Source: an uncultured Acidobacteriota bacterium (lineage in GTDB: Bacteria > Acidobacteriota > Vicinamibacteria > Vicinamibacterales > UBA2999). From it: 64,000 nucleotides of DNA. Numbering within the stretch: position 1 is the stretch's first letter; every line of letters starts with the position of its first letter. Location: positions 414,515-478,514 of the forward strand of contig CAVVTC010000005.1 in assembly GCA_963751025.1 (NCBI GenBank), given 5' to 3'. Of this stretch, positions 1 through 64,000 are shown in pieces. A program made the position numbers and the translations under genes. Below the pieces are notes generated by a model. The model was given only the letters and a program-made list of their open reading frames with translations. It did no database searches and was not told the DNA's origin.

Positions 1-363
1 CTTGGTGCGGGGCGTGATCGCCGCTTCGACCGCCCGCTCGTCGATGTTGAGCGTATCCGGGCGGATGTCCACGAACACCGGGCGCGCGCCGCGGAGCACG
101 AACGCGTTCGCCGTCGAGACGAACGTGAACGACGGCATGATGACTTCGTCGCCCGGCGCGAGATCAATCAGCAGCGCGGTCATCTCGAGCGCCGCCGTGC
201 ACGACTGCGTGAGCAGCACGCGCGGCGCGCCGGTGCGGCGCTCGAGCCAGGCCTGGCACTGCCTGGTGAAGCGTCCGTTGCCGGCCAGCTGGCCGGCGGC
301 GACGGCTTCCTGGATGTGCGTGAACTCCTTGCCGGTCAGGTAGGGTCGATTGAATGGAATCAT
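1..363 (-). CDS. wecE: DegT/DnrJ/EryC1-family sugar aminotransferase, WecE-like; N-terminal 121 codons only, gene continues beyond window start
   Basis: Hand translation from ATG at 363: MIPFNRPYLTGKEFTHIQEAVAAGQLAGNGRFTRQCQAWLERRTGAPRVLLTQSCTAALEMTALLIDLAPGDEVIMPSFTFVSTANAFVLRGARPVFVDIRPDTLNIDE. It is colinear with the E. coli WecE N-terminus (MIPFN..., PSYTFVSTANAFVLRGA) and in frame to position 1. Confidence 0.8.
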   Translation of the reverse strand, partial: MIPFNRPYLTGKEFTHIQEAVAAGQLAGNGRFTRQCQAWLERRTGAPRVLLTQSCTAALEMTALLIDLAPGDEVIMPSFTFVSTANAFVLRGARPVFVDIRPDTLNIDERAVEAAITPRTK

Positions 364-367
364 CGGC

Positions 368-1298
368 TCACAGCCGATCGACCGAGGCCGCCTCGGACCG
401 ATTGAAGTAGACGACTCCGCCGCTGAAGATCGCCAGCGCCATCAGCAATCCGACCACCAGGCCGGTTCTGGAGAAGCCGCCGATCCCGAGCAGTCCCCAC
501 TTGTACATCTCGACGACCGGGCTCATCGGGTTCAAATATGCGATGAAGTGCAACTGCGGGGGCAGGAGCGACACGCAGCTTCGACAGCGGAAAGATCACC
601 GGCGTCACGTAGAACCAGAGCTGCATGAAATAGCGGATCGAGAACTGCACGTCCTTGTGTCGGGTCTGCAGGACCGTCGTCCACAACCCGACGGAGATGG
701 ACAGGAACGCCGCCATCACCACCGCGAACAGCGCCACCAGGATCTGCGGCCCCAGGCGCAGATAGAACACGCCGTCCTTCACGTAGTAATACACGCAGGT
801 GAGAATCAGCAGCGTGAACAGCACGCCGAACTCGGTGAGCGCAGGCGCGACCGAGGAGATCGGCGCGATGAGCCGGGGGAAATAGACCTTCTTGATGAGC
901 GCGCGGTTCTGGTCCAGGCTTCGCGTCACGCGCTGCACGCCGCGGTCGAAGATGCGCCAGCACGACATCCCGGCGAGGAGGAACAGGAAGTACGGCACGC
1001 CGTCGGACGGCACCTGCAGCATGCTGCCGAAGATGAACGTGCTGATGAGGATCGGCGCCAGCGGCTGAACAAACATCCAGAACCGGCCGAGCGTCTTGTC
1101 CTCGTAGCGTTCGTTGATCCGGCGTGAGGCGAAGAACCACAGGATGCGCCGGTACCGCCAGAGCTCCTCGGCGCGGGCAATGAGCCCGACGCGCGCCGGC
1201 TCGATCACCCACTTCTGCGCCTTCCGTTCGAGGCCCGCGTCGGCGTCGCCGACCAGTGGCGCGCTCAGGCCCAACCAGCGTCTAAGCGCCAGCAGCAT
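368..1298 (-). pseudogene. wzm: ABC-2 type polysaccharide/O-antigen export permease (Wzm/TagG-like), one frame break near 575
   Basis: ORFs 360..1346 and 368..574 join by protein continuity. The first reads RYRRILWFFASRRINERYEDKTLGRFWMFVQPL...KKVYFPRLIAPISSV...FMQLWFYVTPVIFPLSKL; the second, one frame over, reads SLLPPQLHFIAYLNPMSPVVEMYKWGLLG. The likely start is MLLALRR at 1298, overlapping the upstream ATPase stop. Confidence 0.8.
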
Positions 1299-2541
1299 GG
1301 GCCTCCTGCCGGACGGTCCACTCGAGGCGCGGGGCGATGAATCCAACCCGATCCAGCCGCCCTGATGCGGGCGCGTCCGGCGTCTCCGTCCCGTAGACGA
1401 GGAACGACAGCGCGTTGTAGATGACCAGCGGGTATTCCTTGGCCTCGTCGTCCCGCTTGAACATACAGCCGACCGCGGCCACGTACGGCAACTCCGCCAG
1501 CAGGTCGCGCGGGATCTTCGCGAGCGCCTCGTAGGTGCCCGCCACCGGCAGCCGCCGCGCCTCGGTGTCGGTGGTCCTGAAAATGAGCTGCCCTTTCGTG
1601 CTGAGGTCGAGCGCGCACTTCACGGTGAGACTGGGCTTCGTGGTCCGAAAGCGCGTCTTGATATACACGTCCTCCGAGATCGGCGCGCCGCCGATGTCTT
1701 TCCCGCCGGCCGACACCAGTCGCACCGAGAGCACTTCCGCCAGGCGGTTCGATCGGCGGCCGCGCTCGGACTGGGCGATGTCGGCCTGACTCCAGATCGC
1801 GTTCTGATACTCGTCCACGACCTCTTCGGGATCGCCCATCCGCCGGATGGCGCCCTGATGGAGCCACATCACCCGGTTGCAGATCCGCAGAATCGCGTCC
1901 ATGTCGTGCGAGACGAAGAGCACGGTGAGGCCGCTCTGCCCGAGCTCGGCGACCTTCTGCAGACAGCGCTCCTGAAACGCCTGATCGCCGACCGCGAGAA
2001 TCTCGTCGGCGAGGAGGATCTGCGGGTTCATGTGGATGGCCACCGAGAATGCCAGCCGCAGATACATCCCGCTCGAGTAGTGCCGGAGCGGGCTGTCGAC
2101 GAACTGCTCGACTTCCGCGAACGCGAGGATGTCCTTGATCCGGCGCTGCGCCTCGGCGCGCGGGATGCCGAGGATCGCCGCGTTCATCAGGATGTTGTCG
2201 TGCGCGGCCAGATCGGGATCGAATCCGGCGCCGAGCTCCAGCAGCGACACGACCCGGCCGACGCCGACGACGCGGCCGGTGGTCGGTGTGATCACCCGCG
2301 CCAGGACCTTCAGCAGGGTCGTCTTGCCGGCCCCGTTCGGACCGATCACGCCCAGGATGGTGCCGGGCTCGACGCGGAACCCCACGTCGCGAAGCGCCCA
2401 GAAGTCGCGCGTCCGGGGAGACGCGTCGGAGTCGCCACGCGGGGACTTCAGGCGCCGCCACAGCGAGCGCGACGATTTCCCCTCGGATTCACGGCTCAGG
2501 ACGTAGCACTTCCCGAGCCCCTCGGCGACTAAACTATCCAT
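1282..2541 (-). CDS. wzt: Polysaccharide/O-antigen ABC exporter ATP-binding protein (Wzt/TagH-like) with about 170-aa C-terminal extension
   Basis: Intact 419-aa ORF with Walker A GPNGAGKTT, ABC signature YSSGMYLRLAF, Walker B ILLADEILAVGD and H-loop FVSHD. A beta-rich tail follows the NBD, as in Wzt carbohydrate-binding domains. Confidence 0.9.
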   Translation of the reverse strand: MDSLVAEGLGKCYVLSRESEGKSSRSLWRRLKSPRGDSDASPRTRDFWALRDVGFRVEPGTILGVIGPNGAGKTTLLKVLARVITPTTGRVVGVGRVVSLLELGAGFDPDLAAHDNILMNAAILGIPRAEAQRRIKDILAFAEVEQFVDSPLRHYSSGMYLRLAFSVAIHMNPQILLADEILAVGDQAFQERCLQKVAELGQSGLTVLFVSHDMDAILRICNRVMWLHQGAIRRMGDPEEVVDEYQNAIWSQADIAQSERGRRSNRLAEVLSVRLVSAGGKDIGGAPISEDVYIKTRFRTTKPSLTVKCALDLSTKGQLIFRTTDTEARRLPVAGTYEALAKIPRDLLAELPYVAAVGCMFKRDDEAKEYPLVIYNALSFLVYGTETPDAPASGRLDRVGFIAPRLEWTVRQEAHAAGA

Positions 2542-2587
2542 GGATCATCAAAGTTTTATACTACACGTGTCGGCATCGCTCTACAGG

Positions 2588-4234
2588 ATGGGCCTCTCGA
2601 TCGCGTTCGCGCAGTTGAATCCCACGGTGGGCGACGTGGCCGGCAACCTTGCTCGCGTGCGCGGCGCGCGCGACCGGGCGGCTGAACTCGGCGCCGACCT
2701 CGTCGTCTGTTCCGAACTGGTCCTCGTCGGCTACCCGCCTGAAGACCTCGTCCTCCGGCCCGCACTCGTCGAGGCCGCGGCTTCCGCGCTGCGCGAACTC
2801 GAGGGAGACACGCAGAGCGGATCGCCGGCGCTGCTCGTGACGCTGCCCTGGCGCGCCGACGGATGTCTCTACAATGCGGCCGCACTGGTCGCCGACGGCC
2901 GCTCCGAGCTCAGGTTCAAGCACGAACTGCCCAACTACGGCGTCTTCGACGAGAAGCGGCTCTTCAAGCCGGGACCGCTGCCCGCGCCGGTGTCGTTTCG
3001 CGGCGTCCGCCTCGGAATTCCGATCTGCGAGGACATCTGGTTTCCCGCGGTGACGGCGCACCTCGCGCGGGCCGGGGCCGAGATGCTCCTGGTGCCGAAC
3101 GGGTCGCCGTTCGAGGTCGAGAAGTTCGAGGAGCGCATCGACCTCGCGCGCGCGCGAACGAAGGAATCGGGTCTCCCGCTCGCCTACGTGAACCAGATTG
3201 GCGGACAGGACGAACTGGTCTTCGACGGCGGTTCCTTCGTCATGAACCCCGACGGCACGCTCGCGCATCTGCTGCCCTTCTGGCGCGAGTCGATCGTGGT
3301 CACGACATGGGAGAAGGCGCACGACGGCTATCGGTGCGCTGGCGAGGCGAACTGGGACGAGCCGCCGCGGCTCGACGCGATCTACCGCGCGATGATGCTC
3401 GGCCTGCGCGACTACGTCGCCAAGAACGGCTTCCGCGGCGTGGTCCTCGGCCTCTCCGGCGGCATCGATTCGGCGTTGACCGCCGCCGTCGCCGTCGATG
3501 CGCTGGGCGCCGACCGCGTGCGCGGTGTTCGACTTCCCTCTCGATTCACGTCTCAGCCCAGCATGGACGACGCCGCGGACTCGGCGGCCCGTCTGGGCAT
3601 CGAGCTGCAGACGATGGCGATCGGCCAGGCGGTGGAAGCCGCGGAAGCGGCGCTCTCGCCGGCGTTCGCCGGGCGCGACCGTGACGTGACCGAAGAGAAC
3701 CTGCAGGCACGCGTGCGCGGCCTGCTCCTGATGGGGCTGTCGAACAAGTTCGGCGAGCTGCTGGTGACGACCGGCAACAAGTCCGAGATGTCGGTGGGCT
3801 ACGCGACGCTCTACGGCGACATGTGCGGCGGCTACTCGGTGCTGAAGGACATCTACAAGACCGAGGTGTATGCACTGGCCCGCTGGCGAAACGCGCACGT
3901 GCCGGACGAGGGGGCGCTGGCGCGCGAAGGATGTCATTCCGCAATCCTCCATTACGAAGGCGCCGACGGCGGAGCTGAGGCCCAACCAGACCGATCAGGA
4001 TTCGCTCCCGCCGTACGACGTCCTCGACGCGATCCTCCAGGGGCTCATCGAAGACGAGAAGAGCGTCGATCAGATCGTCGCCGCCGGCTTCGATCGAAGC
4101 ACCGTGTCACGTGTCCAGCGCCTGCTCTACTCCGCGGAATACAAGCGCCGCCAGGCGCCGCCCGGGGTGAAGATCACGCGCAAGAGCTTCGGTCGCGATC
4201 GGCGGTACCCGATGACAAACGCTTTCGGGAATAG
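2588..4234 (+). pseudogene. nadE: Glutamine-dependent NAD+ synthetase, two frame breaks (about 3928 and about 4220)
   Basis: N-terminal CN-hydrolase part (LSIAFAQLNPTVGD, CEDIWFP) plus a synthetase part (GLSGGIDSAL, NKSEMSVGYATLYGDM). The sequence continues one frame over in ORF 3870..4376 (VIPQSSITKAPTAELRPNQTDQDSLPPY...KITRKSFGRDRRYPMTN). It returns to the first frame to end RFRE-stop at 4234. The start is chosen at MGLSIAF (2588). Confidence 0.85.
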
Positions 4235-4279
4235 GTCAACCGATGATCACGACACCGTCCTGACGCTCTTATCGGTCTG

Positions 4280-5755
4280 TTGCCGGCAGCGGTCTTCGCA
4301 CAGACGAATGCCGCGTCGCAGGCAGCGCGCACCTGGCGTCAGGGGCATGAACGAGCCATCGTCGACGAGTTCGTGAGCCTCCTCTCGATCCCGAACATCG
4401 CCAGCGATCGCGCGAACATCCAGCGCAACGCCGAAGCCATCGCCGCGATGATGCAGAAGCGCGGCATCGCGCCGAAGCTGGTATCGGTGCCTGGAGGCAA
4501 CCCGATCGTCTTCGGCGAGATTCGCACGCCCGGCGCGACGCGAACGATTGCGTTCTACGCGCACTACGACGGCCAGCCGCTCGACCCGAAGGAATGGGCC
4601 TCACCGCCGTTCGAGCCGACGCTGCGTGACAAGCGAGTCGAAGACGGCGGTCGAGTGCTGCCGCTGCCAGCCGGCGCCGCATTCGATCCCGAGTGGAGGC
4701 TGTACGCGCGCGGAGCCGCCGACGACAAGGCGCCGATCGTCGCGCTGCTGACCGCGGTTGATGCGCTCCGTGCGGCCGGAATCGCCTTCAGGGCCAACCT
4801 CAAGTTCGCGTTCGAAGGCGAGGAAGAGGGCGGATCGCCCAATCTCGAACGGACACTGGCCGCAAACAAGGATCTCTTCGCCGCGGACGTCTGGCTGATG
4901 TGCGATGCGCCGCTGTACCAGACGCGGCAGCAGTCCATCATCTTCGGCGCCCGAGGAGTCACACGGGTCGACATCACCGTGTATGGCCCGCGCACGGAGT
5001 TGCACAGCGGCCACTACGGCAACTGGGCTCCCAATCCGGCGATGTCCCTGGCACGGCTGCTCGCCTCGATGAAAGACGACAGCGGCCGCGTGCTCGTCGA
5101 GCACTTCTACGACGATGTCGTGCCGCTCGGACCTGTCGAGAAGAAGGCACTCGCGGATGCGCCAGCCATCGATGCACGTCTGATGCAGGAGCTCTGGCTG
5201 GGTTCGACCGACGGCCGTCCACAGTCGCTCAACGAGTTGATCACCACTCCGTCGCTCAACATCCGCGGAATGGCCAGCTCGCGCATCGGCGCTCAGGCGT
5301 CGAACGTGATTCCCTCGTCAGCGGAGGTCACGATCGACGTGCGGATGGTCAAGGGCATGGACGGCCGCAAGACCGGCCAGCAGATCGTCGATCACATCCG
5401 CAAGCAGGGCTTCTTCGTCGTGGACCGCGAGCCGACCGCCGAGGAGCGTCGCGCACACGCCAAGGTGGCGAAAGTCGTCGTCGGTCCGGTGGGCGTCGGC
5501 TCACGAACGCCGATGGACCTGCCCATCTCACAGGAAGTCATCCGGGTCGTCGAGAGTGCGCGTGGTCCGGCGGTCAAGCTGCCGACGATGGGCGGCGGGC
5601 TGCCGCTTCAGGAAGTGGAGCGACCGCTGGGCACGCGGACGATCGTGATACCGATGGGCAATCACGACAACAACCAGCACAGCTTCGACGAGAACCTGAG
5701 GATTCAGAACCTGTGGGATGGCATCGAGCTGATGGCCGCACTCCTCACGATGTAG
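4280..5755 (+). CDS. M20-family metallopeptidase (dipeptidase / ArgE-DapE-like)
   Basis: 491-aa ORF with FYAHYDGQP, ARGAADDKAPIVALL and FEGEEEGGSPNLE. A signal-peptide-like string (MITTPS / LTLLSVC / PAAVFAQ) is split over frames at 4243-4300, so the true 5' end may carry indels. Confidence 0.85.
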   Translation: MPAAVFAQTNAASQAARTWRQGHERAIVDEFVSLLSIPNIASDRANIQRNAEAIAAMMQKRGIAPKLVSVPGGNPIVFGEIRTPGATRTIAFYAHYDGQPLDPKEWASPPFEPTLRDKRVEDGGRVLPLPAGAAFDPEWRLYARGAADDKAPIVALLTAVDALRAAGIAFRANLKFAFEGEEEGGSPNLERTLAANKDLFAADVWLMCDAPLYQTRQQSIIFGARGVTRVDITVYGPRTELHSGHYGNWAPNPAMSLARLLASMKDDSGRVLVEHFYDDVVPLGPVEKKALADAPAIDARLMQELWLGSTDGRPQSLNELITTPSLNIRGMASSRIGAQASNVIPSSAEVTIDVRMVKGMDGRKTGQQIVDHIRKQGFFVVDREPTAEERRAHAKVAKVVVGPVGVGSRTPMDLPISQEVIRVVESARGPAVKLPTMGGGLPLQEVERPLGTRTIVIPMGNHDNNQHSFDENLRIQNLWDGIELMAALLTM

Positions 5756-5829
5756 CGGTTCATGTCATGAACCCGTAACAAACGAGGCTGCAGGCAACGT
5801 GTAGCATCCCGTACGGTCGGAGGTTTCTG

Positions 5830-6331
5830 ATGATGTGGACCCGTACGCTTGCCGCTGCCGCGGTTCTCGCGTCAATCGCGATTTCCGCCGAGGCGCAATC
5901 GCAGTCTGCGGACGAACGCGCGATTCGCGACCTGATTGCGCGCTATGACAGGGGCGAATCTGTCGCGAGCACAGACGACACGATCTACTGGACTGGCCCG
6001 TTCAAGCGGCCCACTGTCGGATCTCAGGAACGCGAACCACTCCCGGCCGCCCAGCAGCCATCATCTGCCCGGGTTCCGGGCGCGCCGTCAGAGCGGGTTC
6101 CGGACTCGCGCCGCCGCGTCACGACGCCCGTTCGCATTGAAATCGCGACATCAGGCGGATCTCGCCTACGAATTCAGCAACTCCGAAGTCAGATTCGACT
6201 TGAAGAACGGCGAACGAGAGGCGGCAACCCCAGCATCGGTGTTGCGCGTCTGGAAGAAAGACGGGGGCCAGTGGAAGATCGCGGCGATGTTCGCACGTCC
6301 GCATTACCAGGAGGCTGTCGGAGCGCGATAG
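5830..6331 (+). pseudogene. Secreted DUF4440/SnoaL-like (NTF2 fold) protein, one frame break near 6153
   Basis: The signal peptide MMWTRTLAAAAVLASIAISAEA is followed by ADERAIRDLIARYDRGE...IEIATSG in ORF 5830..6465. ORF 5936..6331 continues with DLAYEFSNSEVRFDLKNGEREAATPASVLRVWKKDGGQWKIAAMFARPH. Confidence 0.65.
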
Positions 6332-6345
6332 ACACGTCTCTGTGG

Positions 6346-6747
6346 CTATCGCCCGGTGCGGGTCGCGGTTGGCGCGCAGAGATCGTCTGTGCAGCGGCCT
6401 CGGCGGACTCGATTGGCGGCGATGAACTTGTAGACCGCATGGCCAAGCTGCCGGAAGCCGGGTAGTCGTCCCATCAGGCCGACCGGCCACATCAGCGGCA
6501 CGACGCGCGCCATCTGCAGATATCCCTCGAACCCTCCGTGCAGGCGCTGGCGCTCGTCGATGACGTACATCTCGATCATCACCTCGGCCTCGCTCAGGCT
6601 GGGCGCGAAGAAGGCGCGGGCCTCGGCGTTGGTGGCGTCCACGAACTGGAGCCGATCGTTCCAGTCGAGGGCACGGATGACGCGCACCGTGCGCCGGCAC
6701 ATCGGGCAGCCGCCATCGAACAGCACGGGCAGACGCTTCGGGTCCAT
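6346..6747 (-). CDS. Thiol-disulfide oxidoreductase DCC family protein (DUF393)
   Basis: Intact 133-aa ORF with the N-terminal VLFDGGCPMCRRTV motif typical of the DCC family. Confidence 0.8.
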   Translation of the reverse strand: MDPKRLPVLFDGGCPMCRRTVRVIRALDWNDRLQFVDATNAEARAFFAPSLSEAEVMIEMYVIDERQRLHGGFEGYLQMARVVPLMWPVGLMGRLPGFRQLGHAVYKFIAANRVRRGRCTDDLCAPTATRTGR

Positions 6748-6772
6748 GACCGTCGACTGATGTCCTACGGCC

Positions 6773-9751
6773 TCATGGTACCCGAGATTCCGGGACGAGC
6801 TGGCGGTTGCCGGGGGTCAGCAGGCGTTCAGCGAGCCCGACGAGACCCGCGATGACGAGCAGCGGCGGGCGCCACGCGCGAGCCGACCACGCCACACGAG
6901 ATCGCGCGCGACGTGCGGATCGCGCGCTGACGTCTTGCACGGCGTTGGCTATCAGGACTGACGGCGATGCAGAGAAGCGCGGGCTGGACTGTCGCGTCGG
7001 AGCCGCGGTCGGATCGACGGCCGAGCAATCGAGCGCCGCGCGGACCTTCACGTTGAGCTCCTCGACTGTCGATGCCTGCTCGACCCGGCTGCCTTTCGTC
7101 GTCCACAGGAACTCCAGCGGCATGGCATCGGCAGCGGCCTGCGGCATGTCGACGCGATACACCGCGACTGCCGGCTTCCCGAGCGACGCGGCCATCGTCA
7201 AGGCGAGACCGTCGATGCCCACCGTCACGGCTGCATATCGAACCGACTCGGACAGAAGCACCGCGTCGAGCTCGCCCGATCGCTCGTAGGCTCGTGGACA
7301 CACGACGACGTTGTCCGCGCCGCTGAACTCCAGCGTCCGCCAGCGAGGCGTGCGAACCGACGGGCGTATCAACACCGCAAGGTCACGCAGCTGCGGATCC
7401 CGACTGGCCCGCAGCGCCGCGACCCAGCGGCGCACCAGGGCCACTTCGCGGCCGGGCTCGCTCAGGACACCCACGGACCCACAGAAGAAGGCAAACGGCC
7501 TCCCCGCCGGCAGACCCAGCATCGCGCGAAACTCCGCGGCATCGACGAGTGGTGGATCGTGCAGTGTGCGATCGAGGAATGCCGGGCCGGTCGCGATGAC
7601 CCGATCGTCGGCGAGAGCGAGATCGCGAATCACACTGCGGCGCTCCTCCTCACTCCGCACGCACACGAGCGAGGGGCCTGCCTGCAGCGACGCAGGATGT
7701 AGTTGACCGTCTGGTGCAGCGCCGATCGTCACGACGGGGATGCCGAACGACGCTGAGGCCCGAATCAGATCCGCCTGCGATGCCCCGCTCTCGTGTGCGG
7801 TGAGGATGTCGCTGTCGGGCAGGATCAAGACCGTGTCCGGCTTGAGCTGCCGGAGGATCTCACGCGCCTCGCTCGACGGGGGAATCGCCCGATCGAGTCT
7901 CGCGATGAGCCGACGCAATCGCGGCGCAGCGATGATCCCTTGCCGGGCCAGGCGGGCCAGCGCCCGGGCGCCCGGCGGCACGATTGACAGCGCGAGCTTC
8001 ACCAGCCATGCCGGAACCTGACCGGGCTTCCGGCGATCGAGCATCGTGGCGTACGCCGACATGGCGTGCAGCCCGCGCGAGATGTTGCCCCATGTGTCCT
8101 GCGGCGGCGGCACCAGTCCCGCCGTCACAACACCCGGCAGGTCGCATCTGATGCGTGCATACGACTCCTCGAGCTGCCCGGTCCGGGCCGTGAAGACGAT
8201 TCTCAGCTGATGGCCCCGCTCGGCGAGCGTTCGCAGAAGAGGTTGGTGGAGGAACAACGACGAGGCCGAGGGCACTCCGATCGCGACGCGGGCGAAGTCG
8301 GGATGCTCGCGACGCGCGGGCAGCGCCGCCGCCCGCCGCGCGGCGAGCGTCGCCACCGGACCGAGCGACACGCGAAGCCATCGCATCCAGCGTGAGACCG
8401 AGCGAGACGCGGCGCGGCGATCGACCACTTCGTGAAAGAGACGGGCCCAGAGCATGAACCCGGGCTTGAGATCGGGGCCGTGAGGGCGCACGAGCATTCT
8501 GATCGCGGCACGACCAGCCACATCAAGCCCATCGCGCACAACGGTTTCGACCGAGAGTCGCAGCTGCTCGAGATCACGGGCCACGAGAGGCCATCCGGTC
8601 CTCGGGTTCGCGTCCGCGCAGAATCGCGCCAGCGCCTGATTGCCCTCGGTTGGCCAGAGCAGCGCGACGAGCGGTTTCGCGCGCGCGGCGGCTTCGAGCA
8701 CCGCGGTCATGTCGGTGGCGACGATCACGTCCGCGTGCTCCAGCGTCTCCGCGATCTCCGCGACATAGCGCTGCGGGTCGATCTGCGATCGTGGAACCAG
8801 CATCCGACCGGCCTGCGTGTCCTCGCGCTGCTCGACTCCCGATGGCGGCGGCGCGTAGACCACGATGCTGGCGTCGCGCACGCGAGCGTCGGCACTCGAA
8901 CCCAGGGCCTCGACCCACTGGCGAAGCCGATCGGGGTGCCGATCGGCCGTGGCATGGTCGGTGGCCAGCACGACAATCGCACGCGAGGGATCGAGCGCGT
9001 GACGGGCGCAGAACTCCTCACGGCTCGTGCTGATGACTCCAGCCGAATCCAGGGGCAGACAGCCCCCGACGACGGCGGTGCGGTGTACAGGAATTCCCAG
9101 CACGTCAACGGCGTATCGGCGCTGTTCGCGGTTCCAGACGGCGACACAGTCCGGGAGCACATGTGGTAGCGCTCCGGACGTCAGGTCATCCCATCGCGTC
9201 GGAAGTCCAATGGTGGGTATCTCCAGCGCATTCGCCGCATGCAGGTAGTCGGGCGCGATTGAGCCAATACCGAACATCGGCACGACCACGAGCAGATCCG
9301 GCTGAAACGCTTTCAGAAACTCGACGATCGACGGAGGCGGCGGCAGCGTGTGCTCGATCGCGCGCAGCGTGCGCACAGCGAGAGGGCGAACGATCCCGGT
9401 CCTGATCATCCAGTGCTGGGCAAGGCGGGCCGCCAAGGGCGGCGCCGTCGCGAGGGCGCGGCGATACGCGGCCACATCTGCCGACGGCGGATCCAGCCAG
9501 CGCACGCAGTCGAGCGCACCGCGGATCGTGGTATTGAGGTCGGACCAGCGATCGAGCGCGGGAGCGGTGCCGAAGGTGAGACGCCGGAACTTTCCCGAGA
9601 ACGCGGCGACGTTGGCACCTGGCGGCGGCTCGTCGTGAACGGCGACGTGCACACGCCCGCGACGGGCAGTCAACTCGGTCAACGCGCTCGCACACGCCTC
9701 CAGTGCGCCGAGGTGGGGGGCGACGACCAGCGTCCTCTTGACCAGTTGCAT
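6773..9751 (-). CDS. 992-aa protein made of two tandem copies of an uncharacterised GT-B-like module (putative glycosyltransferase)
   Basis: Intact ORF. The N-half (…LKAFQPDLLVVVPMFGIGSIAPDYLHAANALEIPTIGLPTRWDDLTSGALPHVLPDCVAVWNREQ) and C-half (…LRQLKPDTVLILPDSDILTAHESGASQADLIRASASFGIPVVTIGAAPDG...) are colinear. Both also align with the single-module paralog at 17919..19401. The gene is last in the CDP-sugar operon. Confidence 0.6.
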   Translation of the reverse strand: MQLVKRTLVVAPHLGALEACASALTELTARRGRVHVAVHDEPPPGANVAAFSGKFRRLTFGTAPALDRWSDLNTTIRGALDCVRWLDPPSADVAAYRRALATAPPLAARLAQHWMIRTGIVRPLAVRTLRAIEHTLPPPPSIVEFLKAFQPDLLVVVPMFGIGSIAPDYLHAANALEIPTIGLPTRWDDLTSGALPHVLPDCVAVWNREQRRYAVDVLGIPVHRTAVVGGCLPLDSAGVISTSREEFCARHALDPSRAIVVLATDHATADRHPDRLRQWVEALGSSADARVRDASIVVYAPPPSGVEQREDTQAGRMLVPRSQIDPQRYVAEIAETLEHADVIVATDMTAVLEAAARAKPLVALLWPTEGNQALARFCADANPRTGWPLVARDLEQLRLSVETVVRDGLDVAGRAAIRMLVRPHGPDLKPGFMLWARLFHEVVDRRAASRSVSRWMRWLRVSLGPVATLAARRAAALPARREHPDFARVAIGVPSASSLFLHQPLLRTLAERGHQLRIVFTARTGQLEESYARIRCDLPGVVTAGLVPPPQDTWGNISRGLHAMSAYATMLDRRKPGQVPAWLVKLALSIVPPGARALARLARQGIIAAPRLRRLIARLDRAIPPSSEAREILRQLKPDTVLILPDSDILTAHESGASQADLIRASASFGIPVVTIGAAPDGQLHPASLQAGPSLVCVRSEEERRSVIRDLALADDRVIATGPAFLDRTLHDPPLVDAAEFRAMLGLPAGRPFAFFCGSVGVLSEPGREVALVRRWVAALRASRDPQLRDLAVLIRPSVRTPRWRTLEFSGADNVVVCPRAYERSGELDAVLLSESVRYAAVTVGIDGLALTMAASLGKPAVAVYRVDMPQAAADAMPLEFLWTTKGSRVEQASTVEELNVKVRAALDCSAVDPTAAPTRQSSPRFSASPSVLIANAVQDVSARSARRARSRVAWSARAWRPPLLVIAGLVGLAERLLTPGNRQLVPESRVP

Positions 9752-9757
9752 CGAGGC

Positions 9758-10273
9758 TCAGGAACTCCTGTCGTCCGTCCATCGGACGGCCAGCGCGGCG
9801 AAGCGCGCGGCGCGATCGCGGGCACGGATGGCAAGATGACTGGTGAGACGGGCCCCGGCGGGCATCCGTGGGGGTACACCACTCACGAGCATCCCGGTCT
9901 CAGGCAGGTCCGGAGCCAGCACGATCGGCAGCGTCGCTTCGGCGCGCTCGACCCGGCGCCGCACGAATGGACGCACCATCGCCACGCCCATGGCGGAGAT
10001 CAGCGGCCGCGAGGGCCCGATGCCGGCCATCGTCGCCAGGGTCGCTCGCACGGATGCCGGCAACTCCTCGTCGGCACCGAGTGAGGGCATTTCCACCACG
10101 CGGTACGGCGTCAAGCCGTACGTGGCAATGGCTTCCGCGCGTTGAGCGCCGTTCGCGACGAGAATCCAATCGGGCGGGGATGCGGCGCCGGCGATCACCC
10201 GCATGCCAGCCGGGGCCGCGTCGGTCACGCGTTCGAGCGCCCTGGGGGTCGCGCCCACGACGAGCACCGTCAT
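9758..10273 (-). CDS. Hypothetical protein (171 aa), operon member
   Basis: Intact ORF. Its ATG forms an ATGA overlap with the upstream gene stop (10270-10273), and its stop lies 6 nt before the next ATG. No recognisable motif. Confidence 0.5.
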   Translation of the reverse strand: MTVLVVGATPRALERVTDAAPAGMRVIAGAASPPDWILVANGAQRAEAIATYGLTPYRVVEMPSLGADEELPASVRATLATMAGIGPSRPLISAMGVAMVRPFVRRRVERAEATLPIVLAPDLPETGMLVSGVPPRMPAGARLTSHLAIRARDRAARFAALAVRWTDDRSS

Positions 10274-11457
10274 GCGGCCACCAACTCGACGCCGGACGCG
10301 TCGAGAAATTCACACGACACACCGAGATCCCGGCACGTAGTCGCGATCTCGCCGAGGTAGTTCGGGTTCATGACGACGACGACCACGGACTGATGGGCGG
10401 ACGCGCGCAGCGACACGGGCGCCTCGATCCGGCGCCCCGAGATGGGCACGTAGCCACCCTGCTTGTTGACGTTCACGTCCACGGTGTAGTCGATCAGCGC
10501 CGAATCCGGATCGACCATCAACGAGAACATGATGCCCTTCGTGGCCATGCCCCACAGCGCGATCACGCGACCCTGTTGTCGGAGCGCGCGAAGGCGATCA
10601 CGAATGGCCTGCACGCGCGCCTGCTCACCCGCCGAGTACTCCTGCAGCCGTGCGGCAAGTGTCTGCCCGCTGTTCGCCGGTCTGGTCCGCGATGCGGCGG
10701 ACTCGGCCTCCGTCCATCGATACTGCCGGCCGAACACGACACCGGTCGCCGTGGCCGTGAAACCGGCGCTGCCGAGGACTGTGGCCAGTGTCGTGTCCGT
10801 GAAGTAGTTGCAGTGCTCGTAGCAGAAGTCCCAGAACGCGTGCTCCTCGAGCATCCACCCGAGATCGGGAACTTCGATGAAGAGCGGCACACCCGTGCGG
10901 TCGCCGAGCGCCTCTCTGATCTCGCGCAGGAACGCAGCCGGGCTGGGCATGTGTTCCAGGACGTGGCGAGACACGAACAGCGACGGACTGTCATCGAGTT
11001 GATCGGGCGAGAACACTCCCTTGATCAGCCGGAGCCGCCCACCCGCCAGGATCTCATCGTGCGGGAGCGCCGGATCCACGCCGACGGCGCGACATTCCGG
11101 CCAGACCTGGCACAGCGTCTTCAGAAACGCGCCGTTGCCGCACCCGACGTCCACCACATACCCGCGCTCGAGTGAATGGCGGCGTCCGAGCATGGTCGCC
11201 ACGTCGGTGTAGTGCCGATCCATGACCGCCGATGGCACGGCGTTGTCGTAGCCGGCGTCGTACACGAGCCGTGATGGATCGAACGCGGCGTTCCATGAAA
11301 ACCCGCAGGCCGAGCAGGTCGCAAGGGAGAACTGGCCGCGGACAGACCGGCGCGCGTCGTCGGCTGTGCGGTAGACGTAGTTCTGCATCGACGGCAGGAG
11401 CGGCCGGGTCACGCTGGTCACCGGCTGTCCCGCAGTACAGATCGGGCACTCGCTCAC
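10270..11457 (-). CDS. NDP-hexose C-methyltransferase-like protein (zinc-ribbon + class I SAM MT + C-methyltransferase C-terminal domain)
   Basis: GTG start at 11457 (GTGA overlap with rfbG-like stop). It has N-terminal CPIC...CSACG cysteines, the SAM motif VVDVGCGNGAF, and EHCNYFT...ALWGMATKG...VDVNVNKQG as in TylC3/NovU-type enzymes. The upstream part of ORF 10270..11967 is discounted because it overlaps the dehydratase. Confidence 0.75.
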   Translation of the reverse strand: MSECPICTAGQPVTSVTRPLLPSMQNYVYRTADDARRSVRGQFSLATCSACGFSWNAAFDPSRLVYDAGYDNAVPSAVMDRHYTDVATMLGRRHSLERGYVVDVGCGNGAFLKTLCQVWPECRAVGVDPALPHDEILAGGRLRLIKGVFSPDQLDDSPSLFVSRHVLEHMPSPAAFLREIREALGDRTGVPLFIEVPDLGWMLEEHAFWDFCYEHCNYFTDTTLATVLGSAGFTATATGVVFGRQYRWTEAESAASRTRPANSGQTLAARLQEYSAGEQARVQAIRDRLRALRQQGRVIALWGMATKGIMFSLMVDPDSALIDYTVDVNVNKQGGYVPISGRRIEAPVSLRASAHQSVVVVVMNPNYLGEIATTCRDLGVSCEFLDASGVELVAA

Positions 11458-12449
11458 GAGCGCTCCCAGTCTCCGAACCAGCGGCGGTACCAGTCGAGGG
11501 TCTCTCGCAGCCCCTGGTCCATCGTGTAGGCGGGCGTCCAGCCGAGCGTCTGCGTCGCCTTGTCGAACGACAGCCACTGCTCGCGAATCTCCGCCTGCGC
11601 GGTATTGCGAATGTCGGGAGAGAGATCGGTCCGGCCGGTCAGCCGCTGCAGATCCGCGATCACCTCGAGGACGGTCCGGCGCGCTGAACCGCCGAAGTTC
11701 ACCGCTCCGCCGCGAAGCCGGCCCGTGTACGCCGCCTCGGCCAGACACAGGTACGCGGATGCGGCGTCCTTGACGTACAGGTAGTCGCGCACGAACGTCC
11801 CGTCGCTCCGGACGATCGGCCGCTCGCCGCGCAGCAGCGATCGAATCGTGCCCGGAACAATCCTGGTCCAGTTGAGATCCCCGCCGCCGTAGATGTTGCC
11901 GCACCGCGCGACCAGCGCCGGCAGGCCGTAGGTGTCGTGATACGTCTGTGTCAGCAGGTCGGCGCACGCCTTCGACACGTCATACGGATGCTGCGCCCTG
12001 AGCGGCGTCTGCTCCGTATAGGGCAACTCGGACGAGGAGCCATAGGCCTTGTCGCTCGACGCGACGACCACGGACTTGATCATCGACGCATGGACGCGGC
12101 AGGCGTCGAGCAGGTGATACGTGCCTCGGATGTTGGCGTCGAAGGTCGCGACCGGCGAGCGCGCCGCGACGCCGACCAGCGTCTGCGCGCCGAGGTGAAT
12201 CACCACGTCCACTTCCCAGACACCCACCGCGCGCTCGACCGCGGCATAGTCCTCGAGCGCTCCGAAGACCTGCTTGACCTTGTGGATGTCGCCGCTCCGT
12301 ACCAGCTCGGACTGCGGATCGATGTCCACCAGGAGCGCGACGACCGTCGCGCCCCGCTCGAGCAGCGTCTTTACGACCCACGAGCCGACGATGCCGGTGG
12401 CGCCGGTGACCAGGACGCGCCGGCCGCGCCAGACGAAGGCGTCCGTCAT
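11454..12449 (-). CDS. rfbG: CDP-glucose 4,6-dehydratase-like SDR
   Basis: Intact 331-aa ORF with FVWRGRRVLVTGATGIVGSW (RfbG-like N-terminus), ASSDKAYG and the catalytic YDVSK. It shares an operon with rfbF. Confidence 0.7.
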   Translation of the reverse strand: MTDAFVWRGRRVLVTGATGIVGSWVVKTLLERGATVVALLVDIDPQSELVRSGDIHKVKQVFGALEDYAAVERAVGVWEVDVVIHLGAQTLVGVAARSPVATFDANIRGTYHLLDACRVHASMIKSVVVASSDKAYGSSSELPYTEQTPLRAQHPYDVSKACADLLTQTYHDTYGLPALVARCGNIYGGGDLNWTRIVPGTIRSLLRGERPIVRSDGTFVRDYLYVKDAASAYLCLAEAAYTGRLRGGAVNFGGSARRTVLEVIADLQRLTGRTDLSPDIRNTAQAEIREQWLSFDKATQTLGWTPAYTMDQGLRETLDWYRRWFGDWERS

Positions 12450-13214
12450 ACGGTCCGCCTCAGATACGCCTGCGGCCAGTGCGTCACGTTCCGATCGAGC
12501 TCGCTTTCATTGAACGGCCACGGCGGCTGCTCGAGCGTGAACTCCGTGTGCGACCGCAGGAAATCGTGCACGGCGGAGATCGGGTTGTCGTCGCGCCATG
12601 AGGGCTGGCCGCGCGGCGCATCGGCGACCTCCTGCATCACGCCGTCGGTGGCCACGAGGTACGAGCCGACCGAGACGAGCGGTGCGTAGGCCTCGAGCTC
12701 GGCGCGCACGTGGTCGCGCGAATGATTCGAATCGAGCAGCACGAGCACGGTCTCGCCAGGAGCGATCGCGGACCGGACCCGGCCCACGATGCGCTGGATC
12801 GATCGAGCTGCCCTCGATGAGATCGATGAGCCCACGCAGCGGGTGGCCGTCGAGCGCCGCCTTGTTGTGCGGCCGGATCTCGATGTCCACGCCGATGACC
12901 CGCCCGCGGTCGAGCGCCTTGCACAAGGCCGCGTAGTACACCAGCGACCCGCCGTGCGCCACGCCAGTCTCGACGATCACGTCGGGTGCCACGCGGTGAA
13001 TCACCTCCTGCAGCCGGATCATATCGTCGGGCAGCTGAATGATCGGCCGCCCGAACCAGCTGAAGGTGTAGGTGTACTTCTGGTTCCACCCGACCTTGAG
13101 CCACAGCCGCGACAACAGCTCGAACCCTTCCTTCGAGTACAGCGGCACGCGCGATTCGCCGCTCTCGGTGCGGCTCACGATCACGCCGGCGTCGGTGTCT
13201 ACCGTGAAGGTCAT
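12446..13214 (-). pseudogene. CmcI/cephalosporin-hydroxylase-family methyltransferase (rhamnosyl O-methyltransferase-like), one frame break near 12820
   Basis: MTFTVDTD...FSWFGRPIIQLPDDMIRLQEVIHRVAPDVIVETGVAHGGSLVYYA...IGVDIEIRPHN...LIEGSSIDP lies in ORF 12507..14372. ORF 12446..12835 continues with VLVLLDSNHSRDHVRAELEAYAPLVSVGSYLVATDG. Confidence 0.75.
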
Positions 13215-14135
13215 GCCTGCACCATTCCGCCGTGCGCCTTCCACCAGGCGACAGTCTCGCAAATTCCGTCCTCGAGGCGAGACCGCGGCGTCCACCCGAC
13301 GTCGCGGGACAGCCGCGTCACCTCGGCGATGACGAGAGGCGCCGGATCGTGCAGGTTCGTCTCGGACTGCTCGAGATGCAGGCCCTCGCCGGTTTCCGCA
13401 CCGACGATTTCTCCAAGGCGCGCCAGCGCGATGCCCTCGCCAGACCCGATGTTGCACCGCGCCCTGAACGTCGGACGCCAGCAGCGCGCTGAACGCCGCG
13501 CCGGCGTCGGAGACGAGCAGGTAGTCGCGCACCTGCGCCGGATACCGCAGTCGAAACGGCGTGCGCGACGCGCTGGCGCGAATCATCGACGGCACCAGCC
13601 GCTCGGGCGACTCGCCCGGACCGTAGGTCCAGAACAGGCGACCCTCGGCGAAGCTGAAGCCCGCCTGCACCGACCATCGCTCGAGCACCTCGTACTGCGC
13701 ATGCTTGCAGGCCGCGTAGAGCGTGGCCGGCCGGCACGGCGTGGTGCTCTCTGAGCACACCCCCTCCGACCAGTCGTACTCCGCCACCGTCCCGGCCACA
13801 ACCACACGCTGTCCGCCGTGCGCCAGGAAGCTGTCGACGAGTTGCAGCGAGGACTGCAGCCACTTCGGATTGTCGAGCGACGTGAGATACACGCCCGGCG
13901 ATGCGATCCAAGCGAAGTGCAGCAGGTGTGTCGGGCGCACGCGCTGCATCAGGGCATCGACGGCGCCGCGATCGTGCACATCGACCGCGTGCGTCACGAC
14001 GCCTGTAGGGCCCGCCTTGAGGCGGCCCCCACGCTGCGCGGCGTGCACGTCAGCGCCTCGCGCGGCCAGCGGCGCCAGCGACCAGCGGCCGACGAATCCG
14101 CTCGCACCGGTGACCAGCACGCGCGTCATCGTCAT
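13211..14135 (-). pseudogene. NAD-dependent sugar epimerase/reductase (extended SDR), one frame break near 13447
   Basis: MTMTRVLVTGASGFVGR...YAACKHAQ (YxxxK) is in one frame. After ...SDVQGAV the continuation NIGSGEGIALARLGEIVGAETG...GWTPRSRLEDGICETVAWWKAHGGMVQA-stop is one frame over (hand translation). ATGA overlaps at both ends. Confidence 0.75.
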
Positions 14136-14662
14136 CGGGTGAGAAGCCCCCAGCGCCGATCCTGTTCGGAGAGCATCGACGGCGGCAGCGGCCACCTGAT
14201 CGCCAGCGTCGGATCGTCCCAGCGGATGCCGTCGCCCATCTGCGGCGCGTAGTAGTCGCTGAGATGATAGTGGACGGTGCTCTCCTCGATCAGCGTCTGA
14301 TACCCATGCGCCACGCCTTCGGGAAGGAACAGCGCGCAGCGGTTCTCCGGCGTCAGCTCGCAGCCGTCCCACATCCCGAACGTCGGCGAATCCGGGCGCA
14401 CGTCAGCGATCACGTCGTAGATCGCGCCTCGAATACAGGTGACGAGCTTGGCCTCCGAGTGCGGGGCACGCTGAAAGTGCAGGCCGCGCAGCGTGCCGCG
14501 CTGGTGGTTGTGGGAGATCGCGCTGCGCACGAACGAGCCGTGCCATCCACGCTCGGCCAGCGCACGCAGCTGATACACCTCGGTAAACGACCCGCGATCG
14601 TCGGCGACGGTCGTCGGTTCGATGCGAAACGCCCCATGAATGCGGGTGGAATGCAGGGTCAC
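14132..14662 (-). CDS. NDP-4-dehydro-6-deoxyhexose 3,5-epimerase (RmlC-like cupin)
   Basis: GTG start at 14662 (GTGA overlap). The sequence reads DDRGSFTEVY...HNHQRGTLRGLHFQ...EAKLVTCIRGAIYDVIADVRPDSPTFGMW...FLPEGVAHGYQTL. Confidence 0.8.
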   Translation of the reverse strand: MTLHSTRIHGAFRIEPTTVADDRGSFTEVYQLRALAERGWHGSFVRSAISHNHQRGTLRGLHFQRAPHSEAKLVTCIRGAIYDVIADVRPDSPTFGMWDGCELTPENRCALFLPEGVAHGYQTLIEESTVHYHLSDYYAPQMGDGIRWDDPTLAIRWPLPPSMLSEQDRRWGLLTR

Positions 14663-15898
14663 TGGAGTTCGATCCGCGGCACGGCGAGGATGAAGCGGCC
14701 GCCACGACGATGGTAGGCCTCTTCCTGGCGCACGACTTCGTCCTTGAGATTCCAGACGAGGATGAGCAGATAGTCCGGCTGACGCTCGGTGATCACCTGC
14801 GGAGCGACCACCGGGATTCCGCACCCGGGCATCCGTCGGCCCTGTTTGTGCGGGCTGCGATCGGCGACAAACGACACGGTGTTGGCCGTAATGCCGCAGT
14901 AGTTCAACAGAATGCTTCCCTTCGCCGCCGCTCCATAGGCGCCAATCGTCGCGCCCGATGCGCGCAGCCGATCGAGCGTGGTGTTGAGGTCGTCCCGCAC
15001 GCGTTCAACAGCCGTTCGGAAGTCACGATAGTACCCCTCGCGCGTCAGCCCGAGCGCTTCCTCCTCGCGCAGCAGCTGCTCGGTCGTGTCGCCGTGGCGC
15101 TCGCCCGTGCCGATGAACAAACGAAGAGACCCGCCGTGAATCGGGACGCGCTCGACCCGCTCGAGCGCGAGACCGTGACGGCGGACGAGCGACGCGACGG
15201 CGTGCACGGAGAAGTAACAGAGATGCTCGTGATAGATCGTGTCGAACTCGGTGCGCTCGACCATGTCGCGCACGTACGGCACTTCAATCACCGCGACGCC
15301 ACCCGGCGCCAGCATCGTCGCGATCCCGCTCATGACGCCGTTCAGATCAGGGACGTGCGCCATGACGTTCAGACCGAGCAGCACGTCAGCTCGCCGCCCC
15401 TCGGCAACGAGGCGCGCCGCGAGATCACGGCCGAAGAACTCGCTGATGGTCGGAATGTGCCGCTCGTCCCTCGCCACGGCGGCGATGTTGGCCGCCGGCT
15501 CGATGCCGAGTACCGGCACGCCAGCGCGCTGGAAGTATTGCAGCAGGTAGCCGTCGTTGCTCGCCACCTCGACGACGAGGCTCGCCGGCCCCAGGCCTCG
15601 TTCGGCCACGAGTGACGAGGCCAGCGCCTCGGCGTGGCGCAGCATCGAGGCGGAGTACGAGGAGAAATAGAGGTACTCGGAGAACATCTGCTCCGGCGCC
15701 ACGATGTGCCGCAGCTGCACGAGCGAGCAGGCCGGACAGAACCCGACGTCGAGCGGGAAGCGAGGTTCATCGGTGGGGGCTTCGGCCGGCGGATAGGCGT
15801 TCGGCAGCGGCAGCCACCCGAGCGAGAGGATCTCGCGGATGCCATCGGCGTCGCACGACAGGCAGCGCGTGCGCGCGGCAGGCAGTGGCTAGTCCCAT
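14659..15898 (-). pseudogene. Second NDP-hexose C-methyltransferase-like protein; 5' end lacks a usable in-frame start
   Basis: ORF 14659..15720 carries the MT core (VVEVASNDGYLLQYF, YHEHLCYFS, AYGAAAKGS, ADRSPHKQG). The zinc-ribbon (RCLSCDADGIREILSLGWLPLPNAY...FCPACSL) continues in frame upstream, right up to the rfbF TAG, with no ATG/GTG/TTG. An ATG at 15898 lies one frame off. Confidence 0.7.
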
Positions 15899-16662
15899 CG
15901 CTTCCACGGTGCGCGGCCACGCTGCCACAGCTCTTCGAGCAGATCCCGTTCCCGGAGCGTGTCCATGCACTGCCAGAAGCCGCCATGCGCGTGGACGGCC
16001 AGCTGCCGCTCGGTGGCCAGCCGCTCGAGCACGTCCTTTTCGAGGCTGTCGGTGTGGTCGTCCATGTGGTCGAAGACGGCCGGCTCGAAGATCATGAACC
16101 CGCCGTTGATCCAGCCTTCGCCGATCTGCGGCTTCTCGACGAAGTCGGTGACGATCCCGCTCTCGAACGACAGACCGCCGTAGCGCGACGGCGGCCGCAC
16201 CGCGGTGACGGTGGCGATCTTGCCGCAGCGGCGATGGGTCGCCATCACCGCGGCGAGATCGACGTCGGAGACGCCGTCGCCGTAGGTGAGCATGAACGGC
16301 TCCCCATTCAGCCAGCGGCGAAGCCGGTGCAGCCGGCCGCCGGTGCCGGTCGCCACACCGGTCTCGACGAGATGGACCTTCCAGTCGTCGCGGACGTCGC
16401 CGTCCTCGAGGTGCGTCGTGCCGGACGCGAGGTCCACGGTCAGCGACGCGCTCAGCAGCGTGTATTGCAGGAAGAACTCTTTGATGACGTAACCCTTGTA
16501 GCCCAGCGCCAGCACGAACTCCGTGTGATCGAAGCTGGCGAAGTGCTTCATGATGTGCCACAGGATCGGACGCTCGCCGATCTGCACCATCGGCTTGGGG
16601 ACGACCTCGGTCAGCTCGGCCAGCCGGCTGCCGCGGCCGCCGGCGAGAATCACGACTTTCAT
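15889..16662 (-). CDS. rfbF: Glucose-1-phosphate cytidylyltransferase
   Basis: MKVVILAGGRGSRLAELTEVVPKPMVQIGERPILWHIMKHF...GGRL...LTYGDGVSDVDL...GWINGGFMIFEP...GFWQCMDTLRE. Start at 16662 (ATGA overlap with the upstream stop). Confidence 0.9.
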   Translation of the reverse strand: MKVVILAGGRGSRLAELTEVVPKPMVQIGERPILWHIMKHFASFDHTEFVLALGYKGYVIKEFFLQYTLLSASLTVDLASGTTHLEDGDVRDDWKVHLVETGVATGTGGRLHRLRRWLNGEPFMLTYGDGVSDVDLAAVMATHRRCGKIATVTAVRPPSRYGGLSFESGIVTDFVEKPQIGEGWINGGFMIFEPAVFDHMDDHTDSLEKDVLERLATERQLAVHAHGGFWQCMDTLRERDLLEELWQRGRAPWKRWD

Positions 16663-17922
16663 GCGCCTCCCGCGGCGGCGGGCGTCCCGTGCCGCCAGAC
16701 GTGATAGGTGCTCAACGTGTCGAGACTGGGCATCGCCAGCAGCACGTTGGTTCCCCTCGGACGCGGCGTGCGCGCGCCCCACGCGAGCGCGTCGAAGATC
16801 GTGCTGAAGCGCGGCAGGTCGTCCTCGGGCTCCTCCTGCTCGATGTCGTCGGCGTTGCGCGCGGCTGTCTCAGGCGGCATCACCGAGAGCGCATCGAGAT
16901 AGATCTGACGCGACCGCACCCACCGCTGCACCTCGTCCGACCTCGCGATTCAGCCCGTCGATGAGCGAATCGTAATCCTCCGAGAGGTCCACTCCGGCCT
17001 TGGAGGCGCGAAAATAGTCGAGCAGGCAGGCCACGTAGTAGCGAGGCCGATTGAGGGCGCACGCACGCAAACGGCTCGGGCAGCACTTCTCTGAGGCGCA
17101 TCGAGATCGTTCAACACGAGCGGGTGAGTGAAGCACGCGTCGGTCGGCATGCGATCCACGAGGTCGCTCCACGACATGCCGAGGTCGAGCCGGAACCGGT
17201 CGGCCAGCGGGCCGCGACGCCGGAATGCGGAACCGTTGCCCACGCCGCAGCTGACAAACAGCGAGTCGTCGAGGATCACCATCGCGATCGGTGTGGGCCA
17301 GCATCAGGTAGCCGGAGGTGTAATCGGGGCACACCGGCGGACAGAAGCGGCCGAGGGGGCCGGAGCGCACGCGATCGATCACCGACCGGCGGCAGACGCC
17401 GGTCATCAGCTTCGGCAGCAGCTTGCCGCCGAAGTCCGGATGACCTTGCGCGAAGTACTCGAGCACCTCGGCGCTGTCGAACTCTCGCCGCTCACCCGAG
17501 CAGCGGCGCCGCTTGAACATCGTGCCAAGCGGATCGCGCCCGTACTGATCGGGAAACCAGCTCACGACCGGCGTGTCGCTGCGCTCGATCTCCGCGTAGA
17601 CCAGGCTGAGCGCGTCAGGGCGGAAGACGGATCGGTCGGTCAGGATCCCGACGTACTCTCCACGGGCGTCGGCAATCGCGCGCTCCCAGTTGTCCGGCAT
17701 CGACAGCTTGCCGCTGGTCCGGACGTAGCGCGACACGCGGATCTCGGTGCCTCGGCCGCAACAGCTGATGCCGCAGGCGCATACGGCCTCGTCGCCGTTG
17801 TCGCAGACGATGACCTCGAGATCCTCGAAGGTCTGCTCGAGCACGCTTCGCAGGGCGCTGCGAAGCTGGTCGACGCGGTTCTTGGTGGGAATCGCAATCG
17901 TGAAGAAGGGCGACGCGCTCAT
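16659..17922 (-). pseudogene. Family 2 glycosyltransferase, at least 3 frame breaks
   Basis: MSASPFFTIAIPTKNRVDQLRSALRSVLEQTFEDLEVIVCDNGDE...SMPDNWERAIADARGEYVGILTDRSV. Later parts continue in ORFs 16950..17282 and 16659..16931 (…VQRWVRSRQIYLDAL...). ATGA overlaps at both ends. Confidence 0.7.
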
Positions 17923-19401
17923 CGGCCAATGCCCTCGGAGGCAAGCGTCAGCCCGGGCACGCCCCGCCGCCGGGCGGCGTCGGAGATCGGTGCGCGATCC
18001 GCGCGCGGACGCGCGCGCGTCTCGATCACATCGGCCACGACGAGGCTGGCCGGCGCCTCGGGCCCGCACGGGCGAACGAACCAGCGCGTGAACTCGCGAC
18101 GGCCGTCGGCCTTCTCGTCGGCGCCGTCCACGATGCGCCGCACGTGCGCGGCCACGTCGGCAACAGTCGCGACACACTTCGAGGAAATCTCCCTTGAGCA
18201 GATGGCGGAAGTGGCCGGTCCGACCCTGAGCCGGCCAGTACTTCTCGCTCACGATGGTCAGGCAGGGGCGATTGGCGACGACCGCTTCGAGAAACGCCGT
18301 CGTGTTGAGGCCGAAGACGCACAGCGCCCCGGCCAGCTGATCGTAGTACTCCTGCCACGACTCCGGCGAGTCGGCCTGGTCGCCCTCCCTGGGATGCACG
18401 ACGACACTCGGGTACGAGAACGACTCGAACGGACGGGGATTGGTCGGATGCGGCCGCACGACGAGCGTCGGCGCTCGCCCGGAGAACTCCTGCGCCAGGG
18501 CGTCGGCCATGGCCGTCACCATGGAGTCTCGTTGTCCCAGATCGTTCGCGAGCTGCACAGAAACACCATGTACGGCCGCGTCGGGACACCCCATCTCGGC
18601 GCACAACTGCTGCCGGGTCCTGCGCGGCTGCATCGCAAAGAAGGGATCGAGGTGCGGCGCGCCGGTGATGCGGATCGTCTCCGCGCGGGATGTCGTGAAT
18701 CTCCGCGGCTTCCTGCGCGATCGGCTCGTTCCACACGATGGAGACAGATCCGGCACGACGTGCACCGTGCCCTTGCTCGTCAGGTTGTCCCAGCTGTTGA
18801 CATATCCGATCGTCGGAATGCCCAGCGTGCGCGCGGCATGCAGGTAGTCGGCTTCAACCGGATCCTTCGGCCAGATCGTCGGCGACACGAGCATCACGTC
18901 CGGGTCGATCTCGCTCAGCACCGACGAGAAGCGTCGGACTCGCGGGGCTGGCGGCCTCGATCCACCGCCAGATGCCCAAGCGCCGCTCGCGTGCCGAGGG
19001 CGCGCCGCCACAGCGGCCGGTGAATCTGCTTCGCGCGAGATCGTCAGGCAGTCCTTCTCGAGGCCGGCGACCACGCGCTCGGGCGAGGGATGGTCCTTGC
19101 GCAAGTAGATCCCGCGGTTGACCACCTGACGGCCGACGCGAAGACGACGGGGCCACGGCTCGCCCGGCTCTGGACGGTAGCCGCTCGTCACACCCGCGAT
19201 CTCGGACTGCGCGACCTGCAGGCCACGGCCGAGCAGTCGCTTCTTCGTCGAGTCCTGCGCGATCTTCTCACGCACGCGCGCATCGTCGAGCCGCGTGCCG
19301 TGCAGGAACACGACCTCGTGCCCGCGCCGGCACAGCTCCCGCATGACCGTGTCGAGATTGCGGAAGAAGTTGACGTGCTGGCCGATCATCAGGACTTTCA
19401 T
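17919..19401 (-). pseudogene. Single-module member of the uncharacterised GT-B-like family, at least 5 frame breaks
   Basis: [35 protein letters not shown]...SEIDPDVMLVSPTIWPKDPVEADYLHAARTLGIPTIGYVNSWDNLTSKGTVHVVPDL is colinear with both halves of 6773..9751. Compensating shifts occur near 19050/18960 and 18740/18660 (VWNEPIAQEAAEIHDIP is in ORF 18026..18736). The C-terminus is in ORF 17919..18155. Confidence 0.6.
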
Positions 19402-19421
19402 GGGATGCGGTGCACTCGCTC

Positions 19422-20305
19422 GCTATCTTGATCCGGACGCGAGGCGTCCTGCAAGCAGCGTGGCTTCGATCAGGCTGGTCGGATCGGCGACGTCCTTTGC
19501 CGGCGATGTCGAACGCGGTGCCGTGATCGACCGAGGTGCGGATGATCGGAAGGCCGAGCGTGACGTTGACCGAGTGACCGAACGCGAGCAGCTTGACGGG
19601 AATCAGACCCTGATCGTGATAGCAGGCGATCACCGCGTCGAACTCGCCCTTCGTGGCGCGCACGAACACGGTGTCGCCGGGCAGCGGGCCCGGCGATGTC
19701 GAATGCCGCGCGAACGCGCGGCCTCGACGGCCGGGCGGATCACGGCGCGCTCTTCCGTCGCCGAGCAGGCCCTCCTTCTCCCGCATGAGGATTCAGGCCG
19801 GCGACAGCCAGGCGCGGGCGCGGGATTCCGAAACGCGGCAGCTCCCGGGCCGTGAGATCGATCGTGCCGTCCATGACCTCGCGCGTCAGGACGTCACGGC
19901 AACTGCCGCCAGCGGCACGTGCACCGTGGCGAGCACGACCTTCAGCGGCTCGGACCAGAACATCATCGCGACGCGCGGGCTGCCGGTGAGATGGCCGAGC
20001 AGATCGGTATGGCCCTTCCAGGGCAAGACCCGCCTTCGAGAACGCGAGCTTGTTGATCGGAGCGGTGGCAATGGCCGCAATGCGTGCCGGCCTGCGCGTC
20101 GCGGACGGCGGCGCAGATCGCGTCATACGCCGCACGCCCTGCCTCGGCGGAGAGCACGCCGGGCGTGAACGCTCGATCCTGCGGGTGGTCCGTACAGCAC
20201 CGGTTCGCAGACCTCGCGCACGCGCGCATCGTCCGCGGCCTTGCGCGCGATCTCCGGTCCGATCCCCGCGGGATCACCGACGGTGATCGCGATCCGGGGT
20301 TTCAT
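19422..20305 (-). pseudogene. pdxA: 4-hydroxythreonine-4-phosphate dehydrogenase, at least 5 frame breaks
   Basis: Fragments across ORFs 20123..20305, 19963..20277, 19886..20080, 19740..20135 and 19268..19786 join into one protein. They read [103 protein letters not shown]. The hand-translated tail [22 protein letters not shown] stops at 19422. Confidence 0.85.
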
Positions 20306-21326
20306 CTAGAGCTGAAGAACGAGCCAGTCGGCGACGATCTTCGGGCTGGCGTTGCGCTCGAGCGCGGCGAGGGCTTCGTCCACGGCGGCGTACGCGTTCG
20401 GCACTGCGGCGGCTGTCGAACGTACGGCGCGAGCGACGCGAGCTGCGGTTCGAGATCGGTGTTGCCGATCAGGCGAGGTCGCCGCCGCTGGCCAGGATGC
20501 CCACGTCCCGCAGCAGCGAGCCGAGCGCGCGCAGACACGCGGCGAGCTGATCGCGCTCCGCCGGCCGGATGAGCTCTTCTTCCCCGTGACATCTCTCGCC
20601 GCATCGAGCCGTCGCGACGGGTCGCTCGCGCGGGCGGTGTAGTCGAGCAGATGCTGCGCGCCTTCGCGGGCGTCGACGAGATCCGCGGACTCGGCCTGCG
20701 AGCGCCCGGCCGACGCTGCCTTCGGCGTCAACGGCGACCGCGCGGGCATTCTGCTCCGTGTAGCCGTGGTCTCGCGTCAGCACCTCGGTCAGCTCCGCGG
20801 GCGACAGTCCCGCAAAGCGAAGTCGGGAGCATCGCGAGCGGACGGTCGGCAGGAGCGCATCAGGGATGGACGACACCAGCACGAAGATCGACGCCGACGG
20901 CGGTTCCTCGAGCGTCTTGAGCAGTGCGCTCTGCGGTGGCGCCGCCATCGCATCCGCTTCGTCGATGATCACCACCCGCCGCCGGCCTTCGAACGGCCGA
21001 TAGTCTGCGCGATCGATCACGTCGCGCACCTGCTCGATCTTGATCGAGCCCATGTCGCCCGGCTCGATGACGATCACGTCCGGGATGCACACCGCGCTGG
21101 ATGCGCCGGCAGGCCGCGACACTCCCCGCATCCGTCGCGGGCGAAATCAGCCGAGCTCCTGCGGCTTGAGACAGTTCAGGGCCTCGGCGATGGCCACGGC
21201 CGCGCGGCGCTTGCCGACGCCGGCGGGACCGGCCAGGAGCAGCGCGGGCGGCAGGGTCTCACGCGCGACCGCGCGCGACAGCAGCGACAGCAGACGCCGG
21301 TGACCGACGATGGTGCGAAAGGGCAC
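20306..21326 (-). pseudogene. holB: DNA polymerase III delta-prime subunit, at least 4 frame breaks
   Basis: VPFRTIVGHRRLLSLL...LLLAGPAGVGKRRAAVAIAEALNC, then CRRIQRGVHPDVIVIEP, RRVVIIDEADAM, ALLKTLEEPP and VRSRCSRLRF, spread over ORFs 21147..21458, 20469..21131 and 20306..20749. GTG start at 21326. Confidence 0.8.
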
Positions 21327-21372
21327 GAAGATAATTATGTGCGGGATCCCCGTGTGACAATGCCCTCGTCCA

Positions 21373-22783
21373 ATGTCCCGAGGTCCAGTAATTGCGGCGT
21401 GGCTGCTCGGCGTCCTCACCGCCGTTGCGCTCGCCGGGAGCGTGTACCGCGTCCCCATCCAGGTCTCTGACTCCCTGGAAGTGATTCAACGGGTCGTCCC
21501 GATGCCCTCGGCGACCGCCGCGTTCGTCGAGGGTCTCCACAACTCGGCGACCATGCTCCGGCCGCTCAAGGAGGTGCGCACGAAGCTGCTCGTCGAGGCG
21601 GGAAACGCATCCGGCGGCCGCTATCATCTGGTCTTTCGCGGCTACCACGCCCTGGCCGGCGCCCTCCTCATCGGCCTCTTTGTCTGGGTATGCCGCGCGC
21701 GCACGTGGACCGACGTCGCCGCACTGTCCGTCGGGCTCGTCGTGCTCACCGGCATGCACACCTTCGTCGGGCTGTTCCGCGAGGCCTTTCCGGTCAACCA
21801 CTTCCTGATCGTCGCGATCTGCACGCTCGCAACCGTGGCCGTGGCGCAGACGCGCGGCGGATGGCTCGCCGATCTCGTCGCCGCCGGTCTGTTCGCCCTC
21901 GCCGCGCTCTCGTTCGAGTCCGGCCTGCTGGTGTGGCCGGTTGCCGTCGCGGCGTATGCGTCGGGTCTGCGCGGCATCTCCAGGCGCGGCCTCGTCGCCA
22001 TGACCGTCGTGCTGCTCGTCTACGCCGGCGCACGCGGGTACCTCCTCACGGAGCCCACCATCGGCGTCGGCCAGCGCGGGACTGGCTTCGGCGCCGGCGC
22101 GTTGACTCCCGAAGAACAGGTCGCACGATTCGGCGCCAATCCCCTGCCGTTCTACGCCTACAACGTCGCGGCGGCGTCCTCGTCGGTGCTGTTCTCACAG
22201 CCGACGATCGGGCAGATTCACGGCGATCAACGCCTGGCGCAACGGATCGCTTCCGCCGGTGTACATGCTGCAGATCGGCTCGTCGCTGCTGACGTCGCTG
22301 CTGATCGCTTGGTACGCGCTCGGGAAGGACGAGCAGGGCCGCCGGCGCTGGCGTGAGCCGGTTCCGCTGGCGTTCATCACCACGCTCGCGGTCAGCGCGG
22401 TGATGTCGTACGCCTACGCCAAGGACGAGATCATCAGCACCGCAGGCGTGTTCTACGCGTTGACCGCGTTCCTGGCGATCCGCGCGCTGCTCGCACGGCG
22501 ACCGCCTCTGTGGCTCGCGCCGGTCCTGATCGTTCTTGCGCTGACCGTCAGCGCCGCGTGGGCGATGCGCTCGGTGGGACTGCATCTGAAGCTCCGCCAC
22601 GGCGCATTCGAGGCGCGCTCGGAATGGACCTACGTCCTGAACCCGTCAACGCGCGCGACCTGGCCCACCGACCCGCGCACGCTGCGCGTCGTCTCCCGCA
22701 TGCGGGATGAGGCGCTGATGCAGCCGACCATCGCGCCGGCGCTGCTGCCGCGGTGGACCGAGCGGTGGTGGGGCGAGGATTGA
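21373..22783 (+). pseudogene. Polytopic membrane protein of unknown function, one frame break near 22250
   Basis: ORF 21373..22356 has many hydrophobic spans. It continues in ORF 22259..22783 (VYMLQIGSSLLTSLLIAWYAL...). No diagnostic motif. Confidence 0.5.
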
Positions 22784-22785
22784 GC

Positions 22786-23245
22786 ATGCGCTGGCCGTCC
22801 CTGGTGATCGCCGTTGCGCTGGCGCTGCCGCCGGTGGCGACGCTCGCTGCGCTTGCCGCATCCGGCACGGTGGCGCTGGTCAGCGGGCAGCCGCTCCTCT
22901 GGCCGGCGCAGCCGGTGACGCTGACCGAGGCGATCGGGATGCACGATACCGGCGAGATCGTCCGCCAGCTCGCGCTCGGCGCGAATCCCAACGCGCACTA
23001 CGACGCGTGGGACATCCTCAAGCGGTATCAGCACGTCTCGGTGACGCCGCTCGAGGCGGCCGTCGCCACGCGCGAGCCGCATCTCTTCGAGCTGATCGTC
23101 GCGCACGGCGGCCTGTTGACGCCCGAGAACGCGCGCCACCTGCACTGCTTCGCCGTGCAGGAGCGCGCTGCCGACGATCGCGGCCTACCTCGCCGAGCGC
23201 TTTCCGCCAACGGCTTCATGCGACGGAGTACAGCTGCCATGGTGA
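22786..23245 (+). pseudogene. Small secreted ankyrin-repeat-like protein, one frame break near 23176
   Basis: ATG at 22786. The signal-like MRWPSLVIAVALALPPVATLAALAA is followed by TPLEAAVATREPHLFELIVAHGGLL (ankyrin-like). The hand-translated tail AADIAAYLAERFPP...stop at 23245 is one frame over. Confidence 0.4.
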
Positions 23246-23303
23246 AACCGTCTCTTGCTTCTCGGGTCACGACAGCCAGAACCCGACGACAGGTGACGGC
23301 AAG

Positions 23304-24085
23304 ATGGGCTTTCTCGATCACCTCGAGGAGCTGCGCATCGCGGCTGATTCGCTCGTGCCTGGCGATTGGCGCCGGCATGGTCGTGGCCTTCGTCTTCCGC
23401 GATCGGATCGCCAAAGTGGTGCTGCAGCCGACACTCGACGCCCTGCCACCGGGCACGTCGCTCGTCGCAACCAGGATGGGTGAGACGTTCGCCTTCTACC
23501 TCGACGTCGCGTTGATTGGCGGTGTCGTGATCGCCGCACCGTACGTGCTGTTTCAGGTGTGGCGCTTCATCGCGCCGGGCCTGCACGCGCACGAGCGGCG
23601 GCTCGCGGTGCCGTTCATGCTGATGGCCGTCGGCCTGCACCGTCGCCGGCGCGCTGTTCACGCACTACCTGCTCTTCCCGTCCACGGTCGAGTTCTTCGC
23701 GCAGTTCGACTCCGAGTCGATCAAGCTGACGCCGAAGCTGGAAGATACCTTCGGCCTCTATCGAAACATGATGCTCGGCATGGTCGCCGTGTTTCAGCTG
23801 CCGACGCTGGTCTTCTTCCTGAGCCTGATGCAGGTCGTGACCGCGCGCTGGCTGGTGCGTCACATCCAATACGCCATCCTCGTCAGCTTCATCGTCGCCG
23901 CGCTGCTGACGGCGTCGGCCGATCCGTGGAACCAGACCATCATGGCCGCGCCGATGATCGGGCTCTATCTGGTCAGCATCGTCGTCGCGTGGCTGGTGGG
24001 CCTGCGAAACAGGGACGCCATCCATGCCGATGACGCAAGGAAGCTGCGCCTGGTCGTGACGGCGACAATGGCCGATCAGATCTGA
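23304..24085 (+). pseudogene. tatC: Sec-independent protein translocase TatC, two frame breaks (about 23340 and 23640)
   Basis: MGFLDHLEELRI | RLIRSCLAIGAGMVVAFVF...FYLDVALIGGVVIAAPYVLFQVWRFIAPGLHAHERR | ...[14 protein letters not shown]...[21 protein letters not shown]...[17 protein letters not shown], spread over three frames. Confidence 0.85.
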
Positions 24086-24108
24086 AGGCGGGTCCTGAAG
24101 ACCCGCCT
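24086..24108. terminator. GC hairpin of the REP-like family, exactly between convergent tatC and RND stops
   Basis: aggcgggtc-ctgaa-gacccgcct. The reverse complement reads gtagaggcgggtcttcaggacccgcct, so the RND TAG stop is part of the gtag flank. Confidence 0.6.
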
Positions 24109-27100
24109 CTACACGGGCGTGACGGGGTTCGGGAGCGGGAGCTTCGATCGGATCCAGCTGAAGCCGCGAACCACGACGCGCTTCTCGCGCGCGTCCTCGA
24201 ACAGCGAGTAGGCGACCGGCGTCACGAGCAGCGTCAGCACCAGCACCAGCGTCTGGCCGCCGATGACGACGAAGCCGATCGCGTGATTGGTGGCCGAGCC
24301 GACACCGCTCGTCAGCACCAGCGGGATCATGCCGGCGACGAACGCCAGCGTCGTCATCAGAATCGGCCGCAGCCGATCGCGGCACGCCTGGACGATCGCG
24401 TCGACGCGTGTCGAGCCCGGCCTCGCGCAGCTGGTTGGCGTGATCGATCTGCAGGATCGAGTTCTTCTTCACGACCCCGAACAGCACCAGCATGCCGAGC
24501 GCCGAGAAGATGTTCAGCGACTGGCCGAAGATCACGATCGACAGCAGCGCGAACGGCAGCGTCAGCGGCAGCGACAGCAGGATCGTCACCGGGTGCAGCC
24601 ACGACTCGAACTGCGCCGCCAGCACGAGATACATGAAGATCAGCGACAGCGCGAGCGCCTGCAGGAACGCGCTGGCCGTGCGATTCAGCTCGCGCGAGCG
24701 CCCGGCGAAGCCGGTGCGGTACTCGGACCCGAGACCGAGCTGCGCCGCCGCCGTCGGCCATCTGCTCCTGCGCCGCGGCCTGCGACGTGCCGGGCAGCAT
24801 GTTCGCGCCCACCGTCACCTGCCGCTGGCGATTCAGCCGCCGGATGTCGGCCGGCGCCTCGCCGTGCACGAACGACGCGATGTTCTCGAGCGCCACGCTG
24901 CCCAGGCGCGACGACGGGCACGGTCAGCTTGCGCAATCGCGGCCTCCGAGCCGCGATCGGTCTCCTCGGCGCGCAGGTGCACCTCGGTACTGCTCGCCGC
25001 CTTCGTTGTAGGTCGTCACCTGATCGCCGCCGACCAGCAGTCGCAGCGCGTCGGCGGCATCGGACACCTGCACGCCGAGGTCGGCGGCCTTCGGCCGATC
25101 GAGGCGCACCGACATCTCCGGCTTGCCGACGCGCAGCGACGTGTCCACGTCCACGAGGCCGGGGATCGCGCGGGTGCAGTTCGGCCAGCGAGCTGCTCGC
25201 CCGCTCGAGCGCGTTCGAAGGTCGCGGCCCCTGCATCACGAACTCGACGTCGCCCTGACCGCCGCCGCCGCCGCCACCGCCGCCGCCGATGCCGGGCACC
25301 TGCAGCGTCGTGCGCATCCCCGGCGCGGCTGTCTTCGGCAGGAGTCTCGTTGCGGATCTGCTCCATGATCTCGAACATGTCGCGGTCCCGCTCGCCGAGC
25401 GGCTTCAGCTTCACGTACAGAGACGCCGTGTTCAGCGTGCCTGCCGAGTCACCGGCCACGGTAACCATCGTGTAGACCACTTCAGGAATCTGCCGGATGG
25501 CCGCCGACACGCGGTTGGCCATCACCTCGGTCGCCTCGAGGCTCGTGCCTTCGGGCGCGCGCAGGCTGACGTCGAACTCGGACTGATCGTCCTGCGGCGT
25601 GAAGTTGACGTTGACGATCCGGAACATCGGCACGCTCGAGAACAGCACCAGCACCGCGAGCGCCGGCGATGATGCCGCGATGCGCCATCGACCACTCGAG
25701 CATCCGCGTGTAGACGCGATCGAGCGGCCCGAAGATCTTCGAGTGCTTCGAGTCGTGGACGTGATGATCCTCGTCCTCGGTCCGCGGCTTCACCTTCAGC
25801 CAGCGCGCGCACATCATCGGCGTCAGCGTGAAGCTGACGAGCAGCGACACCATCACCGCGAACGCCATCGTCAGGCCGAAGCTCCGCATGAAGCGGCCGA
25901 CCATGCCGCTCATGAAGCCGACCGGCGCGAAGATCGCCACCAGCGACAGCGTGGTGGCCATGACCGCGAGCCCGATCTCCCTGGTCCCCTCGATCGCCGC
26001 CTGCATCGGCGGCATGCCCTTCTCCTCGATGAACCGGTAGATGTTCTCGAGCACGACAATCGCGTCGTCGATGACGATGCCGACCGAGAGCGTCAGCGCG
26101 AGCATCGTCAGCATGTTGAGCGTGAAGCCGCATGTACCAGAGCAGCGCGAACGTGGCGATGATCGACGTCGGAATCGAGATCGCCGCGATGATCGTCGAG
26201 CGGAGGTTGCCGAGGAACAGCAGGACCACGAACGCGGCCAGCAGCGAGCCGACGATCAGGTGCTCCTGGACGCTGCGGATCGACGCCTCGATGAACTCCG
26301 CCTCGTCGCGGACGATGCGCAGCTGATAGCCCGGCGGCAGCGCCGCCTGGATGTCCGCGAGCCGCTCCTTGACGTTGTTGACGACCTCGACGGTGTTGGT
26401 GCCGGACTGCTTGCGGATCTGCAGCAGCACCGTCGGATCGCCGTTGATGCTGGCGAGCGTCGTGGCCTCGGCCACGCCGTCGTCGACGCGCGCCGACGTC
26501 GTCGACCTGTACCGGGTGGCCGTCCACCTGGCGCACGACCAGGTCGCCGAACTCCTCGGGCGTCTCGACGCGGCCGCGCGTGCGCATCGTGATCGACTGC
26601 GCGCCCTCGTCGATGCGGCCGCCGGGGATGTCGGCGTTCTGCGACTGCAGCGTCCGCGCCACGTCGTTGACGGTCAGGTTGTAGGCGCGCAGCCGATCGG
26701 CGTCCACCCAGACGTTGATCTGCCGTTTGCGGCCGCCGAGCACCAGCACCTGGCCGACGCCGTCGGCGCTCTCGAGACGCCGGCGCAGCACCTTGTCGGT
26801 GTACTCGGTGACTTCGCGGATCGGCTTCTTCGCCGTCACCGCGATCGTGAGGATCGGCGACGCGTCGGGGTCCTGCTTCTCGATCGTCGGCTGGGTGATC
26901 GTGCGCGGCAGCAGCGGCAGGATGCGGTTGATGCGGTCGCGCACTTCCTGCGCCGCGACGTCGGCGTTCTTCTCGAGGCGGAAGGTCACGACGACCTGCG
27001 AGATGCCCTCGGCGGAGTTCGAGCTGAGCTGATCGATGCCGCTGATCGTGTTGACCGCTTCCTCGATCTTGTCGGTGACCTCGCTCTCCACCTGCTCGGG

Positions 27101-27268
27101 CGCCGCGCCCGGCAGACGCGTGGTCACGGTGACGGTTGGAAAGTCCACGTGCGGCAATCGATCGACGCCGAGCTGCCCGAAGGCGAAGACGCCGACGACG
27201 ACCAGCGAGAGGATCAGGACCGAGGCAAAGACCGGACGACGAACACAGAGTTCAGCAAGCCACTGCAT
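24109..27268 (-). pseudogene. RND (HAE1/AcrB-like) efflux transporter permease, at least 7 frame breaks
   Basis: The start reads MQWLAELCVRRPVFASVLILSLVVVG...TVTTRLPGAAPEQVESEVTDKIEEA. Later pieces read [111 protein letters not shown] and [14 protein letters not shown]. They are spread over 8 ORF-track pieces. Confidence 0.85.
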
Positions 27269-27275
27269 GACGCAC

Positions 27276-28533
27276 CTACTTCGCGGCGACGCGAACGCCG
27301 TCGGCCAGCGTCGCGACGTTGGAGGTCGCGACCTGTTCGCCGGCTTTGAGCCCGGTCGTGATCTCGATGAGATCGCCGACCGGCTGACCGACGGTGACGA
27401 TCCGCTCCTCGGCGCGGTCGCCCGACACGACGAACACGCGCGACGTGCCGGCGACGGTCCGCACCGCGGCCGCCGGCACCAGCACGCCGGGACTGCGTGG
27501 GCCTGCTCGATCAGCGCGGTCGCGAACGAGCCTGGCCGCAGCGCACCGCCGTCGTTGGGGACCACGGCTTCGACGACCAGCGTGCGCGAGTTGGCCTCGA
27601 GAGCCGGCGAGACATAGCGCACCTGCCCGTCGAATTTCTTTCCCGGCGAGGCGTCCACCTGGAACGAGACCGCGCGGCCGACGGCGACTCCGGCGCTGTA
27701 CTGCTCGGGCACGGTGAGCTCGACCCGAAGCGGGTTGGTCCGCATCACCGAGGCGACCTTCGTTCCGCGCGTGACGTAATCGCCAACCGACACGAGCCGT
27801 TCGCCGACGACGCCGGCAAACGGCGCCCGGACGACCGTGTCGGCGAGCGGCCTTGCTGGCCATGACGAGGCGCGCGCGCGCGCCGAGCAGCGCCTGGTAC
27901 TGCTGCATCGATGCCGTTCCTGGCGATCTCGAACTGCCGCCGCGCGACTTCGGCCTGCGCGCTCTGCCGATCGAACTCGGCCTGCGACAGGAGCTTCTTC
28001 TCGAACAGCATCCGCGCGCGTTCGAAGTCGCCCTCGCGCGAGCGTCAGCTGCGCGCGGGCATTGGCCACTTCGGGCACGCGATCGATATCGGAACTCGGC
28101 GCTGCGTCTCCCGAACGCCTTGACGGCGTTCCTCAGTGCCGCGGAGGCCGAGTCGGCCTTCGAGTTGCGCCGCGTTGGCCTCGGCCTCGGCCGCCTGCGC
28201 CTGCGCCTCGGCGGGCGAGATGCGAATCAGATCGGCGCCTTCAGCCACCCGCGTGCCGCGCTCGACCGGCGTCGCGATCACCCGGCCCTGGATCTCGGCC
28301 GCCACTTCCGCTTCTTCTTCCGCCGCGAGCGTGCCGGTGACTTTCAGAAACCGCGTGATCGGCTGCTCCGTCGCGGCCGCCACCGACAGGCGCATCGCCT
28401 CGGGCTCGCCTGCCTTCGTCGAGGATTCACCTTCCGCCGTGCCGCACCCCGAGAGGCAGTCCCGCGACGAGCGCCACGACCGCCAGCGATCCCGCCACCG
28501 CTCGTCGAGCATTGTGGCATCGAGCCTTGAGCA
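27276..28533 (-). pseudogene. RND membrane fusion protein (HlyD/AcrA family lipoprotein), at least 4 frame breaks
   Basis: MLKARCHNARRAVAGSLAVVALVAGLPLG|CGTAEGES (break in the C4 run 28447-28450). It continues ITRFLKVTGTLAAEEEAEVAAEIQGRV, VVRAPFAGVVGERLVSVGDYV, LRVELTVPEQ, VPAAAVRTVAGTSRVFVV. Confidence 0.8.
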
Positions 28534-29171
28534 TTGTGCGAGGCCGAAGGCCGCGCGTGCCGCGGCGCGCCGGCGCGTATGCCCGCGATCGTCGTCTCGA
28601 TCGCATCGCGAACGAGCGCGTCGGCATCTTCGGGCGTGGTCCGGTTCGACACGCGCAGCGCGGCGATGCCGAGGATCGGCGCAAACAGCAGTCGCAGTGC
28701 AACCTCGGCGTGCGTCGTCGCCGGGAACACACCTTCGGCGATGCAGCGTTCGACCTGCGACAGCGCCCGATTCCGCATCTCCGAAATGAACGAGAAGCGC
28801 TCGTACTCGCGGCTCACGCGCGGGACGTGGCGGTCGAGAAACACGAGCGCGAAGTACTGCGGCTGCTCCTTGCTGAACTCGGAGAGACGCCACAGCGTCG
28901 CGCGCACGTCGTCCAGCGCATCGGCGCTCGGCTCGTCGCTGACCTCACTGCCGCCGATCTGACGGAAGCCTTCCTCGGCGAGCGCGAAGAAGATCTCGTC
29001 CTTCGACGGGAAGTAGCTGTAGATCGCGGCCGGGCTGTATTCGACCTTGGCGGCGATGGCTCGGATGGAAACCTGGGTGTAGCCGTCGGCGATGAAGAGC
29101 TCGAGGGCGGCGTCGAGGATGGCGCGACGCGTGCTTTCACGCGCCTGCTGCTGGCGTTCTTCGCGACTCAT
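28344..29171 (-). CDS. TetR/AcrR-family transcriptional regulator; 3' end uncertain
   Basis: The HTH region reads RRAILDAALELFIADGYTQVSIRAIAAKVEYSPAAIYSYFPSKDEIF. The ORF runs about 60 codons past a normal TetR length into the MFP start, so the stop was probably lost to an indel. Confidence 0.8.
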   Translation of the reverse strand: MSREERQQQARESTRRAILDAALELFIADGYTQVSIRAIAAKVEYSPAAIYSYFPSKDEIFFALAEEGFRQIGGSEVSDEPSADALDDVRATLWRLSEFSKEQPQYFALVFLDRHVPRVSREYERFSFISEMRNRALSQVERCIAEGVFPATTHAEVALRLLFAPILGIAALRVSNRTTPEDADALVRDAIETTIAGIRAGAPRHARPSASHNAQGSMPQCSTSGGGIAGGRGARRGTASRGAARRKVNPRRRQASPRRCACRWRPRRSSRSRGF

Positions 29172-29193
29172 TTTTCCTGCTGTATTTGTGAAT

Positions 29194-29231
29194 TGAACGG
29201 TGTTCAGTATTCTAAACGATGTTCAGTTCAC
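29194..29231 (-). promoter_or_regulatory. AT-rich promoter/operator region of the TetR-MFP-RND operon with GTTCA repeats
   Basis: Palindrome TGAACGGTGTTCA at 29194-29206. Direct repeat cgRtgttcagt at 29198-29208 and 29217-29227. On the minus strand, TAGAAT is a -10 candidate about 40 nt upstream of the TetR ATG. Confidence 0.4.
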
Positions 29232-29245
29232 AACACAACAGGGCG

Positions 29246-31573
29246 TCAGTCTATGCGTTTTCGGTCGTCCTTGCGGCCTTCCTTCTTGTCGTCCTTGCCG
29301 ACGCCAAACACCCGCGACCAGAACCCGCGCTTCTTCGGTGCGGGCTGCGCCTCCGCTCTCGGCGCCGGCGCGGCCTCGCTCACCACCGGCGGCGCCGGAG
29401 CGGCCACGGTGCCGTGTGCGGCCGGAGCGGACTTCGGCATGAAGAGCGACGCCAGCGCGCGGAAGGGCCGCGAGAGGACGGGGTTGTGCAGCGGGCACGA
29501 GTCGGTCGGCTCGGTGCCGGCGACGAAGTTTTCGTAGTAGGCCGTCGAGCGCCGCTCGCCGCCGCGGGACGGCTCCTCGTCGCGGCACGCATCGGTCGCC
29601 AGCCTGCCGCTCAGACGACAGATCCGGGCGGTGGTGACATTGCTCGGACGGCTGAACCACTCCGCTTTGTCGCTGCGGGTGGCTTCCTTCATGAAGTGCG
29701 CCCACATCGGCACGGCCAGTTCCGCGGCGTAGCCACGCCCGATGATCGTGCGCGGCTGGTCGTACCCCACCCACACGCCGGTCGCCAGCCGCGGCGTGAA
29801 GCCGATGAACCAGGCGTCGTGATAGTCGTTGGTCGTGCCCGTCTTGCCCGCGGCCGGCAACATGAATCCTTCGCGCCGCGCCGGCCACGCCGTCCCGGAG
29901 TTGATGACGTCGGCGAGCATCTCCGCCATCTGAAACGCCGTGGCCTCGGAGATCGCGCGCTGCGACGTGTGCTCGTCCCGGTAGAGGACCTGCCCGTCGC
30001 TCGTCTCGACGCGGCGGACGAGGACCGGCGTCGGCACCACGCCCTCGTTGGCAAAGGTGGAAAACGCCGAGGTCATCGACAGCAGCGTGACCTCACCCGA
30101 TCCCAGCGCCAGCGACGGCACACTCGGCACGGAGCCGACGCCCATCAACTTCGCGTACTCCACGGTGACCGGAATGCCCACGTCGTCCAGCATCCGCACC
30201 GCGGCTCGATTGCTGGACGTGCGCAGCGCCGTCCGCATCGTCATCGACGGACTCTCGAGATGTTCGTCTTCCGGCACCCACGCGCCCTGGAGCGTCATGA
30301 TCGGCTCGTCGAGCTTCTCGATGAGCGTGGCCGGCGAGAAACCGCGCTCGAGCGCGGCCGCATAGACGAACGGCTTGAACGCCGAGCCCGGCTGGCGCTT
30401 GGCCTGCGTGGCGCGATTGAAGGAGCTCTGCGCGAAGTCGCGGCCGCCGACCATCGCGCGCACGTCGCCGGTGTGCGGGATCCATGGCCACGAGCGCGGC
30501 CTGCAGCGAATCCTCGCCGCTGGTCTTGCGCGCGCCCTGGCGCTTCTCGATCGCGGCGAGCGCGAGAGCGACCGCATTCTCTGCCGCTTTCTGCATGTCG
30601 AGATCGACTGTCGTGTAGACCTTCAGTCCGCCCTGATAGACGCGATCCCATCCGAAGCGCTGGACGAGGAATCGGCGCACTTCCTCCTTGAAGTACTGAC
30701 CGAACGCCTCGCCTCGTCGCAGGCCGTCGTCGAGCACGACCGGCTCGCGTGAGGCGGCGTCGTACGCCGCAGCGGTCGATCATCTTCTCGTCGCGCATCG
30801 CCTGGAGCACGACGTTGCGTCGCGCTTTCGCGCGTTCGACGCTGACGGTGGGCGCGTACGAGGACGGCGCCTTGACCAGCCCGGCGAGCAGCGCGGCCTC
30901 GGCCACCGAGACCTCGGAGGCGTGCTTGCCGAAGTAGCCGAGCGATGCGGCCTCGACGCCGTAGAGCCCGTCGCCGAAATACACCTTGTTGAGATACATC
31001 GCGAGGATCTCGTCCTTCGGTGAACTGACGCTCGAGACGCGCGGCGACGACGATCTCGGTGAGCTTGCGGCGAATAGTCTTGTCGGGGGTCAGGAAGCTC
31101 TGTCGGGCGAGCTGCTGCGTGATCGTGCTGCCGCCCTGAGCCAGACGGCCTTCGAGGACGTTGTTCAGGGCCGCGCCGCCAACGCGGACGATATCGACAC
31201 CGCGGTGGTCGTAGAAGCGCTGATCCTCGATCGCGAGGATCGCCTGCACGAGCCTGGGAGAGACGTCCGACAGCGGGACATCGATGCGCTGCTCGCGAAA
31301 GATCGTGAACGCGGCCTGATCCTTCGCGTCGAAGAGCGTCGTGGCCTGCGCCATCGAGCCGATGCCGCGCAGCGCCTCGCGATCGGGCACCTGGCTGGCG
31401 ACGCTGGCGACGAACCAGATGCTGGCGATGAGGACGGCTGCGGCGGCCGACGCCGCCGCGATCGCGATCCGGCGATGCGCGCGATAGAGCGCCGCCAGCT
31501 TCGCTCGATCCAGGGTGGCCAGCTCGTGGTAGAGCGCGGCCAGCCGGGCAGGCATCCTCGTCCGGATGTTCAT
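29246..31573 (-). pseudogene. Class A penicillin-binding protein (PBP1A family: transglycosylase + transpeptidase), 3 frame breaks
   Basis: The GT51 motifs are AILAIEDQRFYDHRGVD, GGSTITQQLAR and ILAMYLNKVYFGDG. The transpeptidase motifs are RQPGSAFKPFVY, SSN and KTGTTND. The pieces lie in ORFs 30623..31573, 30295..30999, 30093..30737 and 29246..30577. Confidence 0.85.
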
Positions 31574-31580
31574 AGATGGG

Positions 31581-32162
31581 TTAGCTCGACGCCAGTGCCT
31601 TGGCGATGGCCGCTCGCAGTGCCGGGTCCTCGGGTGTCACCTTGCTGTCGAAGAAAGCAACAATCCTGCCCTGCTTGTCCACCACGTACTTGGTGAAATT
31701 CCACGCCGGCAGGTTCCCCGAGCTCCCAAGGAAGGTGTAAACGGGTGACTGATCCGTACCTTTCCTGGTCACGACTTTCTCAAACATGGGGAACGTGACG
31801 TCATAGGTGAGCTTGCAGAACGTCGCGATCTCCTGCGCGGTGCCGGGCTCCTGACCGCCGAAGTCGTTGCTCGGGAAGCCGAGCACGTTGAAGCCCTTGT
31901 CTTTCATCTGGCGCTGCAGCTTCTCGAGCCCTTCGTACTGCGGTGTGTATCCGCACTTGCTCGCGACGTTGACGACGAGGCTCACCTTGCCTTTGTACTG
32001 CGCGAGGTTGCCTGGCTTGCCGTCGAGAGTCATGGTCGTCAGGTCGTAGAACGAGCTCACGGTTCCTCCCGTCGTGCTCTTCGCCTGTCGCGCCATCAGT
32101 GGCACCGCCACCAGCGCACCGATCGCGAGCACGACACCGACCAGATTGATGGCCTTGGTCAT
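31581..32162 (-). CDS. Glutathione peroxidase with N-terminal signal/anchor
   Basis: VVNVASKCGYTPQYEGLEKL, LGFPSNDFGGQEPG, WNFTKYVVDKQG. Start chosen at MTKAINLVGVVLAIG (32162). Confidence 0.85.
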   Translation of the reverse strand: MTKAINLVGVVLAIGALVAVPLMARQAKSTTGGTVSSFYDLTTMTLDGKPGNLAQYKGKVSLVVNVASKCGYTPQYEGLEKLQRQMKDKGFNVLGFPSNDFGGQEPGTAQEIATFCKLTYDVTFPMFEKVVTRKGTDQSPVYTFLGSSGNLPAWNFTKYVVDKQGRIVAFFDSKVTPEDPALRAAIAKALASS

Positions 32163-32277
32163 GATCGAGATTCTACGGCCATTCCACGGTTTTGAACCGT
32201 TTTCCATCCTCGTGGATCACACATCTGAGATCACGCGCATTCCGGCCGTTTCTCGAGGGTCCGCACCGTCACGATCC

Positions 32278-32293
32278 AGGTCAGCCGATTGCT
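32278..32293 (+). promoter_or_regulatory. Weak sigma-54-type -24/-12 candidate upstream of secreted protein A
   Basis: aGGtcagccgaTTGCT: GG-N10-GC spacing correct, 8 of 12 consensus positions (TGGCACG-N4-TTGCW). It lies 36 nt before the ATG, and the SD aggagg falls in the predicted 5' UTR. Confidence 0.25.
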
Positions 32294-32328
32294 GAGGGAC
32301 GGAGTCTTACACCAGGAGGCGAGAACGT

Positions 32329-34207
32329 ATGACTCGAGTCCTGCACGTGATCACGATAGTGGTGTGCGCGCTCGGCGTCCCCGCGCACTCGGCAGCGCAG
32401 ACGCCAGTCGCTCCAGTCTCTCCCGATGGCTGGGTCGTGCTGCCGGTTGATGAATACAAGGCGCTCCGCGAGCGCGCGAATCCCCAGCCCCCGCCACCTG
32501 CACCACCTCCCGTCGATGCCACGCTGACGCGCATCGACTACGACCTTCGCATCGAGAACGATGCGGTCGCGGGTCGTGCGCTGCTGACGATCGATGTGAT
32601 GCGCGATGGATGGACGCGCGTACAGATTCCCGCAGGCTTGATGGTGCGCGACGCGAGAATCGACGGACAGCCGGTCCCGCTCGTCGAGGGTCCGCCGCCA
32701 CACGTGCTGCTCTCGCGCAGCGGCCGCGTCGTGCTGACGCTCGACATCGCGCTCGCGCTGTCCGCGTCGGCAGGCACCGAATCGATTGCCCTTCCGGCAT
32801 CAGCGGCGCCGATCTCGCGCGCCGTCCTGACGCTGCCTCGCAGCGGCATCGATCTCGCCGTCGCCGGCGGCTTCACCGCCGAGCGGACGGAATCGCCCGG
32901 TGAGAGCCGGTGGACCGCATTCGGCCGGCCCAACCAGGCGCTCACGCTGTCCTGGAAGCGCAAGGTGGACGACCGCCGCGCCGAGCAGCCGCTGCGCACG
33001 CGCGCGCGCGTGACGACGATGGTCGGTCTTGGCGAGGACGTGTCGCAGATCGCGACGGCCGTGCGCGTCGAGGTGCTGCAGGGTCTCGCGCGCGAGGTCG
33101 TGCTCGCGATTCCGCCGGGCGTCGCGATCAATCAGGTCAACGGCGCCACGGTCGCCGAGTGGGCGGTCGGCAACGGGCTGCTGCGCGTGCGGCTGCTCGA
33201 TCCGGTCGCCAGCGAGACCTCGTTCGTCGTGCAAGGCGACCTCCGCACGCCGCGCGACGGCGTCGTGCCGGTGCCGCTGCTGCGCGTGCCGGCCGCCGAG
33301 CGCGAAACCGGCGGCGTCGCCGTCGATGTCGTCGGCGCGGGAGAAGTCGCCGAGCGGGCGACGCGCGGTCTCGAGCCGACCGATCCCTCCGAGCTCGGCG
33401 AGATCGTCGCCGGGCGCGAATCGCCGTCGATGATCGCGTTCCGGCTGCGTCCGCTCTCGGGAGCGGAGCCGCGATCGCTGGCGGTGACCGTGGTGCGCTT
33501 CATCCCGCAGGCCGTGCTGATCGCCAACGTCGAGGAGGCGCGCTATCGCGCGCTGGCGTCCGAAGACGGCAGCCTGCTCGTCGAAGCCCGCTTCGCCGTT
33601 CGCAACAACCAGCGCAGCTTCCTGAAGGTGACGATGCCACCGCGATCGACGATGTGGAGCGCCAAGGTCGGCGGCCGTCCGATTCGACCCGGCGTCGCCG
33701 AGCGCGACGCCGTGCTGCTGCCGCTCGAGAAGGGACGCGCCGGCGAGGAAGCGCCGACCTTCGTCGTCGAGATGGTGTATCTGCAGCGGATCGACGAATG
33801 GGCAGACAAGGGGATCGCGCAGCTGGCGCTGCCGGCACTCGATCTGCCCATCTCGCGGACCGGCGTCGAGCTGCATCACTCGCCGCGCTTCCGCGTGGAA
33901 CTGCGGCCGGGCACGTTCCGCCTCGAAGACGATCCGGGCCCGTTCGCCGAGGCGCTGCGGCGCCGGTGCGCCGGTTGCGCACAACACCACTGTCGCGGTT
34001 GACTCCGGTCACGGCGCTGCGACGCCGAATCGCAAGCTGCAGGCGCTCGTCGATCGGTTCAGAAACGAAGCCGGCGGCCGCACCGTCGTCGGCTCGCTGC
34101 CCGTGCACGTGACGTTTCCGCAGTTCGGACCGTCGATCTTCCTGGCCTCCGAGCTGACGGCTGAATCGAACGCGCCCTCGATCGACCTCGCGTTCAAGAG
34201 GCGCTGA
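32329..34207 (+). pseudogene. Large secreted protein A of unknown family (about 625 aa), one frame break near 33965
   Basis: Signal peptide MTRVLHVITIVVCALGVPAHSAAQ. ORF 32329..34002 is followed by the hand-translated tail APVAHNTTVAVDSG...LQALVDRFRNEAGGRTVVGSLPVHVTFPQFGPSIFLASELTAESNAPSIDLAFKRR-stop. Confidence 0.6.
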
Positions 34208-34249
34208 CGTTAGGCCTTGGGCTTCTGGGCCTTGAGTGAAGGCCCGTAG

Positions 34250-34271
34250 AGGCGGACCTTCAGGTCCGCCT
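34250..34271. repeat. REP-like GC hairpin (family copy 2)
   Basis: gtagaggcggacc-ttca-ggtccgcct, between the two secreted-protein paralogs. Confidence 0.6.
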
Positions 34272-34282
34272 GAGAGGTATGC

Positions 34283-36536
34283 CATGACATCCAAGATGAT
34301 GACGCTGGCCGCAGTGCTGTTGACGGTCGCCGCACTCGGCGTCCGCGCAACAGCCGCCGCGTCCGAATGACACGCCGAGAGCCGTGACGCTCTCGCTCAC
34401 CGAATACAACCGGCTGATCGATCTCGCCAGCCGCCCGCGCGGCGCCGGCCGTGGCGCCGGTCGCCGCGGTGCTCGCCAGCGCCGACCTTCGCGTGCGCGT
34501 CGATCGCGACACCGCGCGTGGCGTGTTCACCGTGAACGGCGATGCGCTGCGCTCCGGCGTCAGCCGCGTCAACCTGCTCTCGGGAGCCACGCTGATCGAC
34601 GCGACGGCCGGCGGCCGGCCGCTGCCGCTCATCGCCGACGGGCAGCGCCCACACGGCGCTGATTCCCGGACCTGGCCCGTTCTCGCTCGCGCTCGAGTGG
34701 GGCGCGCCGCTCACGTTCAGGCCGGGCCGCGCCGCGTTCGTGCTGCCGGTGCCGCAGTCCGGCACGGCACGCGCGACGTTCGATATTCCCGGCGATCAGG
34801 CCGACGTGCGCCTGTCGTCCGGACTGGTCACGCGACGGACGGCCGTCGATGGCCGGACGATCGTCGAGGCGACGCTCGATCCCGGATCGTCGACCGAGGT
34901 GTCGTGGTCGATGCGCGACAGTGCGCCGTCAGCCGCAGCCCGCGAGCTGCGAACGCTGTCGGAGGTCATGACGCTCGTCACGATCGGAGACTCGGACGTG
35001 CGGATGGTGGCGCTGATCGATCTCACCGTGCTGCAGGGCGAGCTGCGGACGCTCGGCGTCCGGCTGCCCGCCGGGATACGAGCTGACCGGCATTTCTGGG
35101 AGCTCGCTCGAGAACAGTGAGCCGGCCGACGGCAGCCTGACGCTGACGATCGGCAATCCGGCGGCGCGGAGCCATCAGTTCCTGATCAGCCTCGAACGGC
35201 CGCACGACGGCGGATCGTTCAGCGTCGACACCGGCTTCGTCGAGCGTGCGCGACGTACAGCGCGAGCGCGGCGAGGTGGCGATCGAAGGCGTCGGCACGC
35301 TGGAGCTCGACGCCGAGGAGCGCGAGCCGCTGCACCGCATCGACGTGCGCGAGCTCAATCGCGCGCTGCAGTCACTGGCGCGTCTGCCGCTGCTGTCGGC
35401 CTTCCGCTATCAGCGCGCGGCGGGAGCCACGCCGACGCTGGCGTTCGACGTGAAGCGGTTCGCGGACGCCGGCGTGCTGGCCGCGGTCGCCGATCGCGCG
35501 GTGGCCACGACACTCGTGACCAGTGAAGGCCGGGCGCTGACCGAGATCATCGCTCACCGTGCAGAATCGCGCGCAGCCGTTCCTCAAGGTGTCGCTGCCG
35601 CCGGGCGCGACGATGGTCTCGGTGGATGTCGCCGGACAGCCGGCCAAGCCGGTGCTCGGCACCGACGGCACGCGCGTGCCGCTGCTGCGCCCGGGCTTCC
35701 GTCCGACAGGCGCCTATCAGGTGTCGTTCGTGTATCTCCACGCCGGGCACGCCGTTCGCCAAGAAAGGCGACATCGAGATGACGCTGCCGAGGATGGACA
35801 TGCCGGTCGGCATCGTCGAATGGGAGCTGTTCGCGCCCGAGCGCTATTCCCTCAAGTCGATCGGCGGCAACGCGATCGACGTCGGGCAGGTTCCGCGATG
35901 AGGCGCGTCGTTTACAGCGGCGTGCGAAGGCGGCGTCGCCGGCGGCGTCGTTGGTGGCGTCGTCTGGATGGACTTGCCGACGGCGGCAACAGCGCTTCAG
36001 CGCGGAGACGGCGGACGCGAGTCAGCTCGGTCTGATTCGCGGCGTCGCGAGGGACGGCAGCGGTGCGATGTTGCCAGGCGTAACCGTCGAAGTCGGCGGG
36101 CCTGGCCGGAGTGCGGACCGCAGTCACCGACGGCAACGGGCGATTCGTGATGACCAACGTCCCGGCGGGCCAGACCTCAATCACCGCCTCGCTGCGCCGG
36201 GTTCTCGACCGCGCGGTCCGCCTTCGACTTCGATCAACGGCCACGCGAGATAACATCGTGCTCAGAGTGGGCGGCCTCACAGAATCGATCAGCGTCATAG
36301 GCGAGCGCCGCCCGTCGACGTGCAGGGCACCACCAGGCAGATGGCCGCATGACGTGCAGACCGCCAAGCAGGCCGCTGCTGCCCCGTCACAGAACATCAT
36401 CAATCTGCAGCAGCGCACAACCGGCGTGCTGCCCGTCCGCATCGATGTGCCGCGCGCCGGCACATCGCATCAATTCATCAAGCCGCTCGTCGTCGATCAG
36501 GAGACAACGGTGAAGCTGCGTTACAAGCGGCGGTGA
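34283..36536 (+). pseudogene. Large secreted protein B, paralog of A with an added CarboxypepD_reg-like domain; at least 8 frame breaks
   Basis: MTSKMMTLAAVLLTVAALGV signal. The following segments are colinear with A: LSLTEYNRLIDLA, DLRVRVDRDTARGVFTVNG...LPLIADGQ, VLPVPQSGTARATFDIPG, RFADAGVLAAVADRAV, QNRAQPFLKVSLPPGATMVSVDVAGQPAKP. It adds GLIRGVARDGSGAMLPGVTVEV...TAVTDGNGRFVMTNVPAG. It ends NIINLQQRTTGVLPVRIDVPRAGTSHQFIKPLVVDQETTVKLRYKRR. Confidence 0.55.
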
Positions 36537-36606
36537 AGGAAGCGGAGGGCGGCGGAGAGAACGGGATCACACCGTTGCCTCCGTCGCCTCCGTTACCTCC
36601 TCTTGC
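36537..36606. repeat. CGGAG/CTCCG imperfect hairpin element A (related to 52021-52160)
   Basis: The left arm cggagggcggcggagagaacgg (36543-36564) pairs imperfectly with ccgttgcctccgtcgcctccg (36572-36592), around the loop gatcaca. It shares aacgggatcaca with element B. Confidence 0.55.
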
Positions 36607-36639
36607 CTAATCCTTCTACCCTAGCCTACTATGTGAGAC

Positions 36640-36966
36640 ATGGACCGTCGAGAGAACCCCCAGGCCGCATTGGAACTGCTGATCCTCAAGACGCTTGCCG
36701 TGGGCCCCAACCACGGATTCGGGATCGCGCTGCACATCGAGGAGAGCTCGTCGGGGCTGCTCAACGTGGAGGAAGGATCCCTCTACCCCGCGCTCCACCG
36801 CCTGGACAAGGCGGGGTTCATCGATGCGGAGTGGACCGTGACACCGAACGGCCGGCGAGCGCGCATGTATCGGCTCACCAAGCCGGGCCGGAAGCGTCTG
36901 AAGGACATCGAAGAGAGCTGGGTCACGCTCGCCGAAGGCGTGCGGAGGGTACTGCGATGGGCATGA
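36640..36966 (+). CDS. PadR-family transcriptional regulator (acidobacterial type)
   Basis: Intact 108 aa: LELLILKTLAVGPNHGFGIALHIEESS...EGSLYPALHRLDKAGFIDAEW...RARMYRLTKPGRKRL. Confidence 0.9.
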   Translation: MDRRENPQAALELLILKTLAVGPNHGFGIALHIEESSSGLLNVEEGSLYPALHRLDKAGFIDAEWTVTPNGRRARMYRLTKPGRKRLKDIEESWVTLAEGVRRVLRWA

Positions 36967-37880
36967 AGCATGTACCGAACGCGTTCGTCTTCGTGATCGC
37001 GTTGGTCCCCGTGATCGCGACGGCGCAGCAGTTCATGCCCGCGACTCCGGGACCGCCGCCGGACCCGAACACGCGGTTCGAGGTGGCCGCGATCAAGGCC
37101 GTCGACGGGGCCCGCGGCCCGATCATGCTGAGGATGCTGCCGGGTGGGCGGCTCGATTCCAACGGCCTGCCCATCGGGGTCCTCCTCCGTCAGGCGCTGC
37201 AGAAGCCGGACTATCAGATCGTCGGCGCGCCCGGCTGGCTCGACACTGAGCGGTACTCGATCACGGCGAAGGCGCCCGAGGGCACGCCGCCGACGGCGAT
37301 GACGGTGATGATGCTGAACCTGCTGAAGGACCGGTTCCAGCTGACCACCCATCTCGAGACGCGCGAGCAGCCGATCTTCAATCTGGTGATCGCCCGTGCC
37401 GACGGGCGGCTCGGTCCCGATCTCAAGCCAACGCCCGCCGAGTGCCAGGCCGCCATCGCTGAGAGAATCGCCGCGACGAAGGCGGCCGCCGAACGTGGTG
37501 CCCTGCCTCCGCTCCCAACGTTTCCCGATCCCAGCGGGCCGCTGCCGTGCGGCTTTGTGCGTATGGGCCCTGGTCTCGTGACCGGCAGCGGCCGCACGAT
37601 TGCGCAAATCGTTCCGACGCTGGCGGACCTCCTGGGCCGCCCGGTGATCGACAAGACCGGCTTGACCGGCCTCTACGACGTCGCGCTGAAGTTTGCGCCG
37701 ACAGGCCGCGTCACGGGGCTATTCGCCCTGCTGCCCGGCCCACCACCTCCGCCCGACGACCCGGATGCCCCTGGCCTCTCCACCGCGGTGCAGGAGCAGC
37801 TCGGGCTCAAGCTCGAAAGCGCCCGTGGTCCGGTGGAGATCGTCGTCATCGACAGGTTCGAGAAGCCGACGCTCGACTAG
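36957..37880 (+). CDS. TIGR03435-family (soil-associated) secreted protein
   Basis: ATG at 36957 (10-nt overlap with PadR). It has a signal peptide, then FEVAAIKAVDG...LLRQALQKPDYQIVGAPGWLDTERYSITAKA...LLKDRFQLTTHLETREQPIFNLV...VIDKTGLTGLYDVALKF...AVQEQLGLKLESARGPVEIVVIDRFEKPTLD. Confidence 0.85.
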   Translation: MGMKHVPNAFVFVIALVPVIATAQQFMPATPGPPPDPNTRFEVAAIKAVDGARGPIMLRMLPGGRLDSNGLPIGVLLRQALQKPDYQIVGAPGWLDTERYSITAKAPEGTPPTAMTVMMLNLLKDRFQLTTHLETREQPIFNLVIARADGRLGPDLKPTPAECQAAIAERIAATKAAAERGALPPLPTFPDPSGPLPCGFVRMGPGLVTGSGRTIAQIVPTLADLLGRPVIDKTGLTGLYDVALKFAPTGRVTGLFALLPGPPPPPDDPDAPGLSTAVQEQLGLKLESARGPVEIVVIDRFEKPTLD

Positions 37881-37898
37881 TTTTCGAGAGGTGTTGCG

Positions 37899-40545
37899 AT
37901 GGGCATGAAGCGCGGCTGGTTCCGACGGCCACCATCCGACGACGAGATGCGCGAGGAGCTCGAGGCGCACGTGGCGATGCGCGCGGAACACGACCGCGTG
38001 GACGAGGCCGCCGCGCGGCGGCGCCTGGGCAACATGCTCCACACGCGCGAGTCGATGCGCCGCGTCTGGATCGCCGAGTGGTGGGACGCGCTGCGACAGG
38101 ACGCGCACTTCACGTGGCGCTCGTGGCGGCGACGGCCTGGTTTCGCGCTCGGCGCCATTTTCGTGCTCGCTCTGGGCCTCGGCGCCTCGACCGCACTCTT
38201 TGCCGCGCTCGACCGCGTGCTCTTCAGGCCGTTGCCGTTCGCGGATCCGGATCGACTCGTGTCGGTAGGCCTGCTGTCCGCGCCTCCGAACAGAGGATTC
38301 GAGGACCAGACCGAATCGGTGCCCGACCAGGGCTACGTGCGCACATGGAGCACGACGCCGGCGCCGTTCGAGTCGGTGACGGCGATGAACACTTTCACGT
38401 GCGAGATATCTGAGGCACAGCCCGAGGGCATCCGCTGCGGCAGGGTCGAGCACAATCTCCTTCGAGTGCTCGGCGTGCACGTTGCAGCTGGCCGTGACTT
38501 CTCACCGGATGACGATCTGCGCGGGACTCCGCGAGTGGCCCTGATCAGTCATGCGTTGTGGGTTCGCCGCTACGGTTCGAATCCGCGCGTCGTCGAACGC
38601 ACGCTGAGCCTGGAGACACCGATGGGACTCTGGTCGCCAGTCCGCATCGTCGGTGTCCTGCCGGAGGACTTCGAGATGCCGCTCGAGGCCGCCGACATTC
38701 TGATCCCCGCGCAGCTGCGCCCGCTCGACCCGAAGGCCCCGTTCGCCAGCCGGATCGTGGCGCTCGGCCGACTTATGCCGGAGCGTGACGCCGGAGCGCG
38801 CGGCACGCATGCTCGAACCCCAGCTCAAGGCAATGTCCGAGGGCATCCCCTCGTCGTTCCGTGTCGCGTGGCGTGTGCAGCCACTGCGAGATCGCCGAGT
38901 CGGCGACGCCGCACGCATCGGGTGGCTGCTCATGGGCGCTGTGGCCACATTACTGCTCGTCGCGGGTGTAAACGTCACCAACCTCCTGCTGGCGCGAGTC
39001 GCCGAACGCCGGCGCGAGTTTGCGCTCCGCGCCGCCATCGGCGCGGGCAGGATGCGACTCGTTCGTCTGGCGCTCAGCGAGAGCGTGCTGCTGTCGCTCG
39101 CGGCGGGCGGTGCGGGACTCCTGGTCGCGTTCGGTCTGCTCAGGACGTTTGCAGCGATGGCGCCGCCCGGCATTCCTGGCATCGCGAACGCCGCGATCGA
39201 CGTTCGTGTCTTCGTCGTGGCAGCCCTGCTCGGCCTCCTCACCGGAGCGTCGATCGGTGTATGGCCGGCGATCTCCATCTTTCGCGTCGGTGATGGGCGG
39301 GGACTGCGTGCGACCAGCACGTCATCACCAGGCGCGAGACCGCGCGGCCGCTTCGCGCTGGTCACCACACAAATCGCGCTCACCGTGGCGCTGCTCGGAG
39401 GATCCGCGTTGCTGCTGCGCAGCCTGTGGAACGTGGCCAGCGTGCCGCTCGGCTTCGACGCCGGGCGTGTCATCACGCTGACCGCGTATCTCAGCCGCGC
39501 CAGATACCCGACGAGTGAGCAAGGAGCCGCGTTCTTCCAGGAGTTGCTCGCGCGCGCGCGGTCAACACCAGGCGCGGTGTCGGCGGCGTTGAGTGATTCG
39601 CCGCCGCCCCTGCAACCACCTGGGCGAGGGACCTTCGACATCGAGGGCCGGCAAGCCGTTCCTGGCGCGCCGCAGCCAGTGATTGGTCTCCGGTCGGCAA
39701 CGCCGCAGCATTTCGAGACGTTCGGGATTCCGCTGATTCGCGGCAGGGTCTTCCAGGAGAGCCGACTCGTTCGGCGAGCCGGTCATCATACTGAACGAGT
39801 CGGCGGAACGGCTGCTGTTCGCGGGAGAGGCTGCGCTCGGGCGGCGCATTCGGCCCCCGGTACTTGGCTTTGCGAAGGGCAAGCCAGTCCAAAGCGCCTG
39901 GCACACGGTCATCGGCGTGTTCGCGGACGTTCGAAACGGACAAGGCCTCACTGACGAGCCGAGCCCGGAAGCCTACATGATGATCCAGCGGGACGCCTGG
40001 GGCCCCTTCATCAGCCGCCTCTCGCTTCGCACGACGGCCCGTCCTGTCGATGCGGCCGCCTACCTCCGGCAGATCGCCGCCGACCTCGATCCGCAGCAGC
40101 TCGTGACCATCCAGACCGGCGAGCCAGCTACTCACCCTGCTCACGGCACGGCCGCGTTTCCTCGCCTGGTTGCTGACGGCGTTCGCCGCTATCGCGCTGC
40201 TGCTGGCGGCCAGCGGGCTATATAGCGTGGCGTCATACCTCGTCGCGCAGCGCCGCCGTGATATCGGCGTGCGCATGGCGCTCGGCGCGGCACCGCGCGA
40301 CGTGGCGCGGCAGGTGGTGGGCGAATCGGGGCGCTGGATCATCGTCGGCGCGCTGCTTGGCGGTGCGCTCGGCTGGACGGCCACGCGCGTGCTGCAGTCA
40401 CAGCTCTACGAAGTGCAGGCGTTGGATCCATGGTCGTGGACCGGCGGCGTTGCTTGCGCTCGCGCTGGTCCTCGTCATCGCGGTCTTCCGGCCCGCGTTC
40501 GATGCCGCTCATGTCGATCCAGTGACAGCACTGCGAGGAGATTGA
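37899..40545 (+). pseudogene. ADOP-family (MacB-like, duplicated FtsX-domain) orphan permease 1, 4 frame breaks (about 38780, 39760, 40118, 40442)
   Basis: EELEAHVAMRAEHD..., RQDAHFTWRSWRRRPGFALGAIFVLALGLGASTALF, GVNVTNLLLARVAERRREFALRAAIGAGRMRL, LYSVASYLVAQRRRDIGVRMALGAAPRDV, ...FDAAHVDPVTALRGD-stop. No ABC ATPase gene is adjacent. Confidence 0.85.
37932..38131 (+). repeat. Near-identical 5' tract shared by tandem ADOP genes (copy 1)
   Basis: Hand alignment with 40562..40761 gives about 7 mismatches in about 200 nt. Identity drops further downstream. Confidence 0.8.
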
Positions 40546-40546
40546 G

Positions 40547-43216
40547 ATGTTCCGCAAGCGACCATCCGACGACGAGATGCGCGAGGAGCTCGAGGCGCAC
40601 GTGGCGATGCGCGCGGAGCACGACCGCGTGGACGAGGCCGCCGCGCGGCGCCGTCTGGGCAACATCCTGCACACGCGCGAGTCGATGCGCCGCGTCTGGA
40701 TCGCCGAGTGGTGGGACGCGCTGCGACAGGACGCGCACTATACGTGGCGCTCGTGGCGGCGGCATCCCGGCTTCGCACTCGGGGCCATCCTCGTGCTGGC
40801 ACTCGGCCTCGGCGCCTCGACGGCACTCTTCGCGGCGCTCGACCGCGTGCTCTTCAGGCCGTTGCCGTACGCGGATCCCGATCGCCTCGTCTCGGTCGGG
40901 TCGGTCACCTTCTCGCCCGACGGATCTCGGTGGCCGCGGGCGTGGCCGAGTCGATTACCGACAGGTTTTACGTGCAGGAGTGGGAGACGCCGCCGGCGCC
41001 GTTCCAGTCGGTGACGACGATGGCCGCCCTCGTCTCCGGTGCTCGGACGTGCGAGATCGCCGAGGGACAGCCGGAAGGTCTGCGGTGCGAGCTCGTCGAG
41101 CGCAACTTTCTTCGCGTGCTGGGCGCGCGCATCGCGCTGGGCCGCGACTTTGCGCCCGAAGACGACGTGCGCGGGGCGCCGCCGGTCGCGCTCATCAGCC
41201 ATGCGCTGTGGGTCCGGCGCTTCGGCGCGGATCCAGGAGTGGTCGATCGGACGGTGAGTCTCGAGAGAGCGTCATCGCTCCTGCAGGCCCGCATCGTCGG
41301 CGTCCTGCCGCCCGACTTCGAGATGCCGTTCGAAACCGCCGACATCCTGCTCCCGGCTCAAATGCGTCCCCTCGACCCGAAGTCCCCGTTCCGAATGTCG
41401 ACCACGGTGCTCGCACGACTCAGGCCGGACGTGACGCCCGATCGCGCGAGGCTGATGCTGCAGTCCCAGTGGCCGGCGATGATGAAACTGCCGCCCGCGC
41501 TTCCGTCAGGAATGGCGCGTGCGGCCGCTGCACGACCGGCGGGTCGGCGATGCCCCGCGCGTCGCCTGGCTGCTCATGGGCGCGGTGGCCGTCTTCCTGC
41601 TGATCGCCTGCGTGAACGTCACCAACCTCATGCTGGCGCGCGTCGGCGAGCGCCGCCGGGAGTTCGGGGTCCGGGCCGCCATTGGCGCGGGCAGGACGCG
41701 GCTCGCGCGCCTGGCGCTCGCCGAGAGCCTGCTGCTCGCGCTCGCGGCCGGCGGCATCGGGCTCCTCGTCGCGTTCGCCCTCCTCGAGACGTTCGTGGCG
41801 ATGGCGCCGCCGGGCATTCCGGGCGTCGCGGATGCCGTCGATCGACCTGCGCGTCTTCGCCGTGGCTGCGCTGCTCGTCGTCCTCACCGGGACCGCCATC
41901 GGCGTGTGGCCGGCGGTCTCCGTCTTTCGCGCGGGTGCGATGCACGGACTGCGTTCGACGGCCACGTCATCGCCGGGCGCGCGGCCGCGCGTCCGATTTG
42001 CGCTGGTCACCACGCAGATCGCGCTGACGCTGGCGCTGCTCGGCGGCTCCGCACTGCTGCTGCGAAGCCTGTGGAACGTGGTCAGCGTGCCGCTCGGTTT
42101 CGACGTCGAGCGTGTGATCACGATGACCGCGGGGCTCAGCCGCGTCCGGTATCCGACGGTCGAGCACGGGGCCGTGTTCTTCGAAGAGCTGCTCGCACGT
42201 GCGCGGGCCATGCCGGGTGCGGTATCAGTGGCGCTGAGCGATTCATCGCCGCCACCCCGGTCCTCCGGGGCAGTGCTTCAGGGGTGGGAGGTCGAAGGCC
42301 GCCCGGTCGAACCCAACGCGCGTCGGCCACCGATCCGCATCCGATCGGTGACGCCGCACTATTTTGAAACGTTCCGAATCCCGGCGGTCCGGGGTCGGAC
42401 GTTCCAGGAGGCCGACTGGGCCGGCGAGCCGGCCCTCGTGCTCACCGAATCCGCCGAACGAATGCTCTTGGCCGGAGAGAGCGCCGTCGGACGTCGCCTG
42501 CGGCCCGGCCCGCTTCGCCATCACGGCTGGCCCGCCAGCGCCCGTGGTACACAGTGGTGGGGGTGATCGCGGACACCCGAAACGGTCAGGCCCTCACTGA
42601 CGAGCCGAGCCCCGAGATCTACTTTGTGGCGCGGCCGGGACGGTGGGGAGGGCCGATGGCCGCTACCGCTTTCGCGGCGGTGGGAGGCCACCTGTCGCTT
42701 CGCACGACGGCCAGTCCTGCCGATGCGGCCGCCTTCCTGCGGCAGATCGTCGCCGACCTCGATCCGAGGCAGCTCGTGACCATCGAGACCGGCGACGAGC
42801 AGTTCACGCTCCTCACCGCGCAGCCGCGCTTCATCGCATGGCTGCTCACGGCGTTCGCCGCGCTCGCACTGGTGCTGGCCGCCGCCGGGCTGTACAGCGT
42901 CGCGTCCTACCTGGTGCTGCAGCGGCGCCGCGACATCGGCGTGCGGATGGCGATCGGCGCCTCGCCGCGCGACGTGGCGCGACAGTTCGTGGGCGAAGCC
43001 GGGCGCTGGATCATCGGCGGCGCGGTGGCCGGCTCTGCGCTCGGCTGGATGGGCACGCGCGCGCTGCAGTCCCAGCTCTATCAGGTGGAGGCGCTGGACC
43101 CGTGGTCGTGGACGGGCGCGCTGCTCGCGCTCGCGGTGGTCCTGGTGATGGCGGTCTTCAGACCTGCGTATCGCGCCGCCCACGTTGACCCGGTCGCGGC
43201 GCTGAGGTCCGAGTGA
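40547..43216 (+). pseudogene. ADOP-family orphan permease 2 (tandem paralog), 4 frame breaks (about 40915, 41512, 41838, 42545)
   Basis: MFRKRPSDDEMREELEAHVAMRAEHD..., CVNVTNLMLARVGERRREFGVRAAIGAGRTRL, LYSVASYLVLQRRRDIGVRMAIGASPRDV, ...YRAAHVDPVAALRSE-stop. The ATG lies 1 nt after the ADOP1 stop, with SD gaggag. Confidence 0.85.
40562..40761 (+). repeat. Near-identical 5' tract shared by tandem ADOP genes (copy 2)
   Basis: See 37932..38131. Confidence 0.8.
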
Positions 43217-43241
43217 TCTGCGACTATCGGAAAGGCTTACA

Positions 43242-43670
43242 ATGCCGTCCGATCAGGTTGCGAGGACAACAGACATGAAGGTTGCCGGTGCCATCGCCTT
43301 CGCGCTCTTCGTCGGGACCGCCACGCTCGCCGCGCATCATTCCTTCGCGGCTGAGTACGACGGCGCCAAGCCGATCACGCTCTCAGGAACCGTCGCCAAG
43401 ATCGACTGGCAGAACCCGCACATCTACTTCTACCTGGACGTGAAGGACGACAAGGGCGCCGTCACGCAGTGGAAGATCGAAGGCTATCCGCCGAACATGC
43501 TCGTCCGTCAGGGCTGGAAGAAAGACGTCACGATGAAAGTCGGCGACGCGGTCAAGGTCTTCGGCTGGCGCGCGCGGACCGAGGTGCCGCAGGCGGCCGG
43601 CCGTGACGTCACGTTCGCCGACGGCAAGAAACTGAACTGCGGACCGCCGGCCGGCACCGGCGGCCAGTAG
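43242..43670 (+). CDS. DUF6152-family secreted protein
   Basis: Intact: ...TATLAAHHSFAAEYDGAKPITLSGTVAKIDWQNPHIYFYLDV...WKIEGYPPNMLVRQGWKKD...GDAVKVFGWRAR. The alternative start MKVAG at 43275 is equally possible. Confidence 0.7.
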   Translation: MPSDQVARTTDMKVAGAIAFALFVGTATLAAHHSFAAEYDGAKPITLSGTVAKIDWQNPHIYFYLDVKDDKGAVTQWKIEGYPPNMLVRQGWKKDVTMKVGDAVKVFGWRARTEVPQAAGRDVTFADGKKLNCGPPAGTGGQ

Positions 43671-43688
43671 GGACGAAGGAGCGACGCC

Positions 43689-44481
43689 GTGATCCGTCTC
43701 TTCGTTTCACTGGCCGCGGCCAGCGCGCTGCTCGTCGACACCTCTCCTCGCTCAGACGCCCGTGGCGAAAGCCGAGTTCCGCGAACCGCGGACGGCAAGC
43801 CTGATCTCTCCGGTGTGTGGGTCGGCGGCGGATTCGCGCTGCTGTTCGGAGACGCCGAGCTCGAGGCGATTCGCAAGTACGACGCGGCGATGGGACGCAA
43901 GCCGCTGCCCCCGCCCGAACCTCCACCCTACAAGCCCGAGGCCGAGAAGAAGCGGCAGGAGTATCTCGCGCGCCGGGGCATGGACGATCCGATGGCGCGA
44001 TGCCTGCTGTCAGGCGTGCCGCGCATCACCGTGAGGCCGCTGCCCTTCGAGATCATCCAGCAGCCGCATCGAGTCGTCATCCTCTACGAGGTCCACCACG
44101 CCTTCCGCTTCATTCCCGACCGACGGCCGCGGCCATCCCGACGACATCGAGCCGTCGTATCTCGGCGATTCAGTCGGACGATGGGAGGGCGACACGCTCG
44201 TGGTGGACGTCACCGGCTTCAACACCAACACCTGGCTCGTCGGCGTCGGCACATTCCACAGCGAGAAGCTGCGCGTCACCGAGCGTTACACGCGCGACAC
44301 GCACGACACGATCATCTACGAAGCGACGATGGAAGACCCGGAGGTGCTGACGAAGCCGTGGAAGCAGTACGCCACGCTGAGGCTGAGGCCCGGCGAGCGC
44401 ATCCGTGAGTACGAGTGCATCGAGAACAACGAAGACCTTCAGCGCTTCGAGAAGCTGTTGCAGACCGAGTTCAAGAAGTAG
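43689..44481 (+). pseudogene. Conserved hypothetical secreted protein (usual partner of DUF6152), one frame break near 44118
   Basis: GTG at 43689 with SD aaggag. The sequence reads ...TADGKPDLSGVW...RCLLSGVPRITVRPLPFEIIQQPHRVVILYEVHHAFRFIP | TDGRGHPDDIEPSYLGDSVGRWEGDTLVVDVTGFNTNTWL...EYECIENNEDLQRF. Confidence 0.55.
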
Positions 44482-44608
44482 CTCATCCTCGAAGTAGGGC
44501 CCTAGCCGCCGCAACGTTCAGTATTCCCCGGTTACTCATCGCTGACATCCTGCCCGGTACGAATTGCGCACGACCGCGTCGCGCGCAGCGCATGCGGCGT
44601 GTGTGCAT

Positions 44609-44624
44609 GGGTACGACAGTTGCC
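44609..44624 (+). promoter_or_regulatory. Sigma-54-type -24/-12 candidate upstream of the Q-rich/BON pair
   Basis: gGGtACGacagTTGCc: 9 of 12 consensus positions with correct GG-N10-GC spacing. The predicted TSS is near 44635, about 75 nt before the ATG at 44710. Confidence 0.4.
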
Positions 44625-44709
44625 ACTCGCACGCTGGTTTCCGCGTCCTCGATCGTGCTGACACGATCGACGCGCGGACTCGGCAGAAACGATCACCGGG
44701 AGGAACATA

Positions 44710-45076
44710 ATGGGCGGAACTCAACTAGGGTTCGGAACACCGACGATCAATCCGGCGCAGTCGATGGCCTTCGGAACACCGTGGACCTCAGGCTCGTACG
44801 GCGCACATGCGCCGCAGCAGCTCCTGCAGTCGCTGCAGCAGCTCGTGCAGCTCGATTACATCCACCAGCAGCAGCTGCTGCATGCTCGTACCGCAGAGGA
44901 TTCAGCTGCTTCAGCAGATTCAGTATCTGCTCCAGCTCGTGGGACAGCAGCACCAACCCTTCCTGCCACAAGTAGGCTTTCCGATCTCGTCCTTCGTCGG
45001 ATCGAACCCCTGGCTCGGCGGCACTCAAGGCGTCCAGCCGCAGATCTTCGGTGGACAGCCCGGATACGTGATGTAG
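44710..45076 (+). pseudogene. Small low-complexity protein: G/T/P/W-rich ends flanking a Q/L-rich heptad core; one frame break near 44880
   Basis: MGGTQLGFGTPTINPAQSMAFGTPWTSGSYGAHAPQQLLQSLQQLVQLDYIHQQQLLH | MLVPQRIQLLQQIQYLLQLVGQQHQPFLPQVGFPISSFVGSNPWLGGTQGVQPQIFGGQPGYVM (ORFs 44710.. and 44807..45076). Confidence 0.5.
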
Positions 45077-45099
45077 CCAGTCGAGAAAGGAGATCTCAC

Positions 45100-45657
45100 A
45101 TGATTCCAGCCGTCTTTGGTTCGGTGACACCGAACTGGACTGGCGTATCGCCCGGGCTCACATGGCCGGGCCTCGGTGTGTCGTCGCTGTCGAGCGTCGA
45201 CAGCGGGTCCAGCACGGTGCCTGGCGGCAGTTATGGACTCGCTGGCGGGTTCGGCCAGCCGTCCCCTGGCTGGGGCCTGGGCGCCGGAGCGCTCGGAACG
45301 CCGTTCGTGATCCCCGGAGGCGTCACCGCACCCGCACTGTTAGCGGCGATCGCCATGAGACGCGGGCAGCCTCAGGGCCCGACGAGCGAGCAGGACGTCG
45401 AAGAGTTCATCTACGACGCTCTCGAGTTGCTGTCTGGCGCCGGAGACATCGAAGTGCGTTGTGAGGGAGGCCGGGTCTCGTTGACCGGTTCGGTCCCGCA
45501 CAAGCGGTTCAAGCGGGACGCCGGCGAGATCGCCTGGGCGATCCCGGGCATCAGCGACGTCAACAACACGATCACGATCACGGCCCGACGCCGATCGCGC
45601 GCGTTCAGCCGGGAGACCGAAACGCCACCGAGCGGGCAGAGCCGCAAGCAGGCATAG
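45100..45657 (+). CDS. BON-domain protein with G/P/W-rich disordered N-terminal half
   Basis: ATG at 45100 after SD aaaggag. N-half: FGSVTPNWTGVSPGLTWPGLG...GGFGQPSPGWGLGAGALG. BON core: DIEVRCEGGRVSLTGSVPHKRFKRDAGEIAWAIPGISDVNNTITI. Confidence 0.7.
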   Translation: MIPAVFGSVTPNWTGVSPGLTWPGLGVSSLSSVDSGSSTVPGGSYGLAGGFGQPSPGWGLGAGALGTPFVIPGGVTAPALLAAIAMRRGQPQGPTSEQDVEEFIYDALELLSGAGDIEVRCEGGRVSLTGSVPHKRFKRDAGEIAWAIPGISDVNNTITITARRRSRAFSRETETPPSGQSRKQA

Positions 45658-45667
45658 AGGAGGAGTA

Positions 45668-45688
45668 GAGGCGGGTCAGACCCGCCTC
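45668..45688. terminator. REP-like GC hairpin (family copy 3) between convergent genes
   Basis: gtagaggcggg-tcaga-cccgcctc, 10 nt after the BON-gene stop and 3 nt before the stop of the minus-strand gene. Confidence 0.6.
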
Positions 45689-45690
45689 CA

Positions 45691-46119
45691 TCAATCGGGC
45701 TTGAACTCGGCGTCGAGCAGCACGCGGCGTGGTGTCTGCTTGGCGCCGGCGTTCTCGAAGAAGAACGTGTGCTTGCCGGCGGCCGAGACCTTCACCTGGA
45801 ACGTCCCGGACGAGCCCTTGAACGACGAGTCCAGCACCGCATCGCTCGGGTCGGTCAGCGTGAAACCCGAGAGCGTGTTGTTGCCGCCGTTGCCAGTGGA
45901 CCGCCATTTACCCGACAGCGTCCCCGGAACAGCCGGAGCCGCAAACGACACGCTCTGCACCGAGCCGGCTGCGAGATCGAATTCCTTGCTGATTCGCGTC
46001 GTCGCCAGTCGCTCCCACGAGCGAACGCCGCTCGACGGCCTCGTCGCGCGTGAGGACCACTGCACGGCAAGGCCCAGAACGACAACGACGGCAATCCCCG
46101 GGAGGATGAATTTCTTCAT
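45691..46119 (-). CDS. Hypothetical secreted/anchored protein (142 aa)
   Basis: Intact ORF with an MKKFILPGIAVVVVLGLAV signal/anchor and a beta-rich remainder. No known motif recognised. Confidence 0.55.
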   Translation of the reverse strand: MKKFILPGIAVVVVLGLAVQWSSRATRPSSGVRSWERLATTRISKEFDLAAGSVQSVSFAAPAVPGTLSGKWRSTGNGGNNTLSGFTLTDPSDAVLDSSFKGSSGTFQVKVSAAGKHTFFFENAGAKQTPRRVLLDAEFKPD

Positions 46120-46193
46120 TTGACTACCTCTCTGCGCGGTCCTTCACTCGACGAGCGTCCCGCTGATCCACTTATCGGTCGGACCCGGCTGAA

Positions 46194-48845
46194 CTATTCG
46201 TGGCGCAGGACGAGCATCGGATTGGTCTTCGAGGCGCGCCAGGCTGGAATGGAGAAGGCGGCCAGCGCGACAGCCATCATGAATGCGAAAGCACCAAGCA
46301 CGATCGAGAGCTCCGGCGCCGGAAGATTCGGCATCATCGACGACAGCATGCGGCGCAGCCCAAGTCCTCCGACCAGTCCGGCGGCAGCGCCCACGATCGG
46401 TGAGGCCGACGCCTTGTTTGAGCACGAGCCACAGCACGACCGACTGTCGCGCGCCGAGAGCGATGCGCATGACCAAGCTCACCGGCCCGCTGCGCAGTGG
46501 AGTACGAGACGACACCGAAAATTCCAACCGCGGCGAGGACGAGACCGAGCATCGCGAAGCCGCCGAGGACGTTGGCGAGCAGTCGGAGACTCGCCGTCTG
46601 CCGCTGTTCGATTGCGATCGCCGTCATCGACACCATACACGGGCAGGTCCGCATCGAGCGCCGCCACCGCGCGCCGCAGGTCTGCGGCCACGGCGTCAGG
46701 CTCACGCGCGGTGCGCAGCAGGATGTTCACGGCGACGGTTCCGGTCTGCGCCAGCGGCTGATACACCGCGAAGGGAGTGTCAACGTTTGACGAGCTGCCA
46801 AACGAGGGGAAGGTCACGTCACCGACGACGCCGACGACCTCGCGCCAGTTCGGGTTCGGTCCGCGGAATCCGATGCGCTTGCCGATCGGATCGTCGTTGG
46901 GCCACAGCGTGCGAGCCATGGTTTCGTTGATCACCATCACCGGCGCGCGGCCGAACCGATCGTCGGGCGTGAACACGCGGCCGCGCCGCACGCGGGATCC
47001 GCAGCGTGTCGAAGTATTCCGGCGTCACGCGCTCGTTGTAGCCAAGCACCGGATCCTCGCGACCTTCGACGAGGAAGGTCGTGCTCGAGCCGTACGGCAC
47101 TGCCGGGACCGTCGAACTCGAGACAGCGACGCTGGTGGCGCCGGGGATTTCCGCGGCGCGATCCCGTAGCGTCTCGAAGAACACCCGGCGCGCGTCTGGC
47201 TGCGTGTAGTTGGGGCCGACAAGGTTGAGGCGCGCCGCCAGCACGCCATCGGCGCGCCAGCCGGGATCGACGCCGGTGAGCCGCTGCAGGCCACGAAGGA
47301 GTGACACCGCCCCGACCAGGATGATCAGCGCGAAGGCGATCTCGGCCACGATGAGTCCCTGCCGGAACCGCTGCGGTCCGCGGCCAGCCGTCATGCTCTG
47401 GGGGTTCTGCTTCAGCACGTCGTTGACGTCGGCCCGCGACGCGAGCCACGCCGGCACGGCGCCGAAGATCAGACCGGTCGTGATCGCGCATGCGAGCGCG
47501 AAGATCAGCGTTGCAGGTTCCAGCGTGATGCGGACGCCGGGCAGGTCCGCAAACTGCCGGCTGGCGATGAGACGCGTGCACCAGAACGAGAGCGGAATCG
47601 CGATCGATCCGCCGACGAACGACAGCACCAGGCTGTCGGTCAGCGACTGCCTGAGCAGCCGTCCCTTGCCGCCGCCGATCGCGCCGCGAATCGCGAACTC
47701 GCGCGCCCGGGCGCCCGTCCTCGCCAGCTGCAGGTTGGCCAGGTTCACGCAGGCGATGAGCAGCACCAGGAACGTCAGGCCGAACGCAAACGCCGAGATC
47801 CGGCGCATCACCGGGTTGACGATGCTGAGGGACTCGATGCGAACGCTTTCACGCTGATCGAGATTCGTGTTCTCGGCGAGGATCTGTCTGGCAATGCACC
47901 TTCACGGCCGCGTCGGCCTGATCGGGTGTGACGCCCGGCTTGAGACGCCCGAACTCGCGCAGAAAGTTGTTCCCTCGATTCTGTCGAGACTCCGCCGAGG
48001 CCGCGAACGGACGCCACAGATCGAGGCTTCCCCAGAAGAGCGGATAGTCGAAATCCTTCGGCATCACGCCGATGACGGTCGCGTTGCGCCCGTCGAGCCG
48101 CATCGAGCGGCCGACAACGGCGGGATCACCATTGAATCGTCGTTGCCAGAATCCGTACGACAACACGACGACCGGTTCGGCGCCGGTCTGATCGTCGGCA
48201 TCCGTAAATGCCCGGCCCATCAACGGCGCGACGCCGAACAACGGGAAGAAGTTGCCGGTGGTACGAAGCGCAAACAGGCGCTCGGCAGGCTGGCCGGGAT
48301 CGGCAAAGCTGGCGTCCTCCCATGTCAGCGCGGCGAGATGCTCGAAGACCGTATTCCGCGCGCGATGATCCAGGTAGTTGGCCATCGAGTGCGGCCAGCG
48401 ATCGGACTGCGGCGACGTGCGGAAGACGTTGACGATGCGATCGGGTTCGGGATACGGAAGCGGCTTGAAGAGCAGCGGATTCAGGACGCTGAAGATCGTC
48501 GCGTTGGCACCGACGCCCAGCACCACGGTCAGCACCGCAGCGATCGTGAAGCGCGGCGTCTTGCGCAGCCCGCGGAGCCCGTATCTGACATCCTGCATGG
48601 CGTCACGCGCCCAGCGAAGCGGTCGCACGTCGCGCGACCGTTCCTTGACCTGCTCGACGCCGCCGATCTCCACGCGCGCGCGGCGGTAGGCCTCCTGGTC
48701 GCTCATGCCGTCGCTCAGCGTTGGCCCGCGTCTGCATCGCCACATGAAACGCGAGCTCGTCGTCGAGGTCGCTTTCGACGCGTTTCGTGCGGAAGACGGC
48801 GGTCAGCCGCGCAGGGATCGCGTACATCCAGCGGCGCCATTCCAT
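46194..48845 (-). pseudogene. ADOP-family orphan permease 4, at least 6 frame breaks
   Basis: MEWRRWMYAIPARLTAVFRTKRVESDLDDELAFHV..., LRKTPRFTIAAVLTVVLGVGANATIFS, CVNLANLQLARTGARAREFAIRGAIGGGKGRL, VVSYSTAQR, IALGARQS, ...SIPAWRASKTNPMLVLRHE-stop, spread over 7 ORF-track pieces. Confidence 0.85.
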
Positions 48846-48848
48846 GTG

Positions 48849-49182
48849 TCAGATCTCCTTGAGCGCGAGGACCCGGCTGATGGCCGACGTCAGCCGCCGC
48901 CAGTTGGCCGTTTCCTGGTCCAGGTATCGCCGTCCCGCCCTGGTCAGCGAATAGAACTTCGCTCGCCTCCCCAGCTCGCTCGTCTTCCATTCCGCGGTAA
49001 TCCATCCCGCGAGCTCGAGCTTGTGGAGCGCGGGATACAGAGAGCCGTCGCTGACCTGTAACTCGTCGCCGGACACCTGTTTGAGCCGCTGGCTGATCGC
49101 CCAGCCGTGCAGCGGCTCGAGCGCCAGAATCTTGAGGAGCGAAGGTCCGGGTGCCCTGAACCAGATCAGGTGGTTTACTCAT
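48849..49182 (-). pseudogene. PadR-family transcriptional regulator, two close single-nt deletions near 49140-49150
   Basis: MSKPPDLVQGT... then, one frame over, LLKILALEPLHGWAISQRLKQVSGDELQVSDGSLYPALHKLELAGWITAEW...FYSLTRAGRRYL. Confidence 0.8.
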
Positions 49183-49186
49183 GGCT

Positions 49187-49259
49187 CTCGGTTACCGATG
49201 CTATACCGACGCAGCCTTTGACGTAGGAGGCGCTTCGAAAGGTTGGCTCGGTAACCGAG
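49187..49259 (-). promoter_or_regulatory. Pair of GGTNACC-centred dyads upstream of PadR (operator candidates)
   Basis: ctcggttaccgat at 49187-49199 (5 nt from the ATG) and the perfect 13-nt palindrome ctcggtaaccgag at 49247-49259. Confidence 0.3.
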
Positions 49260-49318
49260 TTAGGCGCAACGACCCGACAGACATCCATCTGTCGGCCTGT
49301 CAGGAGAGACCATGCCCT

Positions 49319-49390
49319 GGGCATCACGCCGATGATGGTGGCCGAAGCGCCGTCCAGACGGATTGACCGCCCGATGTCCGCCGGGTCGTT
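49319..49390 (-). pseudogene. Short relic of an ADOP permease gene
   Basis: NDPADIGRSIRLDGASATIIGVMP in ORF 49175..49426 matches NGDPAVVGRSMRLDGRNATVIGVMP of ADOP4. The flanks do not align. Confidence 0.4.
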
Positions 49391-49422
49391 GCTACTTAGT
49401 AGACGGGCGCATCGAAAAAGGA

Positions 49423-49986
49423 TCACTCTCCGTCGAGCGCGGCGATCTCCCGTTCGAGCTTCCGCGCACTCCGGGCGATCGTCCAGAGCACGCCGACGAA
49501 CATGGCCAGGGCGAGGACGATCAGCGCGACCACCTGCGACGCCGGACGGCCTTCGAGCACGCGCGCGAAGATGATCAGGCCGAAGCCTGGCGCGAACGGC
49601 AAGACGAACTTCCAGCCGTCACGAGAGAGCTCGTGTTGGCGCACCAGCTGCGACCGGTAGTGCTCGACGCAGTTCGTCAGCCCCAACGTGACGGCGCGAC
49701 ATGCGCGCGAGCGTGCCAGCCAGAACCGGTACACGATATACAGCAGCGCAAGAAACATCAGCAGGTCGCCCGCGCGCTCGACCACGTCGGTATCAACCCA
49801 GACCTCCCACACGTTCTTTGACCAGCAGCACGTGCGAATCATGAGGCCTCCCACGACGCTCCATCGCTGCGCTTTCATATCGAAATCCTTGGCCTTCGCG
49901 CGGATCTCCTCGACCGACATCGTCTGCCTCGCCGGCGGCTGCTGCCGCCACTCCTGCTCGATGCCTGGTTCGTGGTCATTCGCCAT
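49423..49986 (-). CDS. Membrane protein downstream of the ECF sigma factor (putative anti-sigma factor)
   Basis: MANDHEPGIEQEW... from the ATG at 49986, with three hydrophobic segments. The assignment rests on position immediately after the ECF sigma gene. Confidence 0.5.
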   Translation of the reverse strand: MANDHEPGIEQEWRQQPPARQTMSVEEIRAKAKDFDMKAQRWSVVGGLMIRTCCWSKNVWEVWVDTDVVERAGDLLMFLALLYIVYRFWLARSRACRAVTLGLTNCVEHYRSQLVRQHELSRDGWKFVLPFAPGFGLIIFARVLEGRPASQVVALIVLALAMFVGVLWTIARSARKLEREIAALDGE

Positions 49987-50543
49987 CGGTGACCGCCTTG
50001 ATGAAACTGCCGGACCAGAATCTGCTTGATCCGGCTGACCTTCGTGGACACGTTGGCCGCCGAGAGGCCGGTGATCTCCGCAATCGATGCCGCGTCTTCC
50101 TCTTCGAGGTACAGGAGCATCACCTGCCGATCGAGCGGCCTCAGACGCTGGATCAGTTCGTAGAGTCGATCGAGCGCGCGGCGGCGATCGAGTCCGTGTT
50201 CGCGATCGGGCGCGTCGGCGATCGAGTCGAGGTCCTCGTCCATCGCGACCAGGGTCGGCGCCACGGCCCGTGGCCTGATCACCCGCGAGATCGCGGTGTT
50301 GTGCGCCACCCGATAGACCCAGGTGCGCAGCGAGCATCGGCCGTCATAACGCGCGAGGCTCCGCCACAGCGCGACGTGGATGTCCTGCAGCAGGTCGCGC
50401 CGGGCTTCGGGATCTCGTTCGTAACCCGCCGCCAGCCGCTCGAGCGCCCGCCGAAGGCTCCTGCCGCCTCGACATAGCGGCTTCCTGCCCCTGGCGCCCC
50501 ACACCGTTGCGCATTCAGCGAAGATAGTCGCAGGAGGCGACAT
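49976..50543 (-). pseudogene. ECF-type sigma-70 family RNA polymerase sigma factor; probable frame break near 50005
   Basis: Region 2 reads DLLQDIHVALWRSLARYDGRCSLRTWVYRVAHNTAI and region 4 reads LDRQVMLLYLEEEDAASIAEITGLSAANVSTKVSRIKQIL. As assembled the ORF runs on to 49875, inside the next gene. Dropping one t of the ttt run gives ...RQFIKAVTDGE-stop at 49976. The N-terminus is also uncertain. Confidence 0.7.
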
Positions 50544-50634
50544 TCCTCACAGACGGGCCGCCTGACACGACCGCACAGGATACGCAGTTTTTGCCATCTC
50601 GCATCGCCCGGGAAAAGGGTCGATAATTCCGGTC

Positions 50635-51031
50635 ATGAAGCAGATATCCCGTTGGTCGATGGCGCTCGTGGTCATCGTCCTGATCGGCTGTCGCGGGCTC
50701 GAGCGCGCGCGCTGGACAGGCGGCAAAGGTAGACGTGACCGGCGCGTGGATCTTCACCGTCGAATCCACGGCCGGCAAGAGCAACCCGACGCTGACGTTC
50801 AAACAGGACGGCGAGAAGCTGACCGGTCAGTACTCGTCGCAGTTGATGGGCGAAGCCCAGTTGTCGGGCACGGTCAAGGGTCAGGCGATCGACTTCATCG
50901 TCTCCGCCAGCGTGCAGGGCACACAGGTCGAGCTGAAGTATGTCGGGACGGTCGAGAGCAAGGACTCGATGAAAGGCACGCTCTCGGCTGGCGATCTCGG
51001 TGGCGGAACATTCACGGCTGCTCGAAAGTAG
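50635..51031 (+). pseudogene. Small secreted protein of unknown function, one frame break near 50690
   Basis: MKQISRWSMALVVIVLIG | AVAGSSARAGQAAKVDVTGAWIFTVESTAGKSNPTLTFKQDGEKLTGQY...GTLSAGDLGGGTFTAARK (ORFs 50635.. and 50735..51031). Confidence 0.5.
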
Positions 51032-51039
51032 AATCGCAC

Positions 51040-52013
51040 ATGATGAGAAAACTCGCTGGCCTCGCGCTCGTGGGTGTCGTGGTCTCGTGCATCGGCGCTG
51101 AGTCGCTGCGCGCGCAGGCTCCCGCACAAACTGCCGCTCCTGCCGCCTTCGAGGTGACGTCGGTCAAGCCAAGCAACCCGAACGCGAGCGGGACCATTCG
51201 GATCCATCCCGATGGTCCTGCCGCAGGGTCTGGGCGGATTCACGGGCACGAACGTCCCGCTGCGGCTGCTCGTCCGCATGGCGTACGGCCTCCAGGACTT
51301 TCAGATCATCGGCGGCCCCTCGTGGCAGATGTCGAGCAAGTTCGACTTCTCGGCCAAGGCCGCCGAGGGCACGAGTCAAGAACCCGGCGGATCTGACGCC
51401 GCTCCTGAAGAGCCTGCTGGCCGATCGCTTCAAGCTGAAGACGCACACGGAAACGAGAGAGCTGCCGATCTACGCGCTGATCGCCGCGCGCAGCGACGGG
51501 AAGCTCGGCCCGGACATGAAGCCGTCCACTTCGGACTGCTCCGGCGCCGCGGCCGAGGCACAGAAGCGCGCCGAGGCGATCCTCAAGGGCGGCCCGGCGG
51601 CACTGATGTCGATGTTGCCCAAGCCGGGAGAGACGGCGAAGTGCTCCATCTCGCCGGCAATAGACCTGGCCAATCCGTCCGCCGGGTTTGGCCTCCGCGC
51701 CGACGGACTGCCGATGGCGCAGCTCGCGGCGATGCTGACCCAGTTCACCGGGCGGAGCGTCATCGACAAGACCGGGCTCAGCGGGCTGTACGACTGGGTG
51801 CTGCGGTTCGATCCGCAGGTCCTCCTCGCCATGCTGGCTCAACAGACCGGCATCAACATGCCTGCAATTGGAGCGCAGGCGAGCACGCTCTTCGCCGACA
51901 GCCCGTCACTCATGACCGCTCTGCAGGAACAGCTCGGTCTCAAGCTCGACTCGCAGCGCGGGCCTGTTGAGGTGCTCGTCATCGACAGCGCCGAACTCCC
52001 GGAACCCGATTAG
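51040..52013 (+). pseudogene. TIGR03435-family secreted protein 2, two frame breaks (about 51208 and 51385)
   Basis: MMRKLAGLALVGVVVSC...FEVTSVKPSNPNASG | MVLPQGLGGFTGTNVPLRLLVRMAYGLQDFQIIGGPSWQMSSKFDFSAKA | DLTPLLKSLLADRFKLKTHTETRELPIYALI...VIDKTGLSGLYDWVLRF...ALQEQLGLKLDSQRGPVEVLVIDSAELPEPD. Confidence 0.8.
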
Positions 52014-52020
52014 CGCAGTA

Positions 52021-52160
52021 CCGAGGTAACGGAGGTGACGGAGGAAACGGGATCACACGGAGAAACGGAGCAACGGAGAATTCTTTTCAAAAGAGTCTCC
52101 GTTTCTCCGTTGCTCCGTGTGAATCCGTTCCCTCCGCAATCTCCGTTCCCTCGGAACCGC
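52021..52160. repeat. Long imperfect hairpin built from ACGGAG / CTCCGT octamer-like units (element B)
   Basis: Six ACGGAG-type units sit on the left and six CTCCGT-type units on the right, around cttttcaaaag. The arms are about 57 nt and mostly complementary by hand alignment. Confidence 0.6.
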
Positions 52161-52162
52161 AG

Positions 52163-52218
52163 TTGACATCCGTCCGTGAAGGCGAATATATTCGCCGTGG
52201 GCGAAAAAATTCGCCCAC
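52163..52218 (+). promoter_or_regulatory. Sigma-70-like promoter with two GGCGAA-N4-TTCGCC dyads (candidate BlaI operators)
   Basis: TTGACA (52163-52168), 18-nt spacer, TATATT (52187-52192). Dyad 1, GGCGAATATATTCGCC (52181-52196), overlaps the -10. Dyad 2 is GTGGGCGAAAAAATTCGCCCAC (52197-52218). The SD GGAG and a GTG at 52233 follow. Confidence 0.55.
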
Positions 52219-52232
52219 CAGACGGAGTCGCC

Positions 52233-52628
52233 GTGAAGAAGCCGCCTCACCTCCACCTCACTCGACGCGAAAGCCAGATCATGGAAATCCTCCACCGGCG
52301 GCAGCGCGCCGCCATCGAGGAGATCCGAGCCGAGCTGCCCGACGCGCCGACGCCCTCGAGCGTGCGCAAGCTGCTCGAGATCATGATCGACCGCGGCCTG
52401 CTCCGCCGCGAGTACGACGGTCCGCGCTACATGTATTTCCCGGCCGCCAAGCCGCAGGACGCGAGCCGGTCCGCGCTGCAGCAGGTCGTGCGGACGTTCT
52501 TCAACGACTCCCCGGGGTCGGCGATGGCCGCCCTTCTCGACATCACCGATCAACCGCTGTCCGACGCCGAGTATCAGCGGCTGACCGCGCTGCTCAAGCA
52601 GGTTCGCGAACAGGGAGGAAAGTCATGA
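52233..52628 (+). CDS. blaI: BlaI/MecI/CopY-family transcriptional repressor
   Basis: LTRRESQIMEILHRRQRAAIEEIRAEL...PSSVRKLLEIMIDRGLLRREYDGPRYMYFPA. A GTG start at 52233 is preferred over the ORF-track start at 52176 because the promoter and dyads lie between them. Confidence 0.8.
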   Translation: MKKPPHLHLTRRESQIMEILHRRQRAAIEEIRAELPDAPTPSSVRKLLEIMIDRGLLRREYDGPRYMYFPAAKPQDASRSALQQVVRTFFNDSPGSAMAALLDITDQPLSDAEYQRLTALLKQVREQGGKS

Positions 52629-54900
52629 GCGCCCTCATTGAAGTCGCCCTCAAGGCCTCGATCCTCATGGCCGGCGCCGCAGCGGTCGTCGCGGCTGATG
52701 TCTCGGGCCTCTGCGGCGACGCGGCACTTCGTGTGGACCTTGGCGATCGCCGGCCTCCTGCTGTTGCCGATCGTCACCGCGGTGCTTCCGACGTGGGAAG
52801 TCGCCGTACCGATTCTGCCGAGCTGCCGCACTGGAGCCGATCGATGCACCGCGCGCGGCCGGCGTCGCCCCATCGATTCCGGTCGCGCCGGACGGCGGCG
52901 TGGCGAGTGCCGCGCTCGCACCCGAGTCGAGCCCGATCGCGGCACGCGTACCCTGGGCGATGATGGCGGCCCTGCTCTACGTGCTCGGACTGCTGACGCT
53001 GATCGCTCGCCTGCTCGTGCAGCGGCGGATGGCGCGACACATCGCGCGCCAGGCCACGAGGGTCGTCGATCCGGAATGGACGAGGCTGCTCGCGCAGTGT
53101 GCGGCGCGCGTGGGCGTCGAGCGGCCGGTGACACTGCTCCGCAGCCGCGAGCAGCTCATGCCGATGACGATGGGCACAATCGCGCCGATCGTGGTGGTGC
53201 CGGCAGACGCAGACGCCTGGGACCAGGATCGCCGACAGGCCGTGCTGCTCCACGAGCTGGCGCATATCGCGCGGCGTGACTGCTTGACGCAGATGCTGGG
53301 CGCGATCGCCTGCGCCGTGTATTGGGTTCATCCGGCGGTGTGGTACGTCGCCCGCCGCCTTCGCATCGAGCGCGAGGTCGCCTGCGACGATCGCGTGCTG
53401 GCCGCCGGTGCGCACGCACCGAACTACGCGGAGCATCTGCTCGAGCTCGCCTATGCCTGGAGCGGCCGCCGCGCACCGGCTCTCGTCGTCGGCATGGCGG
53501 GCTCGAAGAAGCTCGAAGGACGGATGCGCGCGGTCCTGGATTCGACACGCAATCGCACGACGCCGACGCGCCGCGCGTGGCTCGCCGGGACGGCCGTGGC
53601 GACGGCGCTCCTGTTGCCGATTGCCGTGGTCAGCGATGACGATGACCAACGCGTCCGCCGACGGGCGGAGCACGCTGGCGGTGTCGCTGGATGAGGCGGC
53701 ACTCGAGCAGGACGTGCAGACCGCAGGTGGATCCGACAGGATCCAGGCCGCGCTGCAGCGGATCCTCGCCGATGTCACCGGCACGTGGGAGATCAGGCCC
53801 GGTCGGACCGCCGAACGGGTGTGGATACGTCTCAAGGCGCGGGGCTTGGCCGAGATAGCGGCGAGCTCGGCGAGGTGCCGTTCGACCGCTTCGCGCCGCG
53901 CTCCTGTCAAGCGAATGGGCCGATTCGCTTCAACATCGCGCGTGAAGCTGGCACGCTGCAGATTGAAGGCACTCTGAAGGCCAGTGCTGGCTCTGGGACC
54001 TTCACATTCGTGCCCAGCGAGACGTTCATCGCCGGCCTCACCGCCCGCGGCTTTGCGCGTCCCAGCGCTCAGCAGCTGTTCGCGCTGGCGCAGCACGACA
54101 TCGGGCTCGCATTCGTCGACGAACTGGCGGCGCAGAAATACGCACGGCCGGAGGTATCCGAGCTGGCGCGCGCGGCAAACCACGGTGTCGGGATCGACTT
54201 CGTCCGGGAGCTGGCTCAGGCCGGATACCAGCTCGGCACGGTTGACGTGCTCATTCGCTTCCGGGATCACGGCGTCGATCCGGAGTTCATTCGCGAGCTG
54301 CGCGCGCAAGGCCTGAGCGATCTCTCACCGGACGATCTCGTTCGTGCCCGCGACCACGGCGTGGACGCGGAATACGTCGGCGGCCTCAAGGACCTCGGAT
54401 ACGCGCCGCTGCCGTTCGAGACGCTGGTTCGCGCCCGCGATCACGGAGTGGACCCCGAGTACATCAGCGGGATGCGTCAGCTGGGGGCGACACAGACGCT
54501 GGAGGATCTGATCAGGACGCGGGATCACGGCGTCGATCCCGAGTTCGTCAGCGAGATGCGCCGTGTGGGTTACGCATTGATGGTTCCCGAGTTGATCAGG
54601 GCGCGCGACCATGGCGTGACGCCCGATTACATCGAGTCGATGGCGGCCGTCGGCTACAAGAGTCTGCCCATCGAGACGCTGATCAGGCTCCGCGATCACG
54701 GCGTCACGCCGGACTATGTGGAGGAGGCACGGAAACGCGGCTTCAAGGACTTGCCCGCCGACGAGATCATCCGCCTTCGCGATCAAGGGACTGGCAGCCG
54801 CAGAACGGTACTGGGGAAGTTGCACGACGCCATTGCCACGTTCCTGTTCGAGTTCAGCGATGAGGTCTCGGCGTTTCTGGAGGAGACGCAGAAGAAGTGA
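52625..54900 (+). pseudogene. blaR1: BlaR1-like M56 peptidase sensor-transducer with repeat-rich C-terminal domain, at least 4 frame breaks
   Basis: ATGA overlap with blaI. MSALIEVALKASILMAGAAAVV..., MPMTMGTIAPIVVVPADA...AVLLHELAHIARRDC (HEXXH)...WVHPAVWYVARRLRIEREVACDD, then the 28-29-aa repeats, spread across ORFs 52163.., 52638.., 52900.., 53408.., 53785..54900. Confidence 0.8.
54070..54789 (+). repeat. Eight to nine tandem 28-29-aa coding repeats (LIRxRDHGVxPEYI...G) in the BlaR1-like C-terminus
   Basis: Hand count of repeat starts at residues 156, 185, 214, 242, 270, 299 and 328 of ORF 53785..54900, plus two degenerate units before them. Confidence 0.75.
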
Positions 54901-54906
54901 CGTGAA

Positions 54907-57588
54907 TCAGTCGGCTCGAAGCGCGATCAGCGGATCGACGGTCGTCGCACGACGGGCGGGCACGAACGAGGCGACCAGACAAATCGCCAGCAGCAGCCCG
55001 GCTACGGCTGCATACGTGACGGGATCGAACGGGCTGACGCCCACCAGGAGTCCCTTGAGCGAACTGCGCGAGACCCGCTGCGAGCACGACCCCGATGCCG
55101 ATGCCGATCACCGCGAACCGTCCGCCGCGTGCGAGCACGTCGCGAATGATGTCGCCGGCTCGTGCGCCGAGCGCCATGCGCACACCAATCTCCTGCGTCC
55201 GCTGGCCGACGTGATACGCAATCATCCCGTAAAGCCCGATCGACGCGAGCAGCACGCCCATGCTTCCGAACAGGCTGGTCAGGAACGCGCCGATCCTGAA
55301 GATGAAGAACGCGCTCTCCGTTATCGAGATGCTCCATCATCGGACGGACGTCGTAGACCGCGACCTCAGGATCAGCCTGTGCAAGGGCTTGTCGAACCGC
55401 CCGCGCCAGATCGATGGGTGAGCCGGACGTTCTGACCGCGACGGTCGCCGACACCGGAGACGTTTGCGCGACCGGCCGGAAGATCGCACCGCGCGGCGGT
55501 TCGCCGACGTTCTGATACTTGCCGTTCTGCACAACGCCGACGACCTCGACCCTGTCGCCATCGGCAATGCAGCGTCCGACCGAGTGGGCTGTGACCCGGC
55601 CAGAACTCCTGGGCCAGTGTCTGGTTGATGATGACCACCGGCGTGCTGCCGGCTCGATCGCGCGCATCGAACACTCGTCCCTCGATGAGCCGCACTCGTG
55701 CGGTCTCGAAGTACTCGGGACTGATGTCGGCCTCGGCCGCCATGGGCGGCCGCCAGTCGGGATCGGACGGTCGCGGCTCGGGAATCACTTCGGCGGCTTC
55801 GCCGATGATGCCGAGTGGCGGAAATTGAATCCACGCCACCTGCGCCACGCCAGGAATCGCGACGATGCGATCGTGCGCGGCCGCATAGAACGCCAGACGC
55901 TTCTCGAAGTCGTAACCCTGGAGTGCCGGAGCGGTCGTCGCGAGCAGCATCCCTTCGGGCTCGAAGCCCAGGTCGATCTGGCGCGCCCTGTCGAGACTGC
56001 GGACGAACAGACCGCCGCTGACGAGCAGCGTCAGCGACAGCGCCACTTGGACAACGACCAGCGCGTTCCGCATCTTGCCGCCGGATCTGTCAGCGCCACC
56101 GCGGGCACCGCTCTTGAGACGTCGTCCCGAGATCGGCGCGGTACGCCGCCAGCGCCGGTGCAAGTCCGGCGAACGACTCCCGCCCCACCGGCCATCACCA
56201 GCATCGGCCACGAGCACGCGGACATCGACGCGAAAGTCAGGATCGAACGCGATGACCGAGGTGACGGTCGAGAAGACGTTGCCCAGCGCGGTCGTCGCCG
56301 CCGTCACGACGGGAATCGCCACGATGCCACCAAGCAGTGCCAGCGTCACGCCCTCGGTCAGAAACTGTCTGGCGATTCGGCCGCGTCGCGCGCCGAGTGC
56401 GGCGCGCAGCGCGACCTCGCGTCCGCGGCTGGCGGCTCGCGCCATCAGTAGATTGGCGACGTTCGCACTGGTGATCAGCACGAGCACGACCGGCGAGTGC
56501 GGCCAGCATCGTCGTGGCGAGGCGCAAGAATCCGCCGAGCGGTGGGTTCGGACGCGCATGCGTCTCCGGGATGACGCGCAGCGAGATGTTCTTGTGCGTC
56601 TCCGGATAATCGCGCGCCAGCCGTGCGGCGCGAACGTTGAGCGCCGCGCGGGCCTGCTCGAGCGAGACGCCGCGCTTCAGACGTCCCAGCACCGAGAAGG
56701 TGCGCACCGAGCGATCGTCGAACGTCTGTCACGTCGGGCCGCCAGCTCATAAAGGCGTCAATCATCCACACCGGCACATATACCGAGACACGCAGCAACG
56801 ACTCGGTGCCGCGAAACGCCGACGATGAGACGCCAATGATCGTGAACGGCTGGCGGCCCAGCCGTATCGTGCGGCCGATAACGGATGGATCGCCGCCGAA
56901 GCGCGACTGCCAGTACGCGTAGGACAGAACCAGGACCGGAGCGTCGCCGGGCGCGCGGCCTTCATTCGGCTGAATGAGTCGTCCCGCCGCAGGCTGCACG
57001 CCCAGCATCGAGAAATAGTTGTCCGTGACCAGTTCGAGGGTGATGCGCTCAGAGGCCCCGTCCACGCTCAGAGAGGCGGCGCGCGGCACGTAGCCGATCG
57101 CGTCCGACAGCACTGAGGCTTCGGCCCGATAGTCCAGGAAGTCCTCGGTAGGACACGTAGTGGTTCAATCCGTCCTGATGGCTGATCGAGATGAGCTGTT
57201 CGGGGTGGTCAGCGGCCAGCGGTCTGAACATGACCGCATTGAGCACGGCGACCATACTGGTCATGGCGCTCATCCCGATAGCCAGCGTGAGCACGGCCGA
57301 TGCCGCGAAGACTGGCGCGCGACGAAGGGAGCGCAGCGCGTAGCCGACGTCCTGCTTCAGGATCGCCGCGTGCTCGCGCGGCGCCGTGGTGAGGACGTCG
57401 CGAGCCACGTCGAGCCAGAGTCGGAGCAGCGCGCCGACGCCTCCTTCGCGTCGCGCCTCGCGGTGCTGCGCGCGAAGCGTCTGCTCTATATCCCGTCCGT
57501 GATCGGCCCGGAAGTCGAACGGAAAGACGCGCAGGACGACGCGAAAGATTCGATCGGTCCACGAGGCCGGACGCCGGGGGGCGCTCAC
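54907..57588 (-). pseudogene. ADOP-family orphan permease 3, at least 8 frame breaks
   Basis: GTG start (GTGA overlap with PadR). The sequence reads ...RVFPFDFRADHGRDIEQTL..., LRRAPVFAASAVLTLAIGMSAMTSMVAVLNAV, SANVANLLMARAASRGREVALRAALGARRGRI, LYGMIAYHVGQRTQEIGVRMALGARAGDI. The hand-translated end is ...VDPLIALRAD-stop at 54907. Confidence 0.85.
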
Positions 57589-57953
57589 ACCGACCTCGGG
57601 CGCGGCACGAGCTTTTTCTCCCGCGCCATCTCGACGATCGACTCGAGCCGCTCGATCTCCGCGGCGGCGACTTTGCGCCCGAGCGGCGTCAGACGGTAGT
57701 ACCGACGACGCTCATCGTCGAGCGAGATGTCCGGCCGTTCGTCGGTCTCGACGATCAGGCCGTCGGCCTCGGCACGGCGAATCAGCGCATACAACGTTCC
57801 TGCGCTGAGGCGCACGGTCTCGTCCGTACGCCGCGCGATCTCCTTGATGATCGCGTAGCCGTGCTTGTCGCCGTCGGCCAGCGCCACGAGCGTGTGCAGC
57901 ATCGGTGGGGTCAGCGGCAGGAATGCCTCGACTCGGTTGCGGGATGACGTCAC
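57585..57953 (-). CDS. PadR-family transcriptional regulator
   Basis: Intact 122 aa: MLHTLVALADGDKHGYAIIKEIARRTDETVRLSAGTLYALIRRAEADGLIVE...RRYYRLTPLGRKV. GTG start with SD gagga. Confidence 0.9.
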   Translation of the reverse strand: MTSSRNRVEAFLPLTPPMLHTLVALADGDKHGYAIIKEIARRTDETVRLSAGTLYALIRRAEADGLIVETDERPDISLDDERRRYYRLTPLGRKVAAAEIERLESIVEMAREKKLVPRPRSV

Positions 57954-57991
57954 GACTTGTCCTCTCGTGGCAGCGGACCTTCAGACACCTC

Positions 57992-58017
57992 GTAGAGGCG
58001 GGCCTTCAGGCCCGCCT
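57992..58017. repeat. REP-like GC hairpin (family copy 4)
   Basis: gtagaggcgggcc-ttca-ggcccgcct. A half-copy, gcggaccttcag, lies just upstream at 57973-57984. Confidence 0.6.
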
Positions 58018-58132
58018 AGGCCGTACTGTCGGCACACTATAGCGCACGAGCGATATAGACGGAAACGACCCGGCAAGAGTTGCCGAGGGGACATCTCAAG
58101 GGGTTCCAGACGGGGTCCGACGCCTGCTGAAC

Positions 58133-58306
58133 ATGCAGCACGCGAATATCCGCGCGCTGCGGCGAAGCTCCGGTGTTACCGGCGTGCAGGCCGTCAACAC
58201 GACGTTCATGCGCGAGAACGTCGTGACCCTGCGCGTGCTCGAGAACGAGCTGGGCGCGAAGAACGCCTGGCTGCTCCCCGTGCCGTCCTACTACGTGCGC
58301 TACTGA
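58133..58306 (+). CDS. Possible 57-aa ORF or 3' remnant of a larger gene, ending in an OMP-like beta-signal (…PSYYVRY)
   Basis: MQHANIRALRRSSGVTGVQAVNTTFMRENVVTLRVLENELGAKNAWLLPVPSYYVRY. By hand count about 53 of 57 codons end in G/C, which is coding-like for this genome. No SD was seen, and it overlaps the assembled ku tail. Confidence 0.35.
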   Translation: MQHANIRALRRSSGVTGVQAVNTTFMRENVVTLRVLENELGAKNAWLLPVPSYYVRY

Positions 58307-59105
58307 CCGCGCGGCGGCCACCGCCGCGACGGCCGCTCGATGTGTCGAGGCTCTGACGCAGCCGCTCCATCAGATCGACCACCTTGGCCTCGCGAGGCGC
58401 CTCTTCCGACACCAGATCGGCCTGCTTGCCCTTCATCTTCGCCTTGATGACCCGCATCAGGTTGTCGCGGTAGTCGTCGGTGTACTTCTCCGGCTTCCAC
58501 TCGTCGGCCAGGCTCTCGACGAGCGACGTCGCCATGTCGAGCTCCTTCTTCTTGACCGGTACTCGCTTCGGGAGCTTGAGCGTCGAGGTGTCTACCAGTT
58601 CGTCGGCAAAACGAAGCGTGGACAGCACCAGCGCCTCGTCCACGACTTCGACCGCAGCGAGGTGCTGGACCTCGCGCATGATGAACTTGGCGATGCCGAT
58701 GCGGCCCGACTCGCGGATCGCCTCGCGCAACAATCCGTACGCCACATCACCGCCTTTACCAGGAGTGAGGTAGTACGGCGTGTCGAAGAAACGATCGTCG
58801 ATGGCTGACGCCTCGACGAAGTCGAGAATATCGATGCGCCTGGTCTTCTCGAGCGCGGCGGCGGTGAAGTCCTCCTTCGTGAGCACCACGAAGCGGCCCT
58901 TCTCGTACTCGTAGCCCTTCACCAGGTCGCCCCACGCAACGGCCTCCCCTTCCTTCTGACACACGCGCTCGTAGCTGATCGGCGATCGATCCTTCGCGTG
59001 GAGCAGCCGGAAGTGCGGACGATGGTCGCGCACAGCCGTGTGGACTTCGACGGGAATATTCACGAGGCCGAACGACAGCGCGCCGGTCCAGATTCCTCGG
59101 GCCAT
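58206..59105 (-). CDS. ku: Non-homologous end-joining protein Ku; 3' end uncertain
   Basis: MARGIWTGALSFGLVNIPVEVHTAV...YERVCQKEGEAV...KGYEYEKGRFVVLTKEDF...FDTPYYLTPGKGG...AYGLLREAIRESGRIGIAKFIMR. The R-rich tail after about 58310 has low third-position GC, and an alternative stop exists at 58300 one frame over. Confidence 0.85.
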   Translation of the reverse strand: MARGIWTGALSFGLVNIPVEVHTAVRDHRPHFRLLHAKDRSPISYERVCQKEGEAVAWGDLVKGYEYEKGRFVVLTKEDFTAAALEKTRRIDILDFVEASAIDDRFFDTPYYLTPGKGGDVAYGLLREAIRESGRIGIAKFIMREVQHLAAVEVVDEALVLSTLRFADELVDTSTLKLPKRVPVKKKELDMATSLVESLADEWKPEKYTDDYRDNLMRVIKAKMKGKQADLVSEEAPREAKVVDLMERLRQSLDTSSGRRGGGRRAVSSARSRTARGAARRSSRPARSRARAGSRRSRA

Positions 59106-59116
59106 GTCAGATGAAA

Positions 59117-59132
59117 AGCAAGCGGAGCGCCA
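59117..59132 (-). promoter_or_regulatory. Sigma-54-type -24/-12 candidate for ku; predicts an essentially leaderless mRNA
   Basis: The minus strand reads TGGCgCtccgcTTGCT (10 of 12 consensus positions). The C of the -12 GC is at 59118, so the TSS is predicted at about 59106, 1 nt before the ku ATG (59105). No SD is present. Confidence 0.4.
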
Positions 59133-59157
59133 CGACGCGAATGCTGAGCCACGTCCA

Positions 59158-59173
59158 TGGCACGACGCGTGCT
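59158..59173 (+). promoter_or_regulatory. Sigma-54-type -24/-12 candidate for csbD
   Basis: TGGCACGacgcgTGCT (11 of 12 consensus positions). The predicted TSS is about 59184, and the 27-nt 5' UTR contains the SD gggaggaagg. Confidence 0.45.
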
Positions 59174-59210
59174 CCCTCAGCGGCATACCTCGGGAGGAAG
59201 GAAGAACACA

Positions 59211-59432
59211 ATGAACGAAGACACCCTCAAGGGACAATGGATGCAACTGAAGGGCAAGATTCGCGAACAGTGGGGCAAGCTCACTGACGATGACGTGGAC
59301 CAGATTCAGGGAAAGTCCGAACAGCTGATCGGAAAGCTCCAGAATCGCTACGGCATCGCGCGCGATGAGGCTCAGCGGCAGGTGGACGCGTGGGTCACGA
59401 ACACGCACATCGAGCCGAGCCCGTCCCGCTAG
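59211..59432 (+). CDS. csbD: CsbD-family general stress protein
   Basis: MNEDTLKGQWMQLKGKIREQWGKLTDDDVDQIQGKSEQLIGKLQNRYGIARDEAQRQVDAW. Confidence 0.85.
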   Translation: MNEDTLKGQWMQLKGKIREQWGKLTDDDVDQIQGKSEQLIGKLQNRYGIARDEAQRQVDAWVTNTHIEPSPSR

Positions 59433-59447
59433 CGCTCAAAATGGAAA

Positions 59448-59482
59448 CGCTCCGATGGACCACATTCGGGTCCATCGGAGCG
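59448..59482. terminator. Bidirectional intrinsic-terminator-like hairpin
   Basis: Perfect 14-bp stem cgctccgatggacc / ggtccatcggagcg with the 7-nt loop acattcg, between convergent csbD and the lipoprotein gene. Confidence 0.7.
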
Positions 59483-59528
59483 GTAGGTAAGCCTCGTCAC
59501 ACATCAAGCAGCCGACGTCACATCCAAC

Positions 59529-60188
59529 TCAACCGACGCTGACCGGCGTGTCCATCCGGATGCGCACGATCGAGCCCGCAGGCAGGGAGATGTCCTTGCC
59601 GTCGGTCGCCGCGATCGCGCCGCCGGCGCCGATCGCCGCGCCGATGACCGCGCCCTTCAGACCGCCGATGATGCCGCCGACCACGCCGCCGACACCGGCG
59701 CCGACGCCAGCGGTCCCGACCTCATCGCGAATGCCGCGGCTCTCGAAGATCTGCGTCGCGGTTGCGCGGATGTCGTGCTGGCGCCCGCGCACACGGATAC
59801 GATCGAACGCCAGGGTCAGCGCGCCATCGCGATCGACGCGGCCCGCTTTGTCTACATCGACGACCACACCTTGCACGACGGAACCCGCCGGCACGAGCAC
59901 GCGGCCATCCTGAATCAGGTCCACGACGGTGGTGGCTTCGAACCGCTGCTCGACCTTCGACGTCTCGGAGCTGAGACTGGTGCCCAATCGCACGTCCATT
60001 TCCTGCCCGACAGGGACCACGCCACGGGCGGCGCTCGGCACGGTCTCCGGCGCGCTCGGCGCCGTCGACGTGACGTCCGATGTGCGTGGCGGCGGCGTCG
60101 CGGTGTTGAGGTCGCGCGTCGCGCAGGCATATCCACTGGCAAACAGGACCGGGAGCATCGCTGCTGCAAAGGTGAGCGATCTCTTCAT
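59529..60188 (-). CDS. Glycine-zipper-containing lipoprotein
   Basis: Intact 219 aa with the signal and Cys MKRSLTFAAAMLPVLFASGYAC. The C-terminal glycine zipper reads GTAGVGAGVGGVVGGIIGGLKGAVIGAAIGAGGAIA. Confidence 0.7.
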   Translation of the reverse strand: MKRSLTFAAAMLPVLFASGYACATRDLNTATPPPRTSDVTSTAPSAPETVPSAARGVVPVGQEMDVRLGTSLSSETSKVEQRFEATTVVDLIQDGRVLVPAGSVVQGVVVDVDKAGRVDRDGALTLAFDRIRVRGRQHDIRATATQIFESRGIRDEVGTAGVGAGVGGVVGGIIGGLKGAVIGAAIGAGGAIAATDGKDISLPAGSIVRIRMDTPVSVG

Positions 60189-60233
60189 GAGTTCATGCCT
60201 CCTGCCTGCCAGTGGTGCAATGGATATGCCCCG

Positions 60234-60389
60234 TCATACCACGCGTCGTCCCTGGATCACCCTCAGCACCAGAATCACAAGCGCCACCACGAGCAGAATG
60301 TGAATGAGTCCGCCCACTGTGTACGAGCTAACCATTCCCAGCAGCCAGAGGATAACGAGCACAACGATCAGTGTCTCGAGCATTGCCAT
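60234..60389 (-). CDS. lmo0937-family small membrane protein (51 aa; below the ORF-track cutoff)
   Basis: Codon-by-codon hand translation gives MAMLETLIVVLVILWLLGMVSSYTVGGLIHILLVVALVILVLRVIQGRRVV-stop. The SD ggagg lies 3 nt upstream of the ATG. Confidence 0.75.
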   Translation of the reverse strand: MAMLETLIVVLVILWLLGMVSSYTVGGLIHILLVVALVILVLRVIQGRRVV

Positions 60390-60427
60390 GACCTCCACGG
60401 CCGACGAGCCGGCCTGCGGAATGGCAG

Positions 60428-60443
60428 AGCACCTTCCGTACCA
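60428..60443 (-). promoter_or_regulatory. Sigma-54-type -24/-12 candidate for the lmo0937-family / glycine-zipper pair
   Basis: The minus strand reads TGGtACGgaaggTGCT (10 of 12 consensus positions). The predicted TSS is about 60417, 28 nt before the ATG. Confidence 0.4.
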
Positions 60444-60491
60444 GATCGAGCTCGGCCACGAGCTCAGCGGCCCTTTGATGTGCCGGCACGA

Positions 60492-61602
60492 TCAGTCCTC
60501 GCTGGCGCTCCGGACCTTGACGAGATCGGGTTTCCGGATTCCTGGCCTGGTGATGCGCTGGCGGCCGCTGGGGCGCTGACGGGAGCTGAACGGTGGGATC
60601 TGCACGACCTTGCCGGTATCCGCGGATTCATAGAGCGCCTGCACGATGCGGACGTCCTGCAGTCCCTCTTCGCCGGACGGTTCCGGATCGCGCCCCTTCA
60701 GGATGCAGTCGGAGAAGTAGAGCAGCTCCGGCGCGAACTGATCGCGCTTGCCGATGCGGCGCCTGGTCGTCTTGCCATTGGTCGTGAGCTCGTAGGCCAG
60801 GCCCTCGGCGTATTCGTACGCCGGGTTCACATGCAGGTGTCCTTTCGTTCCCACGATTCGGTAAGAGGCGACATCATCGGCGTTGAAACTGGTGACAAAG
60901 GCGGCGATGCGCTCGCCGTCGAACCGCAGCACCGCTGCGGTGGACTCGTCGATCTCTTTCACCCTCGCCGCTCCGCTGTTGACCGACAGCGCCATCACCT
61001 CTTTGGGCTCCGCCCGGAACAGTCCTCGCGCCGCGTTGATGCAGTACACGCCGATGTCGTACAGCGTGCCGCCTCCGAGCTCACGCTTCGTCCTGATGTC
61101 TCCAGGACGGACCGTCATGGAGAACGACGAGTTGAAGAACTTCGGATCGCCGATCCGGCCGCGACGAACCAGATCGATGGCGTTCAGGTTGATCTCCTCG
61201 AAATGCAGCCGATACGCCACCATGAGCCTGACGCGATGCTCGCGACAGGCCTCGATCATCCGTTCGCACTCCTCCGCCGTGACGGCCAGCGGTTTCTCGC
61301 AGAGCACGTGCACGCCAGCGTTGGCGGCGCGGATCGCATACTCGGCGTGGAGCGAGTTCGGAAGCGCGATGTACACCGCATCGACGTCTTCCAGGCAGTC
61401 GTCGTACGTGCTCGTAGGAGTACGCCGTGACCTTGTACTTCTTCGACAGCGCCCGCCGCTTCGCCGGGTCGTCGCTGACAATCGCCGCCAGCACCGAGTT
61501 GCGCCGCGCGTGCGCGAATGCCGGCAGCACCGCGACCTGAGCGATGTGACCCAGCCCGACTACCCCGTAGCGGACAGCCTTCCGCCTCGCGCGCTTCGCC
61601 AT
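60492..61602 (-). pseudogene. Gfo/Idh/MocA-family oxidoreductase, one frame break near 61410
   Basis: MAKRARRKAVRYGVVGLGHIAQVAVLPAF...KVTAYSYE | TYDDCLEDVDAVYIALPNSLHAEYAIRAANAGVHVLCEKPLAVT... Confidence 0.8.
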
Positions 61603-61665
61603 GCATGCCTCCGGCGTGGATTCGGTGCAAGCCGCATGCTGGTCCGCAGCAGCCCAGCGCTACGC

Positions 61666-61681
61666 AGGCGTCGGTCTTGCA
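61666..61681 (+). promoter_or_regulatory. Weaker sigma-54-type -24/-12 candidate for the yciE-like gene
   Basis: aGGCgtcggtcTTGCA (8 of 12 consensus positions, correct spacing). The predicted TSS is about 61692. Confidence 0.3.
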
Positions 61682-61693
61682 CAGCATCCCGCG

Positions 61694-61729
61694 ACGTCCC
61701 GCGCACTGCTCGAGCACGCGCGGGGACGT
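61694..61729 (+). promoter_or_regulatory. 36-nt near-palindrome in the predicted yciE-like 5' UTR
   Basis: acgtcccgcgcac-TGCTCGAGCA-cgcgcggggacgt. The arms are complementary apart from one extra g. It ends 5 nt before the SD aaggag. Confidence 0.35.
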
Positions 61730-61748
61730 TCATAAGGAGATTTGCACC

Positions 61749-62333
61749 ATGGCTGAAATGGGGACCTTGCACGATGCGTTTCTGGACGAGCTCCGGGACA
61801 CCTATGACGCGGAGAAACAGATCACGAAGGCGCTACCGAAAATGGTGAAAGCGGCGGCCTCACCTGCCCTGCGCGACGCACTCGAGGCGCATCTCGAGGA
61901 AACGCAGCAGCAGGTCGAACGGCTGGAGCAGGTATTCGCCTCGCTCGACGAGAAAGCGACGGGCAAGCATTGCGCGGGGATGGCGGGCATCATCGAGGAA
62001 GGCCAGTCGATCCTCGAGGAGGACTTCGACGAGACGACGACGGACGCGTGCCTCATCGCGGCGGCGCAGCGCGTCGAGCACTACGAGATGGCCGCCTACG
62101 GCACGCTGGTCTCGTGGGCTCGCGTCATGGGGCACACCGAGGCCGCCGATCTGCTGGAGGAGACGCTCGACGAGGAAAAGGCCGCGGATGCGACGCTCTC
62201 GTCGATCGCCAAAGGCGGGATCAATCAGGCGGCAGCCGATGCCGCCGATGAGGGCGAGGGCGACGCGGAAGCGGATGACGAGGAAGAGGAAGAGATCACC
62301 GCGGGGCCGTCCAAGCGCACCTCACGCGACTGA
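61749..62333 (+). CDS. DUF892/YciE-like ferritin-like stress protein with acidic C-terminal tail
   Basis: MAEMGTLHDAFLDELRDTYDAEKQITKALPKMVKAA...LEEHLEETQQQVERLEQVF...CAGMAGIIEEG...RVEHYEMAAYGTL; the tail reads DEGEGDAEADDEEEEE. Confidence 0.8.
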   Translation: MAEMGTLHDAFLDELRDTYDAEKQITKALPKMVKAAASPALRDALEAHLEETQQQVERLEQVFASLDEKATGKHCAGMAGIIEEGQSILEEDFDETTTDACLIAAAQRVEHYEMAAYGTLVSWARVMGHTEAADLLEETLDEEKAADATLSSIAKGGINQAAADAADEGEGDAEADDEEEEEITAGPSKRTSRD

Positions 62334-62335
62334 GG

Positions 62336-64000
62336 TCACTTCACCGTCACGATTTCGACGTCACCTTCGCGGCGAATGATGGTGACGCCGACGTCATGGG
62401 GGTGGCGCTCGACCTGCAGATCGACGCGCGCGTCGCCGATCGCCAGGTCGGTCAGGCGGATCCAGTCGATCGACTCCGGCAGCCGGCCCCGTGAGAACGA
62501 GATCCGGCGCGCGGGCGCGTCGATCTGCACGCCGAGGGACGCGGCGAGCATGAGGAAGACGGCCCCGGCAGCCCAGGCCTGCGGCGCGCAGGCAACCGGA
62601 TACAGCGTCGGCTCGCGACTGCGGCGAGTGAACCCGCAAATCAGTTCCGGGAGTCGATGCAGATCGACGGCCTCGCTCAACTCGAGTGTGGCGTTGAGAA
62701 TCCGCATCGCCGCGCCGGTGAAGCCATACCGCGACGCGCCGGCCGCCACCAGCGCGTTGTCGTGCGGCCAGATCGAGCCGTTGTGATAGGACTGCGGGTT
62801 GTATCGCCGCTCGCCCGCGGCCACCGTCCGGACGCCCCAGCCATTGAACGACGCATCCGCCATCAGCGTGTCGCACACGCGCTTCGCGCGTTCGGCTGCG
62901 ACGATCCCCGAGAACAGGCCATGGCCCGGGTTGGAGGTGCGCACGCGGCACGGGCGGCGGCGGCCGTCGAGCGCCAGCGCGTACGTGTCGATCTCCTCGC
63001 ACCAGAAGGTCAGCTCGAAGCGCTCGCGCAGCCGCTCGGCGCGCGTCGACCAGTCGTCGACCGCGCGTTTGTCGTCGCGCAGCGCAGCCAGTCGCGCGGC
63101 GCCATCCCACGCAGCGTAGGCATAGCCCTGCACCTCGCACAGCGCGATCGGACCCTCGGCCATCGTCCCATCGGCGTGGAAGATCGAGTCGTGCGAGTCC
63201 TTCCATCCCTGGTTGATCAGGCCTGCATCGTTCCTTCGCGCGTAGTCGATGAAGCCGTCCGCGTCTGGATCGCCGCTCGTTCGCATCCAGTCGAGAGCGG
63301 CCACGATGTTCGGCCAGATCCCGTCGATGAACTCGCGATCGCCGGTGCGCTGATAGTAGGCGTGGGCGAGCATGACGAACAGCGGCGTCGCATCGCAGCT
63401 GCCGTAATAGCGGCCGAACGGCACCTCGCCGAGCGCGGCCATTTCGCCGCCCCGCATCTCGTGAAGGATCTTGCCCGGCTGGGCATCCTGCGCGTCGTTC
63501 TCCGAGGTCGCCTGCGTCTCGGCGAGAAAGGCCAGCACGCCGCGCGCGACCGCCGGATTGACCCACAGCAGCTCGAATGCGGTGATGAGACCGTCGCGGC
63601 CGAACGGCGTGCTGAACCACGGGATGCCGGCATAGGGATACGCGCCGTGCGGCGTGTCGGTCAGCATGATCTGCAGATCGGCGTGCGACCGATCGAGCCA
63701 CCGGTTGAACATCGGGCTCGAGCTGAGCACGCGGCAGCACGAGGCGTTCTGCGTGGCGCGACGCGTCCTGGTCTGGACCAGCGCGTGATCGAAGGCCTTG
63801 GCGACCTGACCTGAGGCCGGCGCCGCCCCGTCGGTCTCGTAGGCCACGGTCAACACGATGGTCGCGGTTTCCTTCGGCTCGAGTCGCAGCACGAAGACGG
63901 CGCGCCCGGCGTCAACCTTGTCGGGCGGACGGCTCCACCGCACTCTCGAGCGGCGCTCGCGGTCGTCGATGCCGCGGTAGCCCATGACGTACTCGTCGCC
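62336..64000 (-). CDS. Amylo-alpha-1,6-glucosidase / glycogen debranching enzyme family protein (C-terminal about 555 codons; 5' end outside the window)
   Basis: Open and in frame to 64000: GIPWFSTPFGRDGLITAFE...GKILHEMRGGEMA...YGSCDATPLF...INQGWKDSHDSIFHADG...CEVQGYAY...NPQSYHNGSIWPHDNAL. Confidence 0.85.
   Translation of the reverse strand, partial: GDEYVMGYRGIDDRERRSRVRWSRPPDKVDAGRAVFVLRLEPKETATIVLTVAYETDGAAPASGQVAKAFDHALVQTRTRRATQNASCCRVLSSSPMFNRWLDRSHADLQIMLTDTPHGAYPYAGIPWFSTPFGRDGLITAFELLWVNPAVARGVLAFLAETQATSENDAQDAQPGKILHEMRGGEMAALGEVPFGRYYGSCDATPLFVMLAHAYYQRTGDREFIDGIWPNIVAALDWMRTSGDPDADGFIDYARRNDAGLINQGWKDSHDSIFHADGTMAEGPIALCEVQGYAYAAWDGAARLAALRDDKRAVDDWSTRAERLRERFELTFWCEEIDTYALALDGRRRPCRVRTSNPGHGLFSGIVAAERAKRVCDTLMADASFNGWGVRTVAAGERRYNPQSYHNGSIWPHDNALVAAGASRYGFTGAAMRILNATLELSEAVDLHRLPELICGFTRRSREPTLYPVACAPQAWAAGAVFLMLAASLGVQIDAPARRISFSRGRLPESIDWIRLTDLAIGDARVDLQVERHPHDVGVTIIRREGDVEIVTVK

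Follow-up and report, generated by a model that had tools for sequence, protein, structure and literature searches.

Two 3-C-methyl-6-deoxyhexoses carried on CDP, cereose and cillose, are listed among the experimentally characterised pathways (PMC7725333), and they come from a four-gene operon of B. cereus (Li et al. 2017, J Biol Chem 292:7636). The O-antigen pathways for CDP-3,6-dideoxyhexoses (ddh/rfb) use the same carrier and proceed through RfbF, RfbG, RfbH/E1 and RfbI/E3. The dTDP-L-noviose and dTDP-L-mycarose pathways (NovT/W/U/S; TylC3/TylK/TylC2; MtmC; TcaB9; KijD1) represent the antibiotic deoxysugars, whose common logic is a 4,6-dehydratase, an RmlC-like epimerase, a zinc-ribbon C-methyltransferase acting on the 4-keto sugar, a 4-ketoreductase and later O-methylation. 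An older CDP precedent is CDP-vinelose of Azotobacter vinelandii, reportedly described by Okuda, Suzuki and Suzuki in 1967-68; we know of no gene cluster assigned to vinelose. A further cluster, SMb21416-SMb21418 on pSymB of S. meliloti 1021, is annotated as ddhA, ddhB and an NDP-hexose 3-C-methyltransferase, and no functional study of it was found.

The window, the whole 64 kb stretch of DNA analysed here, comes from a Vicinamibacterales-type soil acidobacterium. It contains an operon whose products probably form a seven-enzyme pathway that starts from glucose-1-phosphate and ends in a CDP-activated 6-deoxy-L-hexose with a C-methyl branch and further methylation. The operon would also supply the transferases to place this sugar in a surface glycan.

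Layout of the operon and its frame breaks

An earlier sequence-only reading of the window had described ten consecutive minus-strand genes running from 19401 to 9758. The reading frames bear this out, and Pfam and NCBIfam, including Pfam searches of repaired proteins, agree with the gene identities it had named. The genes are as follows.

17919..19401, minus strand: GT-B-fold (predicted) glycosyltransferase-like protein, ~490 aa; Pfam-less family; 8 apparent assembly indels
16659..17922, minus strand: GT2-family glycosyltransferase, ~418 aa; PF00535 at 66.6 bits after repair; 7 apparent assembly indels
15889..16662, minus strand: glucose-1-phosphate cytidylyltransferase RfbF/DdhA, 257 aa, intact; TIGR02623 equivalog
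14659..15898, minus strand: canonical NDP-4-keto-6-deoxyhexose C-methyltransferase (C-MT2), 412 aa; PF08421, PF13489 and PF08484; 1 apparent assembly indel, at codons 5-6
14132..14662, minus strand: RmlC-type NDP-4-keto-6-deoxyhexose 3,5- (or 5-) epimerase, 176 aa, intact; TIGR01221 and PF00908
13211..14135, minus strand: extended SDR, probable 4-ketoreductase, ~306 aa; PF01370 at 119.6 bits; 3 apparent assembly indels
12446..13214, minus strand: CmcI/rhamnosyl-O-methyltransferase-family methyltransferase, 255 aa; PF04989 at 247 bits after repair; 1 apparent assembly indel, at 12791
11454..12449, minus strand: short-form CDP-glucose 4,6-dehydratase, 331 aa, intact; TIGR02622 as best NCBIfam model, motifs and context
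10270..11457, minus strand: divergent C-methyltransferase-like protein (C-MT1 clade), 395 aa, intact; PF13489 and weak PF08484
9758..10273, minus strand: 171-aa protein with no recognised fold; no Pfam or NCBIfam match
6773..9751, minus strand: 992-aa protein with two GT-B-like modules, both halves matching the GT-B-like family

The first ten genes are packed head to tail. Eight junctions are 4-nt overlaps, just where the earlier reading had placed them, with ATGA at 17919, 16659, 14132, 13211, 12446 and 10270 and GTGA at 14659 and 11454; the ninth, between rfbF and the C-MT2 gene, is indeed a 10-nt overlap (ATG at 15898, stop at 15889-15891). An intact orthologous operon (L001) has identical junction geometry at every position, the 10-nt overlap included, and its nucleotide identity to the window is only about 75%. 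Because the overlaps are kept across this distance, the coupling is more than chance, and the ten-gene array is a real, tightly packed operon. The earlier reading erred in ending the unit at 9758: the ATG of the 992-aa gene lies 6 nt past the stop of the 171-aa gene, the gene is conserved in this position in both L001 and a second related contig (L084), and it is part of the operon.

In the window as sequenced, five of the ten reading frames are interrupted, and homologue-guided, frameshift-aware alignment locates about 20 frame breaks in them. Taken at face value, so many breaks could mean that the operon is decaying, with real mutations having turned the cluster into a pseudogene array. However, nearly all of the break sites match, within a few bases, single extra bases that are missing from L084, which is 96.9% identical to the window, and from L001, where the GT2 orthologue, for example, is intact at 417 aa. 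L084 has breaks of its own in rfbF and the genes for C-MT2, RmlC, CmcI and the dehydratase; none overlaps with the window's set, and its reading frames for the GT-B-like protein (492 aa) and the SDR (307 aa) are unbroken. Indels of the same kind riddle the neighbouring pdxA, holB and NAD synthase genes, the shifted segments between breaks still encode conserved protein sequence, and after repair the translations are free of stop codons. Decay is thus hardly credible. Since L084 and the intact L001 lack them, the ~20 single-base indels are, judging from these alignments, long-read assembly errors rather than marks of pseudogenes.

Entry through CDP-glucose and the tailoring enzymes

RfbF scores 326.4 bits against the NCBIfam model TIGR02623, above the equivalog cut-off of 300.25, and would form CDP-D-glucose. 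The dehydratase, expected to yield CDP-4-keto-6-deoxy-D-glucose, has TIGR02622 as its best NCBIfam model at 202 bits, under the cut-off of 278, and its overall score is about equal against dTDP-glucose dehydratases. Its motifs S-D-K and GGGD, however, align with those of 1wvg/1rkx and not with the T-D-E of RmlB, and in 66 of 80 loci, from many phyla, the gene for its homologue is immediately preceded by rfbF. RfbH/E1 and E3 were both sought and neither occurs in the 64 kb window, where the sole DegT-family gene is WecE-like (205 bits, versus 43 for RfbH). CDP-4-keto-6-deoxyglucose is well supported as the intermediate by the RfbF cut-off, the CDP-type motifs, the rfbF context and the lack of RfbH/E1, and the entry through CDP-glucose proposed earlier, outside the 3,6-dideoxyhexose branch, holds. 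The locus shares with the CDP-3,6-dideoxyhexose pathways the carrier, the first two steps and the two motifs, but C-methylation and epimerisation take the place of RfbH/E1 and E3.

Three enzymes of the next steps closely resemble characterised ones. C-MT2, in which the YHEH motif and two CxxC pairs are readable, has the full TylC3/TcaB9 architecture and matches the MtmC structure best (4rv9, E = 5e-94, ~40% identity), followed by KijD1 and TcaB9. It would methylate the carbon beside the 4-keto group, most likely C-3 as in MtmC, TcaB9, KijD1 and the cereose enzyme. Similarity cannot discriminate between C-3 and C-5 regiochemistry for C-MT2: SgcA3, which we take to methylate C-5, has 39% identity with C-MT2 and 50% with MtmC, an enzyme acting on C-3. 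The RmlC-type enzyme (TIGR01221 at 169 bits, over a cut-off of 155.75; PF00908 at 197 bits; E = 2e-43 to RmlC structures) would invert C-5, and also C-3 if it acts before methylation, leading to the L-series. The SDR, with readable GxxGxxG and YxxxK motifs after repair, shares 34% identity (E = 1.5e-53) with the reductase encoded fourth in a B. cereus rfbF-rfbG-C-MT operon and probably reduces the 4-keto group.

That RmlC passes the equivalog model for dTDP-4-dehydrorhamnose epimerase, and that those structural homologues of C-MT2 that have been characterised act on dTDP-sugars, raises the question of mixed nucleotides: RfbF and the dehydratase would make a plain CDP-6-deoxyhexose, and the substrate of C-MT2, RmlC and the SDR would be a dTDP-sugar whose synthesis is encoded at another genomic site. 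The 64 kb window, though, contains neither rmlA nor rmlB, nor any second nucleotidyltransferase or dehydratase. A contiguous rfbF-dehydratase-C-MT-RmlC-SDR cassette occurs in 14 loci of several phyla, in which rfbF is the only nucleotidyltransferase detected among query homologues, and the B. cereus precedent indicates that the C-methyltransferase family accepts CDP-sugars. We regard such a division as quite improbable and prefer a single CDP-linked route.

The remaining two enzymes are placed by family. The CmcI-type methyltransferase may O-methylate a hydroxyl. C-MT1 had been described, like C-MT2, as having TylC3/NovU-type architecture, which is correct for C-MT2 only: C-MT1 has a weak PF08484 match (35 bits), reaches E = 6e-10 to MtmC and is ~22% identical to canonical C-methyltransferases, and by sequence it is a member of a distant separate clade and not a second TylC3/NovU copy. 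The motif FCYEHCNYF is found in 90 of 104 members of this clade and two CxxC pairs in 97 of the 104; C-MT1 itself retains two features of sugar C-methyltransferases, the zinc ribbon and the catalytic Glu-His pair. It may add a further methyl group, plausibly by a second methylation on carbon while the sugar still has its 4-keto group, at C-5 as with NovU. No functional name was present among the members found of the C-MT1, CmcI, 171-aa and GT-B-like families.

Glycosyl transfer, export and the timing of methylation

The product of the first gene has no Pfam match even at E<=1. Its AlphaFold model (pLDDT 80, pTM 0.81) finds as best Foldseek matches the GT1 deoxysugar glycosyltransferases CalG1, UrdGT2 and SpnG together with UDP-GlcNAc 2-epimerases, each at a probability of 1.0, and a GT-B fold is predicted. 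The two modules of the 992-aa protein belong to the same Pfam-less family. For the 171-aa protein the structural model is poor and gave no fold match; its family has 43 representatives among 1.84 billion proteins. One homologue, in P0288, is fused N-terminally to a GT-B-like domain, suggesting a functional link between the 171-aa protein and the GT-B-like protein encoded after it. The GT2 enzyme and the three GT-B-fold domain copies, one from the first gene and two from the 992-aa protein, would transfer the sugar with the help of the 171-aa protein.

The seven-enzyme gene set recurs in rearranged form in six other loci (L039, L086, L088, L089, L090 and the P0055 contig), labelled Planctomycetota (as L039 is) or Acidobacteriota or lying on unlabelled metagenome contigs, and the module often adjoins wzm/wzt. 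The order RmlC-SDR-CmcI-C-MT1 is fixed in L086, L088, L089, L090 and the P0055 contig; in L088 and L090, wzm and wzt, the latter with a Wzt_C domain, lie directly upstream of this block and Bac_transf and Wzy_C genes are close by. A Wzt/TagH-type ATPase is encoded at 1282-2541 of the window, whose export genes do not adjoin the operon. Export is probably through a Wzm/Wzt-type ABC transporter.

This context bears on the timing of the late methylations. C-MT1, CmcI or both could act after glycosyl transfer, for example by forming a non-reducing terminal chain-length cap read by Wzt. The position of the block behind wzt with its cap-binding domain in L088 and L090 fits this proposal, as do the TylF- and Methyltransf_21-type methyltransferases adjoining the transporter in relatives, the PF04989 family name, which covers an enzyme methylating rhamnose already on a glycolipid, and a faint Wzt_C match (E = 0.017) in the tail of the window's Wzt. 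In the window, however, CmcI and C-MT1 lie within the nucleotide-sugar block, between the SDR and the dehydratase, and the Glu-His pair and zinc ribbon kept by C-MT1 serve enolate chemistry on NDP-4-keto sugars, which is impossible once the keto group has been reduced and the sugar transferred. Methylation of the polymer is therefore a possibility that we consider unlikely, though not negligible, and methylation at the nucleotide-sugar stage is preferred.

Relation to known branched-sugar pathways

The earlier reading could name no established CDP-linked route to a C-methyl-branched deoxysugar. The enzyme set is as it described, and the structurally characterised homologues of C-MT2 all act on dTDP-sugars, as would be expected if dTDP-type C-methyltransferase chemistry had here first moved onto CDP-sugars in an unprecedented class of pathway. 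Against this, CDP-cereose and CDP-cillose had been characterised before, the rfbF-rfbG-C-MT trio was annotated on pSymB of S. meliloti in 2013 or earlier, and CDP-vinelose is reportedly older still. In addition, a B. cereus operon of the same gene set (rfbF-rfbG-C-MT-reductase, plasmid pRML01), paralogous to the characterised chromosomal one of ATCC 14579, encodes homologues of four window proteins, with identities of 48% for RfbF, 27% for the dehydratase, 40% for C-MT2 and 34% for the SDR. On the earlier reading's own terms, this counts against it in part. An unprecedented class is very improbable and was rejected.

With the cereose/cillose operon the locus shares the CDP carrier and the first four steps (cytidylyltransferase, 4,6-dehydratase, SAM C-methyltransferase and 4-reductase), and at its core the route matches the established one to CDP-cereose. 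The genes are ordered differently, the dehydratase is a short form with only 27% identity to the Bacillus rfbG product, and the window adds the RmlC-type epimerase, and therefore an L-series product is expected. The target also differs, being probably an ABC-transporter-exported polysaccharide here and a spore glycoprotein in B. cereus. The S. meliloti cluster has an rfbF 51-59% identical (in two aligned pieces) and a C-MT2 homologue at 47%, directly followed by a C-MT1-clade gene (31%), with another C-MT1-like copy on the opposite strand; its dehydratase, however, is canonical and 23% identical to the window's, and no RmlC or CmcI gene lies within 9 kb of the cluster. The antibiotic deoxysugar pathways share enzyme families and logic with the window but use dTDP, lead mostly to 2,6-dideoxy or amino sugars and rely on GT1 transfer to secondary metabolites rather than surface glycans.

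Vinelose is likewise a CDP-linked 3-C-methyl, O-methyl 6-deoxy-L-hexose, and CDP-vinelose is the product expected of RfbF, a dehydratase, a 3-C-methyltransferase, a 5-epimerase, a 4-reductase and an O-methyltransferase; the window has one methyltransferase beyond this need. By this analogy the full enzyme set would meet the needs of a vinelose-like sugar (6-deoxy-3-C-methyl-2-O-methyl-L-talose) with one extra methylation. The operon is most likely an elaborated variant of the known B. cereus pathway and not new chemistry. What is new relative to that pathway is the RmlC-type epimerase, the CmcI-type methyltransferase and the second, divergent C-methyltransferase clade, accompanied by a family that lacks a Pfam model and is predicted to adopt a GT-B fold.

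Gene layout and frame breaks

The minus-strand operon of the window most likely encodes a new and more elaborate variant of a known CDP-linked C-methyl sugar pathway. Its chain of ten genes is real; it opens with ATG 19401 and closes with the stop at 9758, in the order GT-B-like gene, GT2, rfbF, canonical C-methyltransferase (C-MT2), RmlC-type epimerase, SDR, CmcI-like methyltransferase, dehydratase, divergent C-methyltransferase (C-MT1) and a gene for a 171-aa protein. Eight junctions are 4-nt overlaps at the positions given by the sequence-only reading, GTGA at 14659 and 11454 and ATGA at 17919, 16659, 14132, 13211, 12446 and 10270. The 10-nt overlap of its ninth junction is also there, between rfbF and C-MT2 (ATG 15898, TAG 15889-15891). 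That reading set the end of the operon at 9758, but a gene for a 992-aa protein starts 6 nt past the stop of the 171-aa gene and extends the operon from ATG 9751 to 6773. Scans for promoters and terminators gave matches at chance level only. Further genes follow on the same strand:

Downstream of the 992-aa gene, minus strand: DCC1-like thiol-disulfide oxidoreductase gene
1282-2541, minus strand: Wzt/TagH-type ABC ATPase, 4 kb beyond the operon
360-1346, minus strand: multi-pass membrane protein, presumed Wzm, ABC-2 permease-like by eye, frameshifted near its end
1-441, minus strand: N-terminus of a WecE-like 4-aminotransferase, continuing past the window edge

The ten open genes are missing from the mechanical ORF list of the window (G+C ~68%), and a GC3 frame plot shows frame changes within several of the operon genes. 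Relatives fetched by dehydratase homology include three loci from Acidobacteriota MAGs, L001 (Vicinamibacterales), L002 and L003, which are syntenic with window positions 19400-10400, L001 further, to 7154. In L001 all genes are open and each junction has the geometry found in the window, the 10-nt overlap included. L001, the nearest relative with intact genes, also carries an extra 272-aa gene (15699-16517) between its double GT-B-like and DCC1-like genes, absent from both the window and L084, an ENA contig to which a protein 99% identical to the window C-MT1 (P0001) had pointed. Frameshift-aware alignment to the L001 proteins places ~20 frame breaks in the window, eight in the GT-B-like gene, seven in GT2, three in the SDR gene and one each in C-MT2 and CmcI, and none in the rfbF, RmlC, dehydratase, C-MT1, 171-aa and 992-aa genes.

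Such breaks could mean that the operon is decaying into pseudogenes, a reading rejected after comparison with L084, which is 96.9% identical to the window across 15 kb. Nearly all break sites in the window match, within a few bases, single extra bases that are missing in L084. There the GT-B-like gene (492 aa) and the SDR gene (307 aa) are unbroken, and frame breaks that differ from those of the window disrupt rfbF, C-MT2, RmlC, CmcI and the dehydratase gene. The frame breaks are therefore errors of a noisy long-read assembly. Indels of the same type affect the neighbouring pdxA/holB region as well as the NAD synthase gene of L084. Between window positions 2553 and 21448 a single-base indel relative to L084 is found roughly every 150-300 bases (97 gaps in 15 kb and 93 in the next 3.3 kb), and pdxA (ending near 19425), a holB-like gene and others are disrupted as well. 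Short ORFs resembling PadR-type regulators were seen by eye to recur in the right half, at 36637-36963 (plus strand) and 48852-49178 (minus strand), among many fragmented ORFs. Uncorrected ORF calls anywhere in the window are unreliable. Public protein collections (NCBI/ENA) already include, under P0155, an 843-aa ORF from 16870-19401 (minus strand). This entry corresponds to no real protein: the assembly indels of this contig joined the N-terminus of the GT-B-like protein, out-of-frame sequence and the N-terminus of GT2 into a chimera. The practical warning is that public databases already contain a protein made by assembly errors.

Entry to the pathway and the modifying enzymes

Profiles, motifs and gene context back two entry steps, in which CDP-glucose would be made and then converted to CDP-4-keto-6-deoxyglucose. 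RfbF passes the TIGR02623 equivalog with 326.4 bits against a cut-off of 300.25, the runner-up family scoring 91 bits. The dehydratase stays under the TIGR02622 cut-off (202.1 bits versus 278.45), yet this is still its top family, dTDP-glucose dehydratase coming second with 173 bits, and its overall scores against dTDP- and CDP-glucose dehydratase structures are roughly equal. In the alignments its segment 'assdkayg' stands opposite 'tsdkcyd' in 1wvg and 1rkx, both CDP-glucose dehydratases, and opposite 'stdevyg' in 6bi4 and 2hun, so that the protein has S-D-K as in 1wvg and 1rkx where RmlB enzymes have T-D-E, and 'gniygggd' aligns with 'gnvigggd', giving the GGGD loop of the same two structures. 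We take S-D-K and GGGD to be diagnostic of CDP-glucose 4,6-dehydratases. In 66 of 80 loci with dehydratase homologues, the gene directly upstream on the same strand is rfbF, and three further loci have it in the same operon. Elsewhere in the window there are no homologues of the nucleotidyltransferase, dehydratase, SDR or methyltransferases of the operon.

A route to 3,6-dideoxyhexoses from the same intermediate would call for an RfbH/E1-type PMP-dependent 3-dehydrase. Pfam and NCBIfam scans covering the operon and its flanks returned no candidate, and the sole DegT-family gene found in the window, at 1-441, is WecE-like (205 bits, against 43 bits for RfbH). The RfbF profile, the dehydratase motifs, the pairing with rfbF and the lack of an RfbH-like gene in the scanned region give good support to what was proposed from the sequence, that the pathway branches at CDP-4-keto-6-deoxyglucose and does not lead to a 3,6-dideoxyhexose.

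C-MT2 has PF08421 (Zn ribbon), PF13489 (class I SAM) and PF08484, all past the Pfam cut-offs; it matches the 3-C-methyltransferases MtmC (4rv9, E = 5e-94), KijD1 and TcaB9 in that order, and the YHEH catalytic motif is found as 'iyhehl' in the alignment with 4rv9. The RmlC-type protein passes the TIGR01221 equivalog (169 bits, cut-off 155.75), which makes it a predicted member of the 3,5-epimerase family. After repair, the SDR falls into the extended class (PF01370), and the CmcI-like protein, repaired likewise, matches PF04989 above the gathering score (247 bits, positions 1-205 of 206) and is a predicted methyltransferase of the CmcI / rhamnosyl O-methyltransferase family. By strong homology, C-methylation, 5-(3,5-)epimerisation and 4-reduction would follow the entry steps, and O-methylation by CmcI would be expected at the level of the family. 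No CDP-bound structure was found for the RmlC, C-MT2 or SDR families. The site of C-methylation is another matter. SgcA3 of the C-1027 cluster, which we take to be a C-5 methyltransferase, shares 39% identity with C-MT2 and 50% with MtmC, a C-3 enzyme, and because SgcA3 and MtmC are so similar, C-3 and C-5 specificity cannot be read from similarity.

Known pathways and the divergent C-methyltransferase clade

CDP-cereose and CDP-cillose are 3-C-methyl-6-deoxyhexoses that PMC7725333 places among the experimentally characterised pathways, and they are reported to come from a four-gene operon of Bacillus cereus (Li et al. 2017). A different operon with this gene set, on a B. cereus plasmid, consists of rfbF, rfbG, a methyltransferase gene and then an SDR gene, with 48, 27, 40 and 34% identity to the window RfbF, dehydratase, C-MT2 and SDR. 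The route to these sugars takes CDP-glucose synthase, 4,6-dehydratase, C-methyltransferase and 4-reductase activities, and homologues of all four are united in one operon in the window. The sequence-only reading was right about the operon and its pathway logic, but its statement that no CDP-linked C-methyl route could be named does not hold. The two known sugars belong to the D-series and are not modified further, whereas the window operon also has RmlC, CmcI and C-MT1, none of which is present in the B. cereus plasmid operon.

CDP-vinelose, said to have been isolated from Azotobacter vinelandii in 1967-68, contains 6-deoxy-3-C-methyl-2-O-methyl-L-talose. It would need six activities that are present in the window operon, all but C-MT1. 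On pSymB of Sinorhizobium meliloti, ddhA, ddhB and an 'NDP-hexose 3-C-methyltransferase' are annotated side by side (SMb21416-21418). Analysed by tblastn, this locus has two genes of the C-MT1 clade flanking the trio (locus positions 10231-11430 and 15564-16721), one directly downstream and the other on the opposite strand 4 kb off, and no RmlC or CmcI homologue within 9 kb. A literature search returned no functional study of SMb21416-21420 and nothing that characterises the window cassette.

Both C-methyltransferases had been assigned the TylC3/NovU-type architecture, which stands for C-MT2 with its three domains. C-MT1 shares part of it but belongs to a distant clade with ~22% identity to canonical enzymes and is no second TylC3/NovU copy. 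C-MT1 has PF13489 and a weak PF08484 (35 bits, cut-off 23.5), PF08421 was undetected in the Pfam scan, and the match to MtmC (4rv9) reaches only E = 6e-10. Identity within the clade is 31-48%. Two CxxC pairs are present in 97 of 104 members and YEH in nearly all, and the near-invariant FCYEHCNYF aligns with the canonical YHEH motif and keeps its Glu-His pair. The retention of this pair and of the CxxC pairs points to enolate chemistry beside the keto group and hence to a further C-methylation by C-MT1, an extra step that would be expected at the level of the family. CmcI, C-MT1 or both could instead act after transfer of the sugar, as a cap-forming step.

Glycosyltransferase-like proteins, recurrence and export

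The first gene product and each half of the 992-aa protein are members of one family for which Pfam has no model, and all of its database relatives are named 'hypothetical protein'. Pfam assigned the GT-B-like protein to no sequence family. An AlphaFold model of the first gene product, built with 30 homologues, has a GT-B fold of two Rossmann-like domains (pLDDT 80, pTM 0.81) and 234 PDB matches at E<=0.001, the best being the GT1 deoxysugar glycosyltransferases CalG1, UrdGT2, SpnG and LanGT2 and UDP-GlcNAc 2-epimerases (NeuC). The protein is accordingly described here as a predicted GT-B-fold glycosyltransferase-like protein. The 171-aa protein belongs to no Pfam or NCBIfam family and has 43 representatives in 1.84 billion proteins; its AlphaFold model is poor (pLDDT 64), with zero Foldseek matches below E = 0.1. 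In P0288, a database relative of 631 aa, a homologue of it forms the N-terminal part of a fusion whose GT-B-like domain shares 32% identity with the 992-aa protein where aligned, which argues that the two proteins may work as a functional pair. P0284 (594 aa) is listed as a second relative with this fusion, the alignment covering P0288 only.

The enzyme set recurs in varied gene orders and in loci with varied phylum labels. Among the 80 loci, rfbF, dehydratase, C-MT2, RmlC and SDR occur together in 14, including Verrucomicrobiota-, Chlamydiota- and Acidobacteriota-labelled ones, with CmcI added in eight and C-MT1 in four. In neighbourhoods of the C-MT1 clade, RmlC-SDR-CmcI-C-MT1 forms a fixed block (L086, L088, L089, L090 and the contig of protein P0055), adjoined by rfbF, dehydratase, canonical C-methyltransferase and GT2 genes. 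In L088 and L090, wzm and wzt (with a Wzt_C domain) directly precede the block, and a Bac_transf initiating transferase and a ligase-type Wzy_C protein are nearby. L086 also has a GT-B-like protein (62%), a GT2 (49%) and an ABC-2 permease. Beside ABC transporter genes in L086 (10187-11944) and on the P0055 contig (12689-14469) there are extra TylF-type and Methyltransf_21-type methyltransferases, and because of these some versions of the glycan may be even more heavily methylated. In the window, the C-terminal tail of the Wzt/TagH-type ATPase gives only a faint Wzt_C match, and the presumed Wzm has no match to ABC2_membrane of Pfam. With the aminotransferase, these two genes form a second surface-glycan unit at positions 1-2541 of the minus strand, which suggests the synthesis of a 4-amino-4,6-dideoxyhexose as well. 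Given the wzm and wzt neighbours in L088 and L090, the permease in L086 and the ATPase of the window, the most likely destination of the operon product is an ABC-transporter-exported, O-antigen-like surface polysaccharide.

A fuller proposal, which we hold to be rather unlikely, is that C-MT1 represents a new clade of regiospecific C-methyltransferases, that the module would yield a CDP-6-deoxyhexose with C-3 and C-5 methyls and an O-methyl, and that enzymes of the new GT-B family would add this sugar, as a building unit or as a cap, to surface polysaccharides exported by ABC transporters in soil Acidobacteriota, Planctomycetota and the further carriers found. We know of no described 6-deoxyhexose with C-3 and C-5 methyl branches plus an O-methyl.

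How phages, hosts and antibodies recognise a bacterial surface is shaped by branched, methylated deoxysugars, which also serve as useful building blocks in glycoengineering. The module joins known chemistry to three functionally unannotated families, the C-MT1 clade, the GT-B family without a Pfam model and the 171-aa partner. Part of it (rfbF, dehydratase, C-MT2 and C-MT1 homologues) is present on pSymB of the genetically tractable S. meliloti 1021, and the questions raised are therefore directly testable. As the module shows, CDP-linked C-methyl sugar chemistry of the kind known from B. cereus spores occurs widely among uncultured soil bacteria, in a more elaborate version.

Follow-up and report, generated by a model that had tools for sequence, protein, structure and literature searches.

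The 105-nt divergent spacer between ku and csbD (59106-59210) probably carries two divergent sigma-54 (RpoN) promoters, which would belong to a stress-gene island with at least six promoters of this kind that are fired by an activator, and from which ku would be expressed as a leaderless or nearly leaderless mRNA. The ku gene occupies 58206..59105 on the minus strand of the window (the whole 64-kb stretch of DNA analysed) and encodes a 299-aa protein that starts MARGIWTG (Pfam Ku, E 1e-45), its MARxIW N-terminus being conserved, while csbD, at 59211..59432 on the plus strand, encodes a protein of 73 aa (Pfam CsbD, E 2e-19). An exact-sequence look-up of the window Ku returned no record, the contig closest to the window is that of locus L178, with a DNA identity of 95-98%, and LigD is absent from the window. 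The host is an acidobacterium of Vicinamibacteria type. A scan of 58000-60500 for sigma-70-like promoters found none, and an Rfam scan of 57500-62500 found no credible RNA family.

Each of the two motifs has the exact GG-N10-GC spacing. The csbD motif, TGGCACGACGCGTGCT, lies at 59158..59173 on the plus strand, with GG at 59159-59160 and GC at 59171-59172, and matches the consensus TGGCACG-N4-TTGCW at 11 of its 12 specified positions; the ku motif, TGGCGCTCCGCTTGCT, lies at 59117..59132 on the minus strand, with GG at 59131-59130 and GC at 59119-59118, and matches at 10 of 12. The sequence-only reading had described these as back-to-back sigma-54-type motifs, a description that holds up both in its coordinates and in the conservation of both motifs among orthologs and relatives. 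When the six orthologous ku-csbD spacers are aligned, invariant columns are confined to five places, namely the csbD start codon with its Shine-Dalgarno region, each of the two -24/-12 blocks, a short block that lies between the -24 elements, and the ATG of ku, and the 4-5 nt that separate the -24 from the -12 block are variable at both promoters. Such a pattern of conservation is promoter-like. The block between the -24 elements (59143..59154, plus strand; GCTGAGCCACGT, consensus CTGAnCCGTG in the alignment) is possibly a regulator site. A direct repeat, CACGACGCG, at 59131 and 59161 was also considered as a regulator site, and this assignment was dropped because the repeat is conserved in neither L081 nor L082.

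For csbD, the predicted transcription start at about 59184 would leave a leader of 27 nt in which GGGAGGAAGG occupies 59192-59201. The form GGCAYG-N4-GTGCT is retained in all csbD loci examined, which include seven loci where csbD diverges from ku (the six close orthologs and L023), loci L164-L169 and L174-L177, and copies of csbD that do not adjoin ku and stand in an unrelated context (L170-L173).

Counts within the window do not by themselves make the case. Allowing up to two mismatches, the consensus occurs 10 times against 9.5 expected; TGGC-N8-TGCW also occurs 10 times, against 3.9 expected, a number reached by 1 of 100 shuffles; and a matrix derived from the ku sites of other genomes yields 3 matches that score 14 bits or more, where 0.8 would be expected (p about 0.06). 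Raw window matches alone are not significant under shuffled or Markov nulls, and the motif-frequency check that the sequence-only reading had proposed lends, by itself, no support to the promoter claim. Because the window-only counts are not significant, the case rests on comparative data: what goes beyond chance is the position of the motif, its orientation and its conservation in other genomes. Matches at 29120 (TGGCGCGACGCGTGCT), 26646 and other positions appear to fall in coding sequence, and one at 43993, inside a coding region, was taken as chance.

The comparative evidence comes from 88 related loci of Acidobacteriota and Gemmatimonadota genomes and soil metagenomes, all with a Ku at least 51% identical to the window Ku (range 51% to 90%). 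Within 150 nt upstream of ku, and on the ku strand, GG-N8-TTGC is present in 67 of the 88 loci, where about 3 would be expected by chance from a background of 0.038 per 150 nt. Of the spacings compared, N10 alone is enriched, the alternatives N6-N9 and N11-N14 being found in 4-17 of the 88 loci, and the opposite strand carries GG-N8-TTGC in only 4. More distant Ku loci, mostly labelled Verrucomicrobiota or Eremiobacterota, have it in 4 of 61. Direct observation covers the motifs, with their spacing, strand specificity, position and conservation, as well as which genes lie downstream. A matrix of 69 ku sites has C at -23 in 59 (86%), T at -15 in 61 (88%), T at -14 in all 69 (100%) and A or T at -11 in 56 (81%), and so fits TGGCACG-N4-TTGCW at positions that were never directly required. 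The sites were chosen with GG and GC obligatory and retained only if they agreed with the consensus at 8 or more of its 12 positions. Because GG and GC were demanded at site selection, matrix scores are not fully unbiased, a point that the controls for spacing and strand address. A comparison of matrix hit rates between related and distant loci was set aside as uninformative, since the two groups differ in base composition and the ku sites used for training were included.

The feature exceeds the ku-csbD spacer, with at least four further putative promoters of like type within the next 2.6 kb, so that at least six promoters predicted to be of the sigma-54 class stand on a conserved island. Its gene order is ku, csbD, a glycine-zipper lipoprotein gene, DUF5670, a GFO oxidoreductase gene and DUF892, and in relatives genes for a glycosidase, a GT4 glycosyltransferase and a small protein follow. 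Each of the six window promoters is conserved among orthologs; four recur in every one of the six orthologous loci, and the evidence is less firm for that of DUF892. The top three matrix matches in 128 kb of strand all lie in island spacers, those of ku, DUF892 and the glycine-zipper lipoprotein gene, each facing the adjacent gene, and island-spacer positions of that kind account for about 0.5% of the window; the ku site is a joint top match in the window, at 15.8 bits.

Between the convergent csbD and glycine-zipper genes lies a perfect 14-bp hairpin (59448..59482), which is taken as the terminator of the glycine-zipper gene because its T-run is on the minus strand only; it is possibly the csbD terminator too. 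The glycine-zipper gene itself (59529..60188, minus strand) encodes 219 aa with a lipoprotein-like N-terminus and a weak match to Pfam Gly-zipper_YMGG, below the curated cut-off, and is preceded by a sigma-54-type site, GGGCATATCCATTGCA, at 60216..60231 on the minus strand. This third-best matrix match (14.4 bits) has its -12 C 28 nt before the gene and AGGAGG within the leader, and is found in all six orthologs at 28-30 nt. The DUF5670 gene (60234..60389, minus strand; a small membrane protein, Pfam DUF5670 E 4e-14) has its predicted promoter, TGGTACGGAAGGTGCT, at 60428..60443 on the same strand, with the -12 C 39 nt before the gene, and TGGTACG-N4-[GC]TGCT recurs in six of six orthologs. Upstream again, a GFO/IDH/MocA oxidoreductase gene (60492..61602, minus strand; Pfam matches) is frameshifted at about 61400-61480, with two overlapping reading frames and in-frame stop codons on a straight-through reading. 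Its sigma-54-like site, CAGCATGCGGCTTGCA, at 61626..61641 on the minus strand, has the -12 C 24 nt before the gene and is found in six of six orthologs. AG replaces GG in this site, a departure from the near-invariant GG; in L163 the position is GG. Back-to-back with it, 24 nt separating the two 16-mers, is the DUF892 site, AGGCGTCGGTCTTGCA, at 61666..61681 on the plus strand, which shares the top matrix score of 15.8 bits and has its -12 C 68 nt before the gene. That gene (61749..62333, plus strand) encodes a ferritin-like, YciE/YciF-like stress protein (Pfam DUF892 E 4.5e-61). The site is conserved in L161, with weaker candidates in L081 and L082, and is also present before DUF892 genes in other contexts (L108, L110). 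In related loci, the genes that follow high-scoring sites, among them DUF892, PRC-barrel, DUF2934 (twice), Holin-X, DUF6496, SurE and GT4 genes, make up a coherent stress set. With the Ku, CsbD, DUF5670, glycine-zipper and GFO genes added, one motif thus stands before many typical stress-protein genes, as would be expected of a general stress regulon analogous in function to those of SigB, RpoS or EcfG.

The placement of the ku motif is unusual. With the C of GC counted as -12, the predicted +1 is 59106 and the A of the ATG follows one nucleotide later, at 59105; the 12 nt from the C to the ATG, TTTTCATCTGAC, are without a Shine-Dalgarno sequence. In 32 loci, mostly metagenome contigs and of Vicinamibacteria type wherever labelled, the distance from the -12 C to the ku start is 12-17 nt, with a mode of 13 nt. 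All 32 have an ATG start and only one has a Shine-Dalgarno-like sequence, whereas among the 39 loci whose motif is more distant, at 20-108 nt from the start, a Shine-Dalgarno sequence is present in 29 and GTG is the start codon in four. The other five island genes each have a GGAGG-type Shine-Dalgarno sequence. This contrast supports, as far as sequence alone can, the earlier prediction that ku is leaderless, and the pattern fits an mRNA predicted to be leaderless or nearly so, for which there are no 5'-end data. At L161, L163, L164 and L178, the true ku start was missed by gene callers.

A search for the RpoN box in the window and the fetched loci revealed no rpoN, and a search of six-frame translations of the window for GAFTGA and Walker-A motifs revealed no enhancer-binding protein. 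Over all loci, the same GAFTGA/Walker-A search gave a convincing match only in L005, which is related, and L074, which is distant. L005, a Vicinamibacterales genome, encodes 3 kb from ku a short, 349-aa enhancer-binding protein with an AAA+ domain (Sigma54_activat, E 4e-67) and an HTH_8 domain, and therefore the machinery exists in Vicinamibacterales, which is only indirect evidence for rpoN in the genome of the window. Neither 9-mers common to the six window promoters nor conserved columns in as much as 100 nt preceding 28 short-spacing ku promoters disclosed a convincing activator site. In a spacer of 105 nt, a classical enhancer at -80 to -150 would overlap the partner promoter or coding sequence. 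A cognate enhancer-binding protein may have its gene elsewhere, or may work without contacting DNA.

That the matches are functionless accidents of GC-rich DNA is scarcely credible, even though the consensus and matrix counts in the window are compatible with it and near-identical matches occur in coding sequence, at 43993 and apparently at 29120. Accidents would not be expected to recur at one place, on one strand and with one spacing in 67 of the 88 loci, nor to keep their blocks invariant while the spacer bases vary, and the related loci are not near-identical copies of one another, as the range of Ku identity attests; the window's top three matches, moreover, all lie in gene-facing island spacers. 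Harder to dismiss, and still quite unlikely, is the possibility that some protein other than sigma-54 recognizes the motif, either an ordinary transcription factor for which it would be the operator or a sigma factor of the sigma-70 family or ECF type. The failure to find rpoN or an activator in the window, or any enhancer site, leaves room for such a protein, as do an imperfect palindrome, GCACG-N3-CGTGC, within the csbD site and a conserved TCACAAA-N5-7-TTTCCACA that abuts the motif in Gemmatimonadota loci and could be a regulator site. The motif, however, lacks symmetry and keeps a strict direction (it is on the ku strand in 67 loci and on the opposite one in 4), and its blocks, separated by 4-5 variable bases, have the -24/-12 geometry, whereas a sigma-70 -35/-10 spacer needs 16-18 nt. 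It also matches TGGCAC-N5-TTGCW at positions not directly required, and it is always upstream of a start codon, either with a Shine-Dalgarno sequence after it or 12-17 nt from the ATG.

A further alternative accepts the sigma-54 promoters and holds that ku has a very short leader, translated through some mode of initiation independent of a Shine-Dalgarno sequence, or that an extra promoter upstream supplies a leadered mRNA. The distances themselves give this some weight: the canonical start rule puts the A of the ku ATG at +2 to +4, and at the modal distance of 13-14 nt, with the textbook start 12 nt past the C, the A would be +3 or +4, which makes a leader of 2-3 nt and an mRNA that is not strictly leaderless. 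Sigma-54 start-site choice shifts by a few nucleotides, and genes lacking a Shine-Dalgarno sequence are known in many phyla. The distances are nonetheless tight, at 12-17 nt, with ATG obligatory among them and GTG tolerated only where the motif is distant; 31 of 32 short-distance loci are without a Shine-Dalgarno sequence although the other five island genes have one; and no upstream sigma-70-like promoter was found in the region scanned. This alternative is thus improbable without being negligible. On the preferred reading, that of activator-fired sigma-54 promoters with a leaderless or nearly leaderless ku, sigma-54 RNA polymerase would bind the -24 GG and -12 GC and form a closed, silent complex, until an unidentified ATP-dependent enhancer-binding protein that senses a stress or dormancy signal opened the complexes and the entire island gene set was switched on jointly. 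Transcription of ku would then begin at the AUG or within 1-3 nt of it, giving a leaderless mRNA translated without a Shine-Dalgarno sequence, and the csbD transcript would carry its 27-nt leader with a strong one. In the absence of start, expression or binding data, it is by inference that sigma-54 binds here, that transcripts start where predicted, and that an activator responds to an inducing signal.

A broader proposal can only be offered tentatively, as something short of an even bet: that in Vicinamibacteria-type Acidobacteriota and in Gemmatimonadota, sigma-54 and one stress-sensing enhancer-binding protein form the master switch of the general stress or dormancy regulon, a functional counterpart of SigB, RpoS and EcfG that directly drives NHEJ (ku), CsbD, DUF892 and related genes and yields leaderless transcripts from -24/-12 promoters. 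Little is known of the regulation of NHEJ genes beyond SigG and EcfG (PMC6379672, 2018-19). The sequence-only reading knew of no description of sigma-54 control of NHEJ, and full-text literature searches likewise found no paper that ties sigma-54 to Ku or NHEJ; nor did the literature searched yield anything on a general stress response in Acidobacteriota or Gemmatimonadota, or a description of a conserved sigma-54-driven leaderless gene. Sigma-54 stress-island promoters would be an undescribed mode of switching on end-joining repair. Acidobacteriota and Gemmatimonadota are two understudied phyla, abundant soil dwellers that are difficult to cultivate. If the reading is true, Ku and the stress set would be strictly off until fired by an ATP-dependent activator, an off-state suited to genes needed only by non-growing or desiccated cells; GGC-N7-TTGC would provide a sequence handle for regulon prediction in metagenomes; there would be a specific missing regulator to seek; and a sigma-54 promoter fixed 12-17 nt from the AUG would be an unusual case of a leaderless mRNA driven from -24/-12 elements.

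Comparison with known systems places these promoters close to classical sigma-54 promoters such as glnAp2, nifH and pspA (TGGCACG-N4-TTGCW), with which they share the exact 10-nt spacing of GG and GC, a C that follows GG, TT just before GC and an A or T just after it, strand specificity and a position upstream of genes. They differ in that the window sites have no identified upstream activator site or activator gene, and in that the window ku promoter lies 12 nt from the start codon, so that no 5' UTR would be possible for ku. The targets also differ, being end-joining repair and general-stress proteins in the window and nitrogen, flagellar and transport genes in the classical case. In enterobacteria, the RtcR/sigma-54 rtcBA RNA-repair operon and the PspF/sigma-54 phage-shock regulon are damage or stress modules held tightly off until the activator fires. 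The likeness would be the silencing of a stress module by sigma-54, and the L005 enhancer-binding protein resembles PspF; the island genes, by contrast, are different (Ku, CsbD, DUF892 and others) and would be served by many separate promoters and not by one operon.

Links between ku and alternative sigma factors are known elsewhere. In Sinorhizobium meliloti, ku3-ku4 and ligD4 depend on EcfG (RpoE2), and about 90% of the alpha-Proteobacteria that have ku carry EcfG motifs ahead of it (PMC6379672). The likeness would be that ku is tied to a general-stress regulon through an alternative sigma factor. The gene families of the EcfG regulon overlap those of the island, with CsbD, DUF892, PRC-barrel and glycine-zipper proteins in common. 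EcfG, however, is an ECF factor of the sigma-70 family that recognizes GGAAC-N16-17-CGTT and needs no ATPase activator, whereas the window promoters have -24/-12 geometry. In Bacillus subtilis, csbD is SigB-dependent. The ykoVU (ku-ligD) genes of the same species are SigG-dependent (PMC6379672), and both gene families of the spacer are thus controlled there by sigma factors specific to stress or dormancy, although SigB and SigG belong to the sigma-70 family and use different promoters, in a phylum different from that of the window. For the leaderless mRNA, the nearest parallel is the set of 171 leaderless starts of S. meliloti, all of them AUG and with sigma-70-type promoters (PMC3616915). They share with the window ku an obligatory AUG, the lack of a Shine-Dalgarno sequence, and a promoter element whose short distance from the start codon is fixed. 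For ku that element is the -12 box of a sigma-54-type promoter, whereas in the leaderless genes of S. meliloti it is of sigma-70 type.

The ku gene (59105->58206, minus strand; beginning MARGIWTGALSFGLVNIPV; Pfam Ku, E 1e-45) and the csbD gene (59211-59432, plus strand; Pfam CsbD, E 2e-19) are separated by a 105-nt spacer in which the sequence-only reading had placed two sigma-54-type promoter motifs. Both are confirmed, each with GG-N10-GC spacing: TGGCACGACGCGTGCT faces csbD (59158-59173, plus strand) and TGGCGCTCCGCTTGCT faces ku (59132-59117, minus strand). With the C of the GC element set as -12, csbD transcription is predicted to start at 59184, giving a 27-nt leader that includes GGGAGGAAGG, and ku transcription at 59106, one base ahead of the A of the ATG; the 12 bases between the -12 C and the ATG, TTTTCATCTGAC, contain no Shine-Dalgarno sequence. 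No sigma-70-like promoter was found in 58000-60500 and no Rfam family in 57500-62500, and no LigD gene lies within the window. A perfect 14-bp hairpin (59448-59482) occupies the space between the convergent csbD and glycine-zipper genes.

Motif frequency had been proposed as a check on these promoters, and in the window alone it reveals no excess over chance. When up to 2 mismatches are allowed, the 16-mer consensus is seen 10 times against 9.5 expected, TGGC-N8-TGCW 10 times against 3.9 (10 being reached in 1 of 100 shuffles), and matrix matches of at least 14 bits 3 times against 0.8 (p about 0.06), with similar strings also inside coding regions, as at 43993. One such string, TGGCGCGACGCGTGCT (29120-29135, plus strand), differs by one base from the csbD promoter; it seems to lie within, and antisense to, a coding-like frame on a crude GC3-based frame map, and is taken as a chance match. 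Because window-only counts are no better than chance, the case rests on position and on other genomes.

Judged by its Ku homologs, the source of the window is a Vicinamibacteria-type member of the Acidobacteriota. The best genome matches share 70-72% Ku identity with it; soil metagenome relatives are much closer (74-98% identity among the listed proteins), and the DNA of one contig, L178, is 95-98% identical to the window. Comparison drew on 160 ku loci and 18 more around close Ku or CsbD homologs. When the 150 nt upstream of ku were searched on the ku strand, GG-N8-TTGC was present in 67 of the 88 loci that encode a Ku with 51% or more identity to that of the window; where labelled, these belong to Vicinamibacteria, other Acidobacteriota, Gemmatimonadaceae and Longimicrobiaceae. 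The background in the same loci, 0.038 per 150 nt, predicts about 3 of 88; shifting the GG by 1 to 4 nt in either direction leaves only 4-17 of 88, and the opposite strand yields 4 of 88. Among more distant Ku loci, mostly labelled Verrucomicrobiota or Eremiobacterota, the motif occurs in 4 of 61.

A matrix of 69 distinct ku sites, each matching at least 8 of 12 consensus positions, fits TGGCACG-N4-TTGCW at positions not directly required in selection: C occupies -23 in 59 of 69 and a pyrimidine -21 in 60, T is found at -15 in 61 and at -14 in all 69, and -11 is A or T in 56. Only 4-5 variable bases separate the two blocks of this asymmetric, directional motif. The geometry, as read from sequence, is that of -24/-12 elements and suits neither a sigma-70-family -35/-10 promoter nor a palindromic operator. 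The sigma-54 promoter reading is supported by strong comparative evidence, and remains experimentally unproven. In Gemmatimonadota ku loci (L020-L037, L119-L137), a strongly conserved block, TCACAAA-N5-7-TTTCCACA, lies directly upstream of the -24 element, about 20-50 nt from it and just past the terminator of the preceding gene; it gives the impression, and no more than that, of being partly IHF-site-like.

The distance from the -12 C to the start codon sorts motif-bearing ku loci into two classes. The short class (32 loci, 12-17 nt; 13 nt in 16 loci and 14 nt in 8) has ATG in 32 of 32 and a Shine-Dalgarno-like sequence in 1 of 32; it consists mostly of unlabelled metagenome contigs and includes the close relatives of the window and, at 12 nt, the window itself. 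The long class (39 loci, 20-108 nt; 35 ATG and 4 GTG) has Shine-Dalgarno-like sequences in 29 of 39 and comprises Gemmatimonadota, by its labelled loci, and some Acidobacteriota. All five other island genes carry GGAGG-type Shine-Dalgarno sequences. The sequence-only reading had predicted ku to be leaderless, and the geometry, the invariant ATG and the rarity of Shine-Dalgarno-like sequences in the short class bear this out, except in its strict form: the textbook rule puts the A of the ku ATG at +2 to +4, so that the accurate wording is "leaderless or at most a 3-nt leader". Most likely, then, the ku mRNA is leaderless or nearly so, its 5' end being predicted without 5' mapping. In four related loci (L161, L163, L164 and L178) the true start of ku escaped automatic gene calling, as is expected of a start without a Shine-Dalgarno sequence. 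The public calls for these loci begin 28-140 nt inside the true gene, either with TTG at LSFGLV or with products of 246-252 aa; the misannotation is systematic and agrees with leaderless initiation in the absence of a Shine-Dalgarno sequence.

Divergence of csbD from ku is confined to the closest relatives (L023, L081 and L082 among the 160 ku loci, and the later-added L161-L169, L174-L176 and L178). In six aligned orthologous spacers the invariant columns comprise the csbD start codon and Shine-Dalgarno region, the -12/-24 blocks of csbD, the -24/-12 blocks of ku, the ku ATG, and a CTGAnCCGTG block (window 59143-59154, plus strand) that lies exactly between the two -24 elements in all six and is a possible regulator site. 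Among the csbD sites, which have the form TGGCAYG-NNNC-GTGCT, differences are confined to the spacer bases. Homologs of csbD with 75% identity occupy an unrelated neighbourhood, flanked upstream by hydrolase or ferritin genes and downstream by DUF6496 and a lipid-kinase gene, and even there have CGGCAYGTGGCGTGCT, the -12 C of which lies 44-45 nt ahead of the start; a further csbD lineage has GGGCACGACCCGTGCT at 45 nt. Thus the motif belongs to csbD itself, not to the ku spacer.

The pair noted in the sequence-only reading is real and forms part of a larger feature, an island with at least six promoter motifs of this type. When the whole window (128 kb of strand) was scanned with a matrix derived solely from the ku sites of other genomes, the top three matches were the ku site (15.8 bits) and sites upstream of the DUF892 gene (61666-61682, plus strand; 15.8 bits) and the glycine-zipper lipoprotein gene (60215-60231, minus strand; 14.4 bits). 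Gene-facing island-spacer positions make up about 0.5% of the window by our own arithmetic, which makes it very unlikely that all three matches would fall there by chance. Further motifs stand ahead of the DUF5670 gene (TGGTACGGAAGGTGCT, 60443-60428) and the GFO oxidoreductase gene (CAGCATGCGGCTTGCA, 61641-61626). Each of the six is found again in the orthologous loci, its blocks unchanged and its spacer bases variable; the evidence is thinner for DUF892, which is clearly matched in L161 only. The GFO and DUF892 genes likewise have back-to-back promoters, with 24 nt between 16-mers as against 25 nt in the ku-csbD pair; the gap is not strictly constrained, since by our own counts it runs from 23 to 32 nt among orthologs. 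In relatives the island extends to a glycosidase gene, a GT4 glycosyltransferase gene and a divergent small gene, with sites again ahead of the last two, and high-scoring sites elsewhere in related loci precede DUF892 in a different context, PRC-barrel, DUF2934 (twice), Holin-X, DUF6496 and SurE genes. In its make-up this gene set is similar to the general-stress regulons of SigB, RpoS and EcfG. Most likely, the ku-csbD pair belongs to an island of putative sigma-54-type promoters through which ku, csbD and further stress genes are regulated together, which is experimentally unproven.

Several other features of the region were observed. The GT4 site, past the window end (L161 3350-3366; L178 3328-3343), has its -12 C 17 nt before the called ATG, and this gene may be a second nearly leaderless one. 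The glycine-zipper and GFO leaders (60194-60220 and 61604-61630) have a common 27-nt layout, 74% identical, of -12 TTGCA, about 15 nt and then GGAGGCATG, which suggests that a promoter-leader module was duplicated or is under a common constraint. An imperfect 36-nt palindrome, ACGTCCCGCGCACTGCTCGAGCACGCGCGGGGACGT (61694-61729), fills the first part of the 5' leader predicted for DUF892, just after the predicted +1, and could fold into a 5' stem-loop with a stabilising or regulatory role. Between ku and PadR the window has a gap of 252 nt, versus about 70 nt in L165-L168 and 49 nt in L164 and L169; an 87-codon open frame (58043-58306, plus strand), overlapping the ku 3' end by about 100 nt, has a coding-like GC3 of 0.82, ends in ...PVPSYYVRY and has the look of an outer-membrane barrel protein of which only the C-terminal part remains. 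Three window genes are split in overlapping frames (the GFO oxidoreductase, 60492-61602; a MacB/FtsX-type permease beside PadR, 55372-57588; and 43689-44481), and GT4 and GFO are also split in the near-identical L178, which suggests insertion-deletion errors of long-read assembly and not true pseudogenes.

No rpoN was seen in the window or any fetched locus, and the window encodes no enhancer-binding protein. One Vicinamibacterales genome (locus L005, 39-1088) encodes a 349-aa PspF-like protein that combines a Sigma54_activat domain (E 4e-67) with HTH_8 and lacks a sensory domain, 3 kb upstream of ku with an OmpA-family gene between; it indicates that the order uses sigma-54, and its presence does not link it to these promoters. 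No upstream activator site common to the promoters was found, and the spacers, at 105, 45 and 146 nt, are so compact that one would hardly fit. Some known enhancer-binding proteins act without DNA binding; as speculation, an activator might do so here, or might bind inside neighbouring genes.

Sigma-54 control of NHEJ and CsbD-type genes had been thought undescribed, and the literature searched upholds this, containing no paper that ties sigma-54 or RpoN to Ku or NHEJ, or to a general stress response in either Acidobacteria or Vicinamibacteria. Acidobacteria, Gemmatimonadota, CsbD and end joining all go unmentioned in a cross-phylum survey of sigma-54 regulons from 2025. The promoter class is known; the regulon content and the promoter-to-start-codon arrangement would be new. 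Beyond SigG in B. subtilis, little is known of how NHEJ genes are regulated (Dupuy et al., PMC6379672). In S. meliloti, ku3-ku4 and ligD4 are under EcfG (RpoE2) control (Dupuy et al., PMC6379672), and EcfG motifs precede ku in about 90% of ku-bearing alpha-Proteobacteria (PMC6379672). This EcfG-ku system is the closest known parallel to the island described here, alike in its logic but different in the class of sigma factor.
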